In this document: piece by piece, positions 1 to 43,544 of the stretch | Numbering within the stretch: position 1 is the stretch's first letter | Layout: the number at the start of each line of letters is the position of its first letter | NCBI GenBank assembly: GCA_016202485.1 | Contig: JACQOP010000138.1 | Location: 1-43,544, forward strand | DNA length: 43,544 bases | Direction of reading: 5' to 3' | Source: Chloroflexota bacterium | GTDB lineage: Bacteria > Chloroflexota > Dehalococcoidia > Lucifugimonadales > JACPCL1 | Translations under genes and position numbers: made by a program | The notes under the pieces: generated by a model | What the model saw: only the letters and a program-made list of their open reading frames with translations | What the model was told of the DNA's origin: nothing | Database searches by the model: none

Positions 1-995
1 GAGGATTCCCCTTTGGGGGAGGCGGTGGGCAGGGCGGGGGCTTCCGCCTGCCCATTATCGCGATGGGCCTAGAGCCGGGAACAGAGGCGGTGCTCCTGGG
101 CGGAGGAGTTGCGACCATGACCGCTGGGCGGCCCCTGGGCCTGGAGGATGGGGAGGCGGATGTGGCGATACTGGGCCAGGCGCTGGCGAACGCAAATAGC
201 CTGCAGATTGGTTCCACCATTGACTGGGAGGGGACGCCGGTGGAGGTGATTGGTGTCTTTACGAGCGGCCAGCGGTTTGGGGACAACATGGTGGTGATGC
301 CCTTCAGCACTGCTCAGCGGCTGCTGGGTCTGGAAGGGGAGGTGAGTCAGGCGGTAGTGAACATAGACTCGGCGGCGAACATCTCTGCGGTAGAGCAGGC
401 CATACGGGCCAGCCTGGGTAGCGACCAGGCAGACGTGGTCAGTGACGCCCAACGCATCATCCAGGTGACCAGCTCCCTGGAGAGCGCCCAGAATACGACG
501 AAGCTGGGGATGTATGGAGGGTTGGGGGCTGGGGCGGCGGTGATTGTGGCGTCCATGCTGCTGGTGGTGCGGGAGCGGCGCAGGGAGATTGGCGTGCTGA
601 AGGCGATAGGGGCCTCCAACCGGCAGGTGGTGTTCCAGTTTGCCGCGGAGAGCCTGGTCATTGCGGTGATTGCCGGCGCAGTGGGGTTGCTGGTGGCCCA
701 GGGAGCCTTTGAGCCGGTGACCGCCCTGACGGTACCCACAACCCAGGCCCAGGTGAACGCCGGGGGATTTGCGGGGTTCCCCGGGCCTGGGAGAGGAGGG
801 GGTGCAGGGCTCCGGGCGCTGGTGGGAGGCGGCGGCGGCCAGTCCTTTGGGGTAGGTACCATAGAGGCTGGGCTGAGCCTGAGCAGCGGCCTGTTCATCG
901 CCGGCTCGGGGATTGTCATGGCCCTGTTCGCTGCCCTTGCTTCCGTGTGGTCTATAGCGCGGGTCAAACCTGCTGAGGTGCTGAGGAGTGAATGA
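1..995 (+). CDS. ABC transporter permease, FtsX/MacB-like (5' end outside window)
   Basis: The frame is open to the window start (GFPFGGGG...PIIAMGLEPG). It has an FtsX-type C-terminal helix bundle (LLVVRERRREIGVLKAIGASNRQVV...) and a Gly-rich loop before the last TM. It overlaps the downstream ATPase gene by 8 nt. Confidence 0.8.
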   Translation, partial: GFPFGGGGGQGGGFRLPIIAMGLEPGTEAVLLGGGVATMTAGRPLGLEDGEADVAILGQALANANSLQIGSTIDWEGTPVEVIGVFTSGQRFGDNMVVMPFSTAQRLLGLEGEVSQAVVNIDSAANISAVEQAIRASLGSDQADVVSDAQRIIQVTSSLESAQNTTKLGMYGGLGAGAAVIVASMLLVVRERRREIGVLKAIGASNRQVVFQFAAESLVIAVIAGAVGLLVAQGAFEPVTALTVPTTQAQVNAGGFAGFPGPGRGGGAGLRALVGGGGGQSFGVGTIEAGLSLSSGLFIAGSGIVMALFAALASVWSIARVKPAEVLRSE

Positions 996-1683
996 GATGG
1001 AAGGACATGCTATTGTACAGACAAGGAAGCTGGTGAAGGAGTTTCGTATGGGGCCGCAGGTTATCCGTGCGGTGGATGGAGTGAATCTTTCGTTGCAAAA
1101 AGGGAAGGTGACGGCCATCATGGGGCCGAGCGGCTGCGGGAAGAGCACGCTGATGCACCTGATGGGGGCGCTGGAGCGGCCCACAGAGGGGAGCCTGGTG
1201 GTGGATGGGGTGGAGGTGACGTCCCTGTCTGCCAGGGAAGAGGTGGAGTACCGCCGGCGCAAGGTGGGGTTTGTGTTCCAGGACTATCATCTCCTGCCGG
1301 GGCTAACGGCGCTGGAGAACGTGGCGCTGCCCATGGAGCTGGCGGGGGCGCCCCGCGCCCGGCAGGCGCCGCGAGCTATGGACCTGCTGGAAAGTGTGGG
1401 GTTGGGGGAGGAACGCCACGGGCACCGCCCAACGCGGCTTTCGGGGGGAGAGCAGCAGCGGGTGGCTATCGCCAGGGCTTTGGCCAACGACCCCAGTCTG
1501 ATCCTGGCGGATGAGCCAACAGGAAACCTGGACAGCAAGACGGGGCGGCAGATTGTGGACCTGCTGTTCCGGCTGGCGAAGGAGGAGGGGAAAACGGTGG
1601 TGCTGGTGACCCACGAGCCGGGCCTTGGCAGGCGGGCGGACCGTCTGGTGCAGATGGAGGATGGGAGGATAGTGGAGGGGTAA
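988..1683 (+). CDS. ABC transporter ATP-binding protein (MacB/LolD-type)
   Basis: Walker A GPSGCGKST, signature LSGGEQQRVAIARAL and Walker B LILADEPTGNLD are present. The start is GTG 988 or ATG 997. Confidence 0.9.
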   Translation: MNEMEGHAIVQTRKLVKEFRMGPQVIRAVDGVNLSLQKGKVTAIMGPSGCGKSTLMHLMGALERPTEGSLVVDGVEVTSLSAREEVEYRRRKVGFVFQDYHLLPGLTALENVALPMELAGAPRARQAPRAMDLLESVGLGEERHGHRPTRLSGGEQQRVAIARALANDPSLILADEPTGNLDSKTGRQIVDLLFRLAKEEGKTVVLVTHEPGLGRRADRLVQMEDGRIVEG

Positions 1684-1707
1684 GCACTGGCTGTTCCCAT
1701 ATAAAGC

Positions 1708-1742
1708 AAAGGGAAAGACACACATAGTGCGTCTCTCCCTTT
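1708..1742 (+). terminator. Putative hairpin terminator after the ABC pair
   Basis: aaagggaaagac / gtctctcccttt pairs 11 of 12 positions around an 11-nt loop. The T residues lie inside the stem, so the tail is weak. Confidence 0.4.
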
Positions 1743-1832
1743 GTATCAGGCGCACGCAAGCTGTCCTCCTTTGGGTGTATCATAGGGGGACATTGTCGTC
1801 TGGGGCTATCCGATACAAAGGAGGGTAGCAAG

Positions 1833-2786
1833 GTGCGCGTGCTGGTGACGGGGGCCACCGGGTTTGTGGGCCGCCATGTGGTGAAGGCGCTGGCCCAGCG
1901 GGGCCATAGCGTACGCGCTGCGGGCCGCAGCCGGGGGCGGGAGGGCGTGGTGGCCGGCGAACGTGTGGAGCTGGCCTATGCCGATGTGGCCGACGCCTCA
2001 TCGTGGAAGGCGGCGATGGATGGTGTGGAGGCGGTGATGCACCTGGTGGCGATTATTCGGGAGCGACGGGGCATGACCTTTGAGGCCGTGAACTACCGGG
2101 GTACTATGACCGTGGCGAGTGCGGCGAAGGAAGCGGGGGTGCGGGCCTTTGTGCACCTGGGGGCCATCGGGTCAGGGGACTTGCCGGAGTACCCCTACCT
2201 GCGCTCCAAGTGGCAGGGGGAGCAGTCGGTTATCAACAGCGGCGCGCCGTACACCATCATCCGCAGCTCCCTCATCTTTGGGCCTGGGGATGAGTTCATC
2301 AACACACTGGCGGGCTTGGTGAAGGGCTTCCCCATTGTGCCGGTGCCCGGGGACGGCAAGGCGCGCTTCCAGCCCATCCACGTGGAGGACGCGGCCCGCT
2401 GCATCGCCGAGGCCCTTGAGGGGGAAGGTTTTCGGGGGAAGACGGTGGAGATTGGCGGGCCGGAGCAGTTGACCTATGACCAGATTGTGGATCTGATAGC
2501 GCAGACGCTGGGGTACCAGCGGTGGAAGCTGCACGTGCCCGTGGGGGTCATGCGCGGGCCAGTGTGGCTGATGGAGCGAGCGCGAGATACTCCGCCTGCC
2601 ACGACACAGCAGTTGGACATGCTGGCCATAGACAATGTGGCGGAGAGAATGGATGCGGTGAAGGCGGTTTTTGGCTTCAAACCGCGGCCCCTCCAGGGTA
2701 ACATTGAGTACATCAAAGACATCACCTTCGGGGACGCTTACCGGATTGCCCTGGGGATGATTCCCCGGCATATACGGGACCATTAG
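1833..2786 (+). CDS. NAD(P)-binding SDR/NmrA-like protein (NDUFA9-like atypical SDR)
   Basis: N-terminal Rossmann motif VLVTGATGFVGRHV. GTG start preceded by aaggaggg. Confidence 0.8.
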   Translation: MRVLVTGATGFVGRHVVKALAQRGHSVRAAGRSRGREGVVAGERVELAYADVADASSWKAAMDGVEAVMHLVAIIRERRGMTFEAVNYRGTMTVASAAKEAGVRAFVHLGAIGSGDLPEYPYLRSKWQGEQSVINSGAPYTIIRSSLIFGPGDEFINTLAGLVKGFPIVPVPGDGKARFQPIHVEDAARCIAEALEGEGFRGKTVEIGGPEQLTYDQIVDLIAQTLGYQRWKLHVPVGVMRGPVWLMERARDTPPATTQQLDMLAIDNVAERMDAVKAVFGFKPRPLQGNIEYIKDITFGDAYRIALGMIPRHIRDH

Positions 2787-2798
2787 TTAGTCGGAAAC

Positions 2799-4169
2799 GT
2801 GCCTATGAACTATACGGAATCGCTGGACAAGCTGCTGAGCCTGACGGACCTGGAACGGGTATCGGGGCAGGGGCCCCACCACCGGCGCTATGACCTGGGT
2901 CGCATCCGCTTGCTGCTGAAGCGCCTGGACAATCCCCACCTGAAGACGCCGACGGTGCACGTGACGGGCACCAAGGGAAAGGGCAGCACGGCGGCGATGA
3001 TTGCATCAGTGCTGGCGGCCCAGGGGTACAAGCCCGGGCTGTTCACGTCGCCGCACCTGCACGCCTTCCGGGAGCGCATCCAGTTCAACGGCCAGCCCAT
3101 CAGCGAGGGGGAGTTCGCCGGCCTGGTGGAGGAGCTGTGGCCCCTGGTACAGGGCATCAACGCCGAGGGGGTGCATGGAGGGGTGACGGTGTTTGAGGTG
3201 CTCACGGCCATGGCCTTCCAACACTACGCACGAAAGGGGGCGGGGTTTCAGGTGATAGAGGTGGGCCTGGGCGGGAGGCTGGACTCCACCAACGTGGTGG
3301 AGCCGCAGCTCTGTGTGTTCACGTCCATCAGCCTGGACCATACGGCCATCCTGGGAGATACGGTGGAGAAGATTGCGGCGGACAAGGGCGGCATCATGAA
3401 GCCGGGCGCAGTAGCGGTGACCAGCCCCCAGCAGCCGGGGGCGATGGAGGCGCTGCGGACAATCGCCCAGGAGCTGGGCGTCCCCCTTATTCCCTCGGCC
3501 GAGGAGTGCAATTGCACATTGCAGGCCCATGACCTGGATGGGCAGTCCTTCACACTATCGGCGCCCTGGGGGGAGTTTCCTTTGCGGACGCCGCTGCTGG
3601 GAGGACACCAGTTGGAGAACGCAGCGACGGCCCTGGTGGGACTGCAGGTGCTGCACGAGCGGGGGTTCACCATTGGGCGTGACGCCATTGTGCAGGGGTT
3701 CCGCACAGTGCGGTGGCCGGGGCGGCTGGAAGTGCTGTCACGGGAGCCGCTGCTGGTGGTGGACGGAGCGCACAACCCGTACTCGGCAGGCAAACTGTGG
3801 GAGGCCCTGCACCAGTATTTTACGTTCAGCAAGCTCATCTATGTGGTGGGCCTTTCCGCCGATAAAAACATCCCGGGCATTGTGCAGGAGCTGGCGCAGG
3901 GCGGGCCGGAGGTGATTGTCACGCGGTCACGGCACCCCAGGGCGGCGTCCATGCAGGCGATTGTGGCGGAGTTTGCCCAGGCAGGGGTGATGGCCCAGGC
4001 GGTAGACGGGGTGGAGGGGGCGCTGGAGCGGGCGCAGGCGCTGGCCGGGCCGGGGGATATGGTGGTGGTGACGGGGTCGCTGTTTGTGGCAGCGGAGGCG
4101 CGAGAGCACGTCTTGGGCATCGCGCCGGAGCTGTACGCCAGCCTGGACGCGCGGGCGGGGGTGCCGTAG
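2799..4169 (+). CDS. folC: Folylpolyglutamate synthase / dihydrofolate synthase
   Basis: Mur-ligase P-loop HVTGTKGKGST and the DGAHNP motif are present. Length is about 455 aa. The start is GTG 2799 or ATG 2805. Confidence 0.85.
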   Translation: MPMNYTESLDKLLSLTDLERVSGQGPHHRRYDLGRIRLLLKRLDNPHLKTPTVHVTGTKGKGSTAAMIASVLAAQGYKPGLFTSPHLHAFRERIQFNGQPISEGEFAGLVEELWPLVQGINAEGVHGGVTVFEVLTAMAFQHYARKGAGFQVIEVGLGGRLDSTNVVEPQLCVFTSISLDHTAILGDTVEKIAADKGGIMKPGAVAVTSPQQPGAMEALRTIAQELGVPLIPSAEECNCTLQAHDLDGQSFTLSAPWGEFPLRTPLLGGHQLENAATALVGLQVLHERGFTIGRDAIVQGFRTVRWPGRLEVLSREPLLVVDGAHNPYSAGKLWEALHQYFTFSKLIYVVGLSADKNIPGIVQELAQGGPEVIVTRSRHPRAASMQAIVAEFAQAGVMAQAVDGVEGALERAQALAGPGDMVVVTGSLFVAAEAREHVLGIAPELYASLDARAGVP

Positions 4170-4321
4170 GGAGATTTTTCGCTTCGTTGGCCCCTTCGGG
4201 ACTACCTTGCCGAAAATCTCCTGCCTGAGCTACAAGCATCCTCAAGGATAAGCATGTCTCCCAGGTTCTTTTATACTACAGACCCTTTTGTGCCACCCTC
4301 CCACCCATAACGCCGGGGGAT

Positions 4322-4352
4322 ACCCCCGGCGAGGGTGTGGCCCTCTGCCCAC
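4322..4352. repeat. 31-bp repeat, copy A (upstream of fabF)
   Basis: acccccggcgagggtgtggccctctgcccac matches 5711..5741 at 26 of 31 positions. Confidence 0.5.
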
Positions 4353-4372
4353 CTGGGGGTCAGGTGTTTTTT
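4350..4372 (+). terminator. Terminator-like hairpin with T6 tract between folC and fabF
   Basis: cacctg-ggggt-caggtg followed by tttttt. It lies inside the long ORF-track version of fabF, which supports the ATG 4436 start. Confidence 0.45.
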
Positions 4373-4435
4373 CCGTGGCAAGGGCAAGAGGGCAGGGCTC
4401 GTGGCAGGGGCCAGACCTTTAGTAGAGGTACAGGT

Positions 4436-5695
4436 ATGACAGTGCAAAACCATCGCCGCAGGGTTGTGGTGACAGGGATGGGGGCGGTGACGCCCCTGGG
4501 CACATCGGTGGAGGCTTTCTGGCAGGGGCTGGTGGCCGGGCGGTCGGGCATTGGCCCGATGACGCTGTGCGACCCATCGGCGTACCCGTGCCGCATCTCG
4601 GGGGAGGTGTCCAACTGGGACCCGGGGCAGTTCATCAACATCCGTGAGGCGCGGCGCATGGCCCGCTTCACCCAGCTTGCGGTGGCGGCGGCCCAGATGG
4701 CGGTAGCGGACGCCCGCATCAACCTGGAAGGGCTGGACCGCACACGAGCCGGCGTTATTCTGGGCAACGGCAACGGCGGTTTTCCAACGATAGACGAGAC
4801 CATGCGGATCATTATTGAGAAGGGAGGTATGCGTATCTCGCCCTTCTTCTTCCCTATGATCCTACCGAACATGGCTGCGGCGACGGTAAGCCGGGTGCTG
4901 GGGGCGCAGGGGGTGTTGTCCACGGTGACCACGGCGTGCGCGGCCTCCACCCAGTCCATTGGTGATGCGGTGGAGGTGATACGGCGGGGCGCTGCGGACG
5001 TGGTCTTTGCCGGCGGGACCGAGGCGGGGATCAGCGAGCTGGGGCTGGCCGGGTTCTGCGTGATGCGGGCATTGAGCACCCAGAACGAGGACCCCCAGGC
5101 GGCCAGCCGGCCCTTTGACGCCAGGCGTGACGGCTTTATCCCGGGTGAAGGCGCGGCCATCCTGGTGCTGGAGAGCCTGGAGCATGCCCTGGCCCGGGAT
5201 GCAAAGGTCCTGGCGGAGGTGGCGGGCTACGGGGTGACCTCGGATGCGTACCACCCGGTGCAGCCGGAGGAGAACGGGGCGGGCGCCGCGCGGGCGATCC
5301 TGCTTGCCCTGGCGGATGCAGGCGTGACGCCGGCGGAGGTGGACTACATCAACGCCCACGGGACGTCCACGCCCCTGAACGATGCGGCGGAGACGAGGGC
5401 CATCAAGCTGGCCTTTGGGGAGGCGGCGTACCGTATCCCCATCAGTTCCACCAAGTCCATGATCGGTCATGCCCTGGGTGGCGCCGGTGGGATGGAGGCG
5501 GTGGCGTGCGTCAAGACCATCGTGGACGGGATGATGCACCCCACCATCAACTACCAGTTCCCAGACCCGGAGTGTGACCTGGATTATGTGCCCAACCAGG
5601 CGCGGAAGAAGGACGTGCGGGTGGCGCTGTCCAACAGCTTTGGATTTGGGGGGCAGAACGCATGCCTGGTGTTCAGGAAGTTTGAGGGGTTCTAG
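4436..5695 (+). CDS. fabF: Beta-ketoacyl-ACP synthase II
   Basis: N-terminus RRVVVTGMGAVTPLG, active-site context TACAAST, two His motifs (HGTSTP, GHALGGAG) and C-terminal SFGFGGQNA. The start was moved to the internal ATG that gives the canonical N-terminus. Confidence 0.9.
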   Translation: MTVQNHRRRVVVTGMGAVTPLGTSVEAFWQGLVAGRSGIGPMTLCDPSAYPCRISGEVSNWDPGQFINIREARRMARFTQLAVAAAQMAVADARINLEGLDRTRAGVILGNGNGGFPTIDETMRIIIEKGGMRISPFFFPMILPNMAAATVSRVLGAQGVLSTVTTACAASTQSIGDAVEVIRRGAADVVFAGGTEAGISELGLAGFCVMRALSTQNEDPQAASRPFDARRDGFIPGEGAAILVLESLEHALARDAKVLAEVAGYGVTSDAYHPVQPEENGAGAARAILLALADAGVTPAEVDYINAHGTSTPLNDAAETRAIKLAFGEAAYRIPISSTKSMIGHALGGAGGMEAVACVKTIVDGMMHPTINYQFPDPECDLDYVPNQARKKDVRVALSNSFGFGGQNACLVFRKFEGF

Positions 5696-5710
5696 AGGAC
5701 ACCCCCAGCA

Positions 5711-5741
5711 GCCCCCAGCCAGGGTACGGCCCTCTGCGCAC
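5711..5741. repeat. 31-bp repeat, copy B (downstream of fabF)
   Basis: gcccccagccagggtacggccctctgcgcac. See copy A at 4322..4352. Confidence 0.5.
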
Positions 5742-5889
5742 TGCACCGCTATGTTCGTAGCAATGACAAACGCGAAGCGCCTTGGAGAGGGATCAGGCTC
5801 TATGTTCGTAGCTACAGCGCCCGACACCCTCGCCCAACCGAGGGTGTCGGGAATAATAGATAACCTACGGCAGTAGTCCCACTGCCATC

Positions 5890-5917
5890 AAAAAAAGAAC
5901 CCACCTCTATGGGTGGG
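5890..5917 (-). terminator. Rho-independent terminator of the SWIM-protein gene
   Basis: The minus strand reads cccacc-catag(a)-ggtggg followed by ttcttttttt, immediately after the TAA stop at 5920. Confidence 0.65.
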
Positions 5918-5919
5918 CG

Positions 5920-6174
5920 TTAAGTCCGGGGTTCTACGGCAGGCGCCGTAAGCTGCACTCCGTTGAGGACTCGCTCCATTGTCATCGTATGACTGCATAC
6001 TTTGCCAGAGAGGAAGTGGTCGCAGGTGCAGCGCCAGGCCCCACCTTCGTAAGAGACTTGGTGGCTGTCGTTCTCGCCACGGATGGTGGCGGAGAACTGG
6101 CCGACGCTGATGCGGTCCCGTTCCTGAGCATACCGCTGGGCCTTCTCAACCATGCCAATGAGGCTTGAGTACAT
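5920..6174 (-). CDS. Small SWIM zinc-finger protein
   Basis: CxCxnCxH signature in WRCTCDHFLSGKVCSHTM. Length 84 aa. Confidence 0.6.
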   Translation of the reverse strand: MYSSLIGMVEKAQRYAQERDRISVGQFSATIRGENDSHQVSYEGGAWRCTCDHFLSGKVCSHTMTMERVLNGVQLTAPAVEPRT

Positions 6175-6357
6175 GCACTCCTCCTGGGTTTCGGCACTTG
6201 GAGTATCAGCACTGGCTAGTGGGAACAGGTCCCACTTGCATCGTACTCTTGGGGACAGGTAGAGTCAATGCGCAGGAGGGGTTATTTTCGTTGACTGGTG
6301 CGTTGCCTGGTGCTAAGCTACATGCAGTTACCGAAGATATGGAGTGAGGTGGCAAGG

Positions 6358-6588
6358 ATGCCGATCTACGAGTATGTGTGCCCAAGCTGTCAGTTGAAGT
6401 TTGAGAAGCTGCGCCCTATGAACTCCGGAACCACAGCGGAGTGTCCGGAGTGCCGGAAAGAGTCGCGGCGGGTGCTGTCGGTGTTTTCTGCGGTAAGCCT
6501 TAGCGCCGGCGGGGAATCGCAGGTGGTTGCCGGCGGCGGGTGCGCTTGCTCCGCCGGGGGTGTGTGCGCCTGCGCTACGACGGTGTAG
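6358..6588 (+). CDS. FmdB-family zinc-ribbon protein
   Basis: MPIYEYVCPSCQ...ECPECR (CxxC...CxxC) with a Gly/Cys-rich tail GGGCACSAGGVCAC. The internal ATG was chosen because it gives the family-typical MPxYEY start. Confidence 0.75.
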   Translation: MPIYEYVCPSCQLKFEKLRPMNSGTTAECPECRKESRRVLSVFSAVSLSAGGESQVVAGGGCACSAGGVCACATTV

Positions 6589-6613
6589 GGCGCTCTACGC
6601 AAGGCCATATGAA

Positions 6614-6655
6614 GCAGGGGTGGGTACGAAACCCGCCCCTGCATTTGTTTCTTTT
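6614..6655 (+). terminator. Rho-independent terminator
   Basis: gcaggggtgggt-acgaa-acccgcccctgc followed by atttgtttctttt. Confidence 0.7.
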
Positions 6656-6739
6656 GGGGCGACTCTGGGGGACATGGCTGAGGGTGGGAGTTACCCACAA
6701 CAGAGGACACCGTGTACATAGATGGGGAGACTATGGGCC

Positions 6740-7474
6740 CTAAGTGAACTGGGGCAGCTTGCTCTGGGCTGCGCGGACGCGCCACTCCCGGAGCCAGCCC
6801 AAGACGGTCAGGAGGATGGCGACGGCGAGGGCCTCGGCGATGGTGGCGGCGCCGATGAGGATGGTGGCTTCCAGCCAGAACTGGAAGGGGAACATCTGCA
6901 GGAGGTAGGATGTCCTGGGGTCAAGGATCCAAAAGTCGTTGGAGAAGCTGAGGCGGTGGAAGAGGGTAAAGAGAGGCTGGAAGGCGATGGCGGCCAGGAG
7001 TCCCACGGCCGCGATGGTGACCATGGTGAAGGCGCTGGCTTGGAGGAACAGACTCCGCGTGCGGGAGATGAACTCGTTGCCCTGGACAAAAAAGCCCAGG
7101 GTAATCCACAGGAACAGGAGCAGGAAAGCTCCCTCCTGGATGCGGTAGACGCGCTGGACAAGCTGCTTGACGTCGGCCATGTGGATGACCTCTCGTTCAC
7201 TGAAGAGGTAGATGGTCTCGCTGGCAATCACCAGGGTTACATCCAGTGGTTCCTGGTGGGAGTTGAAGTAGTCGCGGATCTGCTGGCCAGCTTCGGAGAG
7301 CTGCTCCAGGGTAAGTCCCGTCGTCTTCTCTACCCCCTGGCGTTGAAACTCCCACTCGTAGAAGGAGAGGCTGTTGAAGGCCAGGCGTACGTTGGAGGCG
7401 ACCAGGAGGGTGAGGAAGGCAGCGGTAAAGAAGGTGGTGGGCAGCGCATGAATGGTCTTGGCGATGATGTTCAT
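6740..7474 (-). CDS. TIGR01906/DUF1461-like integral membrane protein (Lit-like)
   Basis: About 4 TM helices with a large loop carrying FYEWEF, LFSEREVIHMADVKQLV and FSNDFW motifs, which recall the TIGR01906 family. Confidence 0.6.
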   Translation of the reverse strand: MNIIAKTIHALPTTFFTAAFLTLLVASNVRLAFNSLSFYEWEFQRQGVEKTTGLTLEQLSEAGQQIRDYFNSHQEPLDVTLVIASETIYLFSEREVIHMADVKQLVQRVYRIQEGAFLLLFLWITLGFFVQGNEFISRTRSLFLQASAFTMVTIAAVGLLAAIAFQPLFTLFHRLSFSNDFWILDPRTSYLLQMFPFQFWLEATILIGAATIAEALAVAILLTVLGWLREWRVRAAQSKLPQFT

Positions 7475-7551
7475 ACCTGGATGGTAGGATTGGCGGGCAG
7501 CGTTGTCAACGTTACAGGGGCTGCCTATAATCGGCCCAAAGGAGTCGGGCG

Positions 7552-8352
7552 ATGACAGACAGGACAGGCAAGGTATTCAGCGACCTGGTGGATATCCTGG
7601 CAAAGCTGCGCAGCCCGGAGGGGTGCCCCTGGGACCGGGAGCAGACCCACAAGTCCCTGAAGCGGAACCTGCTGGAGGAGTCCTATGAGGTGCTGGAGGC
7701 GATTGACCAGCAGGACTACAAGGCCCTGGCAGAGGAACTGGGGGACGTACTGTTGCAGATTGTATTCCACAGCCAGATGGCCTCGGAAGGGGGGAGGTTC
7801 ACCATAGATGAGGTGGTCGCAGGCATCAGCGAGAAACTGGTACGGCGGCACCCGCATGTATTCGGAGACGCCCAGGTGCAGGACGCGCGGGAGGTGGAGG
7901 CGCAATGGGAGGAACTGAAGCGCCAGGAGCGGCCTGGGGATGGGGGGCAAGGCCCGGAGTCGGCCCTGGGGAAGATACCGGCGGAGCTGCCTGCCCTTGC
8001 CTACAGCCAGCTTGTGCAGGAGCGGGCGGCGCGGATGGGGTTTGACTGGCCGGACCCCTCAGGCGCGCTGGACAAGGTGGCGGAGGAGGTCCAGGAGATT
8101 GCCGAGGCGCCGACGGCTGAGGAGAAGGGCAAGGAGTTTGGGGACCTGCTGTTCTCTCTGGTGAATGCAGGCCGCTGGATGGGGCTGCATGTGGAAGATG
8201 TGCTGCGCCAGGCGAACGGACGCTTTGCCGGGCGTTTCTCTGCGATGGAGCGGCTGGCCAGGGAGCGGGGACATGACTTCAGGGCGTTGCCCCTGGAGCA
8301 GAAGGACGCTCTGTGGGAGGAGGTGAAGAAGGGTGGCGCAGAAGCCGTATGA
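7552..8352 (+). CDS. mazG: Nucleoside triphosphate pyrophosphohydrolase MazG
   Basis: LRSPEGCPWDREQTHKSL and EESYEVLEAID motifs, tandem MazG domains, and SD aaggag 7 nt upstream. Confidence 0.9.
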   Translation: MTDRTGKVFSDLVDILAKLRSPEGCPWDREQTHKSLKRNLLEESYEVLEAIDQQDYKALAEELGDVLLQIVFHSQMASEGGRFTIDEVVAGISEKLVRRHPHVFGDAQVQDAREVEAQWEELKRQERPGDGGQGPESALGKIPAELPALAYSQLVQERAARMGFDWPDPSGALDKVAEEVQEIAEAPTAEEKGKEFGDLLFSLVNAGRWMGLHVEDVLRQANGRFAGRFSAMERLARERGHDFRALPLEQKDALWEEVKKGGAEAV

Positions 8353-8539
8353 CCTGTATAGTAGAAAAGACAGGTGATTAACTCAACAATATCCGTGGCT
8401 TCTCGCGTGATCCAGAAGAACATGAAGCTCCTCAGCAGGCGGCGTACCCGTTCAGTGGCGGGGCCGCCTGTTTTGGTATGCAGGTATGCCGCTGCGCTGG
8501 CACTGGCCTGGCCCCTCGCAGCAGAGGGGGCGGCTTGAC

Positions 8540-9601
8540 ATGCAACCCCCTGCCATACGCTGCTTTGGCCTGACGAAGAAGTACGGCGAGGTGCTGGCGG
8601 TGGGCCGTGTGGATCTGGCGGTGGACCACGGCCAGAAGGTGGTGCTCCTGGGGCCCAGCGGCTGCGGGAAGACGACCCTGTTGCGCCTCATCGCCGGCTT
8701 TGAGACACCGACGACAGGCACTCTTGCCGTGGGCGGCCAACTGGTGGCCTGGCCCCGTTACTCCTTGACGCCGGAGAAGCGGCGCGTGGGCATGGTTTTC
8801 CAGGACTACGCCCTGTTCCCCCACCTGGACGTACGAGGGAACATTGCCTATGGCCTGAAGCGGAACGGGGACCGGGAGCAACGGGTGCAGGAGGTGGTGC
8901 ACCTGGTGGGCCTGCAAGGTAAGGAGCGGCGGATGCCCCACGAGCTGTCCGGCGGCGAGCAGCAGCGTGTGGCCCTGGCTCGGGCCCTGGCGCCCAAGCC
9001 GGCGGTAGTGCTCCTAGACGAGCCTTTCTCCAACCTGGACACGGGCCTGCGCAGCCGGGTCCGTGCCGAGGTGAAGGCCATCCTTACCGAGGCGAAGGCC
9101 ACCTGCATCTTTGTGACCCACGACCAGGAGGAGGCGCTGTTCCTGGGAGACAGGATTGCGGTGATGTCCCGGGGGCAGATTGAGCAAGTGGATACGCCGG
9201 AGGGTATCTTTCACCGTCCTGCGACGCCCTACGTGGCCTCCTTCATGGGGACCGCCGACTTTCTGAAAGGTGCTGTGGAAGGCGAGGTGGTGGTGACGGA
9301 GCTTGGGCCGGTGCCGCGCCCGCCGTCCGTGGTGCTGGAGGGGCAGGTGGAGGTCATGGTGCGTCCTGACGACGTGTCCATAGTCCATGACGGCCTTGCA
9401 GAGGCCAGGGTGGTCTCGCGGGTGTTTTCAGGGGCGCATTACCTGTACAAGGTGCGCCTGCCCTCGGGTGCGACAGTGCACAGCCTGATGGGCCACAGCC
9501 ATACCATAGAAGCGGGGGAGCGGGTCTCGGTACGGTTGTCGGCTGGGCACCCGCTGAACTGCTACGTGGACGGCCGGCTGCGGGGTGCTACGCTGTCGTA
9601 G
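8540..9601 (+). CDS. ABC transporter ATP-binding protein (FbpC/PotA-like with C-terminal TOBE-like region)
   Basis: GPSGCGKTT, LSGGEQQRVALARAL and LLDEPFSNLD motifs. No permease or binding-protein gene is adjacent. Confidence 0.85.
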   Translation: MQPPAIRCFGLTKKYGEVLAVGRVDLAVDHGQKVVLLGPSGCGKTTLLRLIAGFETPTTGTLAVGGQLVAWPRYSLTPEKRRVGMVFQDYALFPHLDVRGNIAYGLKRNGDREQRVQEVVHLVGLQGKERRMPHELSGGEQQRVALARALAPKPAVVLLDEPFSNLDTGLRSRVRAEVKAILTEAKATCIFVTHDQEEALFLGDRIAVMSRGQIEQVDTPEGIFHRPATPYVASFMGTADFLKGAVEGEVVVTELGPVPRPPSVVLEGQVEVMVRPDDVSIVHDGLAEARVVSRVFSGAHYLYKVRLPSGATVHSLMGHSHTIEAGERVSVRLSAGHPLNCYVDGRLRGATLS

Positions 9602-9632
9602 GGCCCCGACGCTGAAGGCCCAATGAATCCCG

Positions 9633-9674
9633 AAAAAGCAGGGCCACGGCATTGCCGTGGCCCTGCTGGTTTTT
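9633..9674. terminator. Bidirectional rho-independent terminator
   Basis: A 13-bp stem gcagggccacggc / gccgtggccctgc is flanked by aaaaa and ttttt, between convergent genes. Confidence 0.7.
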
Positions 9675-9704
9675 GCCCATGGGGGTGTAAGGGGTCTCAA
9701 AAGG

Positions 9705-9929
9705 CTAGCGCAGGCGGAAGCGGGAGAGCCTCTGGACCCAGTGGCTGCGCAAGTCTGCCTGGCGCGGCTCAAAAATAGAACCTGGCCCGGGGAGACCGGC
9801 GTCGCTGGCCTGGCCGCCGGCGATGTTCCTGGAGACAAGAGCCGCTGCGGAGAGGCCTGTCATCCCCAAGGCTATGCGCTTGAGGAAGGCGCGGCGGGTT
9901 TCCGTGGCAGGAGCAGATTTGGCCTGCAT
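9705..9929 (-). CDS. Small protein with twin-arginine signal (74 aa)
   Basis: TRRAFLKRIALGMTGLSAAALV matches the Tat motif. SD gaggg lies 6 nt before ATG 9929. Function unknown. Confidence 0.45.
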   Translation of the reverse strand: MQAKSAPATETRRAFLKRIALGMTGLSAAALVSRNIAGGQASDAGLPGPGSIFEPRQADLRSHWVQRLSRFRLR

Positions 9930-10164
9930 GGTGAGCACCCTCATAGAAAGGTAAGCGGACATTATTGTAGCTTACTTGGGCGGAAACGCAAGGGTTTTGA
10001 AAGGGCGGCGCTTCCATTCATCAACCGAATGTGGTATGTGAAGGCGCTCTTGCTTTTTGGGGGGACTGGCTGTTTTCTCCTCTAGGGCGGGATCTCTAGC
10101 GGAATCCGACGGGTGGGTGAAGACGAACTCACTGTTGATTTGTGAAATTTCCTTCAAAAAGGGA

Positions 10165-10193
10165 TTCACAAGCGGCCATTAAGATGCTAGAGT
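10165..10193 (+). promoter_or_regulatory. Candidate sigma-70 promoter upstream of the ACIII region
   Basis: ttcaca-17 nt-tagagt in the AT-richer intergenic region. Pattern match only. Confidence 0.25.
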
Positions 10194-10248
10194 ATCCGAC
10201 GGCCCTTTGAGCTACATGAGGCTGTTGGGCCGTCTCCAAGGAGTGGTT

Positions 10249-10539
10249 ATGGATCCCACCTATATCACTACAGAAATCTGGCAAGATATTTCCACTGCCT
10301 TGCGCCTTTTGTGGCTGTATGTTTTTCTGATTCTGGGATTCGCCACCAACTTCCTTATCGCTCACGCCCTTATCCCCTCCCTGGCTTCAACCCGCCAGAT
10401 CCCAGACAAGCTGGTAAAGCTGCGCGCCCTGGTCTATCTCATGGCCTTTGGCGCCCTGGGGCTGGCTATCCTTATCTTTGTGGGCTTCCTGCTGAACCTA
10501 GACGTGCTGGGACGCGTTTGGCCGCGCTGGTGGCTCTAA
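10249..10539 (+). CDS. Small 2-TM membrane protein upstream of actA
   Basis: SD aaggag 6 nt before ATG 10249. It has two hydrophobic helices and ends 30 nt before actA on the same strand. Confidence 0.5.
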   Translation: MDPTYITTEIWQDISTALRLLWLYVFLILGFATNFLIAHALIPSLASTRQIPDKLVKLRALVYLMAFGALGLAILIFVGFLLNLDVLGRVWPRWWL

Positions 10540-10569
10540 GCTAGTGGAACCGTAGGGATAATTCTGACC

Positions 10570-11193
10570 ATGCCAAAGGCGCTCACTGGACTTATCATAG
10601 CCTCTATAGCAGGGTTGGTGTTGCTTGGAGCGGTGGTCTACCTTGTTGGCAGTGCCTGGTTTGGCCTCCCTGTCGGTGCTCAGGGGCCGGACCAGCCAAT
10701 TGCCTTCCCTCATACGGTGCACGCCGGGTCTGTGGAGAGTGGCGGCATTGGCCTGGACTGCACCTTCTGCCACCGCAACGTGGATAAGGGTGCGGCGGCG
10801 ACGGTGCCGGCAGTGCAGCAGTGCATGTTCTGTCACTCCAAGGTGGGCGGCACTACAGAAGCGGCCCAGTTGCAAATCACGAAGCTCCGTAACTACTATG
10901 AGTCGGACACCGCGATTAACTGGGTGCGGGTCCACCGTCTGCCGGACCACGTCCAGTTTGTCCATGACCTGCACATCAACTATCTGATGGAAAACCCTGC
11001 GCGGATTGTTAATTCCGTGCCGGAGATAGGCTCGGACGGGTCGGTGAACGCCGCCCAGACCTGCTCCACCTGCCACGGCCAGATAGCCACTATGACCACG
11101 GTAAAACAGGTGCGGGCCCTGAAGATGGGGGACTGTGTGGACTGCCACCGGCAGAACAATGCCCCAACGGACTGTGCCATCTGCCATTACTAA
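10570..11193 (+). CDS. actA: ACIII pentaheme cytochrome c subunit ActA
   Basis: N-terminal membrane anchor plus five CxxCH motifs (CTFCH, CMFCH, CSTCH, CVDCH, CAICH). Confidence 0.85.
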   Translation: MPKALTGLIIASIAGLVLLGAVVYLVGSAWFGLPVGAQGPDQPIAFPHTVHAGSVESGGIGLDCTFCHRNVDKGAAATVPAVQQCMFCHSKVGGTTEAAQLQITKLRNYYESDTAINWVRVHRLPDHVQFVHDLHINYLMENPARIVNSVPEIGSDGSVNAAQTCSTCHGQIATMTTVKQVRALKMGDCVDCHRQNNAPTDCAICHY

Positions 11194-11221
11194 ACCCAAA
11201 CCAGCTGGCGGATCTGAGAAG

Positions 11222-13516
11222 ATGAGAACAACCCGGCGAAAGTTTCTAAAGTGGTCCAGCGTCGGTGCACTGGGAGCGGTCGTCTTTGGCGGCTGCACCA
11301 TCCCAGAGAGTGCGCTCCTGGTCCAGAGTCCGGTCCGGATGCCTGAGGACCTGGTATCGGGGCTGGAAGCCTGGTACGCCACCTCCTGCGGCCAGTGCGG
11401 TGCTGGGGAAGGTATCATCGTGCGGGTGATTGAGGGCCGGGCCATCAAGATTGAAGGCAACCCAGACCACCCGGTGAGCCGGGGCAAGTCCGTGGCCATG
11501 TGCCAGGCAGGGTTGCAAAGCCTGTACAACCCCGCGCGGCTGCGGGCGCCGATGAAGTTGACGGGCTCTCGGGGTTCGGGCCAGTACCAGGAGATTACCT
11601 GGGAGGAGGCCTATGCAGAGGTGGTGGATAGCCTCCGCTCTGCAGACCCCGCCAGAGTGGCGCTGATGACGGAGCCCCTGCGGGGCACCCTGGGCATGAT
11701 GGCCGGCAAATTTATGGAGGCATACGGGGGCCAGCACCTTGGGTACGAGGCCCTGGAGCGCACGACGCTGAAGGCGGCGGTACAGCAGGTCTTTGGGGCT
11801 GAAAGGCTGCCGGACTTTGACATTGACCACTCCGACTACATCCTTAGTTTCGGTGCAGACTTCCTCTCCTCCTGGCTCTCGCCGACACGGTACAATCGGG
11901 GCTATGGGGAGTTCCGGCAAGGCGGGAATGAGCGGGGCACGCTGATACAGGTGGAGAGCCGGTTCTCCATGACCGCCGCCAATGCGGACAAGTGGGTGTT
12001 TGTGCGGCCTGGACGGGAAGGGGAGGTTGCCGTGAGCATTGCCTACGTGCTGATGACGGAGTATGCCGGGGCTATTGACGCCGCTGCTGCAAATGCGTTG
12101 ACCGGCGGCCAGGGCGCCACAGTCCTGGGGACATTTACCCCGGAGGCGGTGGCCCAGACTTCGGGCGTCTCGGCGGAGCGGATACGGGAGCTGGCAAAGG
12201 CCCTGGCGGAGCACCCCAACTCCATCGTCCTTGGCGGCGGGTCTGCCGGGGCGACCAGCAACGGGTTGTCCAACCTGAAGGCTATCTACTCCCTGAACCA
12301 CCTCATTGGTAGCGTAGGCCGGAGCGGCGGCGTGGTGTTCAACCCTGCCTCGCCATTGGGGGACCTGCCGGCGGAGGGCAAGGCTGGTCCCTTTGAGGAG
12401 TGGCAGGGCCTGGCGGATCGGATGCGTGGTGGGCAGGTGCAGGTGGCGATGGTGCATGGCGCCAACCCCGCCTATGGCCTGCCTACGGCGGTGGGCTTTG
12501 AGGAAGCCTTGAACGGCGCTGGAAAGATTATCAGTTTTTCCAGCTTCATGGATGAGACGACCCGGTGGGCGGATCTCATCCTGCCTGACCACGTCTATTT
12601 GGAGTCCTGGGGCGACGATGTGCCTGAGCCGGGCCCTGGCTATCAGGTGGTGACCTTCCAGCAGCCGGTGGTCCGTCCCCTGTACCGGACCCGGGCCTTT
12701 GGGGACAGCCTGCTGGCGGTGGCAAAGGAGCTTGGCAGCTCTGTGGCGGCGGCCTTGCCCTGGGCCACCATGAAGGAGGCTGTTCAGGAGACGGCCCTGA
12801 AGCTGCAAGCCCTGGCCCGGGGTTCGGTGCAATCGGGTGATGCCCGGTCCTTCTGGAATGCCGTGCTGCAGCGAGGCGGCTGGTGGGACCTGGATGCAAA
12901 GGGTGAACGGCCTGCGGAGGGGCCTCCTGCACTGCCCACAAACGCAGTGGAGCCGCGGTTTGAAGGCCCCACCAGTGGGGCTTCCTTCTTCCTGGTGCCC
13001 TTCGTCTCCAATTCCCTTGGGGACGGGAAGGGAGCGAACCTTCCCTGGCTGCAGGCTGCGCCTGACCCGGTGACGACGGTGGTGTGGCACACGTGGGTGG
13101 AGCTGAGCATGTCCAAGGCCCAGGAGTTGGGGATCAAGGAAGGCGACGAGTTGGAGATTGAGGGGGCGGGGGGACGGAGAATCGTGGCCAAGGCCTACTT
13201 GCACCCCGGAGTTTCCCCCGATGTGGTGTGTATTCCCACCGGCCAGGGCCATACCCACTATGGAGATTTCCTGGTTGGCCCGGATGTGTCAAGATTCCAA
13301 AACGGAGTCGGGACAGGGCGGGGCCCTAACGTGTTTGCGCCGCTGGCGGCTGCGAAGGTGGAAGGCTCGGGGGCTTTGGCCTGGGCGGCCAACCGCGTCA
13401 GCATACGGAAGACAGGCAATAGCGGCCGGTTGGCAAAGCTGGAAGGGCCTGTGTTCCCGGACTTCCATGATGTTGAAGCGTACTGGCCCATTAGAAAGCC
13501 GGAGTCCAGCCATTAG
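11222..13516 (+). CDS. actB: ACIII molybdopterin-oxidoreductase-like subunit ActB1
   Basis: Tat signal TRRKFLKW and a MopB-like fold. The N-terminal Cys motif is degenerate (CGQCGAGEG instead of CxxCxxxC). The start was moved to ATG 11222. Confidence 0.85.
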   Translation: MRTTRRKFLKWSSVGALGAVVFGGCTIPESALLVQSPVRMPEDLVSGLEAWYATSCGQCGAGEGIIVRVIEGRAIKIEGNPDHPVSRGKSVAMCQAGLQSLYNPARLRAPMKLTGSRGSGQYQEITWEEAYAEVVDSLRSADPARVALMTEPLRGTLGMMAGKFMEAYGGQHLGYEALERTTLKAAVQQVFGAERLPDFDIDHSDYILSFGADFLSSWLSPTRYNRGYGEFRQGGNERGTLIQVESRFSMTAANADKWVFVRPGREGEVAVSIAYVLMTEYAGAIDAAAANALTGGQGATVLGTFTPEAVAQTSGVSAERIRELAKALAEHPNSIVLGGGSAGATSNGLSNLKAIYSLNHLIGSVGRSGGVVFNPASPLGDLPAEGKAGPFEEWQGLADRMRGGQVQVAMVHGANPAYGLPTAVGFEEALNGAGKIISFSSFMDETTRWADLILPDHVYLESWGDDVPEPGPGYQVVTFQQPVVRPLYRTRAFGDSLLAVAKELGSSVAAALPWATMKEAVQETALKLQALARGSVQSGDARSFWNAVLQRGGWWDLDAKGERPAEGPPALPTNAVEPRFEGPTSGASFFLVPFVSNSLGDGKGANLPWLQAAPDPVTTVVWHTWVELSMSKAQELGIKEGDELEIEGAGGRRIVAKAYLHPGVSPDVVCIPTGQGHTHYGDFLVGPDVSRFQNGVGTGRGPNVFAPLAAAKVEGSGALAWAANRVSIRKTGNSGRLAKLEGPVFPDFHDVEAYWPIRKPESSH

Positions 13517-13548
13517 GCAAGGCGGGGCTGCTCACTAAGGAGACTCTC

Positions 13549-14280
13549 ATGGTTTCAACCCCACGGGAACGAAAGTGGCAGATGGTAGTGGATGCAGACC
13601 GGTGTACCGGCTGCCAGGCCTGTGTTATTGCCTGCCAGGCGGAAAACAATATCCCTATCAATTCCGAGTCGCACTTTCAGCAAAAGCGGGCATTCACCTG
13701 GATACGTATAGAGCGGTACTGGGAAGGGGAATTTCCGGAGGTGAAGGCGCGGTTTATTCCCTTCCTGTGCCAGCACTGTGACAATGCGCCATGCGAGCCG
13801 GTGTGCCCGGTCTTTGCTACCTATCACAATAACGAAGGGCTGAACGTCCAGGTTTACAACCGGTGTGTGGGCACGCGTTTCTGCCAGAATAACTGCCCTT
13901 ACCATGCGCGGTATTTCAACTTCTGGGAGCCGGTGTGGCCCGAGACGTTGCGCAACGCCCTGAACCCGGACGTGACGGTGCGCGGGCGCGGCATTATGGA
14001 GAAGTGCACTTTTTGTGTTCAGCGTATCCGCCGTGGGGAGCAGGACGCCAAGCGTGAGGGGCGTGACGTGCGTGACGGGGAGTTCCAGCCGGCGTGCGCC
14101 CAGGCATGTCCTGCCAACGTGCTCATCTTTGGGGATGTCAGGGACCCGCAGAGCCGCATCCACGAGTTCCTGGCGAAGGACCGGCGGTTCCGGCTGCGAG
14201 AGGAACTGGGCACTGAGACAAACGTAATTTACCTGAGCAAGCTAGACCTGGAAGCCAAGGAAGTAGCAGGACATGCATAG
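13549..14280 (+). CDS. actB: ACIII 4Fe-4S ferredoxin subunit ActB2 (PsrB/DmsB-like)
   Basis: Four Cys clusters (CTGCQACVIAC, CQHCDNAPCEPVC, CVGTRFCQNNC, CTFC...CAQAC). It has its own SD taaggag. Confidence 0.9.
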   Translation: MVSTPRERKWQMVVDADRCTGCQACVIACQAENNIPINSESHFQQKRAFTWIRIERYWEGEFPEVKARFIPFLCQHCDNAPCEPVCPVFATYHNNEGLNVQVYNRCVGTRFCQNNCPYHARYFNFWEPVWPETLRNALNPDVTVRGRGIMEKCTFCVQRIRRGEQDAKREGRDVRDGEFQPACAQACPANVLIFGDVRDPQSRIHEFLAKDRRFRLREELGTETNVIYLSKLDLEAKEVAGHA

Positions 14281-15658
14281 CAACGGCCATCGTCCAGCCC
14301 CTGCGGTGGCGGTGAGCGAGTTCACCGAGGACATCGTCGGCCGGCAAGCCATCACAGGGCCCCGGTACCGGCGGGCCATGGTCATTTTGGGCGGACTTTT
14401 TGTGCTGGGCGTCATCGGGTTTATCGTGAGGGCAGTGACAGACGGGTTTGACGACCGGCTGCCCTGGGGCTATCTCGCCGCCACCGCCGGCTACTTGCTG
14501 ACTACAGCATGTGCGGCGCCTCTGGCCATTATTGGCCTGCGGGCCATCAAGGCCCACTGGCGACGCCCACTGGCGCGCCTGGCGGAGCTGTACAGCCTGG
14601 GGACGGTGGTGGTCCTGGCGATATTCGTTCCGTTGATGTTCCTGATCCCTTCGGCGGTGGACCGGCGGACGATGTATTTCCAGAGCAGTGGGACATCGGG
14701 GCTGCCTGGCACCCTGGGCCGTATTCCTGGCGCGCCCCAAGCCTATGACTTGGCCCTGCTGATTGCGCTGGTAGTGGCGGCCATTGGCCTGGTGTGGGCT
14801 TCCACCCGCCCGGACCGGGTGCTGCTGGGGAACCGGCGCGGCGTCCACAGGGGCAGGTGGTGGGGGTCCATCAAGCAGTGGCGGGTGACCACGGTTGGCA
14901 TAGGACTGATAGGAGCGATTTACTTTGTAACCCTGATTGGGTTCAACTCAATGTATAGCCTAGACTTTGCGATGGCGCTGGTGCCGGGCTGGAAAGACGC
15001 CATCTTCCCTGCATTCCAGGGGATCACCGCCTTGCAGGGGGGCCTGGCCACGGTGATCGTATCCATGTATGTGCTGCGGCGGTTTGGGAAGATGGAGCGG
15101 TACATCCACATGGAACACTTCTGGGCGGCGAGCAAACCGCTGCTTGCCTTCTGCCTCTTGTGGTTCTACTTTGGGTGGTCTACCTTTATCATCCTGTGGT
15201 ACGGGCGCATGCCGGTGGAGCAGAACGTGATGCAGTTGCTCTACTTTGGCCCGTACTCCGTTTTCTTCTACGGCGCTTTTCTGTTGTGCTTCGTTGCGCC
15301 CTTTCTTACGCTGCTGTGGAACAGCGTGCGCAAGAGCTGCCTGGGCCCCACGGTTGCGGCGACGTTTATTCTCATCGGCAACCTGAGCGACAAAATACGC
15401 CTGTACGCCGGCTCGTGGTCCGTGCCCAACGAGGTGATTACAGACCATGCCCTTGAAGTAGTGCCCGCGGCCCGGTACCCCGACGCCTTTGACATCATGA
15501 TGATGGCGGGAGGCATTGCGGGGGCTATCTTTATCGTGCTGTGGATGGCAAGACGGGTGTCCATCATCTCTATTTGGGAGATGTCGGAAGGGCTCCGCCT
15601 GCGGGTGGTGCGTCCCTTCCTGCGGACCCACGTGTCGGTGCTGGGGAAGCCTGAATAA
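14273..15658 (+). CDS. actF: ACIII NrfD-like membrane subunit, ActF-like paralog
   Basis: Polytopic protein with an NrfD/PsrC-type WG...HWRRPLARLAE motif. It overlaps actB2 by 8 nt. Confidence 0.7.
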   Translation: MHSNGHRPAPAVAVSEFTEDIVGRQAITGPRYRRAMVILGGLFVLGVIGFIVRAVTDGFDDRLPWGYLAATAGYLLTTACAAPLAIIGLRAIKAHWRRPLARLAELYSLGTVVVLAIFVPLMFLIPSAVDRRTMYFQSSGTSGLPGTLGRIPGAPQAYDLALLIALVVAAIGLVWASTRPDRVLLGNRRGVHRGRWWGSIKQWRVTTVGIGLIGAIYFVTLIGFNSMYSLDFAMALVPGWKDAIFPAFQGITALQGGLATVIVSMYVLRRFGKMERYIHMEHFWAASKPLLAFCLLWFYFGWSTFIILWYGRMPVEQNVMQLLYFGPYSVFFYGAFLLCFVAPFLTLLWNSVRKSCLGPTVAATFILIGNLSDKIRLYAGSWSVPNEVITDHALEVVPAARYPDAFDIMMMAGGIAGAIFIVLWMARRVSIISIWEMSEGLRLRVVRPFLRTHVSVLGKPE

Positions 15659-15705
15659 TCCCTGAATAATCCTGGTGTGATTGTGGTTAAGGAGACTGGT
15701 AGGCT

Positions 15706-17082
15706 ATGCAACAAAGGGTAGCGTTACCTCACCCTCAGATAAATGCAGACCTGCTGAAGAATGTCCTGAAGGCCCCAGCGTGGTACTGGGGGATCATGGC
15801 CTTCCTGGGCGGTGTAGTCATCTTCGGTTCGGTGCTGGTGGCGTACCTGCTCAACAAGGGCTTCGGCTTATCGGGGGCGCACCGGCCGGTGATGTGGGGC
15901 ATCCTTATTGTGGACTTCGTCTTCTGGATCGGTATCAGCCATGCGGGCGTGATGCTTTCGGCCATCCTGCGGCTGAGCAAAGCAGAGTGGCGGCGGCCTG
16001 CCACGCGGGCTGCGGAGGTGCTGACGGTCTTCTCCCTGATGATTGCGGCGCTGCACCCTGTGGTGCATGCGGGCCGTCCCTGGCGCATCATCTACTGGTC
16101 CTTCCCCTATGACTTCTCCCGGGGGCTATGGGTGAATATCCGGTCCCCCCTGGTGTGGGACCCCAGCGCCATCTTTACGTACCTGACGGGGAGCACCCTC
16201 TTTGTGATTGTGGCCCTGATCCCGGACATGGCCGTCATCCGCGACCGCACCACGGGCATACGGCACAACATCTATAGCGTCATGGCCATGGGGTGGCGCG
16301 GCACCCCCAGGCAATGGAAGCTGCAGGTAGTAGCGGGTTTCCTGCTGTCGGCGTTGCTGCTACCGGTGTTCGTTTCAGTCCATAGCATCGTGTCCTGGGA
16401 CTTCGCCGTGATGATTGGCGTGGAAGGGTACCACGTGACCATCTTCGCTCCCTACTTCGTTATTGGCGCGGTCCTGTCAGGCGTGTCTGCCGTGGTCACA
16501 ATGATGATCCTGATGAAGTGGATGTTCGGCTGGGGTAACTACATCCGGCAGGAGCATATTGAGAACCTGGCCAAGCTCCTGGTGGTCATCGGTACAGGCT
16601 GGCTCTATTTCTTCTTCGTTGAGTTCATATTCGCCCTGTACAGCCTGGAGTCCCAGGAGATTGCCCTTCGGGAGCTGCAAGCCTTCACCTGGCCATACTG
16701 GCCTCTGGCGCTGGTGTTCATCTTCCTGTCCTACATTATTCCAATTCCCATGTGGATGTTCCCTGGGGTGCGCCGAAATATCAGGATTATGTTCTGGAGC
16801 TCCCTGGTGGTAAACGTGGGCATGTGGCTGGAGCGGTTCCTCATCATCGTTCCGGGCCTGGCACGCAAGCAGGTGTGGACCTTTGACTGGAGCACCTATC
16901 ACCCCAGCTTCATAGAGGTCATGATTGTGGTGACGGCCTACGCCCTGGTGTTCCTGCTGTTACTGACCTTTGCAAAGCTGTTCCCCTTGATCCCCCTCTT
17001 TGACATCAAGGAAGGGGACATCCTGGGTGATGAAATCGTTATAGGCAAGCGGAGGGTCCCAGCCCTCCGGGTTGAAGAGTAG
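15706..17082 (+). CDS. actC: ACIII NrfD-like quinol-interacting subunit ActC
   Basis: WGILIVDFVFWIGISHAGVMLSAILRL..WRRPATRAAE..HAGRPW motif block. It is followed directly by actD, as in canonical clusters. Confidence 0.8.
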   Translation: MQQRVALPHPQINADLLKNVLKAPAWYWGIMAFLGGVVIFGSVLVAYLLNKGFGLSGAHRPVMWGILIVDFVFWIGISHAGVMLSAILRLSKAEWRRPATRAAEVLTVFSLMIAALHPVVHAGRPWRIIYWSFPYDFSRGLWVNIRSPLVWDPSAIFTYLTGSTLFVIVALIPDMAVIRDRTTGIRHNIYSVMAMGWRGTPRQWKLQVVAGFLLSALLLPVFVSVHSIVSWDFAVMIGVEGYHVTIFAPYFVIGAVLSGVSAVVTMMILMKWMFGWGNYIRQEHIENLAKLLVVIGTGWLYFFFVEFIFALYSLESQEIALRELQAFTWPYWPLALVFIFLSYIIPIPMWMFPGVRRNIRIMFWSSLVVNVGMWLERFLIIVPGLARKQVWTFDWSTYHPSFIEVMIVVTAYALVFLLLLTFAKLFPLIPLFDIKEGDILGDEIVIGKRRVPALRVEE

Positions 17083-17105
17083 TCCGAACCTACAGGAGCA
17101 AGCCC

Positions 17106-17615
17106 ATGGCGCAGATGCTTGGACTGTTCAAAGAGGAAGAGGCTGAGGCCGCGGCCAACGCTACAGAGGCGTTGGAGCGGGCCGGCTACAGCAACGAGCA
17201 CTTTGAGGTACTGACGGGGTCGCCCTATCCGGAGGGGGCCTTTGGGGAGCGGGAAGTGAAGCACAAGCTGTACGTGTTTCCCTTTATGGGGGCGCTGCTT
17301 GGGCTTTCCGTTGCCCTGCTGCTGACCAGCGCAACGCAGATGGCGTACCCGCTGATAGTGGGCGGCAAGCCCATCCTGTCCATGCCGGCCATGACCATCA
17401 TTGCCTATGAGGGCACGATGCTGGGGGCGATACTGTTCACGGTGATGGGCATCTTCTTTGAGTCGCGGCTGCCAAACCCCAGCCCTGGCATCTATGACCC
17501 TCGCATCACCGCCGGGTACATCGGCATCACGCTGACGGTAAGCGATGACCGGGTGAATGCGGTGGACCAGCTCTTCCGTCGGGCAGGGGCTGCAGATGTG
17601 GTTATCCAGCGATAG
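17106..17615 (+). CDS. actD: ACIII subunit ActD (DUF3341-like)
   Basis: Soluble N-terminal domain plus two TM helices. Size and position match ActD. Confidence 0.75.
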   Translation: MAQMLGLFKEEEAEAAANATEALERAGYSNEHFEVLTGSPYPEGAFGEREVKHKLYVFPFMGALLGLSVALLLTSATQMAYPLIVGGKPILSMPAMTIIAYEGTMLGAILFTVMGIFFESRLPNPSPGIYDPRITAGYIGITLTVSDDRVNAVDQLFRRAGAADVVIQR

Positions 17616-17625
17616 GCAATCACCC

Positions 17626-18225
17626 ATGAAAGCACTGAGCATAGCACTGGTACAGCCGTTAGGAGCAGCGCTGCGTGGCTGCCGGAGGGCGTGGGTGTTG
17701 ACCCTTGTCCTGGTATCGGTCTCCACGGTGATGGGCTGCTCTCGCGGCGCATACCCCTTGGATTTCTTCTCGGAAATGCACTATAACCAGTCCCACAAGA
17801 TACAGGAGCCACCGAGCCTGTCTGCCCCTGGGGACTCGGTGCCGGTGACAGGACGGGAGCTGGCCTATACCCTGGTGGAGGCCCGGGGGCTGGAGAACCC
17901 GGTTGCCGCCGACGATGCTTCCATTGCCCGGGGAGCATCGCTGTACCAGGTGAACTGCGCCGTGTGCCACGGCGCAGGCGCCAAGGGAGACGGCCCCATG
18001 CGGGAGCGGCTGACGGTTGCTGGGTACGGCGGCAGGCCGGCAGACCTGACCGCCACAGGGCCTACCAAGAACAAGGCGGATGGAGAGGTCTACCTCACCA
18101 TGAGCAAGGGGTTTGCGGCGACCTATGGCCTCCCTGCGGCGAACTTTGTGATGCCAGGCTTTGAGAAGCTGCTGACACCGGAGGGCCGCTGGGCTATTAT
18201 CAACTACCTGCGGACGCTGGAGTAG
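17626..18225 (+). CDS. actE: ACIII monoheme cytochrome c lipoprotein ActE
   Basis: Lipobox-like STVMGC and a single CAVCH heme site. The start was moved to ATG 17626. Confidence 0.8.
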   Translation: MKALSIALVQPLGAALRGCRRAWVLTLVLVSVSTVMGCSRGAYPLDFFSEMHYNQSHKIQEPPSLSAPGDSVPVTGRELAYTLVEARGLENPVAADDASIARGASLYQVNCAVCHGAGAKGDGPMRERLTVAGYGGRPADLTATGPTKNKADGEVYLTMSKGFAATYGLPAANFVMPGFEKLLTPEGRWAIINYLRTLE

Positions 18226-18251
18226 GGCGTCAGTTTGAATGGAATGGGGAA

Positions 18252-18288
18252 ATGCCCAGGAACTACTTCCTGGGCATCCTTCTTTTCC
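18252..18288 (+). terminator. Rho-independent terminator after actE
   Basis: An 11-bp perfect stem atgcccaggaa / ttcctgggcat with loop ctac and tail ccttcttttcc. Confidence 0.65.
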
Positions 18289-18369
18289 AGGAGGCCTACC
18301 TGCTCAAAAGTGGGCAAGGGGAAGGCCCTATCTGGTATACTGGTGGGTAGCTTTAGATACGGGACCACC

Positions 18370-18918
18370 GTGAAACAGCCTTTACTTCCAGCCTTACCCC
18401 TCCTGCTCCTCCTGCTGCTGGCTGTGCTCCTGGGAGCGGGGTGCGTCACCCAGAGCGCCAGGACGGTGGACGACGAGGTCCGTTCCATCAGCTCCAGCCT
18501 GATGTGCCCGGTGTGCCCGGCGGAGACGGTTGACCAGTCCCAGGTGCCCTTGGCGAAGCAGATGCAGGAGATTGTGCGAGAGAAGGTACAGGCAGGGGAG
18601 TCCCGCCAGGAGATACTGGACTTCTTTGTGGAACGCTACGGCGACCAGGTGCTGGCGGCTCCACCCAAGAGGGGCTTCAACCTGATCGCGTGGGTTGTCC
18701 CCGGCATTGGGCTGTTAGCTGGCGGGGCGCTGGTGGCATACACGGTGCGCAGGATGCGGCGGCCGCAGCGTGGGGAGCAGACCAACCCCTTTGTCTCTGC
18801 CCATAACGGTGAGCCAGATGGGGAGCTGGGGCCGTACCTGACCCAGGTGGATGAGGACCTGCGCCGCCTGCTGGGCGGCCCCGGCCTGGCGGCGGAAGGC
18901 CCTCCGGGGCGAGGGTAG
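18370..18918 (+). CDS. ccmH: Cytochrome c-type biogenesis protein CcmH/NrfF-like
   Basis: LMCPVCPAETVDQS (the CxxC of CcmH), a lipobox-like LLGAGC and a C-terminal TM. GTG start at 18370. Confidence 0.8.
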   Translation: MKQPLLPALPLLLLLLLAVLLGAGCVTQSARTVDDEVRSISSSLMCPVCPAETVDQSQVPLAKQMQEIVREKVQAGESRQEILDFFVERYGDQVLAAPPKRGFNLIAWVVPGIGLLAGGALVAYTVRRMRRPQRGEQTNPFVSAHNGEPDGELGPYLTQVDEDLRRLLGGPGLAAEGPPGRG

Positions 18919-18919
18919 C

Positions 18920-20911
18920 ATGGCCCAGATTGGCACCATTTCCCTCTACATAGCCCTGGCGCTGGCCGTCTATGCCCTAGCGGCGGCGGTGCTGGGCAAG
19001 ACCCGTCGGTCGGCGCAGCTTGTGGAGAGCGCGCGATACGCATCCTATCTGATCCCCGTCATGCTGGGCATAGCGACCCTGGCCCTGGTCTCGGCGTTCC
19101 TGCAGCGAGACTTCAGCGTGAGCTACGTGGCGGCGCATAGCAACCTGGCCATGAACCCCATCTATACGTGGGTGGCCTTCTACGCCGGCAATGAGGGGTC
19201 GTTGCTATATGTGGCCTTTGCCCTGTCCATCTTTGTGGCGCTGGTCGTGGTGTTCCTGCCTTCATCTATGAAGGAGAGCCTACCGGCAACCCTGGCCATC
19301 CTGATGGGCATCATGGTCTTTTTCCTGGTGGTGATGGTTTCGCTGGCCAATCCCTTTGCGGTGCTGGCCAGGCCCCCAGCGGACGGCCAGGGCATCAACC
19401 CGCTGCTTACCCACCCCGGCATGTTTTTTCATCCGCCCATGCTCATGGCGGGCCTCATCAGCATCTCCGTCCCCTTTTCGGTGGTCATGGGCCAGATGGT
19501 TTCCGGCAAGGTAGGAGACGAGTGGGTGGATCTGGCGCGGGCCTGGACACTGGTGGCATGGGCTTTCCTGGGCGTGGGGCTGCTACTGGGTTCCTGGTGG
19601 GCGTATACCATCCTGGGCTGGGGAGGGTACTGGGCCTGGGACCCCATTGAGAACGTGGCGCTGATGCCCTGGCTGGTGCTCACTGCCTTTGTCCACTCCA
19701 TCATGGTGCAAAAGCGACGGGGCATGTTCCGCATGTGGAACGTGGTGCTCATGAACGTCGCCTTCACCTTGGCCCTCTTCGGCATCTTCATCAACCGGGG
19801 CGGGCCGGTGCCATCGGTGCACTCATTCGCCTCTTCGGCCCTGGGCTGGGTGTTTCTGGTGTTCCTGGGAGCGAGCCTGGTCTTCTCCTTTGGCGTCTTC
19901 CTGTGGCGGTTCAACGCCCTGCGGGGCATAGTGTCCCTGGAGTCGTCCCTATCGCGGGAGGCGGCGTTCCTGCTGAACAACCTGCTCTTCCTGGGTGTGA
20001 CCTTTGTCACGCTGTGGGGCGTGGTGTTTCCTCTGGTTTCCCAGGTCTTCCAGGGGGTGACGGTGACGGTAGCCGCCCCCTTCTACAACCAGATCAACGG
20101 GCCGTTATTTCTGGCCTTGTTGCTGCTCATGGGTGTGGGCCCCTTGCTGCCCTGGCGGAGGTCCTCCTGGGCCACGGTGGGCCGGGCCCTGCGGGCGCCG
20201 GCCATAGGAGCGATAGTTGCGATGGCGCTGCTGGCCCTGTTGGGCATCGGCAATCCTTTGGCATTGGTCTCCTTTGGGCTGTGCGCCCTGGTGACGGTGA
20301 GCGTGAGCCAGGAGTGGGTGCGGGGCGTCATGGCCCGGCGTCACCGGGGGGAGAACTACCTCCTGGCCTTTGGGCGGCTTATTGCCGCCAACCGGCCGCG
20401 GTATGGGGGGTACGTGGTGCACCTGGCCATCGTGCTGCTGGCGGTGGGGGTTACCGGCACCACCTTCTTTGGGGCGACGAGGGACGTGAACCTGGCCCCA
20501 GGCGATGAGGTGTCCGTTGGCGGCTATACGGTGTGCTACCTGGGGGAGCGTACCAGGGACTTTGCCGACCGGAGGGAGTTCTTCAACGATTTGCTGGTGA
20601 CCTTGCCCAATGGCAGGGAAATGTACATGACCGCATGGCGGGCCTTTTATCCCGACCAGCGCATTGCCGCGACCCATGCGGCCATCCGCTCCACGCCCCT
20701 GGAGGACCTCTACGTGGTCTCCAGCGAGTCTCTAGAGGATGGACGCGTCGTGTTCCGCATCCTGGTGAACCCTCTGGTGTGGTGGATGTGGGTGGCAGGA
20801 GTGGTGTTCATCCTCGGCACGCTGATCGCCCTGTGGCCCCAGCGGGGATTTGCCCTGGCGCCGGCCTCGTCCAGGGGGCAGGCGGCGGCGCCCGTCAGGG
20901 TTGACCTATGA
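18920..20911 (+). CDS. ccmF: Cytochrome c heme lyase subunit CcmF
   Basis: WWD motif WGGYWAWDPIENVALMPWL in a polytopic protein of about 660 aa. It starts 2 nt after the ccmH stop. Confidence 0.9.
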   Translation: MAQIGTISLYIALALAVYALAAAVLGKTRRSAQLVESARYASYLIPVMLGIATLALVSAFLQRDFSVSYVAAHSNLAMNPIYTWVAFYAGNEGSLLYVAFALSIFVALVVVFLPSSMKESLPATLAILMGIMVFFLVVMVSLANPFAVLARPPADGQGINPLLTHPGMFFHPPMLMAGLISISVPFSVVMGQMVSGKVGDEWVDLARAWTLVAWAFLGVGLLLGSWWAYTILGWGGYWAWDPIENVALMPWLVLTAFVHSIMVQKRRGMFRMWNVVLMNVAFTLALFGIFINRGGPVPSVHSFASSALGWVFLVFLGASLVFSFGVFLWRFNALRGIVSLESSLSREAAFLLNNLLFLGVTFVTLWGVVFPLVSQVFQGVTVTVAAPFYNQINGPLFLALLLLMGVGPLLPWRRSSWATVGRALRAPAIGAIVAMALLALLGIGNPLALVSFGLCALVTVSVSQEWVRGVMARRHRGENYLLAFGRLIAANRPRYGGYVVHLAIVLLAVGVTGTTFFGATRDVNLAPGDEVSVGGYTVCYLGERTRDFADRREFFNDLLVTLPNGREMYMTAWRAFYPDQRIAATHAAIRSTPLEDLYVVSSESLEDGRVVFRILVNPLVWWMWVAGVVFILGTLIALWPQRGFALAPASSRGQAAAPVRVDL

Positions 20912-21354
20912 CCTGGTTTATTGCCATCCTGCTGGGGACGCTGGCCTTGCTGGTGGCAGCCCTCCCCTTCCTGTGGAAGCGCTCCGTTCCCCAGGCCGCG
21001 CCTGACCCCATGCCGGACCCGGTAGAGGAACTGCAGGCGCGCCGGCAAGCCATCTATCATGAGGTCCAGTTGCTGCACAACGACTGGAGCATCGGCCAGG
21101 TGACGGAGGCTGAGTACCGAGAGCGGCTGCAGGGGTACCGCCTCCAGGCGGCGGCGTTGCTAAGGGAGGAGATTCGTCTGCGGGAGCTGGAGGAGCGCTT
21201 GGAAGAGGAGGTGCTGGCGGTGCGTGCGGAAGGTAAGGCGCTGTCTGAAGCAGAGACGGTGGCCTGTCCCAATTGCAGCCGCCTGCTGGAGGTGGGGATG
21301 GCGCAGTGCCCGGCCTGTGGCGCTGTGGTGACAGAGGCGGCCCCTCATGGCTAG
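20908..21354 (+). CDS. Membrane-anchored coiled-coil protein with C-terminal zinc ribbon
   Basis: ATGA overlap with ccmF. One N-terminal TM, an acidic/basic helical region, and CPNC...CPAC. Confidence 0.55.
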   Translation: MTWFIAILLGTLALLVAALPFLWKRSVPQAAPDPMPDPVEELQARRQAIYHEVQLLHNDWSIGQVTEAEYRERLQGYRLQAAALLREEIRLRELEERLEEEVLAVRAEGKALSEAETVACPNCSRLLEVGMAQCPACGAVVTEAAPHG

Positions 21355-22588
21355 GCGGCGCTCAAATCCAAAGTGGTGGCTCCTGCTGCTCCTGGCCGCG
21401 GTGGCGGTCCTTGTTCTGATGGCAAGGACGACGCGGGCCCAGGAGGCAGGGCCGGCGGTCTCCGGGCAGGTGGTAAATGGCACCGAAGGGAGCGCGGTCC
21501 CGGGAAACCTGGTTATGCTGCTGGAGACCTATTCCGCAGACCAGTTCCTGGGCGCGCGGACTGTCATGGCCGATGAGCAGGGACGGTTCACTTTTGCCGA
21601 CGTCCCCTCCGGCGCGACGGTGTACTATGTGGGGACGGTGCACCTGGGAGTGCCCTATAGCACACCGGTTGAGGCGGACGCCGACCTGTCGGATGTTACT
21701 GTAACCATCTATGAGACAACAGAGACCCTGGACCTGGTGAGCTTTGTCAGCAGCTCCTTGCTTGTAATCGGCGCTGACCCCGAGACCCGCCGCGTCTCCT
21801 TTTTTGAGTTGGTGCAGGTGCGCAATAGCGGCGACCGGACCTTTGTGCCCAACCAGGGCGGCGTCATGGGCTTCCTGCGGTTCCCTTTGCCGGAGGGCGC
21901 GGAAGACCTGGAGGTGCAGGCGGACCTTCCCAGCGGTGAAGCGATCCTGGTGGACCGTGGCGTGGGCCTGACTGCGCCGGTACCGCCGGGAGAGTACAGC
22001 GTGGCTTTTGGCTATGCCCTTCCCTACAAGGGCGACAGCTCGGAGTTTTCCCGCACCTTCCTTGAGGGCATGGGCCGTTTCCGGGTGCTGGTGCCCCAGG
22101 GAGTGGCCCAGGTGACCGGCGATGGGTCTATGACCAGCACAACAACGGCGGTAGAGGGTCTGGCCTTCTGGCTGCTGGAGGCCGTGGACGTGCCGCTTGG
22201 GGGCGCTCTCCGCTTCACCCTTCGTAGCCTGCCACAGCCGACGCTGTGGCAGCGTGTGACCTCGGCTGCCGGCGGAGACGTAGCTGTCTTGGCGGCTCCC
22301 GGGCTCCTGGTAGTGGGTCTGGGACTCCTCCTGCTCCTGGGGGCCTTGCGCAGGGCTGCGCCTGGGGCAGAGGCTCCAGCCCTGGTACCCTCAGACCGGG
22401 GAGGCTTGCTGAGGGCCGTCGCAGCTCTGGATGACGCATGCGAGGCCGGCGAGCTATCGGAGGAGGTATACGACCGGCAGCGGGGTATACTGATGATACG
22501 GCTGCTCCTGCTGGAGCGGCAGGGCTTACCAATCCCCCTTAGTCCCCCTTCCCTGAAGGGAAGGGGGAAAGGAGAAGAGCTACCGTGA
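21347..22588 (+). CDS. Secreted/membrane protein with CarboxypepD_reg-like domain and C-terminal TM
   Basis: Signal peptide, then SGQVVNGTEGSAVPG...GRFTFADVPSG, and a late TM (VAVLAAPGLLVVGLGLLLLLGAL). It overlaps the previous gene by 8 nt. Confidence 0.6.
   Translation: MARRRSNPKWWLLLLLAAVAVLVLMARTTRAQEAGPAVSGQVVNGTEGSAVPGNLVMLLETYSADQFLGARTVMADEQGRFTFADVPSGATVYYVGTVHLGVPYSTPVEADADLSDVTVTIYETTETLDLVSFVSSSLLVIGADPETRRVSFFELVQVRNSGDRTFVPNQGGVMGFLRFPLPEGAEDLEVQADLPSGEAILVDRGVGLTAPVPPGEYSVAFGYALPYKGDSSEFSRTFLEGMGRFRVLVPQGVAQVTGDGSMTSTTTAVEGLAFWLLEAVDVPLGGALRFTLRSLPQPTLWQRVTSAAGGDVAVLAAPGLLVVGLGLLLLLGALRRAAPGAEAPALVPSDRGGLLRAVAALDDACEAGELSEEVYDRQRGILMIRLLLLERQGLPIPLSPPSLKGRGKGEELP
22544..22567. 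repeat. Perfect 10-bp-stem hairpin (cccccttccc tgaa gggaaggggg)
   Basis: Seen directly. It lies in the last codons of the 21347..22588 ORF, just before the tlpA-like GTG. Confidence 0.6.
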
Positions 22589-23148
22589 GCCGGCGGGCTG
22601 TTGCGCTGGCGGCGCTACTGCCCGCAGTAGCACTGTTGGCCCTGTTGGGGTGGGCTCTGGCCAAGTCCGGCGGGCAGCCCGGGGGCTTCGGCATCAACAA
22701 TGTCTTCGGTGAGGTGGAGGCGCGCCCAGGGCCTGCGCCAGCCCTGACACTGACCACTCTGGACGGCCAGGAGGTGACGCTGGAGGACCTGAGGGGCAAG
22801 GTGGTGATGGTGGACTTCTGGAGCTCCTGGTGTCCTCCGTGCGTCGCGGAAGCCCCTGTCCTGGAAGCCACCTACCGCCTGTACAGGGACAAGGGCGTGG
22901 AGTTTGTAGGCGTGGCCATCTGGGATGAGCGGGGAGCCGTGGAAAATCATGTGCGCCTCTTCGGTGTCAGCTACCTCAACGGGCTGGATGACCTGGGCAA
23001 GATAGCGGTAGACTACGGCGTGCGGGGCATCCCGGAGAAGTTCTTCATAGATAGGGAAGGTAACCTGGTGAGGAAGTTCGTAGGGCCGGCCTCAGAGAGA
23101 CAACTGGGGGGTATCCTGGACGCCTTGCTATCACCTGCGGAAGGGTAA
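22585..23148 (+). CDS. Thiol:disulfide oxidoreductase, TlpA/ResA/CcmG family
   Basis: Membrane anchor plus FWSSWCPPCVAEAP (thioredoxin CxxC). Confidence 0.85.
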   Translation: MSRRAVALAALLPAVALLALLGWALAKSGGQPGGFGINNVFGEVEARPGPAPALTLTTLDGQEVTLEDLRGKVVMVDFWSSWCPPCVAEAPVLEATYRLYRDKGVEFVGVAIWDERGAVENHVRLFGVSYLNGLDDLGKIAVDYGVRGIPEKFFIDREGNLVRKFVGPASERQLGGILDALLSPAEG

Positions 23149-23157
23149 GGTGGAGGT

Positions 23158-23544
23158 ATGCAGTGGTGGCAAGTTGTGGCGCTGGCGGCAGGCGCGATGG
23201 TGGTCCTGGGCCTGCTGCTGTACTGGGCGGTGAAGGCCCTTTCAGCACGGGAGCCGTACCGCTCCTTCATGAAACTGTCCACCCGGAACAAGGCGGCGTT
23301 TTTCAAAGGGCTGCTCAAGGACGGGAGCGTCCCATGGTGGGTCAAGTCCGCGCCGCTCCTGCTGGTGGTGTACCTGGCAATCCCTATAGACCTTATTCCT
23401 GACTTTATTCCAGTGCTGGGGTACATGGACGACGTTGGGGTAGTCCTGCTGACCCTGGCCTTTGTGCTGCGGTTTACGCCCAAAACGGCCGTAGCAAGAT
23501 TGCTGGGGGAGCTGGGCAAGGCGGCGGAAGGCGATACGACGTAG
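23158..23544 (+). CDS. DUF1232 (YkvA-like) membrane protein
   Basis: AIPIDLIPDFIPVLGYMDDVGVV motif. SD ggagg. Confidence 0.8.
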   Translation: MQWWQVVALAAGAMVVLGLLLYWAVKALSAREPYRSFMKLSTRNKAAFFKGLLKDGSVPWWVKSAPLLLVVYLAIPIDLIPDFIPVLGYMDDVGVVLLTLAFVLRFTPKTAVARLLGELGKAAEGDTT

Positions 23545-23557
23545 GCAGGAGGCTAGG

Positions 23558-24652
23558 ATGCGCAAGTATCACATCGTGACCATTGCGGGCGACGGCATCG
23601 GGCCGGAGATACTGGAGTCGGCGCTGGCGGTGCTGGCCCGGGTACAGGAGCTTTCGGGGGAGTTCGCGCTGGAGTACGAGGAGAGGGAGGGCGGCGCCGC
23701 GTGCTATGAGCGGCACGGGGTCAATCTGTCCAAAGAGTCCCTGGAGGCGTGCCGCACCGCAGACAGCGTGCTCAAGGCCCCCGTGGGCCTGCCCTGGGTG
23801 CGTTACCCCGATGGCACAGAAGCTGGGCTGCTGGGGGGCGTGCTTCGCAACGGCCTGGATCTGTACGCCAACGTGCGGCCGGTGAAGCTGTGGCCGGGGG
23901 TGGACGCGCCCATCAAGGCCAAGGCCGGAGAGATTGACTACGTGATCATCCGGGAGAATACTGAGGGACTGTACCTCTCCCGCGGACTGGGGGTAGGGAA
24001 CGACGAGGCGATGGCCGATATGCTGCTCATGACCCGCAAGGGCGTGGAGCGGGTGTGCCGTTTCGCTTTTGAGGCGGCCCGCAAACGCAGCGGCAGCCCC
24101 TCCGACGGCGTGCGGCGGGTCACCTGCGTTGACAAAAGCAACGTGCTCCGCTCCTTCGCCTTCTTCCGCCGCATCTTCCAGGAGGTGGGGGAGCAGTACC
24201 CGGATATAGAGCAGGACTTCCTGTACTCCGATGCAGCGGGGCAGGACCTGGTGCGCCGGCCCTGGCGCTTTGATGTGCTGGTAATGGAGAATTTTTTGGG
24301 CGACTTGTTAAGCGATTTAGGGGGAGGAACGGTGGGAGGGTTGGGCATGTGCCCCAGTGGAAACATCGGCGAGGGGGCCAGCTACTTTGAGCCTATCCAC
24401 GGCACTGCGCCGGACATCGCCGGCAAAGGTGTGGCCAATCCGCTGTCCCAGGTGCTGGCGGCGGCCATGATGCTGGACCACCTGGGGGAAACGGCGGCGG
24501 GCACGATGATACGGGACGCCGTGTGGGAGGCGCTGGTGCAGGAGGACCTGGTTATCCAGGCCAGTGGCCAGCCAAGGGGCGGCTCCCGGACAGCTACGGA
24601 GGCTATCCTGCGGCACTTGCGCCATGGGGTCGGGCCGCAGCGCGAACACTAA
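23558..24652 (+). CDS. Isocitrate/3-isopropylmalate/tartrate dehydrogenase family protein
   Basis: N-terminus HIVTIAGDGIGPEI and a NFLGDLLSDLGGG motif. Length about 364 aa. Substrate was not assigned. Confidence 0.85.
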   Translation: MRKYHIVTIAGDGIGPEILESALAVLARVQELSGEFALEYEEREGGAACYERHGVNLSKESLEACRTADSVLKAPVGLPWVRYPDGTEAGLLGGVLRNGLDLYANVRPVKLWPGVDAPIKAKAGEIDYVIIRENTEGLYLSRGLGVGNDEAMADMLLMTRKGVERVCRFAFEAARKRSGSPSDGVRRVTCVDKSNVLRSFAFFRRIFQEVGEQYPDIEQDFLYSDAAGQDLVRRPWRFDVLVMENFLGDLLSDLGGGTVGGLGMCPSGNIGEGASYFEPIHGTAPDIAGKGVANPLSQVLAAAMMLDHLGETAAGTMIRDAVWEALVQEDLVIQASGQPRGGSRTATEAILRHLRHGVGPQREH

Positions 24653-24665
24653 CGGAGTGTTTCCT

Positions 24666-25406
24666 ATGACTCTTTATTTGCACGAAATTGCAGAGACCAA
24701 TCACCGAATCCTCAATCCATTTACTGAAGATAAGCTGATGCTCCTTGGTGAGATTTGTCATCTCAAACCAGGGATGCGTCAGCTTGACCTTGCTTGCGGC
24801 AAGGGGGAAATGCTGTGCCAATGGGCGCGGCACTGGGGTATTCATGGTATCGGTGTGGACATCAGTAAAGTGTTTCTTATGGCTGCACACCAGCGCGCCG
24901 AGGAATTAGGAGTAGTCGATCAAGTAACGTTTATGGCAAGTGATGCCAGCCAATATGTTGCCGAAGCACGTAGCTTTGACATAGTTAGTTGCATCGGTGC
25001 AACCTGGATTGGAAATGGGTTGGCTGGAACACTTCAGTTGATGTTGCCAGGGGTGAAAGACGGTGGACTGGTGCTGGTTGGTGAACCATATTGGATAGAT
25101 GAGCCGCCAGACGAGGCCTATGAAGGGACTAACATTAGGAAAGACGATTTCACTTCTCTCAAAGGTACCCTGGACCGTATTGAGTCTGTTGGCTTGGAAC
25201 TAGTTGAAATGGTGGCGGCAAACACTGACACGTGCGACAGATATGTTGCCTCACAATGGTGGACGCTCAGCGAATGGTTGCATAGCAATCCTTCCGATCC
25301 CCGTGCATTCGCTGTCCGAGAAATGCTCATACGCGACCGACGGAACTATTTGCAATATGAACGGCGCTATTTGGGATGGGGAGTATTCGTACTGAAAGCA
25401 AAGTAA
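24666..25406 (+). CDS. Class I SAM-dependent methyltransferase
   Basis: Motif I LDLACGKGE. The gene looks more AT-rich by eye than its neighbours. Confidence 0.8.
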   Translation: MTLYLHEIAETNHRILNPFTEDKLMLLGEICHLKPGMRQLDLACGKGEMLCQWARHWGIHGIGVDISKVFLMAAHQRAEELGVVDQVTFMASDASQYVAEARSFDIVSCIGATWIGNGLAGTLQLMLPGVKDGGLVLVGEPYWIDEPPDEAYEGTNIRKDDFTSLKGTLDRIESVGLELVEMVAANTDTCDRYVASQWWTLSEWLHSNPSDPRAFAVREMLIRDRRNYLQYERRYLGWGVFVLKAK

Positions 25407-25495
25407 CGAATATTACTATGATGCTGTGGATTTACTTCCCAGTCCAGGGGTTGTACCCTACTGTGTCAAATCCCTTCCCTGGTGGACTGTAACTC

Positions 25496-26626
25496 ATGAC
25501 GTCTTTTCGCCTGCGCTGCATTGAATGCGCTGCTCTCCATGACGCCGGTGTACGCACCCTTGCCTGCCGCCGGTGCGGGTCGCCTCTAGAGGTGCTGTAT
25601 GAGGGTGATGGCCCTTCCTATGACGCCGATTTCTCTGGCATATGGGGCCTGGGCGCGCTCCTGCCCATAGGCGACCGGTCTTGCATCGTTTCCCTGGGGG
25701 AAGGCAATACCCCAGTGGTGCGCCTGGAAGGGGTGGGGCGGGGGCTGGGCCTGGTTAGCCTTTGGGGGAAGCTAGAGTACCAGGCTCCCACCGGTTCTTT
25801 CAAAGACCGGGGCACGACGGTGCTGATGTCGGCGCTGAAGGAGGCGGGGGTCAGGGAGATCGTGGAGGACTCCTCTGGCAATGCGGGGGCGTCCCTAGCG
25901 GCCTACGCCGCCCGGGCGGGCGTGGTCGCCCATATTTTTGCTCCCTCCTCGGCGCCGGTAGCAAAGCTCCAGCAGATACAGGTGTATGGGGCGAAGGTGC
26001 ATACGGTGGACGGCTCCCGGGAGGCCGCTACTGAGGCAGCCAAGGAGTTTGCTGAAGAGCGGGGATTGGTCTATGCGTCTCACAACCTCAGCTCGTATGT
26101 CGCTGAGGGCACCAAGACCTTCGCCTACGAGATAGCCCAGCAGATGGCGGGCCGTATGCCCCGGCACGTGGTCATCCCGGTAGGCAACGGCTCCCTGCTC
26201 ATTGGGGCGTGGAAGGGGTTTTTGGAGCTGCGGGCCAAGGGGGTCATCGCCGAGATGCCACACCTCTACGGCGTGCAGGCAGAGGTGGTGCAGCCCATCG
26301 CTGCGGCCTACGAGGGCCGGGAGTGGCGTCCCCAGGAAGGCTCTCGTACCATTGCCGGGGGTATTTCTGTGGGCCAGCCGCCGCGCCTGCGCCAGGCCCT
26401 GCGGGCTATGCAAGAGACGGGGGGACGTCCTGTGGCGGTAACGGACGAGGCGATCCTGCGGTGGCAACTGGCCCTGGCGCGCCAGGAGGGCATCTACGCC
26501 GAGCCGACCTCGGCGGCGGCCTTTGCGGGACTGGAGGCCCTGGTGAGCCTGGGCTTCATTGCGGCTGGGGATACGGTGCTGGCGCCGGTAACGGGCATTG
26601 GCCTGAAGGATGCGCCGCCGGTGTAG
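25496..26626 (+). CDS. thrC: Threonine synthase (short form with N-terminal zinc ribbon)
   Basis: CIEC...CRRC ribbon, PLP-lysine motif TGSFKDRG and SSGNAGAS. Confidence 0.85.
   Translation: MTSFRLRCIECAALHDAGVRTLACRRCGSPLEVLYEGDGPSYDADFSGIWGLGALLPIGDRSCIVSLGEGNTPVVRLEGVGRGLGLVSLWGKLEYQAPTGSFKDRGTTVLMSALKEAGVREIVEDSSGNAGASLAAYAARAGVVAHIFAPSSAPVAKLQQIQVYGAKVHTVDGSREAATEAAKEFAEERGLVYASHNLSSYVAEGTKTFAYEIAQQMAGRMPRHVVIPVGNGSLLIGAWKGFLELRAKGVIAEMPHLYGVQAEVVQPIAAAYEGREWRPQEGSRTIAGGISVGQPPRLRQALRAMQETGGRPVAVTDEAILRWQLALARQEGIYAEPTSAAAFAGLEALVSLGFIAAGDTVLAPVTGIGLKDAPPV
26579..26624 (+). repeat. 46-bp direct repeat, copy 1 (thrC 3' end)
   Basis: ctggcgccggtaacgggcattggcctgaaggaTgcgccgccggtgt is identical to 29914..29959 except for one base. 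Confidence 0.95.
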
Positions 26627-26661
26627 TCGCAAACTACTTCAGAGAATTGTGTCGCAGGGTA

Positions 26662-26692
26662 TTGAGCTTCTAGTTACTGGAAGGTCTATTGT
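26662..26692 (+). promoter_or_regulatory. MerR-family-type promoter/operator (19-bp spacer)
   Basis: TTGAGC-19 nt-TATTGT. The imperfect dyad AGCTTCT-N7-GGAAGGT spans the -35 element and spacer, in the same register as CueR/MerR-type operators. Confidence 0.5.
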
Positions 26693-26797
26693 TTGTCTGC
26701 AACGTTGCACATCACTGGATGCAAGGAGAATGGGCCATGAAGGGGATCAGCAAGAAGAAGTGCCCGCTGTGTGGAGCCTAGGGCTACGCCCTTGATC

Positions 26798-26833
26798 CTT
26801 TCCCTTCTGCCCAGGCCTGGGCAGAAGGGAAAG
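26798..26833. repeat. Perfect 36-bp palindrome
   Basis: ctttcccttctgcccagg|cctgggcagaagggaaag has 18-bp arms, no loop and no following T-tract. Confidence 0.9.
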
Positions 26834-26912
26834 CCGGGATGAGGGTGGGGTACAGGCCTTACAGTTTGGAGAAGGCCGATTGTCGTCTTAGCAAGTATTC
26901 TTGGGGGTGATT

Positions 26913-27350
26913 ATGCGTATAGGAGTGCTGGCACGCGTTACGGGCATACTTGCCAGGACTATCCGCTTCTACGAGGCAGAGGGTTTGCTGGCTGAACCAA
27001 GGCGAACTGAGGGAGACTACCGGGACTATGATGCGGCGGCTGTGGAGCGGCTGGTGTTTATCAAGAAGGCCCGCCTATTGGGCCTGTCGTTGAAGGAGGT
27101 AGGGAGCGTCCTTCAGCTTCATGAACGGCAGGAACCGACGTGTGTACACGTCCGAGCATTGCTGGATGACAAACTATCCCAGGTGGAAAGGGCTATCCAG
27201 GAACTGCTGGCCTTCCGTGAGGAGCTGGTGCGGCTGAAGGCCCGGGCGGGCACGTTAGAGGACTGCTGCCCGACGGGAGGAAGCGTGTGCGGGATCATTG
27301 AAGGGTGGGAAACAGTGCGAGTGGTCACAGCAGGAGGACTGCATGAGTAA
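26913..27350 (+). CDS. merR: MerR-family heavy-metal-responsive transcriptional regulator
   Basis: N-terminal [27 protein letters not shown]. There is a Cys at the start of the dimerisation helix (EPTCVHV) plus a C-terminal CCPTGGSVC. The stop overlaps the merA start (ATGAGTAA). Confidence 0.85.
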
Positions 27351-28752
27351 CTATGACCTGGTCATTATTGGGGGGGGGGGTGCAGCGGCCTTTGCCGCAG
27401 CAACCAAGGCAGCAGACCTGGGAAGGAGCGCCCTGATGATCAATCACGGCCTGCCCCTGGGTGGTACCTGCGTCAACGTGGGGTGCATGCCCAGCAAGCA
27501 CCTGCTTGCGGTAGGGGATGAGCTGTGCTACCCCCAGCACCCCCGTTTCCAGGCGCTCCAGGATGGACACCACCCGTCACTGGACTTTGCTGAGGCAGTC
27601 CAAAGCAAGAATGAAATGGTGGCCCGGGCGCGGCAGGCCAACTATGAACGAGTGTTGGAGCACCTGGACGCGGTGGACTACGTGGAGGGGAAGGCCCGGC
27701 TGGCGGGGCCTCGGCAGGTGGAGGCCAACGGGCAGGTGTATGAAGGGGGGAAGGTGCTCATTGCTACCGGTTCTTCAACGAGACAGTTGCCAATTCCAGG
27801 GCTGGACAAGGTGCGGTGGCTGAACAATGTTTCGGCTATGGAGCTAACCCGGCTGCCTGCATCGCTGGTGATCATTGGCGCGGGACCCCTTGGCCTGGAG
27901 TTTGCCCAGATGTTTGCCCACCTTGGAAGCAAGGTAACGGTGCTGGAGGCTATGGAGCAGGTTTTGCCACGGGAGGAGCCGGAGGTGGCCCAGGAGCTGC
28001 AACGGTCCTTGGAAGCGGAAGGCATTGCGTTCCACCTGGGGGTTCGTGTGCAACAGGTTGCGGAACGGAATGGGAGGAAGGTGGTCACCTTCAGCGATGG
28101 AGAGCACATCCATGAAGCCGTTGGAGAGGAGCTGCTGCTGGCTGCGGGGGTCCAGGCCAACACTGCTGGCTTGGACCTAGAAGAAGCTGGGGTCAAGTTG
28201 GAAAGGGGCGGATTTATTGAGGTGGACCAGTTCTATCAAACGGCCAACCCGAGCATCTTTGCTGCGGGGGACTGCATTGGGAAGATGGCGCTGGAGACGG
28301 TAGCTGCAAAAGAGGGGGCTTACGCCGCAGAGAACGCCCTCACCGTGCCGGTGCGGACCGTCAACTATGACCATGTCCCCCATGCGGTGTTCACTAACCC
28401 CCAGGTGGCGTCGGTGGGCCTGACGGAGGAAGAGGAGATGCGGCGGTTCAATAGCTGCGCTTGCCGTACCGTCTACATGGACGCCGTCCCCAAGGCCCTG
28501 GCCATCAACGAAGACCGGGGCGTGTTCAAGATGGTGATTCACCCGCGCAGCTCCAAAATCCTGGGGGTGCACATCGTTGCTCCCCATGCGGCGGACCTTA
28601 TCCACGAGGCTGCCCTGGCGGTGAAGTTTGGCCTCACTGTAGACGACATCATAGATACCGTCCATGTGTTTCCAACCTTCAGCGAGGGAATTAAACGGGC
28701 GGCCCAGGCCTTTACGCGGGATGTTTCACTGATGAGCTGCTGCGTGGAATAG
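27343..28752 (+). CDS. merA: Mercuric reductase, core type without N-terminal HMA domain
   Basis: FAD motif [10 protein letters not shown], redox site [13 protein letters not shown] and a C-terminal vicinal Cys pair (LMSCCVE). Confidence 0.85.
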
Positions 28753-28762
28753 GGTGACCTCT

Positions 28763-28888
28763 ATGCCGGTAGTTATCGGGCTCTTGGTGTGCTGTGTTGT
28801 ACTCACCCTTTTTGTGTTGGGTGCTGCGCTAGGGCTAAGGGGGCCGGACAAGCATAAGGGGAGTGGCCTGATTGAGAAGGGGAGGTGA
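28763..28888 (+). CDS. 41-aa single-TM peptide with vicinal Cys pair (not in ORF track)
   Basis: The translation is MPVVIGLLVCCVVLTLFVLGAALGLRGPDKHKGSGLIEKGR. The ATG lies 11 nt after the merA stop with agggtga upstream. The stop lies within the SD region of the next gene. Confidence 0.45.
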   Translation: MPVVIGLLVCCVVLTLFVLGAALGLRGPDKHKGSGLIEKGR

Positions 28889-28895
28889 GGCGGCA

Positions 28896-29489
28896 ATGAA
28901 GCAAGAGCACATGTGGGTCCCTTTGAGCGCCCTTTTGCTCGTAACCATCGGATGTGGTGGACTGGCACAGCCGGAAGCTACGGCGACGCCTACAACCGCA
29001 ATGAGTATGCCTACAGTCTCTCCAACTCCTATGGACATGCCCATGGACTCGGCCAGCTCACAGGCCGGCCCCCCGCTGGTGATGGGCTATTACGGGGGAC
29101 AGCCTATGCTGTTTATTCATACCGAGGCGTCGGACATGGCTGTAGCAGAGATGCTCACGATGATGATGGGATCCAAGGTCTTAGTAGTCTCTAGCCTTAG
29201 CGGCGTACCTGATGAGTTGCTGGCAGATGTGTTTGTGTTCACAAACGGAGTCAGAGGTGACGGCCCTTTTGGGTATCAGCCCGACGTATTTGACCAGAGC
29301 CCTGATGAGGAAGGGTATACCCCGTTGCGGCGTGTGAATCTAGTTGTGTGGCAGGAAGGAGTGGTGGCAACGGAGTTGCGCTCGGCCAATGCGGTCAACG
29401 CCGCAATTGTGCGAGGGGAGGTCACCGTCACTCGCCCGGGTGTTGTAGTGAATATGCCCATCATTACCTGGCTTGGAGGCCAAAGATAG
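28896..29489 (+). CDS. Met-rich lipoprotein of unknown function
   Basis: SD ggaggtga 7 nt upstream, lipobox LVTIGC, Met-rich linker MSMPTVSPTPMDMPMD, then a globular domain of about 140 aa. Confidence 0.7.
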   Translation: MKQEHMWVPLSALLLVTIGCGGLAQPEATATPTTAMSMPTVSPTPMDMPMDSASSQAGPPLVMGYYGGQPMLFIHTEASDMAVAEMLTMMMGSKVLVVSSLSGVPDELLADVFVFTNGVRGDGPFGYQPDVFDQSPDEEGYTPLRRVNLVVWQEGVVATELRSANAVNAAIVRGEVTVTRPGVVVNMPIITWLGGQR

Positions 29490-29597
29490 CGAGCGACCAT
29501 CAACGCTCAATGCAGAAGGTGTGCTATGAGACGGTTGCTACACCTAGAGAACCTGTTTTTGCCCGTGCAGGGGTTGCTGCCCCTGCCGTGGTGATGA

Positions 29598-29855
29598 GTG
29601 GTCCCTGGCTTGCTCGGCCTCCTGGGCGCTAGCGGGGCTGGGCTTGCTCTGGCGCCCGCGTTGCGGGTGCTGACCTATCCATTGCTGGCCCTGACGGTGC
29701 TGACCCTGGGCCGGGGCTGGTATCTGCAGCTCCGTCATAAAGCTGCCACGCCCTGGCGTATGCGGTCGCGCTGGATATTGCTTACGTCCACTGCGCTGGG
29801 TGTGGGACTGTGGGCCTTGCGGTTTGCGGGATTGCTTGGTGCGAGGCCCTTTTGA
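29598..29855 (+). CDS. Small hydrophobic protein (about 3 TM, no Cys)
   Basis: GTG start immediately after tandem TGA TGA. It is the last ORF of the mer cassette. Function unknown. Confidence 0.4.
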   Translation: MVPGLLGLLGASGAGLALAPALRVLTYPLLALTVLTLGRGWYLQLRHKAATPWRMRSRWILLTSTALGVGLWALRFAGLLGARPF

Positions 29856-29862
29856 GAGGTGG

Positions 29863-29961
29863 GGGCTGGAGACCCTTGTGTGCCGTAGCATTATTCCGCT
29901 GGGGGACACGATCCTGGCGCCGGTAACGGGCATTGGCCTGAAGGACGCGCCGCCGGTGTGA
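29863..29961 (+). pseudogene. Orphan 3' fragment of a thrC-like gene
   Basis: It translates to GLETLVCRSIIPLGDTILAPVTGIGLKDAPPV*. The intact thrC ends GLEALVSLGFIAAGDTVLAPVTGIGLKDAPPV*. No upstream thrC body is present. Confidence 0.75.
29914..29959 (+). repeat. 46-bp direct repeat, copy 2
   Basis: See 26579..26624. It matches at 45 of 46 positions. Confidence 0.95.
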
Positions 29962-29977
29962 GGCAGTCCAGTGAGGG

Positions 29978-30310
29978 CTACCGGGTCGCGGTTGGTTCCT
30001 TGGGCCAGGGCTTTTGCTCGGGGTCAAGGACGAGGTGATATTTCATTTGCTCCTGTTTGCCGCTCTTGAAGGTAACGGTGATACCTATGGTGAACTCCCC
30101 CCACCCAGAGGTCTCCAAGGCAAACTTGTCTTCGCTGCTGGTACGCACCTGGTACGGCTCTGGAAAGGACGAATGCAAGAAATACTCCACTTGCTGGATC
30201 TCTTGCAGCCGTACTGTCGGCTCGTTGACAAAGACGCGCCAGCGGTAATATTGGCGGCCGCTGACGGTGACACCTAAATCCTTGGAGTAGTTGTTGAATT
30301 GTATGGCCAT
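29978..30310 (-). CDS. Prokaryotic YEATS (pYEATS)-like domain protein
   Basis: YYRWRVFVNEP...LQEIQQVEYFLHSSFPEPYQVR...KFALETSGWGEFTIGITVTFKSG fits the remembered pYEATS pattern (W.W.v, VeY.LHptFp, F.l...gWG.F.i). SD aggtgagg precedes ATG 30310. Confidence 0.65.
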   Translation of the reverse strand: MAIQFNNYSKDLGVTVSGRQYYRWRVFVNEPTVRLQEIQQVEYFLHSSFPEPYQVRTSSEDKFALETSGWGEFTIGITVTFKSGKQEQMKYHLVLDPEQKPWPKEPTATR

Positions 30311-30322
30311 GAGTCGCCTCAC

Positions 30323-30811
30323 CTAATCTGGGACATGAATGGCATCCCTTATCGTAGCCAGTGGAGTGAACCAGCGGACCTGCCACCGGTCGCCGTTCTT
30401 TTCCTTGAGCCTTAACTGGATATAGTCCGTAGGGCTGACGCTAGGCAGTAGGATACACTGCCATCCGCCCGGCCCCAGCGTAGGGAGCAGCTTGCCACGC
30501 TCCTTAGTCTGATTACTGTTCCCTTCCTTCAGTTCGTAGTTGCATTCCTCTGAGTCCAGGTCTACGGTTCCGTTTTCTCTGTCAGGAAAGCGCAAAGTGA
30601 CTGAGACCTGGCCTTTGGGGCGAATGGAGTCCCGGAAGGCAAAGATAACCGCGCCCAGAATCTCCACAATGCCTGCACCAATGAGCCATCGGAAGTAGTC
30701 AGGATCAGCCCTTGGGAAGAGTCCAAGTCCTACCAGGATTGCCGCAAGAAAGGTGCCCAGCAGGATGATTAGGAATGCGGCGAGTATTGCGTACCGCTCT
30801 CTCAGAGTCAC
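30323..30811 (-). CDS. 2-TM membrane protein with a soluble C-terminal domain of about 100 aa
   Basis: GTG start with SD gaggtga 6 nt upstream. The stop lies 12 nt before the pYEATS-like ATG. The gene looks more AT-rich by eye than its flanks. Confidence 0.65.
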   Translation of the reverse strand: MTLRERYAILAAFLIILLGTFLAAILVGLGLFPRADPDYFRWLIGAGIVEILGAVIFAFRDSIRPKGQVSVTLRFPDRENGTVDLDSEECNYELKEGNSNQTKERGKLLPTLGPGGWQCILLPSVSPTDYIQLRLKEKNGDRWQVRWFTPLATIRDAIHVPD

Positions 30812-30878
30812 GTTGTGTCACCTCATTGTAGCATCTGGCAGAAGGAACACCGCAACCGGGGAAGCGCATCCTCAGCTC

Positions 30879-32327
30879 CTACTCCGTCAGGCGCTGGCCG
30901 TAGTCTATGTAGGCGGTGCTGCCCACCTGGGACAGGGCGATCTCCTGGCGGTAGACACCGCCGTGAAAGGGGCGTTCGGCGCTATGGACTTCCCGCTCCC
31001 AGTGCACCTCTTCCGGCGCCGGCCCGTCCTTGAGGGCCTCCAGCAAGGGACGGCCGTCCAGGGGGACGCCAGGGTCAAGGCCCAGGAGATGTAGGATGGT
31101 GGGGGTGAGGTCCACGTTGCCGCTTGGAACTCTTGTGACCAGGCCCCGTTTAAAGTGTGGGCCGCGGGCAAAGAGGACGTTGTTCATTTCGTGCTTGCTC
31201 ATTCCGCCGTGCTGGCCACGGCCTGGGGCCGCGCCGGTGGCGTAGGAGATGCCCAGGAAGCCGTTCTCGTTGGGGCGGGAGTCCCAGCGGAAAGACATGG
31301 CCAGGTCCGGGGCGCGTGTGCCCTCGTTGCCGACGACATGAGCGGGCAGGGTCCCTGGGATGCCGGCGGCAGCGTCGGAGGCGGTGACTGCGCCGCACCA
31401 GGGCTGTGCCATCAGCCAGACGGTGAGCTTGTCAGTTACGCCAGCATCTTTATTGTGGGCATAGAAGAGGACGGAGCCGCCGTTGTGGGCGGCGTAGACG
31501 CCGCCGGGCCGGTCGCCCTCGGGGAACCCCGCTTCCTTGATGACTTCGCCTACGTTGACCACGCCCCCAATAGTGGCGTAGCCGTGGTCGGAAATGACCA
31601 GGATATCGGTGTCTTCGGCGCGGCCCATGCGCTCCAGCCAGCCCAGGATTTCTCCGAACTGCTGGTCTGCGTCATGGATGGCGCCATTGGAGACCGCATG
31701 GCCGACGCCGTGCCGGTGGTGGGAGTGGTCCGGCTCGGAGAACCAGATGAGGCTGACGGCGGGATCCCGCTCTGGCTGAACGTATTCGGTCAAGACCCGT
31801 TTGCCATAGACCAGGCGCTCAGTATTGGGGACGCTATCCTCGGGCCAGGGGCCGAAGCGTCCGATAATCTGGTCGTAGAGGCTGTAGGGTAGGGTGAAGT
31901 CTGGGTGGATGGTTGCCCCGCCGGAACGGTGGGCGTTGGGGTTGTGCATATAGGCGTTGCCGGAGGTGCCGGTACCCACTGCGATGTACTCCTGCCCGTA
32001 GCGATGGAGGATATCGGCGAGGGTAGGGGCTAGAAGCACCTCCCCCAGCTTGGCAGCCACCTCTTTGAGGGTTGGCTCAAGGACCGAGAAGGGGCGGTAG
32101 GGGTCAAAGTCCCGCATGACGACGGAGTTGGCGGCAATGCCGTGGTTGCCCGGGTAGCGGCCGGTCACCATGCTGGTCCCGTTAATACGGGTGACGCTGG
32201 GGAAGACGCAGTGGTGAGCGGCGAAGGTGACGCCCTCCTGTGCCAGCTTGTAGAGGTTGGGCATGACCTGTGGCGTCACGTTGGCAGGCTGGAGGCCGTC
32301 AAATACCGCAATAAATACACGTGTCAT
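30879..32327 (-). CDS. Alkaline-phosphatase-superfamily nucleotide pyrophosphatase/phosphodiesterase (NPP-type)
   Basis: AVFDGLQP, nucleophile block FPSVTRINGTSMVTGRYPGNHGI and VISDHGY. Confidence 0.85.
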   Translation of the reverse strand: MTRVFIAVFDGLQPANVTPQVMPNLYKLAQEGVTFAAHHCVFPSVTRINGTSMVTGRYPGNHGIAANSVVMRDFDPYRPFSVLEPTLKEVAAKLGEVLLAPTLADILHRYGQEYIAVGTGTSGNAYMHNPNAHRSGGATIHPDFTLPYSLYDQIIGRFGPWPEDSVPNTERLVYGKRVLTEYVQPERDPAVSLIWFSEPDHSHHRHGVGHAVSNGAIHDADQQFGEILGWLERMGRAEDTDILVISDHGYATIGGVVNVGEVIKEAGFPEGDRPGGVYAAHNGGSVLFYAHNKDAGVTDKLTVWLMAQPWCGAVTASDAAAGIPGTLPAHVVGNEGTRAPDLAMSFRWDSRPNENGFLGISYATGAAPGRGQHGGMSKHEMNNVLFARGPHFKRGLVTRVPSGNVDLTPTILHLLGLDPGVPLDGRPLLEALKDGPAPEEVHWEREVHSAERPFHGGVYRQEIALSQVGSTAYIDYGQRLTE

Positions 32328-32467
32328 GGGGCACCTCCGCGCAAGATGGCGTGATTCTATCACACTTGCAGGGGGTCTACCCGTGAACGCCGAGCCGAAT
32401 GTAGGAGCAGCTACTCATAGGATAACCCATGCAGGTGGCTGCCCCTGAATACGCTTGGCCCCCTAAG

Positions 32468-32962
32468 CTATACCTTTGTGTTTTTGCCCAGGTCCCACCC
32501 GCCGGCCACAGCCGAGCCCAAAGTCCCATCGGAGCTTTGTGGGGAGTACTTCCACTCAATTTTGCTGAAGTTGAAGCTGATTTCCTCCAGAGGTAACGTC
32601 TCTCCTCCCTTGGCGTTTCCTCCTGGCCTGACGGAGGAGATGATGACGTCGGTCATCTTGTACTCCAGGTATTGCTGCTGGGCCCCATCGGTCTTCTGGA
32701 ACTGTATGGTGACCTCTGGGATGTGTTCCCCGCTGGCGCAGGCCAGCATCAGGAGGGGAGTGGACTTGTCCAGGGATTTCACCACCGTGAAGTTGCTGAA
32801 ACTAGCCCGCTCGGCAGTCCCCGCCGCCGAGGATGAGACGGCGCTGGAAGGCTGGGTAACCCCAAAGCTGTAGGACAGGATATTTATCCAGTCTTTGTGC
32901 TTGAGTTGGTCCGTGCTTTCGCCGGGAATGGAGCCTATCTTGATAAATGCATCAAAGGCCAT
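32468..32962 (-). CDS. hcp: Hcp (T6SS tube protein TssD family)
   Basis: MAFDAFIKIGSIPGES..., DKSTPLLMLACASGEHIP and ISFNFSKIEWKY align by eye along the whole length with P. aeruginosa Hcp1 (MAVDMFIKIGDVKGES, DKSTPNLMMACSSGKHYP). SD aggagg. Confidence 0.9.
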   Translation of the reverse strand: MAFDAFIKIGSIPGESTDQLKHKDWINILSYSFGVTQPSSAVSSSAAGTAERASFSNFTVVKSLDKSTPLLMLACASGEHIPEVTIQFQKTDGAQQQYLEYKMTDVIISSVRPGGNAKGGETLPLEEISFNFSKIEWKYSPQSSDGTLGSAVAGGWDLGKNTKV

Positions 32963-33542
32963 TTTTAACCTCCTGTGTTGGAACGTCTGCTGGTGAGAAT
33001 ACCAGGTCAAAGGTGAACTCCGCTGTGCCGTCCCCGCCTAACTCCTGGGGACGTTGCTTAGCCAGATAGGTGCCCTTAGCGCCGGCGTAGCGGCCAGTCC
33101 CGGCGACCACCGTGTAGAGGTCATGCCCGGTTCTGGATGCCCTGCTTGTGCCCATGCCGAGAAGGGCGCCGTCCAGCAGGTTAAAGGTGTGGACCTCTAT
33201 CCTGGTGGCGGCAAAGGGGGTGGGGCCAAAGGGGGAGCCTATGGACAGGCAGTTGGAATAAAACTCGCCCAGCTTTAGGTCTTTTGACTCGTTGAGTAGT
33301 TCACCATACATCACCATCTGGTCTCCCATGACTGGCAACTCTCCCTGCTTGTGGTCCTGGGAGTAGAGGTGCCAGTGACGGCCATTCAGCCTCAGAGGGG
33401 TCTTAGACAGCAACGAGGGGGGGCCGATAACAGCGGCGCCGACACCGGAGCTCTTAAAGGCTACGGCGGCCCCTGCGGCTGCCAGGAGAATAGCCGCCCG
33501 TTTCAAGAAACTGCGCCTGGGGGCTTTTGCTGCATCTCTCAT
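32952..33542 (-). CDS. Tat-exported protein, dirigent/allene-oxide-cyclase-barrel-like
   Basis: PRRSFLKRAAILLAAAGAAVA Tat signal and a VVAGTGRYAGAKGT motif. It overlaps the hcp start by 11 nt. Confidence 0.65.
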   Translation of the reverse strand: MRDAAKAPRRSFLKRAAILLAAAGAAVAFKSSGVGAAVIGPPSLLSKTPLRLNGRHWHLYSQDHKQGELPVMGDQMVMYGELLNESKDLKLGEFYSNCLSIGSPFGPTPFAATRIEVHTFNLLDGALLGMGTSRASRTGHDLYTVVAGTGRYAGAKGTYLAKQRPQELGGDGTAEFTFDLVFSPADVPTQEVKNGL

Positions 33543-35143
33543 TTGGCCGCTCCTTCCTTTTGCAACTGGTCATGCTGAGAGCCTTGCGCCGGCGCCAAAA
33601 AGCCCAGCCCCAGCAATTTTTTTACCGTATCTATGGCTGTAATGGCAAGGTCATTAGCGTTTGTTCCCGTACCTTGCGCCACCTGCTCCACGGCTTCTCC
33701 CAGAAGGCGACGCCCATCGCAGAAGGCCAACAGGTGCAAAGTGAAGCCGTCTATTCTGCCTTGGAAGCGGAGCCCACGTTCCAGTGCCAGTACCATATCC
33801 TGGGCGCCGTATGCCCCGTTGCGCCATTTTAGCACCTGCTCCAGACGGTGGTGCTCCACAAGGCGAAAGGACTGAGCCAGGATGGCACGGTCGTCCTGCA
33901 ATGCGACGAGGTAGTCCTGGGCCTGGAAAAGGGTGACGATATGCTCGCCAGCGGGGCCAATGGTCCCAGGTGGGAGCTGCTCGGCCCGAGTCCAGTGGGG
34001 TCCCTTGGAGCGGCGAAGGATGACGGCGCCCGAGGCTATGGCTTCAATTCCTAGTTTCTGATAGTAGCTGAGCCAGCGGTCCAGAGCGTTCTGATACGCG
34101 CTTAGGTCTCCGTGGTAGTGAGGCCTTGTCCAGTTAGCTGCATAGGTGAGGGGGTCCTCGGTCTTGTAGTGGAGCAGGAGAGCATTGCAGCCACTGCTTT
34201 CTATCCACCTGCGAACAGGGGCTGACCATTCTTCACCGCTCCGGCATGTCCAGTTACAGAGGATGTGGGCAAAGCCTCCTTCGGCCAGGAAGGCAGGCGA
34301 CTCCTTGACGACCTCTGCACTCACCGAATCACCGGGTAGGCCACCGTCACGGAAAATATAGCTGGTATCAGGGGAAATGACATAGGGGGGATTGCTGACG
34401 ATAAGGTCAAACTGGTTGCCAGCCACCGGTTGGAAGAAGCTGCCTTGGCGGCACTGGATGTTGTGTATGCCGTTTAACTGAGCATTGAAGGCGGTAAAGC
34501 CCAGGGCTTTCGCGTTAACGTCCGTGGCCACCACCTGGCCGGCTTGCCGCGCTGCTAATAACGCCTGGACTCCGCACCCTGTGCCCATGTCCAGGACTGC
34601 ACCTACCGGTGTTCTCACCGTAAGATGCGCCAGGGTGACCGAGGTGGCGTTCACGCCAATGACGTAATCGGAGGGTAATTCACTGGGATCTGGGTAGTGG
34701 GGGTCTGAGACTATGATAAAGCCCTGGTAGGGGAAGAGCCGCACCAAAGGGCGGACCCCCTTCGGGGTACGCTGCGCCAAGCCCATACCCAGCAACTGCT
34801 GCAGGGTCATGGGCCTCAGGCTTTTCGCTACTTCATCCTCCTCTACCGTGACCCCCAGCAGGAACAACTTGACAAGCGTGCTAAGGGGGAGGTCTTCTGG
34901 CAGCCGGCGGATTGCCACAGCGATGTCTACGGGCTGGAAGTACAGGTCATCCTGGCCCCCCAGGACTGCCTTTACTCCCGCTTCCGAGTAGTTGGCTGCT
35001 TCCAGCGCCGTACGGAACTCTGCTATGGGCTGGGTGGCCACTCCTGAGAAGAAATTCCCAGGGTTGGACTCCCTGCCAACTGCCTTCTCTTTTCCAGCCT
35101 TGCTGCCGGCTTTACCGCTAGTTACGTTCATCTTACATCCCAA
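33539..35143 (-). CDS. PrmC/HemK-like SAM-dependent methyltransferase with large N- and C-terminal extensions
   Basis: LDMGTGCGV motif I and the DLIVSNPPYV catalytic motif. ATGA overlap with the downstream gene. ATG 35131 is an alternative start. Confidence 0.8.
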   Translation of the reverse strand: MGCKMNVTSGKAGSKAGKEKAVGRESNPGNFFSGVATQPIAEFRTALEAANYSEAGVKAVLGGQDDLYFQPVDIAVAIRRLPEDLPLSTLVKLFLLGVTVEEDEVAKSLRPMTLQQLLGMGLAQRTPKGVRPLVRLFPYQGFIIVSDPHYPDPSELPSDYVIGVNATSVTLAHLTVRTPVGAVLDMGTGCGVQALLAARQAGQVVATDVNAKALGFTAFNAQLNGIHNIQCRQGSFFQPVAGNQFDLIVSNPPYVISPDTSYIFRDGGLPGDSVSAEVVKESPAFLAEGGFAHILCNWTCRSGEEWSAPVRRWIESSGCNALLLHYKTEDPLTYAANWTRPHYHGDLSAYQNALDRWLSYYQKLGIEAIASGAVILRRSKGPHWTRAEQLPPGTIGPAGEHIVTLFQAQDYLVALQDDRAILAQSFRLVEHHRLEQVLKWRNGAYGAQDMVLALERGLRFQGRIDGFTLHLLAFCDGRRLLGEAVEQVAQGTGTNANDLAITAIDTVKKLLGLGFLAPAQGSQHDQLQKEGAAK

Positions 35144-35162
35144 GGGCGTTGCTGCAAGAACC

Positions 35163-35969
35163 TTAGTCAGAGCTGCAATTGCCTTCGTTGAGCCATGCCT
35201 TCAATGCTGTGGGATGGACCCGCAGGGCTCTGTAGGTGCTGGTGGTTACGTGTCCCAGAGTCTCACTACCCTTGTGCAACTCCGGGGGTGATCCGGCGAA
35301 GTCGTTATAGGCGCTGTAGGGGCCAGAGGAGTTGCCATAGGAAGCCAGTTCGTTCCAGATGCTGGTCATGCTGGATGGGCTGCCGTACTGTCCAGAGTCG
35401 TTTATAATGGAGTCGGGGCTGAACCCGTTGCCTGAGACCTTGCCCAGGAGCTGCCCGTCACCTGCTACAAGCCAGGCACCGCATATCTGGGGAGTTAGAA
35501 GGATAGCATACTCAGCGATGAGTGTGGCTGTAGGGGTTGCTGAGGGTAAAAAGGTGGGTGTCGGTGTAGCGGTGGGTAAGGGGGTGGGAGTGGACACAGG
35601 GGTAGACGTAGGACTGGAAACCACAATAGGGCTGGGGCTTGCCGTTGGTGTTGGCGACGGTACGATAGTCGCATCGGGCGTAGGACTAGCGACGGAAAGT
35701 GGAGTCGCCGTTGGAGTGGGCGAGGGAGCAGCAGTAGGGGTTAGGGTTGCCGTGGGTGTGGGCGATGGCGTAGGGGTGAAGGCAGACTCACGTGTCAGTG
35801 TGGGCTCCGGCTCAGGAGATAGGGTGGGGCCAATGGTTAACGTAGGGGTTGGCGACGGCTCTGCTGTGGATGTGGGGGTAGCGGTAGGCAACGCCTGCAC
35901 ACAGGCCACCAGAAATAAAGGGCCTAGGAGTAAGGGAAGGACAGCGAACCGGTCTGGTCTGAATCGCAT
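35163..35969 (-). CDS. Lipoprotein with a long Pro/Thr-rich linker and a C-terminal domain of unknown function
   Basis: Lipobox LFLVAC, about 120 aa of PT/PS repeats, then a globular tail with YGSPSSMTSIWN / YGNSSGPYSAYN motifs. Confidence 0.7.
   Translation of the reverse strand: MRFRPDRFAVLPLLLGPLFLVACVQALPTATPTSTAEPSPTPTLTIGPTLSPEPEPTLTRESAFTPTPSPTPTATLTPTAAPSPTPTATPLSVASPTPDATIVPSPTPTASPSPIVVSSPTSTPVSTPTPLPTATPTPTFLPSATPTATLIAEYAILLTPQICGAWLVAGDGQLLGKVSGNGFSPDSIINDSGQYGSPSSMTSIWNELASYGNSSGPYSAYNDFAGSPPELHKGSETLGHVTTSTYRALRVHPTALKAWLNEGNCSSD
35523..35888 (-). repeat. Low-complexity Pro/Thr-coding repeat region
   Basis: It encodes PTATPTSTAEPSPTPT...PTPTFLPSATPTAT. It also creates a spurious Gly/Val ORF on the plus strand. 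Confidence 0.85.
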
Positions 35970-36035
35970 GGGCCACATAATAGGCTTTCCGTCCCGTCCA
36001 AAGCAATGAGGTGGAGTACGTAGGCAGAGAGGGTT

Positions 36036-36755
36036 TTACCATCGCTTGCGGCGGCGTCCCATGAGCTTGACCAGCAGGCGCAGCGGGGCCGGCAAGCCCC
36101 GGGGGATGACTGGTGCTAGGATGGCCACGACTGCCGTGTCGCTAACGGCTTTGGCGAAACGAGCGGGGTCTCCGCCAGTGGCAAAGCCGTAGTGAGTGGG
36201 AATGACCGTCTCGGCCCTGACCATGGCAGCAGCTTGGGCGGCCTCGGCCTCATCCATGACAAAGACACCCCCGATGGGCAGCATGGCTACGTCCACGGGC
36301 CCCGCCTGGGCCAGCTCCGGCACGGCGTCGGTATCGCCTGCGTGGTAGATGGTGAGGCCGCCAAGCTGAAAGCGGAAGCCGGTGTTGAACTGCTGTGCCC
36401 TGGGGTGCAAGCCGTTGTAGCCGGGGACGCTGGTGATGGAGAGGCCGGCGGCGGCGGTGGACTGGCCCTCCCACAGGGCCGTGGCCTGCAAGCCCTTGGC
36501 GCTCAAAGCTGCGGCGGCGGCAGGGCTGGCGACAATGGGCGCGCCTTCCTTGCGGCAGGCATGGATGGCCGTGGTGTCCAGGTGGTCCTGGTGGGGGTGG
36601 GTGACCAGCACCAGATCAGCCTTGTCCTGCCCGACGTAGGCTGGCGTGATGCGCAGGGGGTCAATCCAGACGACGGTGTTGCCAGCCTTGATTTTGAAGC
36701 AGGACTGGATGTAGCGGGTGAATTCAACGCCGGAGAGGGTAACTGTAGACGTCAT
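36036..36755 (-). CDS. MBL-fold metal-dependent hydrolase (UPF0173-like)
   Basis: DLVLVTHPHQDHLD motif. Confidence 0.85.
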   Translation of the reverse strand: MTSTVTLSGVEFTRYIQSCFKIKAGNTVVWIDPLRITPAYVGQDKADLVLVTHPHQDHLDTTAIHACRKEGAPIVASPAAAAALSAKGLQATALWEGQSTAAAGLSITSVPGYNGLHPRAQQFNTGFRFQLGGLTIYHAGDTDAVPELAQAGPVDVAMLPIGGVFVMDEAEAAQAAAMVRAETVIPTHYGFATGGDPARFAKAVSDTAVVAILAPVIPRGLPAPLRLLVKLMGRRRKRW

Positions 36756-36839
36756 AGGGCCTCCTGGGAAGTATGCCTAGGGAGCCAGGAGCATGATACC
36801 TGTTTCTCGGTGTGCTGTGCTACAGCCAGGGGTTGCCCG

Positions 36840-36868
36840 TTGCCACAGGTAGGGACAGGCCCTAGACT
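36840..36868 (+). promoter_or_regulatory. Candidate sigma-70 promoter of the amidase gene
   Basis: ttgcca-17 nt-tagact, 27 nt before the ATG. Pattern match only. Confidence 0.25.
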
Positions 36869-36894
36869 GTGGGTATTCTGAGGGGAGGGACAGC

Positions 36895-38316
36895 ATGGAC
36901 GATGCGGCCCTGGCCTTTGCGCCCGCATGGCGGCTTCGTGACCTGGTGGCCCAGAAGCAGGTGTCGCCTGTGGAACTGGCGGAGCTGTTCCTGGAGCGCA
37001 TCGCCAGGCTGGACCCGCGCCTGAATGCCTACCTGACGGTGGCGGCGGAGCAGACGCTGGAGTCGGCGCGCCAGGCGGAGCGGATGGTCCTGGCCGGCGT
37101 GGTCCTGGAGCCGCTGCATGGCGTGCCTATCGCCATCAAAGACCTGACCCCCACCCGAGGGTTGCGGACCACGCGGGGGTCGCTCCTGTTCAAGGACAAC
37201 GTGCCTCAGGTAGATGCCATTGTGGTGGCTCGTATACGGCAGGCGGGGACGGTAATCCTGGGCAAGACCAATACACCAGAGTTTGGGTGTTCGGCAACCA
37301 CGGAGAACAGGCTGGGTGACGACTGCCGCAATCCGTGGGACCCCAAACGGACCTCGGGCGGGTCCAGCGGGGGTGCAGCAGCCGGCCTTGCGTCGGGGAT
37401 GCACCCCCTGGCCCACGGGACCGACGCCGGCGGTTCTATCCGTGTGCCCTCTGGCATGTGTGGTGTCTTTGGCATCAAACCCACCCAGGGAAGGGTTGCC
37501 CAATCTTACGTAGGCCCTGGGGGCTGGGGCGCCCTGGCCCAGAGCGGCCCCATCACCCGCACCGTGCGGGACGCTGCACTACTCTTGCAAGTTATGGCAG
37601 GGCCGCACCCTGATGACCCCCTGGCTATTCCGGAGGCGGCACCGGATTTTGTGGCCGGCCTGGAGGGGGGAGTGAAGGACATGAGCTTGGGGCTGAGCCT
37701 GGATATGGGAGGCGTCCCCGTTGACCGGGAGGTGCGGGCCTGCGTCCAGAAGGCGGCGAAGGCCTTTGAGGAGATGGGGGCTGTGGTGGAAGAGGTACAG
37801 GTGGAGTTGGACCACGAGGCAGTCAGGCAGGCGTTCATGGCTATCTTCCTGGCCGACTATGCGGCATCCCTGGAGGAACTCTACCTCCGAGATAAGGAGC
37901 TGTTCTCTCCGCTGATGTCCCGCTTTATGGAGACCGCTCTTCACATGCCAGCCTCGGAACTGGCTAAGGCCCTGCGCCAGAGGGAGTGGCACCGCTGGCG
38001 CATGGATGCGCTTGTGAGTCGCTATGATTTGTTCCTGACGCCGACGCTGGCGGTGACGGCCTTTCCTGTGGGGCAGCGCCCGGCGGTCATTGATGGGCAG
38101 GCAATAGACCCGGACTGGAGCGTTACTCCATTTACCTTCCTGTTTAATATGAGCGGGCACCCGGCGGCCAGCGTCCCCTGCGGGTTCTCCTCGGAGGGGC
38201 TGCCCATTGGATTGCAGATAGTTGGGCAAAAGGGTGACGAGGCGAGGGTGCTGCGGGCCTCGGCTGCCTTTGAGGAGGCCAGGCCCTGGGTGGACAAGCG
38301 GCCAAAGGCAAGCTGA
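36895..38316 (+). CDS. Amidase-signature family amidase (GatA-like)
   Basis: GGSSGGAAAGLASG signature and IAIKDL lysine motif. Confidence 0.9.
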   Translation: MDDAALAFAPAWRLRDLVAQKQVSPVELAELFLERIARLDPRLNAYLTVAAEQTLESARQAERMVLAGVVLEPLHGVPIAIKDLTPTRGLRTTRGSLLFKDNVPQVDAIVVARIRQAGTVILGKTNTPEFGCSATTENRLGDDCRNPWDPKRTSGGSSGGAAAGLASGMHPLAHGTDAGGSIRVPSGMCGVFGIKPTQGRVAQSYVGPGGWGALAQSGPITRTVRDAALLLQVMAGPHPDDPLAIPEAAPDFVAGLEGGVKDMSLGLSLDMGGVPVDREVRACVQKAAKAFEEMGAVVEEVQVELDHEAVRQAFMAIFLADYAASLEELYLRDKELFSPLMSRFMETALHMPASELAKALRQREWHRWRMDALVSRYDLFLTPTLAVTAFPVGQRPAVIDGQAIDPDWSVTPFTFLFNMSGHPAASVPCGFSSEGLPIGLQIVGQKGDEARVLRASAAFEEARPWVDKRPKAS

Positions 38317-38317
38317 C

Positions 38318-38554
38318 ATGGAAGACATCATCAGCATGGCGGATATGCGGGCCATCTTCTCGGTGACCGATGATTTTGGGATTGACCGGGAGCAAATCCG
38401 TGTGGAGTTGGAGAAGGCAGACCCGGCGTCCGTCAAGCTGTCGAACCAGGGGATGCTGGAGATTACGGCGCCGCTGACGGGGCTGGAGGCATGGCTGCCA
38501 GCCCTGCGGCGGGAGTTGCTGCGTCTGGGGCTCACGGAGCAGACGGAGGAGTAG
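38318..38554 (+). CDS. Hypothetical 78-aa protein
   Basis: ATG lies 2 nt after the amidase stop. No recognisable motif. Confidence 0.5.
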   Translation: MEDIISMADMRAIFSVTDDFGIDREQIRVELEKADPASVKLSNQGMLEITAPLTGLEAWLPALRRELLRLGLTEQTEE

Positions 38555-38923
38555 ATGGAGATAGCCGTTGAGGTAGAGCAGAACGATAACTGCTTTGGCG
38601 TGCCGGAGCGTGTCTTTGAGGTGCAGGGTGCGAAACAGAAGGCGCTGCGGGTCATGGCGTACCCCCCACGGGGGGCCTATGGCTGGTGCCGGGTGACGGG
38701 CTGGAGCAGCGAGGAGGATGGGATGCCCTGCGACGCCTATCTGGTGAAGGTGGGGGACTCCGGCTCAGGGACGGCGTACCTGCTCTACGGTGGCGACTGG
38801 GGCGTGCGCCTGATGCCTGGGGATGCTACGGAGGAGTGGAGCCTGGACAGCCCCCGGCAGTGGGGTGAGCCATACATGCTGCTGGAAGACCCCAGCGAGG
38901 TGGAGGTGCTACCCCTATCCTAA
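38555..38923 (+). CDS. Hypothetical 122-aa protein
   Basis: ATG directly abuts the previous TAG. No recognisable motif. Confidence 0.55.
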   Translation: MEIAVEVEQNDNCFGVPERVFEVQGAKQKALRVMAYPPRGAYGWCRVTGWSSEEDGMPCDAYLVKVGDSGSGTAYLLYGGDWGVRLMPGDATEEWSLDSPRQWGEPYMLLEDPSEVEVLPLS

Positions 38924-38943
38924 CCTTCCCCGGAGGGGGAAGG
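38924..38943. terminator. Hairpin between convergent genes
   Basis: ccttcccc-ggag-ggggaagg with no clear T-tract. Confidence 0.4.
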
Positions 38944-38949
38944 GACTGA

Positions 38950-39366
38950 TCATGCCTCCGCCGCCTGCTTGATGGCGGCAAGTTCCTCGGTCAGGTCGCG
39001 GCGGAAGCTGCCCCTCATGAGGCGGGAGAATAGGCCGCCCGCCAACCCGCCGTACTGGGCGGCGATAGTGACCTGGACTGCATTATCCTGGGGATGGAGG
39101 GTGTACTCGTGGGTGGCCTTGAAGCCGGGGCCTGTGACCAGCAGGGTCAGCCGCTCCTTGGGTTGGAGGCGCTGCACCACGGGGGTGAAGGCGTTTCGGT
39201 CCACCACCAGGCGGATGCGGCTGCCCTCGTGCAGAGGCGGGCCGTCCAGGAGGCGGGCTTCTTTGACGCGGGGCGAGTGCGTGGGACGGCCCTCAAAGTC
39301 CAGCACGGTATCCCAGACCCTGTCCAGGGGTGCATTGACCAAGGTCGCTTCCTGCAAAGAAGACAT
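38950..39366 (-). CDS. SRPBCC (START/polyketide-cyclase-like) protein
   Basis: APLDRVWDTVLDFEG N-terminal motif and SD aggagg. The ORF-track 296-aa version is an artefactual extension. Confidence 0.8.
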   Translation of the reverse strand: MSSLQEATLVNAPLDRVWDTVLDFEGRPTHSPRVKEARLLDGPPLHEGSRIRLVVDRNAFTPVVQRLQPKERLTLLVTGPGFKATHEYTLHPQDNAVQVTIAAQYGGLAGGLFSRLMRGSFRRDLTEELAAIKQAAEA

Positions 39367-39383
39367 ACGTACCTCCTGCCGGG

Positions 39384-39740
39384 CTAGCCGGTGATGTCGG
39401 TGCGGCCCTGGGTGGTGATGGAGAGGTGGGTGAAGAAGCTGTCCTCCGTGGCCCCGTGCCAGTGCCGCTCCCCCGGCGGCACGTAGACGGCCATGCCAGG
39501 GGTGACAACGTGCTGCTCCTGCTCCGTGGCCAGGATACCCTTGCCGGCGATGCAATACAGGACCTGGTCGTGGGTATGGGTGTGGAGCTTGGTGTGTGCG
39601 CCGGGGCTGAAGGTGATGGCCGCCAGGCGCAGGGTGCCCGCCATCTGCTCTGTCACCAGAGACTGGCGGGCCACCTTGCCCACAAAGATGTCGCCGCCGG
39701 ACCAGTCTGGGGTGGTCTCGTTCAGGTTGACGACGCGCAT
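39384..39740 (-). CDS. Cupin-domain protein
   Basis: G(X)5HxH-like KLHTHTHDQVLY and PPGERHWHG motifs. Confidence 0.85.
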   Translation of the reverse strand: MRVVNLNETTPDWSGGDIFVGKVARQSLVTEQMAGTLRLAAITFSPGAHTKLHTHTHDQVLYCIAGKGILATEQEQHVVTPGMAVYVPPGERHWHGATEDSFFTHLSITTQGRTDITG

Positions 39741-39761
39741 GGAAGCTCGTTTCAGTGAAGG

Positions 39762-39836
39762 TGGTCGGGGTGGTGAGGATTGAACTCACGACCTCTTGGT
39801 CCCAAACCAAGCGCGCTGCCGCTGCGCCACACCCCG
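39762..39836 (-). tRNA. tRNA-Pro (anticodon UGG), CCA encoded
   Basis: The minus strand folds by hand as CGGGGTG-TG-GCGC/AGCGGCA/GCGC-G-CTTGG/TTTGGGA/CCAAG-AGGTC-GTGAG/TTCAATC/CTCAC-CACCCCG-A-CCA. Confidence 0.9.
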
Positions 39837-39940
39837 TCACTCTATCCTATGCTGTTGCATGGGGCAGGTCAACCAGCTATCCTCATCTGTTGGAGGGCAG
39901 TATAAAGTATCATGGCAAACTCCAGCGAAAGGAGGCGGCC

Positions 39941-40135
39941 ATGCACATCGTGATCCTTGTGGTGCTGGCGGCAGTGTTCTGGTCCTATATGTGGACCAGA
40001 ATCTTTGAGAAGATGGGCTACAACCAGTGGCTGGGCCTGGTGATGCTGGCGCCCATAGTGAACGCCATTGCCCTGGTGATGCTGGCCTTTGCCGAGTGGC
40101 CCATAGAGTCTGAGGTGCGGAGCCTCCGGAGCTAG
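39941..40135 (+). CDS. Small 2-TM membrane protein (DUF5684-like)
   Basis: SD aaaggagg, then MWTRIFEKMGYNQWLGLVMLAPIVNAIALV. Confidence 0.55.
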   Translation: MHIVILVVLAAVFWSYMWTRIFEKMGYNQWLGLVMLAPIVNAIALVMLAFAEWPIESEVRSLRS

Positions 40136-40213
40136 TCTTTGGTGAATCTGCCCCTTGAAGGACTGCCAGGGGGTTGTATGATAGGTGGGCAGTCCAACAG
40201 CGAAAGGAGACCC

Positions 40214-40993
40214 ATGCGTCCCAACAAGGTGAAACGGATGTGGAAGGAAGGCCAGCCGGTGGCGGCAGGATGGCTTTCTACGGGCAGCCCCTACGTGGCC
40301 GAGGTCATGGCCCACGCCGGGTTTGACGCCATTATCATGGACCTGCAGCATGGCATGGGCTTCACCACGGAGAAGGCCATCGCCTGCATGCAGGCGATCT
40401 CCACCACCGATACAGTACCCATCTGCCGCATGGGCTGGAACGACCCCAAGGATATCCAGTTCGTGCTGGACGCCGGCGCGTACGGGGTCATTGTCCCGCT
40501 GGTGAACACGCGGGCCGAGGCCGAGGCGGTGGTGGGCGCGGCGAAGTACCCGCCCGAAGGCTTCCGCAGCAGCGGCCCCAATCGCGCCCGTCTGTACGGT
40601 GGCGCCGACTACATTGACCATGCCAACGAAGAAGTCATTGTGCTGACGATGGTAGAGACCCAGGAGTCGGTGGACAACCTGGAGGAGATCTCCAAGGTGA
40701 AGGGGCTGGATGGGTTCTACATTGGCCCCAGCGACCTGGCCATGTCCCTAGGCGTCCGGGGGCCGGATGCCCGCCGCCATCCCAAACACGCCGCCGCTTG
40801 CCAGCGGGTGCTGGACGTGGCGCGCGCCAACGGGCTGGTACCCTGCCACCACGGCGCAGGCCCAGAGGTGGCCGCCGAGCTCTTTGCCCAGGGCTTCATG
40901 ATGTGCCAGATTGGCAGCGACGCCGGCATGGTGGGCAACGGCAGCGCCGCCGCCCTCAAGGCCCTGGCCGATGCCCGCGCCAAGCTGCGGTAG
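40214..40993 (+). CDS. HpcH/HpaI-family aldolase
   Basis: Family-like N-terminus (KRMWKEGQPVAAGWLSTGSPYVAEVMAHAGFDAIIMDLQHG) and a GPSDLAMSLG motif. Confidence 0.85.
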   Translation: MRPNKVKRMWKEGQPVAAGWLSTGSPYVAEVMAHAGFDAIIMDLQHGMGFTTEKAIACMQAISTTDTVPICRMGWNDPKDIQFVLDAGAYGVIVPLVNTRAEAEAVVGAAKYPPEGFRSSGPNRARLYGGADYIDHANEEVIVLTMVETQESVDNLEEISKVKGLDGFYIGPSDLAMSLGVRGPDARRHPKHAAACQRVLDVARANGLVPCHHGAGPEVAAELFAQGFMMCQIGSDAGMVGNGSAAALKALADARAKLR

Positions 40994-41104
40994 TCCAACC
41001 GCATTGCTCTCCTCGTTTCCCTATCATCCATGCTCAGGTAGGGGCGGGCCGCTGGCCCGCCCTTCCTCTGCCAGTTGCATATACCTGGTGGGCGGCCCAG
41101 CCCC

Positions 41105-42013
41105 ATGCTAGCCATCCTGCTCAATGCCGTCCTGCCGGTCGTCGTCATCGCCGGCCTGGGTGTCATCATTGGACGCATCTTCAAGCTGGATGCCCGTCCA
41201 ATCAGCCGCCTTACCCTGTACGTCTTCTCTCCCGCCCTCATCTTCTGGTCTCTTTCTATGGCGGACATCTCCTTTGGCGAGGTGACGGGGGTATTCCTGT
41301 TCCTTGCGGTGTGGACGCCGGTCATGTACGCGGTGACGTGGGCTATTGGTTGGCAGCTCCGCATGAAGGGCAAGACCCGCAATGCCTTCTTCCTGAGCAC
41401 CCTGTTCCCCAACGCCGTCAACTACGGCCTGCCGGTGTCCCTGTTCGCCTTTGGCCAGGCGGGCATGGACCGGGCGCTGCTGTTCCTGGCGCCTACGGCC
41501 CTCCTCAGCGGGACCCTGGCCATCTGGGTGGCCTCCGGGGGTGGCGCAGGGGGCTGGCGCAGCCTGCTGCCCCTGCTGCGGGTGCCCACCTTCTATGCGA
41601 CGGTGGCCGCCCTGGCCATCAACCCCCTGGATGTGGCTTTCCCTGAGATCATTGCCCGGCCCTTGCAGACCCTGGGGGGCGCGGCCATCCCTTCCATGCT
41701 CATGGTGCTGGGTCTCCAGCTCTCCCAGGCCTCTTTCAAGGAGGACCTGGTGCGCGGGGGTGTCGCTGCCATAGTACGGCTGTTGGTGGGGCCGGCGGTG
41801 GCGTACCCGTGTACGCTGCTGCTGGGGATAGAGGGTGTTACCCAGCAGGTGGTGATTGTGCTGGCGGGGATGCCCACGGCGGTGTTCACCATCATCCTGG
41901 CCACGGAGTTTGAGACGCGCCCCAACCAGGTGACCAGCGCCGTGGCGGTGTCCACCACCGCCAGCATGGCGACGCTGACAGTGCTCATCTGGGCGGTGCA
42001 GCGGGTATTGTAG
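41105..42013 (+). CDS. AEC-family (auxin efflux carrier) transporter
   Basis: MLAILLNAVLPVVVIAGLGVIIGR start, about 10 TM helices, about 300 aa. Confidence 0.85.
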   Translation: MLAILLNAVLPVVVIAGLGVIIGRIFKLDARPISRLTLYVFSPALIFWSLSMADISFGEVTGVFLFLAVWTPVMYAVTWAIGWQLRMKGKTRNAFFLSTLFPNAVNYGLPVSLFAFGQAGMDRALLFLAPTALLSGTLAIWVASGGGAGGWRSLLPLLRVPTFYATVAALAINPLDVAFPEIIARPLQTLGGAAIPSMLMVLGLQLSQASFKEDLVRGGVAAIVRLLVGPAVAYPCTLLLGIEGVTQQVVIVLAGMPTAVFTIILATEFETRPNQVTSAVAVSTTASMATLTVLIWAVQRVL

Positions 42014-42070
42014 ATGCGCCTAGGAGGGGGTAGGGGCGCAAGGCTCCATAGATCGCAAGTCTCCGACCTT

Positions 42071-42092
42071 GCAACCTACGGTTGCCGTTTTT
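42071..42092 (+). terminator. Weak terminator-like hairpin
   Basis: gcaacc-tac-ggttgc followed by cgttttt. Confidence 0.3.
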
Positions 42093-42164
42093 GGGGTTGG
42101 GCCTTTTGCAAGTCCCATGCGGCCAGGGAGTGGCCCGTTTCAGAAAGGAGGAATTGGCTACTGG

Positions 42165-42812
42165 CTAGGAGTAGTCACAGAAAGGGGGGAGGGGAGCGTC
42201 GGGTTCTGAACACAGGACATCTATTGCCGGGACCACGTTTCCATCGGGGAGTCGCACCAAGAAGCTGGTTTGGGTATGTAGCATGTACACCACTTGGTTA
42301 TGAGCACTGACAAAGGCATAGACCGCTACCGTCGGACAGAATATTCTGCCTCCTGTCATCTCTCCCACCAACTGTTGCAGTTCTGGGCCCCAGCAGTACA
42401 AGGCATGGTCGCCAAAACTGAGACCTTCCCCGTACTTCACCTCTGCGTACTTCACAATCCAGGTTGGCACCTCTTTGACTGCGCCTTCTTCGAGTCGGCC
42501 TTCGCCGCCAGAGTAGAGGACATAAGAAGCCGCTGCTGGGTTTTTGGCAGACTCCAGGGCCCTCTGACCAAACCTTTCCATTAGGTATATCCCAGTGATA
42601 TCCAGGGCCACCGCCTGGCTCATGGTGGGCGCAGCAAAAACCATCTTGAACTCATCGTTACCAGATGCATTGAGGCCTGTCCCCGGCTTCCAATCCTCCT
42701 TAGGTATTGGGGGCACGGTATACTGTCCCTGGGCCATGGTATCAACACTGGCCACAACGACCAGTACCATCCCCACCAGTGTGAGAAACATGACGCTCTT
42801 CAAGCGTTGCAT
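42165..42812 (-). CDS. Secreted hypothetical protein
   Basis: Signal peptide MQRLKSVMFLTLVGMVLVVVASVDTMAQ and SD agaggtaggg. The region looks more AT-rich by eye. Confidence 0.6.
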   Translation of the reverse strand: MQRLKSVMFLTLVGMVLVVVASVDTMAQGQYTVPPIPKEDWKPGTGLNASGNDEFKMVFAAPTMSQAVALDITGIYLMERFGQRALESAKNPAAASYVLYSGGEGRLEEGAVKEVPTWIVKYAEVKYGEGLSFGDHALYCWGPELQQLVGEMTGGRIFCPTVAVYAFVSAHNQVVYMLHTQTSFLVRLPDGNVVPAIDVLCSEPDAPLPPFCDYS

Positions 42813-42938
42813 ACCCTACCTCTTGCCCTAAGCTCCCTGGTTCTCAAGAGTGCAGGCGTAAACGGCGGCCCTGACCATGAACACCGATAAGATAATGATA
42901 ACAAGAGTTAACCCCCTATGCTTCTCTATAGTATACGG

Positions 42939-42968
42939 AAAGGGCTGTGAGTTACTTCACAGCCCTTT
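42939..42968 (-). terminator. Strong hairpin downstream of the sigma-r4-repeat gene
   Basis: A 12-bp perfect stem aaagggctgtga / tcacagcccttt with a 6-nt loop. The T/A runs form part of the stem. Confidence 0.5.
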
Positions 42969-43007
42969 TGACCCTGCTAGCCGGTCGCGAAAGTCGACTG
43001 GCTGCGC

Positions 43008-43544
43008 TCACATGTTACTCTGGCCCCGATGTTGCCCATAACGCACGCGAGAGGAAGGGAACAGCTTCCGCATAGCCCTCAAATAGATATCGGCCACATG
43101 CCCAGGCGTGCTCCCCAATTCTTGGGCAACTTCCTCCATCGTCCAGTCTCGCCCATCTCCAAGCCCGTGCAAGAGCTGAAGCACCCGTGTTTCCATATCG
43201 CTCAATTTATCGCCAGCGGCCTCAATAGCCCCCCGATACATGTCCCGCATGCGGGCCTCCGTCTCTGGATCCTGCGGATATATCTTCCCTATCGCCGCTC
43301 TTTTGATATGCGTGACCACCTCGCCTGTGACTTCCAACTTTTGGGCGATTTCCACGTCATCCCAATTCCGGCCATCTTCTAGGCCAGCCCATAGCCGTAG
43401 CACTTGGGACTCCAAGGCAGTCAAGAGGTCGCGGGCGCCTTCCATACGCTCCACTGTGTATATCTTGCGTTTGGCCCTCCCCAGTATTGCAAGCATGTCC
43501 TCTTCCGTGATGCCCAACCTTTGGGCGACGTCGTCATGTCCCCA
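43008..43544 (-). CDS. Protein built from tandem sigma-70 region-4-like HTH repeats (5' end outside window)
   Basis: The frame is open to the window edge (WGHDDVAQRLGITEEDMLAILGRAKRKI). Two further units follow (VLRLWAGLEDGRNWDDVEIAQKLEVTGEVVTHIKRAAIGKI and VLQLLHGLGDGRDWTMEEVAQELGSTPGHVADIYLRAMRKL). Confidence 0.65.
   Translation of the reverse strand, partial: WGHDDVAQRLGITEEDMLAILGRAKRKIYTVERMEGARDLLTALESQVLRLWAGLEDGRNWDDVEIAQKLEVTGEVVTHIKRAAIGKIYPQDPETEARMRDMYRGAIEAAGDKLSDMETRVLQLLHGLGDGRDWTMEEVAQELGSTPGHVADIYLRAMRKLFPSSRVRYGQHRGQSNM

Follow-up and report, generated by a model that had tools for sequence, protein, structure and literature searches.

The thrC–PDE interval and its mercury operon

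The window analyzed here is a 43.5 kb stretch (43,544 nt) from a Chloroflexota bacterium (GCA_016202485.1), and it contains a chromosomal MerR-controlled mercury-detoxification operon. The operon lies between an intact threonine synthase gene, thrC, and a conserved set of genes on the opposite strand that includes a phosphodiesterase/AP-superfamily gene (PDE, assigned with Pfam). It is bracketed by two copies of the 3' end of thrC, and the intervening 3.3 kb carries merR, merA, a gene for a 44-aa membrane peptide with a CC pair, a DUF7482 lipoprotein gene, and a MerT-like gene. The features are as follows, with homologous loci designated by L numbers.

25496–26626, + strand: thrC, threonine synthase, intact, 376 aa, stop TAG; PALP domain; TIGR00260 at 180.5 bits (≥167.1)
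26527–26624, + strand: repeat copy 1, the live thrC tail, with diverged arm 26527–26578 and core 26579–26624
26662–26692, + strand: MerR-type promoter/operator, −35 TTGAGC, 19-nt spacer, −10 TATTGT; conserved in L020 and L021
26737–26781, + strand: putative 14-aa mini-ORF MKGISKKKCPLCGA with ribosome-binding site AAGGAG
26798–26833, no strand assigned: hairpin-forming perfect palindrome of 36 bp, located between mini-ORF and merR
26913–27350, + strand: merR, MerR-family metal sensor; Pfam MerR_1 and MerR-DNA-bind; Cys77, Cys118/119, Cys126
27343–28752, + strand: merA, mercuric reductase, short form without NmerA; TIGR02053; active site CVNVGC; C-terminal CC (…SCCVE)
28754–28888, + strand: merX, single-helix peptide of 41–44 aa with vicinal pair LLVCCVV; conserved directly after merA in L020
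28896–29489, + strand: DUF7482 lipoprotein-like gene (PF24298), lipobox …VTIGC, GC3 0.61
29526–29855, + strand: predicted MerT-like selenoprotein, 109 codons, MRRLLHLENLFLPVQGLLPLPW-U-U-VVPGLLGLLG…; tandem TGA TGA at 29592–29597
29607–29669, + strand: two conserved RNA hairpins within the MerT-like gene, A at 29607–29648 and B at 29653–29669
29862–29961, + strand: orphan thrC' (repeat copy 2), with arm 29862–29913, core 29914–29959, and stop TGA at 29959–29961
29978–32363, − strand: conserved right flank (Pfam), with pYEATS 29978–30322, a 162-aa gene 30323–30811, and PDE 30879–32363

The nearest relatives of ThrC are full-length Chloroflexota ThrC sequences (67–69% identity), together with one truncated match at 72%, while the right flank is syntenic with L014 (pYEATS–165–PDE) and, for PDE, with L020, L021, L017, and L111.

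Immediately past thrC, the spacer of the promoter contains the dyad CTTCTAGT-T-ACTGGAAG at 26667–26683. A 19-nt spacer containing a dyad is a hallmark of the MerR family. The mini-ORF that follows has counterparts in L020 (MTSVNKKKCPLCWG) and L021 (MTSGSKKKCPLCYG), and a hairpin occupies the same place in both relatives with compensatory changes (CTGCCGCGG/CCGCGGCAG versus CTGCCCAGG/CCTGGGCAG). All NCBIfam matches of MerR, including the MerR equivalog, fall under the metal-specific cut-offs. The protein nonetheless has the three Hg-ligand cysteines expected of the regulator of a mer operon, as read from the sequence, along with the dyad-containing 19-bp spacer promoter, and we infer that its metal is probably Hg. 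MerA passes the TIGR02053 cut-off (542.7 versus 454.45 bits), and both the redox-active CxxxxC (CVNVGC) and the C-terminal Cys pair of a mercuric reductase can be read from its sequence.

No family model matched merX. The DUF7482 gene accompanies the MerT-like gene behind merR in L024 and behind merA in L055; in L025 it adjoins HMA genes. Candidate Hg(II) uptake pairs are present in merX (LLVCCVV) and in the MerT-like protein (W-U-U-VVPGLLG), whose weak match to MerTP starts at the pair. GC3 is 0.65 in merR and 0.61 in the DUF7482 gene versus 0.77–0.82 in core genes. Simple merR-merA operons are found among housekeeping genes in thermophiles and Chloroflexota-type bacteria, an example being Thermus thermophilus merA beside amino-acid metabolism genes. 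The operon described here resembles these in its chromosomal short-form MerA lacking NmerA, its MerR-type promoter, and the absence of a transposon context, but it adds the CC mini-peptide, the DUF7482 lipoprotein, the predicted selenocysteine-containing MerT-like protein, and the thrC-tail scar.

A duplicated thrC tail with an abrupt identity step

The sequence-only reading had reported that the last 46 nt of thrC recur with one mismatch and that the second copy diverges further upstream, and both observations hold. The full repeat spans 98 nt (26527–26624 copied at 29862–29959, 83% identity) and consists of a 46-nt core (26579–26624 versus 29914–29959) matching at 45/46 positions and, 5' of it, a 52-nt arm (26527–26578 versus 29862–29913) matching at 36/52 and in frame with ThrC. 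The sole core mismatch, at position 33 (T at 26611, C at 29946), is synonymous (GAT/GAC) and separates perfect runs of 32 and 13 nt. The step between arm and core (16/52 versus 1/46 mismatches) is significant (Fisher p=1.2e-4), and the probability of at most one mismatch in the core is 0.002 even at 17% divergence, the value typical between lineages for a conserved patch at the ThrC C-terminus. Homology ends sharply at both outer edges of the repeat, beyond which in-register identity is 17–30%. A self-BLAST covering the entire window brought up no other significant direct repeat (this pair, E=1e-21), and the second copy derives from the thrC tail rather than resembling it by chance.

Read in frame, the orphan gives GLETLVCRSIIPLGDTILAPVTGIGLKDAPPV against the ThrC end GLEALVSLGFIAAGDTVLAPVTGIGLKDAPPV. 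The boundary between arm and core falls where the conserved C-terminal motif of ThrC, LxPxTGxGLKDxPP, begins; the core encodes this motif, and the block of identity extends exactly to the thrC stop codon. The orphan block is also specific to the window. It matches the window's own thrC at 44/45 positions versus 33–35/45 for the thrC genes of L014, L020–L022, and L110 and 23/45 for the more distant L111, and it carries an Ile codon found in no other homologue examined. The arm, in comparison, matches the window's thrC at 35/51 positions, a divergence like that of thrC in sister lineages (30–34/51). Its amino-acid changes lie mostly at variable positions, and its Gly→Ser change is tolerated in 2/119 homologues.

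An assembly error at the shared 32–46 nt could in principle mimic such a duplication. The assembly was checked with k=31 unitigs from four groundwater metagenome runs, a resolution that the repeat exceeds: unitigs break at the 32-nt shared run, and an integrated copy has the same k-mers as an empty site plus a circle. Nevertheless, both sides of the junctions are supported in several runs, the cassette and its flanks have equal depth in all four metagenomes, and one unitig spans 29647–30435 (arm, core, and pYEATS) without a difference. With the repeat shorter than an ordinary read and the thrC-merR-merA…PDE order seen independently in L020 and L021, a mis-joined contig is barely credible.

The orphan sits exactly in a convergent gap, beginning 6 nt past the MerT-like stop and ending 17 nt short of the pYEATS stop. 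This position, and the better preservation of the 46 nt than of the remainder, would suit retention for a new role: the fragment could form part of a terminator acting in both directions, or of a 3' UTR, where the mer and pYEATS operons converge, or it could be a small ORF. However, no terminator-like hairpin is predicted within 29862–29961 (the nearest are at 29753–29774 and 29992–30010), a different function leaves the synonymous-site identity to thrC unexplained, and no other lineage examined keeps such a piece. We regard a new role as highly improbable.

Comparative loci and the origin of the duplicate

Among the relatives, L020 and L021 share the thrC-merR-merA-PDE order and have the same junction past the thrC stop as the window, without the tail duplicate. 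From just past this stop, and aside from indels, all three loci continue with the MerR-type promoter/operator, the KKKCPLC mini-ORF, and the hairpin, and the common junction then runs on into merR-merA-merX, with merX conserved in L020. Identity to L020 is 75% for MerR, 73% for MerA, 76% for PDE, and 67% for ThrC. Pairwise identities of ThrC, PDE, and MerR (67–69, 75–76, and 75% for the window against the others; 88.5, 94, and 94% between L020 and L021) rank the lineages identically. Because the left junction is common to L020 and L021 and MerR and MerA have diverged like the flanks, the mer cassette as a whole does not look like a recent insertion. The operon has a mixed history of its own: MerA is closest to L017 (84%, nearer than expected) and MerR to L020 (75% versus 58%), and it is thus itself a recombination mosaic.

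A comparison of relatives for an empty site, proposed with the sequence-only reading, did yield one, in which thrC and PDE converge across 35 nt; this locus, L111, is more distant and is the only empty site found. In L014, L022, and L017, the gap between thrC and PDE is instead filled with other Hg/thiol genes. The duplicate itself is absent from all 11 other thrC loci (L020, L021, L014, L022, L110, L111, and L001–L005). The closest relatives in the collections searched have 67–72% ThrC identity; with none closer, the event is not directly datable or polarisable.

The arrangement calls to mind a site-specific element. Genomic islands and ICEs with attL/attR integrate at the 3' ends of protein genes and regenerate the end, as do SGI1/MGI-type islands in trmE or yicC and ICESt-type elements in fda. 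The window shares with them a direct repeat at a gene end, an intact gene on one side, an orphan on the other, and resistance cargo between, with the left-hand thrC completing the gene. A mer island at the 3' end of thrC, with the 46-mers as attL and attR and its recombinase lost or supplied in trans, would also agree with an identity block reaching the stop codon exactly, the lower GC3 of the cassette, and the empty site in L111, while a decayed P-arm beside a selected terminal block resembles an element-borne replacement tail. Against it, no integrase or transposase domain was found in the window ORFs scanned across 43.5 kb. This bears out the earlier statement that none lies between the repeats, but nothing supports the accompanying proposal that the integrase was lost or acts in trans. 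The recombinase adjoining thrC in L110 has an XerC/D signature and is part of the housekeeping cluster dprA-topA-xerC; no repeat flanks it. Unlike known islands, the thrC junction here is ancient, the cargo co-diverges with the flanks, and the second repeat is missing from relatives with the same junction; a junction novel among close relatives would be expected of an island, whereas the left one is held in common with L020 and L021, at flank-like divergence and without an attR. No presence/absence polymorphism was seen, nor any excised form at the k=31 resolution described above. Furthermore, the repeats occur at none of the 11 other thrC loci, the thrC tail has no match in viral or proviral contigs, and neither a thrC remnant nor a thrC-like end lies beside about 80 other MerT-like/mer transporter loci. 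A site-specific island is therefore distinctly unlikely.

Import from a related lineage in a single step, by homology-facilitated illegitimate recombination (HFIR) or a cassette swap, is unlikely as well, though less so. In one version, the orphan would be chimeric, with its 52-nt arm from the functional thrC of the donor and its 46 nt from the recipient's own tail; in another, donor thrC plus mer would have taken the place of most of the recipient's own gene, whose displaced tail would be the orphan. Successive displacement has left orphaned 3' gene ends in Rhs, CDI, and T6SS effector loci (Kirchberger et al. 2017, PMC5361080), and these ends have been attributed to homologous recombination or HFIR (PMC5361080; Jackson et al. 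2009, cited there). Like these loci, the window has a conserved anchor gene, variable cargo downstream, a dead 3' fragment, a mosaic history, and no dedicated recombinase. Import is also consistent with an arm divergence equal to that of thrC between lineages, with changes mostly at variable positions, with the mosaic affinities of MerA and MerR, and with the spot being a hot spot of content change. The anchor here, however, is a housekeeping biosynthetic gene, and the locus has one orphan instead of an array. Displacement by left-anchored HFIR would place a foreign 3' part in the intact gene and leave the native end as the orphan, identical upstream and diverged at the terminus; the pattern observed is the reverse. 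The window's thrC is no phylogenetic outlier relative to PDE or MerR, and the joint between merT and thrC position −98, 6 nt past the stop codon, is impossible in a working donor thrC. Even then, the 44/45 terminal identity would still require conversion or mismatch repair.

We tentatively prefer to read the orphan as a recombination scar, produced by a single crossover or a cassette exchange, at the edge of a long-resident mer operon in an old variable spot, though we would put this at slightly under even chances. The spot is the spacer across which thrC and PDE converge. It is empty in a more distant relative, and the set of Hg/thiol-stress genes that occupies it differs in each closer lineage. 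The promoter, merR, merA, and merX have stood beside thrC since before the lineage of the window split from its sampled relatives. DNA would then have been added or swapped by reciprocal crossover through thrC-tail homology, either in a Campbell-type single crossover or in an exchange whose right-hand homology was an orphan already in place. Both routes would duplicate the tail, with the live copy ending up on the left and the dead copy on the right. The 52 nt of the dead copy, with their clade-level divergence, would never have been in a working gene, whereas homologous exchange, whether as gene conversion or in the crossover itself, may have reset the 46 nt or held them identical to the window's own tail.

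The sharp identity step is the trace to be expected had two sequences been joined by recombination at the 3' end of thrC. What had been proposed as insertion into this 3' end thus stands with respect to the scar and the step, but not as a recent, discrete 3.3-kb island, and of the three options offered with it, homologous replacement from a donor carrying thrC-mer comes closest to the evidence. The scar has difficulties of its own. Campbell insertion of a diverged donor tail would by itself leave the 46-nt blocks non-identical, and an extra step is required, be it mismatch correction, gene conversion, or a host-adapted tail borne by the element. RecA-type conversion over only 46 nt at a distance of 3.3 kb is inefficient, the lower GC3 of the cassette also fits a horizontal origin, and the orphan could have been deleted in L020 and L021.

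With perfect repeats of 32 + 13 nt, low-frequency RecA-type loop-out of the operon may occur, which would leave thrC and pYEATS converging across 17 nt. A bolder extension, which we consider very unlikely, is that the two tails make the operon an excisable cassette cycling between filled and empty thrC sites in the population, either free of any recombinase or driven by host Xer or an integrase in trans. The 46-nt block would then be kept since it forms the working thrC end after each exit, while the unexpressed arm decays; if true, this would be a "shrinking-homology" mobile operon aimed at the tail of an essential gene.

The value of the locus is chiefly corrective, as a gene-tail duplication around resistance genes here mimics a mobile island. 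Since the comparative loci show a long-resident operon in a hot spot, it is not evidence of recent mobility of mercury resistance in groundwater Chloroflexota. It also provides a clean example of an identity step that falls on a boundary of protein conservation, a pattern relevant to the maintenance of short repeats.

A MerT-like family with tandem UGA codons

Although it emerged as a by-product, the MerT-like gene outweighs the repeat in importance. Gene callers annotate only the last 85 of its 109 codons, and by its sequence this "85-aa ORF" is a predicted 109-aa MerT-like selenoprotein with tandem UGA-UGA. Among 82 family members found, 75 have two adjacent UGA codons (UU) and 7 have TGC-TGA (CU), such that TGC occurs only at the first position and TGA occupies the second in every member. 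No Cys-Cys form was found among the 82, for which the search pattern required a …PLPW context, and CC relatives in other contexts could escape it. Conserved coding sequence flanks the UGA codons on both sides at ~80 loci (leader …LLPLPW, body VVPGLLG…). TGA is not reassigned, as the gene itself ends with TGA. The family matches MerT(P) models at E about 1e-3 only, and neither NCBIfam release 20 nor Pfam includes a model for it.

Shortly 3' of the UGA codons are two hairpins that are SECIS-like, either of which may be the SelB ligand. Hairpin A has its base about 12 nt and its variable apex about 33–38 nt past the first UGA, and hairpin B has the form GCGCCYGC-GUU-GCRGGUGC, with a GUU loop resembling that after a Prx-like UGA in relatives. 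Pairing is maintained in 87.5% (stem A) and 94% (stem B) of cases versus 24–59% in slid controls, and the covariation score was reached by none of 500 shuffles; pair 69–77, for instance, is CG in 20, UA in 18, and UG in 4. The mean fold z over 59 sequences is −1.78. Within the 43.5 kb window, selA, selB, selC, and selD were not found.

A small membrane protein with selenocysteine in the Hg-binding vicinal pair of helix 1 is known, and the MerT-like family would share this trait. Its CU members probably match that description, whereas the gene in the window and the other UU members (75/82) differ from it. If both UGA codons encode selenocysteine, a vicinal diselenol would replace the classic Hg-binding Cys-Cys, and the family would be a natural test case for the decoding of a UGA pair served by a single SECIS close by. 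Gene callers truncate these small MerT-like membrane proteins at UGA-UGA, and the family is widespread, with about 80 metagenomic loci. Elsewhere among the homologous loci, SelA-like genes lie near L017 and L111, and a Prx-like selenoprotein with the motif W-U-P-Y-C is present in L014, L017, and L022.

A duplicated thrC tail around a mercury operon

The live thrC gene encodes a 376-aa threonine synthase with a PALP domain, scoring above the TIGR00260 cut-off, and its terminal 46 nt (26579-26624) are present again at 29914-29959, as observed in a reading of 26400-30200 and in a repeat search. The sequence-only reading, which had reported this recurrence with a single mismatch and had described the second copy as a 32-codon thrC-like fragment diverging upstream, was right on both points. 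The sole difference between the 46-nt copies is synonymous (T26611 versus C29946), and the second copy (the orphan, 29862-29961) is an in-frame 32-codon thrC tail in which the 46-nt block is preceded by an arm of 52 nt of further homology, matching at only 36/52 positions. Homology between the two tails stops abruptly at both outer edges. When the whole window is compared with itself, this is the sole significant direct repeat (E = 1e-21), and no other thrC-tail relics are found. The drop in divergence from 31% in the arm to 2% in the 46-nt block is significant (Fisher p = 1.2e-4), and the near-identity of the block has p = 0.002 if the between-lineage divergence of the conserved patch (17%) is assumed. 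That the second copy was produced by the assembly is unlikely: depth is equal over the region, a single unitig runs through the arm, the core block and the pYEATS flank, and two related loci (L020 and L021) independently have this gene order. The duplication is genuine: it is a scar of recombination at the tail of thrC, belongs to a known kind and is in itself of modest interest.

The interval between the two copies is a coherent mercury operon.

Features of the interval between the thrC-tail copies
26662-26692: MerR-type promoter; TTGAGC, 19 nt containing a dyad, TATTGT
between promoter and palindrome: mini-ORF of 14 aa, KKKCPLC
before merR: perfect palindrome of 36 bp
merR: Cys77, Cys118/119, Cys126
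merA: passes the curated MerA model (543 versus 454 bits); CVNVGC, C-terminal CC
28754-28888: merX, a single-helix peptide of 41-44 aa with a vicinal Cys pair, LLVCCVV
after merX: DUF7482 lipoprotein gene
29526-29855: small membrane protein gene, last of the operon; predicted MerT-like, 109 codons, W-U-U-VVPGLLG, TGA TGA at 29592-29597; annotated as an 85-aa ORF at 29598-29855

Across this interval, GC falls from ~65% to 55-62%, and GC3 is 0.61-0.73 versus 0.77-0.82 in core genes; the rest of the 43.5 kb is housekeeping DNA. As had also been stated from the sequence alone, no integrase or transposase lies inside: recombinase and transposase domains are absent from the interval and from every scanned ORF of the 43.5 kb. 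Rfam models matched the cassette only at chance level. The stretch at 26662-26833 (promoter with its 19-nt spacer and dyad, mini-ORF and 36-bp palindrome) has all three elements conserved in L020 and L021; a leader/attenuator role or a tiny thiol peptide is conceivable. The merX gene lies directly 3′ of merA, is kept in L020 (7025-7200) and matches no family model; its product may be a minimal MerF-like mercury ligand.

Relatives and the age of the left junction

The source is an uncultured groundwater Chloroflexota. No identical copies of the window's ThrC or MerA are on record in public assemblies by exact look-up, no thrC relative above 55% was found in a scan of GTDB species, and the nearest full-length ThrC relatives in the protein collection are 67-69% identical, with one truncated match at 72%. 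We observe diverse contents between thrC and PDE, a convergent phosphodiesterase/AP-superfamily gene. Loci L020 and L021 have the order IsoDH-thrC-merR-merA-PDE(-), with merX also in L020, while L014 has thrC-[crp, grx, two unknown genes, a Prx-like gene, GDCCVxC]-pYEATS-165-PDE, L022 has thrC-[199 aa, Prx-like, GDCCVxC], and L017 has [merR, merA, Prx-like, GDCCVxC]-PDE without thrC. In the MAG of L017, thrC is found on a separate contig (L110), followed by a housekeeping xerC-…-topA-dprA cluster. The empty thrC site that the sequence-only reading proposed to look for in relatives is seen in the more distant L111, where 35 nt separate the convergent thrC and PDE, whereas L020 and L021 are filled, with mer genes and a single tail. 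These differing or empty contents (L014, L017, L020-L022 and L111) indicate that the convergent thrC-PDE spacer is a long-standing variable spot for mercury and thiol-stress genes. The thrC-tail duplicate is absent at L014, L020, L021, L022, L110, L111 and L001-L005.

Indels aside, the window aligns with L020 and L021 as homologous sequence from immediately after the thrC stop onward (alignment A1 and BLAST), and the common stretch runs through the promoter/operator, the mini-ORF and a hairpin, with compensatory changes in L020/L021, on into merR. Pairwise identities of ThrC, PDE and MerR give the same lineage ranking, in which the window is most divergent, then L014, then L020 and L021; between the window and L020, identity is 75% for MerR, 73% for MerA, 76% for PDE and 67% for ThrC. 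Because these identities are congruent, we rejected the idea that a foreign allele with its end at -46 had replaced the window's thrC. The thrC-merRA adjacency is common to the window and L020/L021, and pYEATS-165-PDE is common to the window and L014; as both span the deepest split among the loci, both are most simply ancestral. By these comparisons, the thrC-merR junction is ancient and the mer genes are long-resident rather than a freshly inserted island. The ancestral adjacencies, together with the lack of a tail duplicate in relatives, contradict a recent arrival of the 3.3 kb in the form of one mobile unit. The originally proposed insertion footprint is partly supported: the recombination scar at the thrC tail stands, and a recent 3.3-kb mobile unit is not supported, given the old left junction and flank-like divergence.

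Within the operon (window 26913-28752), MerA is nearest to that of L017 (84%, versus 73% to L020), whereas MerR is nearest to that of L020 (75%, versus 58% to L017). These opposite affinities indicate that the operon is a mosaic, with recombination inside it.

Several neighboring features were also observed. On the L110 contig (GCA_016210395.1, 3574-8977), thrC is followed by a XerC/D-like recombinase, a HepT/MNT toxin-antitoxin pair, topA and dprA, and synteny breaks precisely at the thrC 3′ end without a repeat. This recombinase was rejected as an island integrase on its XerC/D signature, its dprA-topA-xerC cluster and the lack of a flanking repeat. Between IsoDH and thrC, which are only 7 nt apart in L021, the window has a class-I SAM methyltransferase (24666-25406; ~50% GC versus a window mean of ~65%), which forms an independent, lineage-specific small insertion without a flanking repeat; window self-comparison finds no tail duplications like that of thrC around it. 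A prokaryotic YEATS-domain gene (pYEATS) and its conserved 162-aa partner (29978-30811) adjoin PDE, with a lone T6SS Hcp-family gene further downstream (32468-33010). A second near-perfect palindrome (31 nt, 97%) is intergenic at 9637-9667, far from the thrC duplication.

Origin of the orphan tail

The final 45 nt of the orphan match the window's thrC at 44/45 positions, those of L014, L020-L022 and L110 at 33-35/45, and that of the more distant L111 at 23/45, and the terminal block has the Ile of TGIGLKD, found in no other homologue examined. The initial 51 nt match the window's thrC at 35/51; sister-lineage thrC sequences versus the window's reach 30-34/51, and are thus no better. Changes in the arm are mostly non-synonymous, including Ser for a Gly kept in 113/119 homologues, and the arm/core boundary coincides exactly with the start of the conserved C-terminal motif of ThrC. 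This split pattern indicates that the orphan is a mosaic, or a copy whose halves have different histories. No donor ThrC tail closer to the arm than the host's own is found among the 119 homologues, and a search of viral and proviral sequences for the thrC tail gave 0 matches. The DUF7482 and small membrane genes are paired elsewhere too (L024, L055), and neither a thrC remnant nor pYEATS lies near the membrane gene at ~80 other loci that have it, which indicates that the orphan arose in situ in the window's lineage.

Left-anchored homology-facilitated illegitimate recombination could be proposed as the source of the scar, but the opposite identity pattern would be expected. An integrase-type island at the thrC 3′ end is less likely, with neither a recombinase, nor a second example, nor polymorphism to support it. 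We tentatively prefer, at a little below even confidence, a reciprocal crossover through thrC-tail homology, because it needs no recombinase and is consistent with the ancient left junction, the hot-spot behavior and the mosaic MerA/MerR affinities. Such a crossover, whether a circularised fragment entered in Campbell fashion or a cassette was exchanged with an existing orphan as right-hand homology, would necessarily leave a live tail, cargo and a dead tail. In the dead copy, the never-expressed upstream arm would drift, and the 46-nt block, in a barely changing part of thrC, could either continue to recombine with its live counterpart (concerted evolution) or simply mark the crossover tract. 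The predicted empty site is …GGCCTGAAGGA/CGCGCCGCCGGTGTGAGGCAGTCC…, and the predicted circle joint is 29862-29959 followed by 26625 onward; the read evidence consists of k = 31 unitigs, which break at the 32-nt run common to both tails, so that integrated and excised states look alike.

A tandem-UGA MerT-like gene and other selenoproteins

The most interesting item of the interval is a candidate tandem-Sec transporter. The annotated 85-aa ORF is predicted to be, in reality, part of a MerT-like membrane protein of 109 codons, in which two in-frame UGA codons stand side by side. In frame upstream of it lies MRRLLHLENLFLPVQGLLPLPW and then TGA TGA, and the same leader-TGA-TGA arrangement is observed at L024 (10641-10976). 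In an exhaustive protein search, nearly all homologues begin at the residue where the 85-aa ORF begins, while one has leader and body fused in frame. A codon-degenerate metagenome scan with a pattern that demanded the …PLPW context gave 84 loci (L026-L109), most of them in the family and with the leader conserved; the pair is TGA-TGA in 75 of the ~80 metagenomic members, TGC-TGA in 7 and Cys-Cys in 0, and all members of the family have been shortened by gene callers. When Cys stands in for Sec, a weak MerTP match is obtained that starts exactly at the pair. Downstream of the pair, two RNA hairpins show conservation. A long hairpin has its base ~12 nt and its apex ~33-38 nt past the first UGA (87.5% paired, mean z = -1.78, 59 sequences). 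In a second hairpin (GCGCCYGC-GUU-GCRGGUGC), covariation links a synonymous base of a Pro codon to a Gln/Arg base (CG 20, UA 18, UG 4), and the observed score is reached by 0/500 shuffles.

We also considered the 85-aa ORF as a distinct gene under translational coupling to a leader ORF (TGATGAGTG), and rejected this because of TGC in place of the first TGA in 7 homologues, the in-frame fusion and the conserved SECIS-like structure. A frame-2 "CCPC" motif near 29575, considered as a frameshifted MerE, was dropped. MerT-type selenoproteins, including Cys-Sec forms, are already known (PMC9312934; bioRxiv 10.1101/2022.07.06.499078); for the Sec-Sec form, we found no description in the literature and no dedicated family model. 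The 82-aa P0373 runs from a …GLLPLPW leader straight onto …PLLAVTLVML…, with the Sec-Sec pair and first helix lost in frame; it represents a naturally occurring deletion unless the assembly is at fault.

At the thrC-PDE locus, relatives carry genes for a Prx-like selenoprotein (W-U-P-Y-C) and for a GDCCVxC (seleno)protein; SelA-like genes are near, and the spot is selenoprotein-rich across the clade. In L014 (13796-14317), L017 (~10330-10854) and L022 (~12515-13036), the ORFs labelled "44 aa" and "125 aa AhpC-like" together make up a single thioredoxin-fold selenoprotein, followed in all three by the GDCCVxC (seleno)protein (NF041374). The Prx-like motif reads …LLFYRGHW-U-PYC…, with a 7-bp hairpin bearing an AGUUG loop ~10 nt past the UGA.

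Follow-up and report, generated by a model that had tools for sequence, protein, structure and literature searches.

The short open reading frame (ORF) that directly follows merA in the window (the whole stretch of Chloroflexota DNA analysed, 43,544 nt) is a genuine conserved gene of an unannotated Chloroflexota small-protein family, and its product, a membrane peptide with a vicinal cysteine pair (CC), may act as a relay for Hg(II). Specifically, the 41-aa translation of the gene is MPVVIGLLVCCVVLTLFVLGAALGLRGPDKHKGSGLIEKGR, with the vicinal pair at Cys10-Cys11. The peptide gene belongs to a mer cassette that comprises, with its flanks, the following features:

26527–26624, forward strand: 3′ end of thrC, left copy of a 98-nt direct repeat (repeat search, 83% identity, spacing 3335 nt)
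26913–27350, forward strand: merR, MerR-family regulator with C-terminal Cys residues (TCVHV...) (Pfam MerR_1, 2.5e-17; MerR-DNA-bind, 3.2e-16)
27343–28752, forward strand: merA, core mercuric reductase, 469 aa (NCBIfam TIGR02053, 542.7 bits against a cut-off of 454.45; Pfam Pyr_redox_2 and Pyr_redox_dim)
28752–28757, forward strand: GGGTGA, Shine-Dalgarno (SD)-like, 5 nt 5′ of the peptide ATG
28763–28888, forward strand: gene of the CC membrane peptide, ATG at 28763 and TGA at 28886–28888 (sequence read directly)
28896–29489, forward strand: DUF7482 lipoprotein-like gene (Pfam DUF7482, E 9.5e-23; signal peptide ends ...LLVTIGC)
29526–29855, forward strand: MerT-like ORF of 109 codons and three helices, with TGA-TGA in frame at 29592–29597
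29862–29959, forward strand: right copy of the thrC 3′-end repeat (repeat search), just 3′ of the TGA-TGA gene

The merR stop overlaps the merA start (ATGAGTAA), and the encoded MerA has no N-terminal HMA domain and ends in ...MSCCVE. No terminator-like site was found between merA, the peptide gene and the DUF7482 gene, and a search of Rfam returned no match within 26500–30100. Homologues of the DUF7482 gene occur near merA in four other loci (L008, L012, L021 and L022). The 98-nt thrC direct repeats flank the mer cassette on both sides.

A conserved family of single-helix CC peptides

Ten nucleotides separate the merA stop (TAG, 28750–28752) from the peptide ATG, and an alternative in-frame start, GTG at 28754, would give a product of 44 aa. 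At the 3′ end, the GGGAGG (28880–28885) that serves as the SD of the DUF7482 gene lies within the last peptide codons, and the peptide stop abuts it. The sequence-only reading from which this analysis set out had quoted exactly this translation, the SD-like GGGTGA and an end inside the SD of the next gene, all of which we recovered. Readthrough of the TGA stop was considered and rejected, because reading on beyond it would run out of frame into the DUF7482 gene and because the stops of the family vary, being TGA, TAA or TAG among the 23 members examined. The peptide has one hydrophobic segment only, with a mean Kyte–Doolittle hydropathy of 2.99 in its best 19-residue window; AlphaFold2, run with a 15-sequence alignment, predicts residues 2–25 as one helix (block mean pLDDT 88–93) and the tail after residue 25, which is basic, as disordered. 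The basic flank reads RGPDKHKG, and the charge across the 12-residue C-flank is +2.

With its length, CC position, helix and basic flank, the peptide fits the definition of a family of 29–87 aa in which a short neutral or acidic N-terminus precedes one transmembrane (TM) helix, a Lys/Arg cluster and a variable disordered tail. ORFs of this architecture, 31–85 aa long and counted as one N-terminal helix with CC at residue 9–16 followed by a K/R cluster, number 19 on the merA strand versus a single one on the opposite strand across 110 related loci (755 kb), and dinucleotide shuffles of these loci contain 1.9 ± 1.4 such ORFs with both strands summed. A profile search yielded 16 relatives, and an HMMER scan of 1.84 billion proteins gave 42 matches at E ≤ 1e-3, 40 of which are small single-helix CC peptides. 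SD-like purine runs (GGGAG, AAGGAG, GGAGG and others) stand 5–10 nt 5′ of most of the 23 members examined.

Overall identity within the family is about 25–30%, and the CC pair is its sole invariant position; the concern attached to the sequence-only reading, that the ORF or its CC might lack conservation in homologous cassettes, is thereby removed. The usual motif is CCxxP or CCxxxP, with Pro at +3 or +4 from the CC in about 90% of members; those devoid of it include L004, L071 and the window's peptide, which reads CCVVLT, with Thr instead. The window's peptide, which ranks among the most divergent family members, also has neither a cytoplasmic Cys nor a second CC. A second CC, for instance as ...DACCKL..., occurs in the C-terminal tail of at least six relatives (P0013, P0022, P0026, P0036, P0046 and the L013 peptide).

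The helix of the family is under purifying selection. Within the L064 group, helix pN/pS is 0–0.4 in five of six pairs and 0.77 in the sixth, and tail pN/pS is mostly 0.8–1.1 (range 0.43–7.05); the L018/L164 pair gives 0.24 for the helix and 0.30 for the tail. These pairs come from other subfamilies than that of the window's peptide, where closer pairs exist, because the nearest relatives found in a metagenome scan with MerA share 83–90% MerA identity.

These observations bear directly on the reading that denies the gene, under which the ORF arose by chance in GC-rich DNA or is a spacer translated only to couple merA to the next gene. It is true that the ORF is short, that its exact peptide sequence was not found in a collection of 15 billion proteins and that its closest homologues are only about 30–35% identical. 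However, a strand and position bias of 19:1 versus about 2 expected, the invariant CC, the SD motifs, the varied stops, the selection on the helix and the existence of 40 related small-protein clusters in public data all speak for a gene, and the non-gene reading, already disfavoured, appears highly improbable.

Most family members are uncalled as genes: an exact look-up of ten family peptides in the protein collection found two, one of them named ‘hypothetical protein’. A single-sequence homology search with the 44-aa form of the peptide produced no match, because too few 5-residue words are shared. None of 15 family members has a Pfam match at E ≤ 10, NCBIfam profile searches with the family gave no meaningful match, the family profile has no match in the PDB at E ≤ 10, and we found no description in the literature of single-helix CC peptides in mer operons, all in agreement with the earlier suggestion that the peptide was previously undescribed. 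A search for selenocysteine (Sec) variants (TGA-Cys, Cys-TGA or TGA-TGA between two hydrophobic runs) retrieved only the MerT-like gene and noise, so that the family appears to be Cys-only in this sample.

Genomic neighbours of the peptide: merA, redoxins and a MerT-like ORF

The peptide gene is linked to merA. It starts 9–35 nt after the merA stop in seven members (the window, L001, L122, L005, L004, L018 and L029), L164 repeats the L018 arrangement, and in the three closest MerA relatives (83–100% identity) merA is followed by the peptide in every case, with different genes further downstream. MerA can nonetheless be kept without the peptide, because a syntenic relative (L058) has merR-merA alone. 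Elsewhere, the slot right after merA is taken by another Cys/Sec metal protein: a MerE-like CPC protein, a TGA-TGA protein or HMA. Partners that co-occur with the peptide in other loci include MerE-like (CPC) proteins, the TGA-TGA protein and other polytopic Cys proteins, and a polytopic partner is seen in about half of the peptide loci in the sequence available, in which many contigs are short.

A second linkage is to redoxins. In L158, L160 and L165, members found by peptide similarity alone, a TlpA/AhpC-type redoxin lies directly upstream of the peptide, and in L164 and L005 the redoxin near the peptide has FPG-TGA-PTC as its active site. The peptide of L166/L167, likewise found by similarity alone, follows a split pair of ORFs (80 + 79 aa), a putative redoxin that resembles the TGA-split one of L164, and L001 and L122 each have an apparently TGA-split ORF pair downstream that is peroxiredoxin-like by eye only. 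A membrane protein of 260–300 aa with NPC and SC motifs often comes after the redoxin-peptide pair; it matches no DsbD/CcdA family in Pfam and no other family, and ‘CcdA-like’ is a descriptive label for it. The redoxin nearest to the window's cassette is TlpA-like (22585–23148). It probably belongs to the cluster of CcmF (18851–20911), because it lies just downstream of this cytochrome c maturation gene, and a partnership with the peptide is unsupported.

The tight pairing with redoxins would suit a redox function no less than one in metal handling. The peptide could thus be part or client of an extracytoplasmic thiol-disulfide system, working as a redox relay, adaptor or assembly factor and carrying no mercury, a reading that would explain why the upstream redoxin is the commonest neighbour of members found independently of merA, why the NPC/SC membrane protein is often next and why a cytochrome c-like gene lies downstream in the L166/L167 locus. 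Yet the redoxin modules themselves sit in mer or metal clusters (merA, MerR or ArsR, HMA, MerE-like, P-type ATPases), the window, L001 and L122 keep the merA-peptide arrangement without an adjacent TlpA-like gene, and the polytopic neighbour is without a DsbD/CcdA match. Moreover, we know of no thiol-disulfide system with a single-helix CC peptide, which also counts against this reading, and we consider it unlikely.

The MerT-like ORF begins about 640 bases downstream of the peptide and was split in the ORF track because of its in-frame TGA-TGA. The sequence around the two codons reads LPLPW-TGA-TGA-VVPGLLGLLGASGAG, and they fall where MerT has its CC pair. Conservation of the arrangement extends over 11 loci, all with TGATGA, and we therefore regard the ORF as a candidate vicinal di-selenocysteine (UU) transporter of Hg(II). 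In frame, pN/pS is 0.53 upstream of the TGAs and 0.44 downstream, against 0.94 and 2.14 out of frame, and in L026 the stretch from the TGAs to the conserved VVPGLLGL contains no start codon. A hairpin at about nt 14–58 after the first UGA, a possible SECIS element, forms in 8 of 10 folded sequences (z-scores −4.3 to +0.6); its pair counts are at or below those of shuffles (72.7% paired), coding constraint leaving few informative changes. The ORF shows a weak in-register match to NCBIfam MerTP (E 0.0017, 18 bits versus a cut-off of 180) and a weak in-register alignment with Tn501 MerT (P 0.0035), and has no match to Pfam MerT.

Homologues of the MerT-like ORF are called everywhere as truncated hypothetical proteins. 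The 87 homologues include 73 of ≥80 aa, and 72 of these are calls of 80–92 aa, the one exception having 112 aa. Of the short homologues, the five that were read as sequence all start directly behind the TGA pair, no Cys occupies the candidate Sec position in any of the 87, and the single full-length call reads WWW, that is, with TGA translated as Trp. Further TGA-interrupted Cys-motif genes in sister loci, namely the redoxin with FPG-TGA-PTC and an HMA protein with CEG-TGA, lend indirect support to the presence of selA, selB, selC and selD. The tRNA content of the window is tRNA-Pro only. No mention of a UU MerT was found in the literature. The sequence-only reading had suggested that the peptide replaces merT/merP here, a claim left unsupported because the MerT-like three-helix gene lies in the same cassette, together with the DUF7482 lipoprotein gene.

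Topology and candidate roles of the peptide

Among the 23 members examined, N-flanks carry a charge of 0 or −1, and C-flanks, whose charge runs from −1 to +6, are positive in 20. Because this charge pattern fits the positive-inside rule, the peptide is predicted to insert N-out and C-in, which would place the CC in the outer leaflet. We propose that the peptide is an exofacial Hg(II)-binding relay that passes Hg(II) to a polytopic Cys/Sec partner, a function to which we give an even chance. Its two thiols would bind Hg(II) on the exterior side of the membrane, the peptide acting as a membrane-embedded equivalent of MerP or of MerT helix 1 in a cell without a periplasm. Ligand exchange would move Hg(II) from it to a polytopic membrane protein with Cys or Sec (in the window's cassette, the MerT-like protein with two adjacent TGA codons; in other loci, MerE-like CPC or other Cys-bearing membrane proteins), and from there the metal would reach the Cys pair at the C-terminus of MerA. 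TlpA-like redoxins anchored in the membrane, encoded beside the peptide in many loci and in several cases with U-x-x-C as active site, may keep the exofacial Cys pair reduced. The most elaborate version, a mercury-uptake relay of monoderm Chloroflexota in which the CC peptide captures Hg(II), the FPG-U-PTC redoxin reduces the peptide and the UU importer feeds a core MerA without NmerA, is conceivable and, as a whole, rather doubtful.

Several observations count against a relay: the window's cassette itself contains no redoxin, its peptide has neither the near-invariant Pro nor a cytoplasmic Cys, and about half of the peptide loci have no visible polytopic partner.

Along the lines of the model originally put forward from the sequence, the peptide would instead be an autonomous minimal Hg(II) importer that oligomerizes to carry Hg(II) through the membrane and stands in for MerT/MerP. 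Its vicinal CC within a TM helix, as in MerT and MerF and aligned with them in register, is compatible with this model, as are five loci (L001, L004, L005, L019 and L037) without a polytopic partner in the sequence available, although many contigs are too short to exclude partners. Five members with a second CC in the tail could even hold a two-site relay within one peptide, but the window's peptide is without a cytoplasmic Cys to receive Hg(II). Because about 15 helix residues would separate its CC, predicted in the outer leaflet, from the cytoplasmic end, and because of this missing Cys, autonomous uptake would be less likely than capture and hand-off; the MerT-like TGA-TGA gene and the lipoprotein gene in the same cassette further weigh against it, and we judge the autonomous importer quite improbable.

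A stoichiometric sink would be costly beside a catalytic reductase, and a conserved place directly behind merA, with the next gene close by or overlapping, points to expression in balance with the components of a pathway. Both points argue against the peptide being a sacrificial membrane thiol buffer, soaking up outer-leaflet Hg(II) without directed transfer, even though a single metal site, a variable tail with near-neutral evolution and the lack of a fixed partner gene would all suit such a buffer. We hold this role to be very unlikely.

Nearly all that models of mercury resistance build on comes from operons of proteobacteria and firmicutes (MerT, MerP, MerC, MerF and MerE), and surveys of mer gene diversity raise the question of how merA-only and merRA-only lineages, Chloroflexota among them, bring Hg(II) to the reductase. 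Such Chloroflexota cassettes would not be without a transporter: annotation has missed genes in them that are too short (the CC peptide) or contain UGA (the MerT-like protein, the redoxin and the HMA protein), and public databases have no annotation for either family, that of the CC peptide or that of the candidate UU transporter. If the CC peptide does work as a relay, no smaller protein dedicated to Hg(II) handling would be known, and its one helix would offer a simple model of how thiols pass metal along within membranes. If the Sec reading is right, the UU gene would add a rare bacterial example of a protein with two neighbouring Sec residues. The CC peptide also provides a concrete marker by which mer loci can be re-annotated in metagenomes of Chloroflexota from groundwater and marine habitats.

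Comparison with known metal-handling systems

As the sequence-only reading held, the peptide, a single helix of 41 aa, is shorter than MerT, MerF and MerE. It shares with MerF (PF11431; PDB 2M67, 2MOZ, 2LJ2, 2H3O and 1WAZ) the character of a small mer-operon membrane protein, and helix 1 of MerF contains a vicinal CC followed by Pro (LVALCCFTPVLV), as does the peptide family, the window's member being without the Pro. In an hhalign comparison, the family profile aligns in register with MerF residues 15–36, CC on CC and Pro on Pro, over 22 columns (P 1.9e-4, probability 47%). MerF, by contrast, has 81 aa and two helices, and its second, C-terminal CC recurs in at least six relatives of the peptide and is absent from the window's peptide. 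In the published NMR structures of MerF, both termini and both CC pairs face the cytoplasm, unlike the predicted N-out orientation of the peptide.

Helix 1 of MerT (PF02411), likewise the product of a mer operon, and the helix of the peptide family have CC-x-x-P in common. An in-register alignment places the family profile on helix 1 of Tn501 MerT (hhalign, P 0.0012, probability 20%), the Tn501 sequence being confirmed as MerT by Pfam (2.4e-64). MerT, however, is a three-helix protein of 116 aa with a further, cytoplasmic Cys pair in the segment that joins helices 2 and 3, so that the peptide would correspond to helix 1 at most. A single helix, it matches MerT in neither Pfam nor NCBIfam. The likeness to MerF and MerT, confined to one helix, is statistically weak, and any homology of the peptide to MerT would be tentative.

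MerE (PF05052) is another small Cys-bearing mer membrane protein, and MerE-like CPC proteins share the post-merA slot in sister loci; MerE differs from the peptide in its 78 aa, two helices and CPC in place of CC, with no profile match between them. The role proposed for the peptide, that of first extracytoplasmic Hg(II) acceptor feeding a membrane transporter, is the role of MerP/HMA metallochaperones. The sequences are unrelated, MerP being a soluble periplasmic beta-alpha-beta-beta-alpha-beta domain with CxxC and the peptide a TM helix with CC.

In copper delivery, TlpA reduces the metal-binding cysteines of ScoI and CoxB. The redoxin-peptide pairs resemble that system in that the gene of an extracytoplasmic, membrane-anchored reductase of thioredoxin type accompanies that of a putative metal carrier, itself membrane-anchored and with a Cys pair, which the reductase would reduce. 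The two systems differ in metal and in the fold of the client, and the relation here is one of gene adjacency only.

Finally, the MerT family is known to include selenoproteins with one Sec, as CU or C/SxxU (NCBIfam NF045683, MerT_CopZ_Se; Haft 2022 preprint, 10.1101/2022.07.06.499078; PMC9312934; PMC13188914). These proteins and the window's MerT-like ORF have in common a mercury-transporter-like membrane protein with a candidate Sec in place of metal-binding Cys. Unlike the one-Sec proteins, the window's ORF has two adjacent TGA codons (UU).

Layout of the mer cassette

The peptide gene lies on the forward strand of the window, and it follows merA directly among these features.

26913–27350 (+): merR, MerR-family regulator, 5′ of merA
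27343–28752 (+): merA, TIGR02053 (542.7 bits, above the cut-off), stop TAG at 28750–28752
28752–28757 (+): GGGTGA, between the merA end and the peptide ATG
28763–28888 (+): CC peptide ORF, ATG at 28763, TGA at 28886–28888, product MPVVIGLLVCCVVLTLFVLGAALGLRGPDKHKGSGLIEKGR
28896 (+): ATG of the DUF7482 gene (Pfam DUF7482, E 9.5e-23), with a lipoprotein-like signal at its start
29526–29855 (+): MerT-like frame, ATG at 29526, three helices, TGA TGA at 29592–29597

The 41-aa product is identical to the translation put forward in the sequence-only reading, and the upstream neighbour is the bona fide MerA that this reading assumed. An in-frame GTG at 28754 offers an alternative start, and GGGAGG at 28880–28885, inside the last codons of the peptide ORF, is the ribosome-binding site of the next gene. 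No terminator-like sites were found between merA, the peptide ORF and the DUF7482 gene.

A 98-nt direct repeat of the thrC 3′ end (26527–26624 and 29862–29959; 83% identity overall, rising to near identity in the last ~50 nt) encloses merR, merA, the peptide gene, the DUF7482 gene and the MerT-like gene, and its presence on both sides suggests that the mer cassette was inserted at the thrC 3′ end. In L058, a syntenic locus from another genome, merR-merA follow thrC with a single repeat copy, and the three genes that come next in the window (peptide, DUF7482, MerT-like) are missing. Between thrC and merR, a perfect 18+18 nt palindrome (CTTTCCCTTCTGCCCAGG/CCTGGGCAGAAGGGAAAG, 26798–26833) could be a terminator or regulatory site; just 5′ of it lies a tiny ORF, MKGISKKKCPLCGA (26737–26781), in a stretch 75% conserved with L058. 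Two further parts of the window are missing from L058: a SAM-dependent methyltransferase gene (24564–25406, +) between an isopropylmalate-dehydrogenase-like gene and thrC, and a stretch holding, at 29978–30811 (−), a YEATS-domain gene of the prokaryotic type (pYEATS, E 1.8e-21) and a partner gene of 162 aa, which matches no family and has, judged by eye, a hydrophobic N-terminal stretch. At 32468–33010 (−), in what is apparently a Chloroflexota genome, lies a homologue of Hcp, a type VI secretion effector (Pfam T6SS_HCP, 5.7e-42).

Coding signals, family and neighbourhoods of the CC peptide

With the window's MerA as query, reference genomes yielded 77 loci and metagenomes 80, the close relatives being nearly all Chloroflexota or Dehalococcoidia MAGs. 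In the 110 loci of the window's MerA clade, a detector of ORFs of 25–95 aa in which CC lies at most 30 residues from the start, in a 19-residue segment averaging a hydropathy of ≥1.9, returned 19 matches on the merA strand, all downstream of merA, versus 1 on the opposite strand; 20 dinucleotide shuffles gave 1.9 ± 1.4 matches, both strands summed. The peptide starts 9–35 nt past the merA stop in seven cases (the window, L001, L122, L005, L004, L018 and L029), and in L164, a locus reached via the peptide, the arrangement is that of L018, with the start 19 nt past a truncated upstream ORF taken as the merA 3′ end. Among 23 members examined, most have a purine-rich Shine–Dalgarno-like run 5–10 nt 5′ of the start, and TGA, TAA and TAG are all used as stops. 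The ratio pN/pS was computed for the two groups with close relatives whose DNA was obtained. In the L064 group, codons 1–31 gave 0–0.4 in all but one of the six pairs (0.77 in the sixth, with few changes), and the tail mostly 0.8–1.1 (range 0.43–7.05); in the L018/L164 pair these two parts gave 0.24 and 0.30, respectively. Length and frame are preserved throughout both groups. The strand bias relative to shuffles, the Shine–Dalgarno-like runs, the varied stops, the pN/pS values and the kept length and frame together indicate that this class of ORF is translated and that its helix is under constraint. Both the ORF and its CC pair are conserved in homologous cassettes.

The CC pair is the sole invariant feature of the family, at a mean identity of 25–30% (alignments of 15–19 members), and is followed 3–4 residues later by Pro in ~90% of members; a second CC is present in the predicted cytoplasmic tail of five members. 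Searching 5.8 billion proteins with a family profile recovered 16 relatives, all small, unnamed or called 'hypothetical protein', and none with a Pfam domain. Scanned in full with HMMER, 1.84 billion representatives gave 42 matches at E ≤ 1e-3: 40 peptides of 29–108 aa that share the design (typically ME-x-LL...ACCGLPLL...K/R) and two unrelated, repeat-rich proteins. The genes mostly go uncalled in annotation: eight of ten family peptides, the window's included, were absent from an exact look-up in a 15-billion-protein collection. Searches of Pfam, NCBIfam and PDB returned no match to the family, and the literature searched held no description of such peptides. Within the family, the window's peptide is divergent (CCVVLT, without Pro), nearest to those after the two closest MerAs, L001 (MLIALGAVVCCLLVPAVLGIAAMVGLRKP...) and L122 (MLAIALFVCCIATPLLLGLASFLGLRD...), with which it has ~30–35% identity, V-C-C and LGLR in common.

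The window, L001 and L122 share a flanking phosphodiesterase gene, and all three keep the merA–peptide pair; the genes in between differ, being DUF7482 and the MerT-like gene in the window and, in L001 and L122, an apparently TGA-split ORF pair that is peroxiredoxin-like by eye only, with a small Cys-rich ORF also in L001. In the more distant L058, thrC-merR-merA is followed directly by the phosphodiesterase gene and the peptide is absent. Members found purely by peptide similarity (L158, L160, L165) come immediately after a TlpA/AhpC-type redoxin with a membrane anchor and are themselves often followed by a 260–300 aa membrane protein (NPC and SC motifs) and a MerE-like CPC protein. In L005 the order is merA, peptide and a redoxin whose FPG-TGA-PTC active site has the U-x-x-C selenoprotein form, and in L164 (and L018, by cluster membership) a ~163-aa gene of no assigned family separates peptide and redoxin. 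What precedes the peptide in L166 and L167 is a split pair of ORFs, 80 + 79 aa, which looks like the TGA-split redoxin of L164. In the clade as a whole, the place right after merA is taken by the CC peptide, a MerE-like CPC protein, the TGA-TGA MerT-like gene, a 180-aa Cys-bearing membrane protein or an HMA protein, a pattern that fits a mercury-handling role for the occupant. We infer that the CC peptide, with its putative function, belongs with the vicinal-thiol membrane proteins of mer systems.

Among these occupants, the CPC family (~84–125 aa membrane proteins, motif GLVACPCHLPLTLPLLLG) is frequent right after merA and matches MerE weakly, below threshold (Pfam E 0.0012, NCBIfam E 2.9e-4); it occurs 22–61 nt past merA in L080, L003, L110, L012, L086, L107 and L034, and also in L032, L020, L002 and L158. 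A 180-aa membrane protein (ATACPICN and a C-terminal NCCV; L008, L011, L020, L021) and a soluble protein near merA with a GGGCCAV motif, HMA-like by eye only (L002 ~1690–1950, L046 4941–5249, L022, L053, L078, L110), had no Pfam match.

The MerT-like frame with two TGA codons

An 85-aa two-helix ORF at 29598–29855 is the tail of the longer frame from ATG 29526, MRRLLHLENLFLPVQGLLPLPW-TGA-TGA-VVPGLLGLLGASGAGL..., whose TGA pair sits where MerT has CC and whose motif and layout mirror MerT helix 1 (CCLGPLVLIALGFSGAW). LPLPW-TGA-TGA-V(V/I/A)P and a conserved N-terminal extension recur in all 11 loci with the gene, usually right after merA. The 17 codons 5′ of the TGAs have a pN/pS of 0.53 in frame, close to the value of 0.44 downstream of them; the two remaining frames give 0.94 and 2.14. 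In L026, GTC follows the TGAs, and the conserved VVPGLLGL comes before any possible start codon. Weak in-register matches link the frame to MerTP (E 0.0017) and Tn501 MerT (47 columns, P 0.0035), and a hairpin ~nt 14–58 past the first UGA folds in eight of ten sequences, with pair counts (72.7% paired) that stay within those of shuffles. The conserved arrangement, the in-frame pN/pS, L026 and the MerT likeness argue that the whole frame is read across both TGAs.

The C-terminal part has 87 database homologues, none with a Pfam domain or with Cys at the TGA position. The 73 of at least 80 aa are 80–92 aa long, one 112-aa protein aside, and all five 80–92-aa homologues whose sequence was read start just past the TGA pair. 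Where a source supplies a name, it is 'hypothetical protein' in all cases but one (the exception, from JGI, 'cytochrome bd-type quinol oxidase subunit 2'), and one JGI homologue reads WWW, that is, TGA translated as Trp. We regard 29526–29855 as a candidate vicinal di-selenocysteine MerT-like protein. MerT-family selenoproteins with CU or C/SxxU, and one Sec, are known (10.1101/2022.07.06.499078; PMC9312934; PMC13188914); the literature searched yielded no mention of UU, two adjacent Sec, in this family. At a contig end, L111 (~950–1032) carries a form of the gene with ...LPLPW-TGG-TGA (W, W, stop/Sec), which reflects either a variant with one Sec or an error in the sequencing.

Because this frame is MerT-like and apparently read through, the cassette has a transporter candidate, together with a lipoprotein gene whose DUF7482 product could act as an extracellular binding protein; the proposal that the peptide replaces merT/merP therefore fails. 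What stands of the sequence-only reading is a CC membrane peptide that is real, conserved, not described before and linked to merA, not a stand-in for a missing MerT, and the hidden candidate di-selenocysteine neighbour adds to its interest.

Further in-frame TGAs occur in sister mer clusters: in the FPG-TGA-PTC TlpA-like redoxins (L164 982–1536; L005 ~7560–8150), in the L001 ORF pair (7568–8137, after ...FYRGHW; peroxiredoxin-like by eye only) and in an HMA protein with KIHCEG-TGA-V (CxxU; L150 ~427–640). These TGAs fall at Cys-motif positions. Selenocysteine seems widely used in Chloroflexota mercury clusters.

Predicted topology and likeness to MerF and MerT

The charge before the helix is 0 or −1 in the 23 members, and that of the 12 residues past it is positive in 20 of the 23 (range −1 to +6), which by the positive-inside rule points to an N-out, C-in topology. 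AlphaFold2 predicts a helix over residues 2–25 (block mean pLDDT 88–93) and a disordered tail; with this topology, the outer leaflet would hold CC at residues 10–11. Given the basic N-terminus and single anchor helix of the neighbouring redoxins, their catalytic domain, too, probably faces outward. The best reading, to which we give an even chance, is a relay helix that binds Hg(II) at the outer face of the membrane. The neighbouring redoxins would keep its CC reduced, and Hg(II) would go from the peptide first to a polytopic Cys/Sec protein and in the end to the CC at the C-terminus of MerA; in two-CC variants, Hg(II) could be relayed to the peptide's own tail. A less likely alternative is that the peptide works inside the thiol-disulfide system itself. 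Among known systems, helix 1 of MerF (sequence verified against PDB 2M67) aligns in register with the family profile, with matching CC and Pro positions (P 1.9e-4, probability 47%), helix 1 of Tn501 MerT (verified by Pfam) also aligns in register (P 0.0012, probability 20%), and the second CC of five family members, in the tail, parallels that of MerF.

Follow-up and report, generated by a model that had tools for sequence, protein, structure and literature searches.

Eukaryotic YEATS domains, such as those of AF9, ENL, GAS41, Yaf9, and TAF14, are readers of acylated lysine, and the acyl-lysine cage of AF9 is formed by residues F28, H56, S58, F59, Y78, and F81. In bacteria, the writers and erasers of lysine acylation are well studied, while we know of no experimentally established reader. 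The prokaryotic version of the domain, pYEATS, is itself catalogued in Pfam, and NCBI uses the annotation 'pYEATS domain-containing protein'. NTP-dependent ternary conflict systems of the STAND or vWA-MoxR kind need an adjacent NTPase core. The S-2TM-beta effectors Cap15 of CBASS and OptE of Panoptes are small proteins encoded in two-gene operons; they consist of two N-terminal TM helices and a beta-rich domain of about 100 aa, the beta domain takes the activating signal, and the proteins have a membrane-disruption role (PMC12657218). Here we describe two adjacent genes, geneA and geneB, on the minus strand of a 43,544-nt stretch of Chloroflexota DNA (the whole stretch is called the window below), which encode a two-TM protein with a beta-rich domain and a pYEATS protein, respectively. 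The pair had been predicted, from the DNA alone, to be an undescribed module, and the literature search indeed gave no account of it: no paper on a bacterial YEATS domain or on the geneA-geneB pair was found, and 'YEATS' in the search results stood for author names or belonged to eukaryotic reviews. A 2020 eLife paper makes no mention of a YEATS domain in its main text or in the supplement examined.

geneA (positions 30323..30811, minus strand) has a GTG start and encodes a 162-aa protein with a 2-TM hairpin and a beta-rich domain, and geneB (29978..30310, minus strand) has an ATG start and encodes a single-domain pYEATS protein of 110 aa. The GTG start of geneA is backed by the alignment, in which its homologues open with MTPRERF or MSPRERF, and the start codon of geneB agrees with the N-termini of its homologues. 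The TAG stop of geneA is separated from geneB by a spacer of exactly 12 nt, GTGAGGCGACTC, which contains a GAGG Shine-Dalgarno sequence (30317..30320, minus strand) 6 nt 5' of the geneB ATG. A Shine-Dalgarno-like GAGGTG (30819..30824, minus strand) can be read 7 nt 5' of the geneA GTG, so that both the 12-nt gap and the good Shine-Dalgarno sequences are as first described. The window has a GC content of 0.62 and its parts directly flanking the pair reach 0.65-0.68, while the value for the pair is 0.548, and the impression that the two genes are more AT-rich than their flanks is therefore correct. The module has a lower GC content than its flanks in 30 of 32 loci, but the sign flips in low-GC hosts. 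Because of this reversal, the offset was rejected as decisive evidence of transfer, and it may reflect the amino-acid composition of the proteins rather than transfer.

The geneB product is a genuine YEATS-type (pYEATS) domain. The Pfam profile HMM of pYEATS (PF20305) matches it with an E-value of 1.7e-21 and a score of 76.3 bits (cutoff 26.9), and the profile of the eukaryotic YEATS domain (PF03366) matches it with an E-value of 1.1e-14 and 54.6 bits (cutoff 22). The geneB sequence alone also finds solved YEATS domains, with TAF14b at 2.6e-9 and also AF9, ENL, GAS41, and Yaf9. The AlphaFold2 model of geneB has a pLDDT of 91.3 and a pTM of 0.80, and the best 50 Foldseek matches of this model in the PDB are all YEATS domains (prob 1.00, TMq 0.62-0.71, rmsd ~2.3-3 A), with the immunoglobulin-like beta-sandwich of the model superposing onto the solved domains. 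The assignment of the 110-aa product to pYEATS, which had been proposed from its sequence pattern, is thus confirmed by the profile, by the PDB matches, and by the fold model.

The putative ligand pocket is also retained. In the HMMER alignments, an LHSSF motif at residues 45-49 of geneB (30164..30178, minus strand) aligns to AF9 and TAF14b, and an SGWGEF motif at residues 68-73 (30092..30109, minus strand) aligns to AF9. Residues H46, S48, and F49 of geneB correspond to H56, S58, and F59 of AF9, and W70 and F73 correspond to Y78 and F81. H46, F49, G69, W70, G71, and F73 are invariant in the geneB clade, and the pocket position S48 is either S or T. A clear counterpart of AF9 F28 is absent from geneB, and the invariant Y21 may stand in for it. 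In its Pfam scores, its fold, and its LH-S-F and G-W-G-x-F motifs, geneB therefore resembles the eukaryotic YEATS domains; it differs from them in its minimal size of 110 aa, its bacterial origin, the lack of a chromatin context, and the coupling to a membrane protein. Judging from the aligned residues, geneB is a candidate bacterial acyl-lysine reader that is small and stand-alone, with a predicted intact pocket. The same residues bear on a different explanation, according to which pYEATS has lost the reading of acylation and acts as a protein-protein adaptor, with the beta domain as its fixed partner and the attached part (hairpin, kinase, PfkB, or HD-CE) alone setting the role of the module. 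An adaptor would suit the strict coupling of the beta domain and pYEATS whatever the flanking domains, as well as the tandem pYEATS arrays of other proteins (both described below). However, the six invariant residues match the eukaryotic acyl-lysine cage, and a pocket that had degenerated would not be expected to stay conserved in this way, unless a side chain of the beta domain is inserted there. Because the pocket is invariant, the adaptor explanation is weakened, and we consider it unlikely.

The partner protein agrees with the prediction of two TM helices followed by a beta-rich tail of about 100 aa, as seen from its hydropathy, its AlphaFold2 model, and the lack of any structural relative in the libraries searched. 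Hydropathy places TM helix 1 at about residues 8-30 (30722..30790, minus strand) and TM helix 2 at about residues 42-59 (30635..30688, minus strand). The AlphaFold2 model, computed with 48 family sequences (pLDDT 91, pTM 0.72), shows helices at residues 3-28 and 37-63 and then eight strands across residues 69-160, which make up the beta-rich domain of residues 64-162 (30326..30622, minus strand). An acidic residue in the middle of TM helix 2 (E50 in geneA) is D or E in 69% of the geneA family, and K or R follows this helix in 88% of the family. In the beta domain, F75, W117, W143, and F148 are nearly invariant, and Cys90 and Cys119 are common. From the distribution of charges, and because the fusions of the beta domain to a kinase or to pYEATS (see below) carry no extra TM segment, we infer that the hairpin has an N-in/C-in topology and that the beta domain is cytoplasmic.

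The geneA family is difficult to retrieve with fast searches. A word-indexed protein search returned only three homologues of geneA, and seven with the 48-sequence profile, and an exhaustive search of representative sequences was needed. This exhaustive profile search gave 128 clusters (representatives at 50% identity), and for 49 of these the E-value is 1e-10 or lower. None of the Pfam, PADLOC, NCBIfam, and PHROGs profile libraries contains a match to geneA, and geneB is likewise unmatched in PADLOC and PHROGs. Foldseek found no relative of the geneA structure at E<=1e-3 in the PDB or BFVD, and the geneA profile retrieved only noise from the PDB sequences at E<=10 (IL-2 receptor, designed channels). 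With a TM score of ~0.3, the folds that rank highest for the beta domain (fungal lectins, CBM41) are beta-sandwiches of a generic kind and fall short of significance. That the beta domain is a cryptic, degenerate YEATS domain was ruled out by hhalign (probability 0.3%). The geneA beta domain founds an unannotated family, which is unnamed in the four profile libraries and the two structure libraries.

Compared to Cap15 and OptE, geneA has the same layout of two TM helices and a beta domain of about 100 aa in a two-gene operon, a resemblance of architecture only. No sequence similarity between geneA and Cap15 or OptE was found with Pfam or PADLOC at E<=1 or with the PDB profile search at E<=10, and neither effector is among the 50 best Foldseek matches of geneA in the PDB, none of which is significant. 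Similarity to a known pore former was also not found, by sequence or by fold, in Pfam, PADLOC, and the PDB. In addition, the partner of geneA is a pYEATS reader domain, whereas the partner of Cap15 and OptE is a nucleotide cyclase. Near the module, the loci surveyed contain no CD-NTase or mCpol gene, and the 25 neighbour families that top the listing by frequency include no nucleotidyltransferase. By the tests run, geneA does not belong to the S-2TM-beta effectors.

The pairing of geneA and geneB was found again in 70 of the related loci retrieved. A pYEATS gene comes directly after each of the three closest geneA homologues, and a geneA homologue lies just before each of the closest pYEATS homologues, in two genomic settings that differ from each other. 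Of the ten long geneA-family members scanned, seven are single polypeptides with the order 2TM-beta-linker-pYEATS. A pYEATS pattern scan of 185,579 representative species gave 28 loci, and in all eight loci whose pYEATS is at least 39% identical to geneB the beta domain is present. It is fused to pYEATS in six of them (Nitrospira defluvii, Thermodesulfobacteriota, delta-proteobacterial MAGs, and Acidobacteriota) and split from it in the two from Dehalococcoidia; a ninth locus, in Thiomicrorhabdus (~30% identity), is also split. Among 80 JGI metagenome loci, 25 are fused, 22 are split, 24 are without the beta domain, and 8 are not assessable, and the beta domain is present in 44 of the 44 assessable loci with a pYEATS at least 40% identical. 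Several of the loci scored as having no beta domain encode a 2-TM protein upstream of pYEATS with a weak match to the beta domain, and these are probably divergent versions of the geneA-geneB pair. The module is distributed rarely and patchily over distant phyla. Its frequency is lower than expected for core functions.

Since the locus surveys used a pYEATS alignment, they are biased to the pYEATS side, and reciprocity was checked via members of the beta family. A pYEATS gene comes next after each of the divergent members P0040, P0061, and P0083, and one member, which adjoins a transposase, has no pYEATS after it. In a rough NJ tree, nearly all fused forms fall in one clade, with at least two transitions between the fused and split forms. 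The results show that the beta domain is almost always coupled to pYEATS, either adjacent, with the beta domain first, or fused. Because they are adjacent or fused across many phyla, geneA and geneB form one unit and are two halves of one module, and geneB corresponds to the split-off part of an architecture, 2TM-beta-pYEATS, that also occurs as a single chain. The original prediction depended on co-occurrence of the two genes in other genomes, and the pair or the fusion is present in many loci. Its description of the pYEATS protein as stand-alone is misleading, since geneB, although a single-domain protein, is one split part of this architecture.

While the core is constant, the parts around it are not. 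In two lineages, the beta domain is C-terminal to a Ser/Thr kinase without a TM segment, which replaces the hairpin, and the gene after this kinase-beta protein encodes pYEATS fused to PfkB or HD-CE. Many of the fused proteins share a third beta-rich domain of ~115 aa, and others have unrelated tails. The invariant core is the beta domain plus pYEATS, and the flanking parts are exchangeable: the N-terminal side carries a 2-TM hairpin or a Ser/Thr kinase, and the C-terminal side carries nothing, the third beta domain, PfkB, or HD-CE. The earlier statement that the pair comes with no recognisable enzyme is true in the window, but in relatives a Ser/Thr kinase, PfkB, or HD-CE is joined to the core, and for these variants signalling fits as well as conflict. 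More distant pYEATS proteins without the beta domain contain TIR, caspase, papain-like peptidase, metallopeptidase, or TPR domains, or consist of tandem pYEATS arrays; the fusion of pYEATS to TIR, mentioned in the original prediction, is thereby seen directly. The pYEATS-effector fusions (TIR, caspase, papain-like or metallopeptidase, HD-CE) resemble the module in combining a constant reader with an exchangeable output. They differ from it in lacking the geneA beta domain and in belonging to more distant pYEATS branches (<=37% identity), and, unlike in these fusions, the output of the module in the window, if any, is a membrane hairpin that has a gene of its own.

The window neighbours of the pair are a phosphodiesterase, Hcp, MerR/MerA, and DUF7482. 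The type I phosphodiesterase / nucleotide pyrophosphatase gene (30879..32363, minus strand; PF01663) lies upstream of geneA, and MerR (26901-27347) and a MerA-like gene (27298-28752) lie just past the 3' end of geneB. Given its place directly beside MerR/MerA and an AT content higher than that of the flanks, the pair could be taken for cargo of a mercury-resistance insertion, or else for two hypothetical ORFs that are neighbours by chance. However, the phosphodiesterase-geneA-geneB block is contiguous in the relative L004, over 2.4 kb with 70.7% nt identity, while the MerR/MerA/DUF7482 segment is swapped there for unrelated genes. The segment that varies between the window and L004 (26620-29993) begins right after the geneB stop, with the pair on the conserved side, and the next syntenic gene encodes a PALP enzyme. 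Because L004 keeps the pair without the mer genes, the pair lies next to the mer segment without belonging to it; the original placement beside a mer insertion is right as to the adjoining segment, and the pair itself lies outside it, on the conserved side of the junction. No mer genes accompany the module at the other loci surveyed, and the pair recurs without them in dozens of loci, and as fusions. The synteny with L004, together with the recurrence and the fusions elsewhere, refutes both the cargo and the chance explanations, to which we give next to no credence. The phosphodiesterase is co-linear with the module only in this lineage and in L004 and is absent beside the module in other lineages.

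Over the lineages of the 70 loci, the module has no conserved third gene, and it is therefore autonomous. In the window and the 70 loci, neither an NTPase nor any other conserved neighbour was found; the module is without the NTPase core that the NTP-dependent ternary conflict systems need, and this context does not back the defence role proposed in the original prediction. We also scanned the 148 nearest neighbours, within 2.5 kb, of 49 loci. Their Pfam profile is mostly housekeeping (PGK, chorismate synthase, NadA, MiaA, Sua5, epimerases), and the module of one lineage lies inside a nucleotide-sugar/glycosyltransferase cluster. With PADLOC, each family among the 25 of 78 listed matched a single one of the 148 neighbours (raw counts). 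These single matches include mad3, caspase, PD-T4-2_B, REase_I, and many PtuA/GajA/AriA ATPase models, and the ATPase model matches may well come from one protein. A pattern scan of 2.9 million viral contigs gave no relatives of the module, none were found in 50,697 phage records, and no geneA relatives were found on 72,556 plasmids; geneB gave one weak plasmid match, to an unrelated pYEATS protein of a Stanieria plasmid. For the proposed defence or conflict role, the evidence is accordingly divided: TIR, caspase, and peptidase domains on distant pYEATS proteins support it, but the housekeeping neighbours and the lack of phage and plasmid copies do not.

These neighbourhoods point to another explanation, a non-defence regulatory device or scaffold in which a membrane-tethered pYEATS would recruit or sense acylated cytoplasmic proteins or acetamido-bearing envelope precursors. 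It is consistent with neighbours that are mostly housekeeping or envelope-sugar genes, including the one nucleotide-sugar/glycosyltransferase cluster, and with the lack of a clear defence-island signal and of phage or plasmid copies in the sets scanned. The kinase and PfkB variants resemble signalling or metabolism, and lectins and a carbohydrate-binding module head the list of folds similar to the beta domain, although below significance. On the other hand, the phyletic spread is rare and patchy, the context differs in nearly every lineage, and effector domains (TIR, caspase, peptidase) are attached to the more distant pYEATS proteins. We regard a regulatory device of this kind as the main rival of the reading given next, quite possible but less likely than not. 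The hairpin would then be an anchor only, and the output in relatives would run via the kinase, PfkB, or HD-CE; we hold this part with the same reservation, and the acidic residue in the middle of TM helix 2, found in 69% of the family, is odd for a passive anchor.

What is firmly supported is a conserved, autonomous module with the beta domain and a pYEATS domain of intact pocket as its invariant core, which in the window a predicted two-helix hairpin tethers to the inner membrane. The reading that we tentatively prefer, while rating it somewhat short of an even chance, is a self-contained sensor/effector of the conflict (abortive-infection-like) type, in which pYEATS would read an acylated ligand and control the membrane hairpin. 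The hairpin would insert with both termini inside, leaving the beta domain on the cytoplasmic side, and pYEATS would dock onto the beta domain, so that the single-chain form is reconstituted from two proteins. The aromatic pocket (H46, S48, F49, W70, and F73) would bind an acylated amine, for which acyl-lysine on a protein is the simplest candidate. Ligand binding might alter the assembly state of the hairpin and thereby, speculatively, perturb the inner membrane. The hairpin would thus take the role that TIR, caspase, and peptidase domains have in more distant pYEATS proteins. The sensor/effector reading is partly supported by the conserved pair or fusion, by the YEATS fold and pocket, by the effector domains of distant pYEATS proteins, and by the autonomy of the module. 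The rare, patchy distribution, the GC content below that of the flanks in 30 of 32 loci, and the S-2TM-beta-like architecture may also be counted in its favour, again as partial support. Against it are the lack of a clear defence-island signal among the neighbours scanned, the lack of a PADLOC or PHROGs match for either protein, the lack of copies in the phage and plasmid sets, and the lack of similarity to Cap15 or OptE in the searches above.

What is new here is the beta domain family and its pairing with pYEATS; the pYEATS domain was already known. The modular family built on the beta domain plus pYEATS, with its hairpin, Ser/Thr kinase, PfkB, HD-CE, and third beta domain variants, is undescribed in the libraries searched. 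Because geneB is a small, soluble protein of 110 aa with a single domain and a predicted intact pocket, the question of a bacterial reader is directly testable on it. If the module is a defence or stress effector, it would add a new type of sensor to the two-TM effector theme, and if it is regulatory, it would link protein acylation to the membrane. A bolder proposal, which we put forward as a long shot, is that geneB is a prokaryotic reader of a lysine acylation or acyl-amide mark and, together with geneA, would turn an acylation signal, for example upon infection or metabolic stress, into a membrane event. If true, this would be the first writer-independent 'reader-to-membrane' pathway of post-translational modification described in bacteria, and the geneA-geneB module would be the ancestral setting of the YEATS reader that eukaryotes use in chromatin.

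Small stand-alone pYEATS genes of more distant branches are also preceded by genes for two-TM proteins of 169-206 aa (loci L022, 5309-5929; L113, 4273-4893; L120, 1323-1832). The C-termini of these proteins match the beta-domain profile weakly (E 0.04-7), and the 2TM-beta/pYEATS pair probably reaches wider than the HMM can show. The sole exception found to the pairing is a 258-aa member of the beta-domain family (L123, 944-1720), which has its own C-terminal extension; its gene adjoins an rve transposase and is not followed by a pYEATS gene. In two variant modules (L041, 2182-4516; L040, 1283-3444), a Ser/Thr kinase is fused to the geneA-type beta domain, and the following gene encodes a pYEATS fusion, either pYEATS-PfkB (420 aa) or pYEATS-HD-CE.

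Single-chain 2TM-beta-pYEATS proteins of 390-445 aa have in common a third, C-terminal beta-rich domain of about 115 aa, which shows 35-51% identity among its carriers (L018, 5404-6663; L061, L070, L078 and L079; and the family member P0117) and has no match in Pfam. P0080, P0111 and P0118 have unrelated tails. The other pYEATS architectures, at L093 (4107-5303), L101 (399-1634), L027 (3870-5675) and L031 (4933-6213), include caspase-pYEATS, a papain-like peptidase with three pYEATS repeats and a metallopeptidase with two. Besides these caspase and peptidase forms, several proteins are pYEATS-TIR.

On one side of the pair in the window lies a 3.4-kb segment (26620-29993). It encodes MerR (26901-27347), a MerA-like oxidoreductase that ends in Cys-Cys at its C-terminus (27298-28752) and a DUF7482 protein (28872-29489), and it also contains a hydrophobic ORF of 85 aa (29598-29855); neither merT nor merP was recognised in it. 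The syntenic relative L004 has, in place of this segment, 3.6 kb of unrelated sequence with AhpC-like, glutaredoxin and Crp genes. On the other side, a cytoplasmic-looking type I phosphodiesterase/nucleotide pyrophosphatase (window 30879-32363; L004 3951-5438) is co-linear with the pair across a gap of 67 nt, and the phosphodiesterase and the pair are kept as a single DNA block in the L004 lineage only. The region at 32468-33542 also contains an orphan Hcp (T6SS_HCP, E 5.7e-42), with no type VI cluster visible nearby, adjoined by a 196-aa protein that has a twin-arginine-like N-terminus (RRSFLK) and a weak Dirigent-like match.

Within the geneA family, that of the two-TM partner, alignment A2 shows an acidic residue in the middle of TM2 (window aa 50) in 69% of members, and a Cys pair, with C90 in 79% and C119 in 62%, in a domain for which a cytoplasmic location is predicted. 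Together, the intramembrane acidic residue and the Cys pair hint at ion, redox or metal chemistry in this family.

Follow-up and report, generated by a model that had tools for sequence, protein, structure and literature searches.

A conserved Hcp module with a DUF7059-MTS-DUF7782 methyltransferase and a predicted Tat-exported barrel protein in Chloroflexota and Actinomycetota

According to its ORF list, the 43.5 kb stretch of DNA analysed here (the window) carries three overlapping ORFs on the minus strand, which encode a methyltransferase of 530 or 534 amino acids, a 196-aa barrel protein and a 164-aa Hcp (Table 1). The ATG of the barrel gene overlaps the methyltransferase stop codon as ATGA and is preceded by GGAAGGAG, and the ATG of hcp is overlapped over 11 nt by the end of the barrel gene (ATGGCCTTTGA). 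Both overlaps had been described in a first-pass annotation of this DNA and were confirmed from the junction sequences. The 11-nt overlap and the GGAGG site within the barrel gene show that hcp is translationally coupled to that gene. The 534-aa NPPY methyltransferase of the same annotation was found again as an ORF with its NPPY motif, but the likely start codon shortens it to 530 aa. A possible fourth gene of the operon stops 19-31 nt before the methyltransferase start. The C-terminal domain of its product recurs directly upstream of the methyltransferase (56-66% identity) only in the loci L003, L008/L010 and L042, and the protein had no match in Pfam, NCBIfam or PADLOC. The phosphodiesterase gene located 3′ of hcp was rejected as a member of the module because its presence is not conserved at the related loci. 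A promoter and terminator scan of positions 32200..36200 gave counts equal to the shuffle expectation and was uninformative.

Table 1 Features of the hcp locus in the window
Feature	Position	Strand	Remarks
Methyltransferase gene	33539..35143	-	Longest ORF, 534 aa from TTG at 35143
Likely methyltransferase start	ATG at 35131, 530 aa	-	Identical 530-aa public protein P0139 begins there
DUF7059 domain	34748..34999	-	Residues 49-132; PF23186, E=5e-12
NPPY catalytic motif	34382..34393	-	Residues 251-254 in invariant NPPYV.SP; 32-sequence alignment A2
DUF7782 domain	33590..33928	-	Residues 406-518; PF25004, E=1.2e-8
Barrel gene	32952..33542	-	196 aa; Tat signal; predicted AOC/dirigent/PodA-type eight-stranded beta-barrel
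Predicted twin-arginine signal peptide	33435..33542	-	Residues 1-36: PRRSFLK, Ala/Gly-rich h-region, VGA-A site
RRSFLK motif	33501..33518	-	Read from the sequence
Barrel domain	32997..33407	-	Residues 46-182; alignment A1 and DSSP
hcp/tssD	32468..32962	-	164 aa from MAFDAF; without signal peptide
GGAGG Shine-Dalgarno site of hcp	32969..32973	-	6 nt 5′ of the hcp ATG, within the 3′ end of the barrel gene; read from the sequence
Possible fourth operon gene, clade-specific	35163..35978	-	Lipobox (LVAC), Pro/Thr-rich linker, C-terminal domain of ~115 aa

Hcp is usually seen as a component of the type VI secretion (T6SS) machine of double-membrane bacteria. The initial description of the window protein as a full-length Hcp/TssD homologue is borne out by its matches to PF05638 (E=4.3e-42, 143.9 bits against a threshold of 23.5, profile positions 1-129 of 129), to TIGR03344 TssD (91.4 bits, cut-off 58.9) and, in PDB, to Pseudomonas aeruginosa Hcp1 (1y12, E=3.8e-30). 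By sequence, the protein thus belongs to the Hcp/TssD family over its full length and above the curated thresholds. The lack of a signal peptide, also stated earlier, holds for the Hcp of the window and for those of all related loci.

The N-terminus of the barrel protein reads MRDAAKAPRRSFLKRAAILLAAAGAAVAF. PRRSFLK is followed by RAAILLAAAGAAVAF and then by VGA-A, the arrangement of motifs of a Tat substrate, and the segment is helical with a low pLDDT in the AF2 model. The RRSFLK motif was recognized in the first-pass annotation, and in the comparison of 18 homologues [ST]RRxhLK was present in most of them, both from Chloroflexota and from many Actinomycetota. RA replaces RR in a Gaiellaceae subclade (TRASLLK). 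The protein is a predicted Tat export substrate, as judged from these motifs. Pfam and NCBIfam gave no family match for the window protein, and its homologues reached a sub-threshold 20-24 bits against the Pfam cut-off of 25.9 (AOC_like PF18678 or Dirigent PF03018). The early guess of a dirigent/AOC barrel holds at the level of the fold: the AF2 model (pLDDT 78.8 overall and >90 in the barrel) has eight strands by DSSP and is a predicted eight-stranded antiparallel barrel of the AOC/dirigent/AOC_like superfamily. Foldseek matched it with a probability of 1.00 to the pyocyanin demethylase PodA (5k21, E=6.6e-7) and also to AOC, dirigent and the Diels-Alderase AbyU (target TM ≤0.81). The barrel protein and these enzymes also have in common a GGTGRYxG-type motif, GTGRYAGAKG in the window; however, the barrel protein is only 12-19% identical to them, always adjoins Hcp or VgrG and has a Tat signal. 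E116, H118, R151, Y159, Q163 and GGDG (169-172) are invariant in the barrel domain (alignment A1).

The methyltransferase consists of DUF7059 (PF23186, 46.3 bits, cut-off 27), an MTS domain (PF05175, E=3.6e-15, 56.5 bits, cut-off 23) and DUF7782 (PF25004, 35.7 bits, cut-off 27) in this order. This architecture is common to more than 1,140 relatives, and no literature on the DUF7059/DUF7782 methyltransferase family was found. With the AF2 model (pLDDT 89.3), the top Foldseek matches were GenN and AerE, followed by PrmC. The designation PrmC-like, used at first, stands for the catalytic core and fails for the whole protein. HemK-family models match the enzyme, and NPPY within a class I SAM fold is shared with PrmC/HemK, which methylate release factors at glutamine N5, and with the proteusin asparagine N-methyltransferases AerE and PoyE. 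However, TIGR03534 (PrmC) aligned only with the catalytic core (residues 180-260) and scored 66.3 bits against a cut-off of 199.1, the PrmB equivalog scored 51 against 230, and the enzyme, to which DUF7059 and DUF7782 are added, is structurally nearer to GenN and AerE (TM 0.54/0.75 with the latter). Unlike PrmC and AerE/PoyE, it has no release-factor or RiPP-precursor context and its genomic partner is Hcp. The gentamicin 3''-N-methyltransferase GenN was the best match in both sequence (E=5e-15) and fold (TM 0.8 over the GenN chain, N-terminal subdomain included), but the module enzyme exceeds GenN by ~200 residues and has an additional C-terminal domain missing from GenN, and no aminoglycoside or other biosynthetic cluster lies near it. 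The NPPY motif binds an amide or amine nitrogen. The enzyme is a predicted SAM-dependent N-methyltransferase with a PrmC/AerE-type core for amide or amine N-methylation.

Scanning the genome collection for the barrel family provided 28 loci from Thermomicrobiales, Dehalococcoidia, Anaerolineaceae, Chloroflexia, Ca. Amarobacillus and Gaiellales, with hcp immediately 3′ of the barrel gene in 27 of them (genes at related loci were taken by tblastn-anchored extraction). The distances between intact barrel and hcp genes were -11, -1, +2/+3, +10 to +16 and +37 to +50 nt. Two paralogous copies in the order methyltransferase, barrel, Hcp are present in a Chloroflexi MAG, and this order was also found on groundwater contigs. 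Depending on the clade, the methyltransferase gene is located upstream, downstream or divergently with respect to barrel-hcp. In Dehalococcoidia and Ca. Amarobacillus, the divergent position is occupied instead by a methyltransferase of the protein-lysine type (PF10119 and PKMT_2nd). This enzyme is not encoded in the window and resembles the rickettsial PKMT1 and PKMT2, which methylate lysines of outer-membrane proteins. A lack of conservation of the three-gene linkage had been named beforehand as a possible refutation; the linkage proved to be conserved in at least two phyla. Such rearrangement of gene order with adjacency kept across phyla is a signature of functional linkage, and its recurrence on dozens of contigs unrelated to each other places the arrangement far beyond what chance would give.

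Among the metagenomic relatives of the methyltransferase, the 80 closest include at least 54 with an adjacent Hcp: 28 are parts of full trios, 4 have a barrel gene cut off at the contig edge, 15 have only Hcp, not more than 70 nt away, and 7 lie in complete T6SS clusters. The other 26 are without module neighbours, and just two of these have more than 2.5 kb of sequence on both sides. Hcp and the methyltransferase family thus form the primary conserved pair, and among the partners of Hcp it is the methyltransferase that is conserved most, ahead of the barrel protein. Methyltransferase clades without a nearby Hcp also exist (L039, L040, L052). On the methyltransferase tree (simple NJ, midpoint root), loci of the same context class group in coherent clades, and the pairwise distances of methyltransferase and Hcp correlate (r=0.66). 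Weak 'Hcp' matches inside methyltransferase genes were traced to a frameshifted query (L035) and removed. In the literature on DUFs, on Hcp in Chloroflexi and Actinobacteria, on T6SS methyltransferases and on T6SS of monoderms, we found no description of an Hcp-methyltransferase-barrel module.

No T6SS core gene other than hcp had been seen in ~43 kb, and this was confirmed by two approaches: tblastn with 14 T6SS proteins from the L037 cluster matched nothing but hcp in the 43.5 kb, and Pfam revealed no T6SS core gene among the neighbouring genes. Within flanks of up to 10 kb per side, the 28 related genome loci contained, besides hcp, no T6SS core genes except one vgrG fragment. The set which defines a T6SS as a system (TssA-C, TssE-G, TssK-M, ClpV and VgrG together) was present neither in the window nor in these flanks. 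In one further lineage (L027 and L124), the barrel gene comes after a truncated vgrG instead of adjoining hcp, and with this swap the barrel protein behaves like carrier-linked cargo. One related locus has an orphan CIS_tube gene. The DUF7059-MTS-DUF7782 enzyme is itself embedded in complete T6SS clusters (L037, L083/L085/L116). Together with the recurrence of the module in single-membrane bacteria, this suggests that Hcp has a use, and a modifier, not yet described. The Hcp of the window is 57% identical to an Hcp from a complete T6SS cluster, and its clade has subfamily motifs in common with the Hcps of the methyltransferase-containing clusters. The NJ tree of Hcp (midpoint root, no outgroups) tentatively places the window clade with the Hcps embedded in T6SS clusters and apart from the other module Hcps; only the shared motifs are relied on here.

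The carriers are Chloroflexota and Actinomycetota, and the contigs with the module are long, the largest being a closed chromosome of 3.1 Mb. In Actinomycetota it is located in the housekeeping pnp-pepM16-dapB region. Searches with the barrel and methyltransferase alignments against 2.9 million viral contigs gave no match; hence the module is not phage-borne. PADLOC, applied to six proteins, reported only a match to the generic methyltransferase core (mad2, E=2e-22) and none for Hcp, the barrel protein or the neighbours, which indicates no known defence system. There were no conserved biosynthetic genes (PKS, NRPS, glycosyltransferases) around the module, and none of the loci showed RiPP genes in its surroundings. 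Genes adjacent to the module code for exported proteins, namely a lipoprotein in the clade of the window and, in Gaiellaceae, a secreted protein with collagen repeats.

The explanation we favour, with the balance leaning slightly towards it, is a chromosomally inherited, conserved Hcp module of single-membrane bacteria which would not need a T6SS machine, here or elsewhere in the genome, and in which Hcp and the barrel protein would form a complex and the enzyme would methylate Hcp or its partner. The core of the module is the Hcp ring protein and the dedicated methyltransferase, to which many versions, that of the window included, add the Tat-signal barrel protein, encoded directly 5′ of hcp in translational coupling. 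Hcp and the barrel protein would be synthesized at a constant ratio and associate in the cytoplasm, by analogy with T6SS Hcp rings which hold small cargo encoded beside hcp. The barrel protein would then exit via Tat, either freed from Hcp or carrying Hcp subunits along, and N-methylation of Hcp or of the Hcp-bound partner may control ring assembly or cargo binding. In some true T6SS clusters, the enzyme family may have an accessory role that has gone unrecognised. Conservation does not support Hcp itself as the substrate: no acceptor residue specific to the 65 methyltransferase-linked Hcps was found, the positions conserved to at least 85% being all generic to Hcp, and no Asn or Gln reaches 85% conservation in them. 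In established structures, the Hcp hexamer is ~85-90 Å wide, which is at or beyond the usual size for Tat passage and may be hard to reconcile with the predicted route. The signal with RA, the methyltransferase clades lacking Hcp, the vgrG fragment and the CIS_tube gene also speak against the favoured explanation.

Tat is known to export pre-assembled complexes, e.g. those with signal-less hydrogenase or DMSO reductase subunits. Signal-less Hcp might similarly be carried across the single membrane bound to the barrel protein, its rings or tubes acting on the surface. The position of the barrel gene 5′ of hcp with the stop and start overlapping or nearly touching, the signal-less Hcp at every locus and the nearby genes for exported proteins agree with this. 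The pairing of a signal-bearing with a signal-less protein through coupled translation would also be reminiscent of Tat hitch-hikers and proofreading chaperones (HybOC, DmsAB; TorD/DmsD), although the module has no redox cofactor proteins and the known Tat chaperones are not related to Hcp. We nevertheless consider such transport unlikely: the Hcp hexamer is a very large cargo for Tat, one subclade has a degraded RR motif, and at 15 of the 80 methyltransferase loci Hcp is present without a barrel gene, so that it has a role without a Tat partner. Still less probable is a spare part, i.e. an orphan hcp-cargo island for a complete T6SS or contractile injection system elsewhere in the genome, the neighbours being an accessory enzyme and either an Hcp-loaded effector or an immunity protein. 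In orphan hcp-cargo islands of T6SS-positive Gram-negative bacteria, small effectors are encoded next to hcp, and Hcp serves them as receptor and chaperone. The module is similar to them in its full-length Hcp1-family Hcp, in a partner of ~17 kDa directly beside it, and in the switch of the partner family to vgrG adjacency in another lineage; the Hcp identity and motifs shared with T6SS clusters fit as well. It differs in the dedicated methyltransferase and in the partner, which is encoded 5′ of hcp in translational coupling and bears a Tat signal that would be senseless on cargo for tube loading. Orphan hcp/vgrG islands away from the main clusters are common in T6SS-positive genomes, but the same survey found diderm-type secretion loci absent from monoderm genomes and no T6SS in monoderm lineages (PMC4793230), to which the carriers of the module belong. 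The missing core genes within the 43.5 kb and the flanks of up to 10 kb per side of the 28 genome loci, and the vertical retention in a housekeeping region, argue in the same direction.

The methyltransferase might instead act on a metabolite as GenN does, with the barrel protein as an extracytoplasmic enzyme of the cyclase, dirigent or demethylase type for the same class of compounds and Hcp as a carrier or merely co-located. GenN as the best structural match and the likeness of the barrel protein to small-molecule enzymes, including invariant Glu, His, Arg and Tyr, are in favour of this proposal. We give it little credence in view of AerE and PrmC, which have peptide or protein substrates and are equally good fold matches, of the linkage of the enzyme to Hcp also without the barrel protein and within T6SS clusters, of its replacement by a protein-lysine-type methyltransferase in Dehalococcoidia, and of the lack of conserved biosynthetic genes around the module. 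Export signals occur on immunity proteins against envelope-acting T6SS toxins, and the barrel protein could be of this type in a conflict or defence island, or Hcp could be a decoy of a phage tail tube, with the methyltransferase as the modification component. The mad2 match would agree with this, but it is limited to the generic core that binds SAM, PADLOC found nothing for Hcp or the barrel protein, no toxin partner was seen, the module is missing from viral contigs, and its context is a stable housekeeping region and not a variable island; a defence role is thus very improbable.

Two single-membrane phyla inherit Hcp stably, in some cases within the housekeeping pnp-dapB region, and Hcp is linked in them to one uncharacterised methyltransferase family, often together with a Tat-signal barrel protein. 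The favoured explanation would give Hcp a second life apart from the secretion machine and two Pfam DUFs, DUF7059 and DUF7782, a concrete candidate function. It predicts N-methylated Hcp or cargo both here and in the T6SS clusters embedding the same enzyme, and it may connect T6SS-derived proteins with the Tat pathway in a new way. Possible, though doubtful as a whole, is the more far-reaching proposal that monoderm Chloroflexota and Actinomycetota run a T6SS-independent Hcp system (in one lineage a VgrG system) with a Tat-exported barrel enzyme at the envelope, and that the methyltransferase is the first known Hcp-modifying enzyme and an overlooked accessory controlling the tube or its cargo in some canonical T6SSs.

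The exact Hcp protein of the window occurs elsewhere only on a 1.1 kb Logan contig. Carriers of the module include the closed Gaiellaceae chromosome OY970171.1 and GCA_016210295.1.

Hcp and a methyltransferase, with or without a barrel protein bearing a Tat signal, form a conserved module that is present in two phyla without an outer membrane, with no T6SS genes in view at the loci. In the window, four head-to-tail ORFs on the minus strand encode a lipobox protein, the methyltransferase, the 196-aa barrel protein and Hcp (see the table). The methyltransferase stop and the barrel start share an ATGA, preceded by GGAAGGAG, and the barrel gene overlaps the hcp ATG by 11 nt (ATGGCCTTTGA), with GGAGG 6 nt 5' of this ATG. 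The junction sequences thus bear out both overlaps described in the first-pass annotation. A public protein identical to the window methyltransferase begins at ATG 35131 and comprises 530 aa. The lipobox protein may be a fourth, clade-specific operon member, since conservation of its C-terminal domain immediately 5' of the methyltransferase is confined to the clade of the window (loci L003, L008/L010 and L042).

Coordinates of the module genes, their neighbours and the features of related loci (L handles)
Location	Feature	Coordinates	Strand	Remarks
Window	Hcp	32468..32962	-	164 aa, assuming the N-terminus MAFDAF
Window	Barrel protein	32952..33542	-	196 aa
Window	Methyltransferase	33539..35143	-	534 aa from TTG
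Window	Lipobox (LVAC) protein	35163..35978	-	~130-residue Pro/Thr/Ser-rich linker; ~115-aa C-terminal domain without known family
Window	YEATS-domain protein, prokaryotic	29978..30322	-	114 aa; PF20305, E=1.8e-21
Window	ORF with N-terminal hydrophobic segment	30323..30811	-	162 aa; no family match
Window	Amidase (PF01425)	36895..38316	+	
L008	Amidase (PF01425)	3510-4865		
L019	Amidase (PF01425)	5627-6820		
L014	Replacement of the DUF7059 enzyme	8475-9917	-	PF10119, PKMT_2nd
L027	Truncated vgrG with barrel gene	8505-10372		
L124	Truncated vgrG with barrel gene	1962-3761		called as a single 599-aa fusion
L028	Collagen-repeat protein	9372-9950	+	PF01391
L040	eRF1-like protein	4847-6019	-	baeRF_family10
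L123	CIS_tube gene (PF19266)	16622-17110	+	162 aa

On sequence grounds the assignment of Hcp is unambiguous. The ORF covers the entire PF05638 profile (E=4.3e-42), exceeds the TIGR03344 cut-off of 58.9 with 91.4 bits and matches P. aeruginosa Hcp1 (1y12) with E=3.8e-30, as expected for the full-length Hcp/TssD homologue originally recognized. The reported absence of further T6SS core genes from the window was also confirmed: tblastn with 14 core proteins of a genuine T6SS cluster matched only hcp within the 43.5 kb. The remaining window genes tested belong to ordinary metabolism (CcmF, isopropylmalate dehydrogenase, amidase, molybdopterin oxidoreductase). The nearest relatives of all three trio proteins were found in Chloroflexi and Dehalococcoidia MAGs, which makes Chloroflexota the most probable origin of the window.

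The three-gene linkage, the lack of which in other genomes was, along with a complete T6SS locus elsewhere, to count against a repurposed Hcp in an undescribed system, proved to be strongly conserved. The order methyltransferase, barrel, Hcp occurs in two copies in one Chloroflexi MAG and also on groundwater contigs. Scanning species-representative genomes for the barrel family yielded 28 loci in Thermomicrobiales, Dehalococcoidia, Anaerolineaceae, Chloroflexia, Ca. Amarobacillus and Gaiellales/Gaiellaceae, the longest contig being a closed chromosome of 3.1 Mb. The hcp gene lies directly 3' of the barrel gene in 27 of these loci, the spacing of intact genes being -11, -1, +2/+3, +10 to +16 or +37 to +50 nt. 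The methyltransferase gene is located upstream (as in the window), downstream (Gaiellaceae) or divergently. In Dehalococcoidia and Ca. Amarobacillus (L014, L015, L017), the DUF7059 enzyme is absent and its place is taken by a divergent methyltransferase of the protein-lysine type with PF10119 regulatory and PKMT_2nd domains, which resembles rickettsial protein-lysine methyltransferases. This non-orthologous replacement argues for protein methylation as a putative part of the module function. In Actinomycetota the module lies in a core region, between pnp and M16 peptidase/dapB genes, which speaks for vertical inheritance and against a mobile island. The hcp or barrel genes on several contigs of Microflora Danica long-read MAGs (L013, L024, L035) look frameshifted, which may reflect assembly indels and not pseudogenes.

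Metagenome contigs were scanned with the methyltransferase alignment, and the contexts of the 80 closest relatives (40-48% identity) were typed by tblastn. Full trios were found for 28 relatives, a barrel gene at the contig edge for 4, Hcp alone at most 70 nt away (mostly convergent) for 15 and location within T6SS clusters for 7; nothing was found beside the other 26, just two of which had flanks longer than 2.5 kb in both directions. The methyltransferase family is thus also present inside true T6SS clusters. At three such loci, where TssA/B/C, Hcp and TssE/F/G are visible (VgrG at two), the methyltransferase gene is flanked by the tssA and clpV-vgrG operons. A canonical Syntrophobacteraceae cluster running from TssK through VgrG, whose Hcp is 57-58% identical to that of the window, carries the three-domain methyltransferase directly after VgrG and a HEAT-repeat gene; this enzyme represents a lineage apart from the other T6SS-embedded clade. 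In the methyltransferase tree, enzymes of one context class group into coherent clades, and pairwise distances of methyltransferase and Hcp correlate with r=0.66 (52 loci). The link does not extend to the whole family, as Hcp is missing from the vicinity of certain methyltransferase clades. The conserved linkage supports the earlier interpretation, which has to be refined in that the methyltransferase, rather than the barrel protein, is the most constant partner of Hcp and also belongs to some real T6SSs. The Hcp motifs HKDWIE, SAER, GGETLPLEE and KIEW.YT are common to the window clade and T6SS-embedded Hcps (L037, L083, L116) and are not shared by the Hcps of other monoderm modules, which hints that hcp may have been transferred or replaced in an exchange involving the module and a T6SS cluster.

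The window methyltransferase contains the Pfam domains DUF7059, MTS and DUF7782. It had been described as a PrmC-like NPPY enzyme; NPPYV.SP is indeed invariant in the alignment, whereas the PrmC identity was not upheld because the protein falls well short of the PrmC and PrmB equivalog cut-offs. The folds closest to its model (pLDDT 89.3) are GenN and AerE, followed by PrmC and protein-lysine methyltransferases. GenN is an aminoglycoside N-methyltransferase and AerE N-methylates asparagine side chains of a peptide. These structural likenesses assign the enzyme to a predicted amide/amine N-methyltransferase class, for which a protein or peptide is a plausible substrate. On a Planctomycetes contig (L040), an eRF1-like protein (baeRF_family10, bacterial/archaeal) is encoded ~4 kb from a methyltransferase gene without Hcp, a neighbour of interest since release-factor GGQ motifs are the substrate of PrmC-type enzymes.

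The barrel protein had no match in Pfam, NCBIfam or PADLOC; 18 relatives were found in a word-indexed 90%-identity collection, and a profile search gave 727 clusters at 50% identity. Its N-terminus, PRRSFLK followed by an Ala/Gly-rich segment, is predicted to be a textbook twin-arginine signal. The motif [ST]RRxhLK is retained in Chloroflexota and many Actinomycetota homologues, and TRASLLK replaces it in one Gaiellaceae subclade. The AlphaFold model is an eight-stranded barrel (mean pLDDT 78.8, >90 across the barrel) with pyocyanin demethylase PodA, allene oxide cyclases (AOC), dirigent proteins and AbyU-type Diels-Alderases as the best PDB neighbours. Both the Tat signal and the dirigent/AOC-like barrel proposed on first reading have therefore held up. 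The invariant polar residues E116, H118, R151, Y159 and Q163 and the GGDG motif suggest a putative ligand or active site.

In one Actinomycetes lineage (L027, L124), the barrel family occurs without hcp beside a truncated vgrG encoding Phage_GPD and Phage_base_V and missing the spike helix. The barrel gene lies 3' with its own signal peptide; the vgrG has uvrA and a gene for LPG synthase as neighbours, and further T6SS genes are not in view. T6SS cargo genes behave in the same way towards their carriers. An actinobacterial housekeeping region (L123) contains, besides the Hcp module, a stand-alone CIS_tube gene between aspS and RNase J as a second orphan tube-fold gene in one stretch.

Coupled translation and cargo-like adjacency suggest that Hcp binds the barrel protein in a complex. 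The barrel protein would be exported by Tat and the methyltransferase would modify Hcp or its partner; in methyltransferase-linked Hcps the conserved positions are the generic Hcp ones, and no acceptor residue was singled out. An attractive variant, Tat hitch-hiking of Hcp together with the barrel protein, is rather unlikely in view of the many loci with Hcp only and the size of the Hcp hexamer. That hcp is a spare part serving a T6SS elsewhere in the genome would fit the vgrG fragment and the orphan CIS_tube gene held by relatives, but it requires a T6SS in monoderm genomes, where published surveys found none (PMC4793230), and we consider it improbable. The resemblances to GenN and AOC/PodA would agree with tailoring of a metabolite by the methyltransferase and the barrel protein; with biosynthetic genes absent around the module and the methyltransferase embedded in T6SS clusters, this is hardly to be expected. 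A role in defence seems most improbable, the PADLOC scan having given no supporting system match. Viral-contig scans with the barrel and methyltransferase alignments provided no support for a phage origin.

We regard the module as an orphan Hcp-cargo unit, which differs from the known ones in being apparently T6SS-less, Tat-linked and methyltransferase-linked. The literature searched contained no mention of DUF7059 or DUF7782, of an Hcp-associated methyltransferase or of Hcp in Chloroflexota/Actinomycetota, and there is a realistic chance that the module is a distinct system.

Among other neighbours, a secreted collagen-type G-x-y repeat protein with an N-terminal signal or anchor is encoded just 5' of the barrel gene in Gaiellaceae (L028; also L021, L023, L024, L032 and L036). 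An amidase gene lies a few kb from the module in three otherwise dissimilar loci (the window, L008, L019), possibly a weak association. In the window, the YEATS-domain gene directly follows the 162-aa ORF with zero gap.
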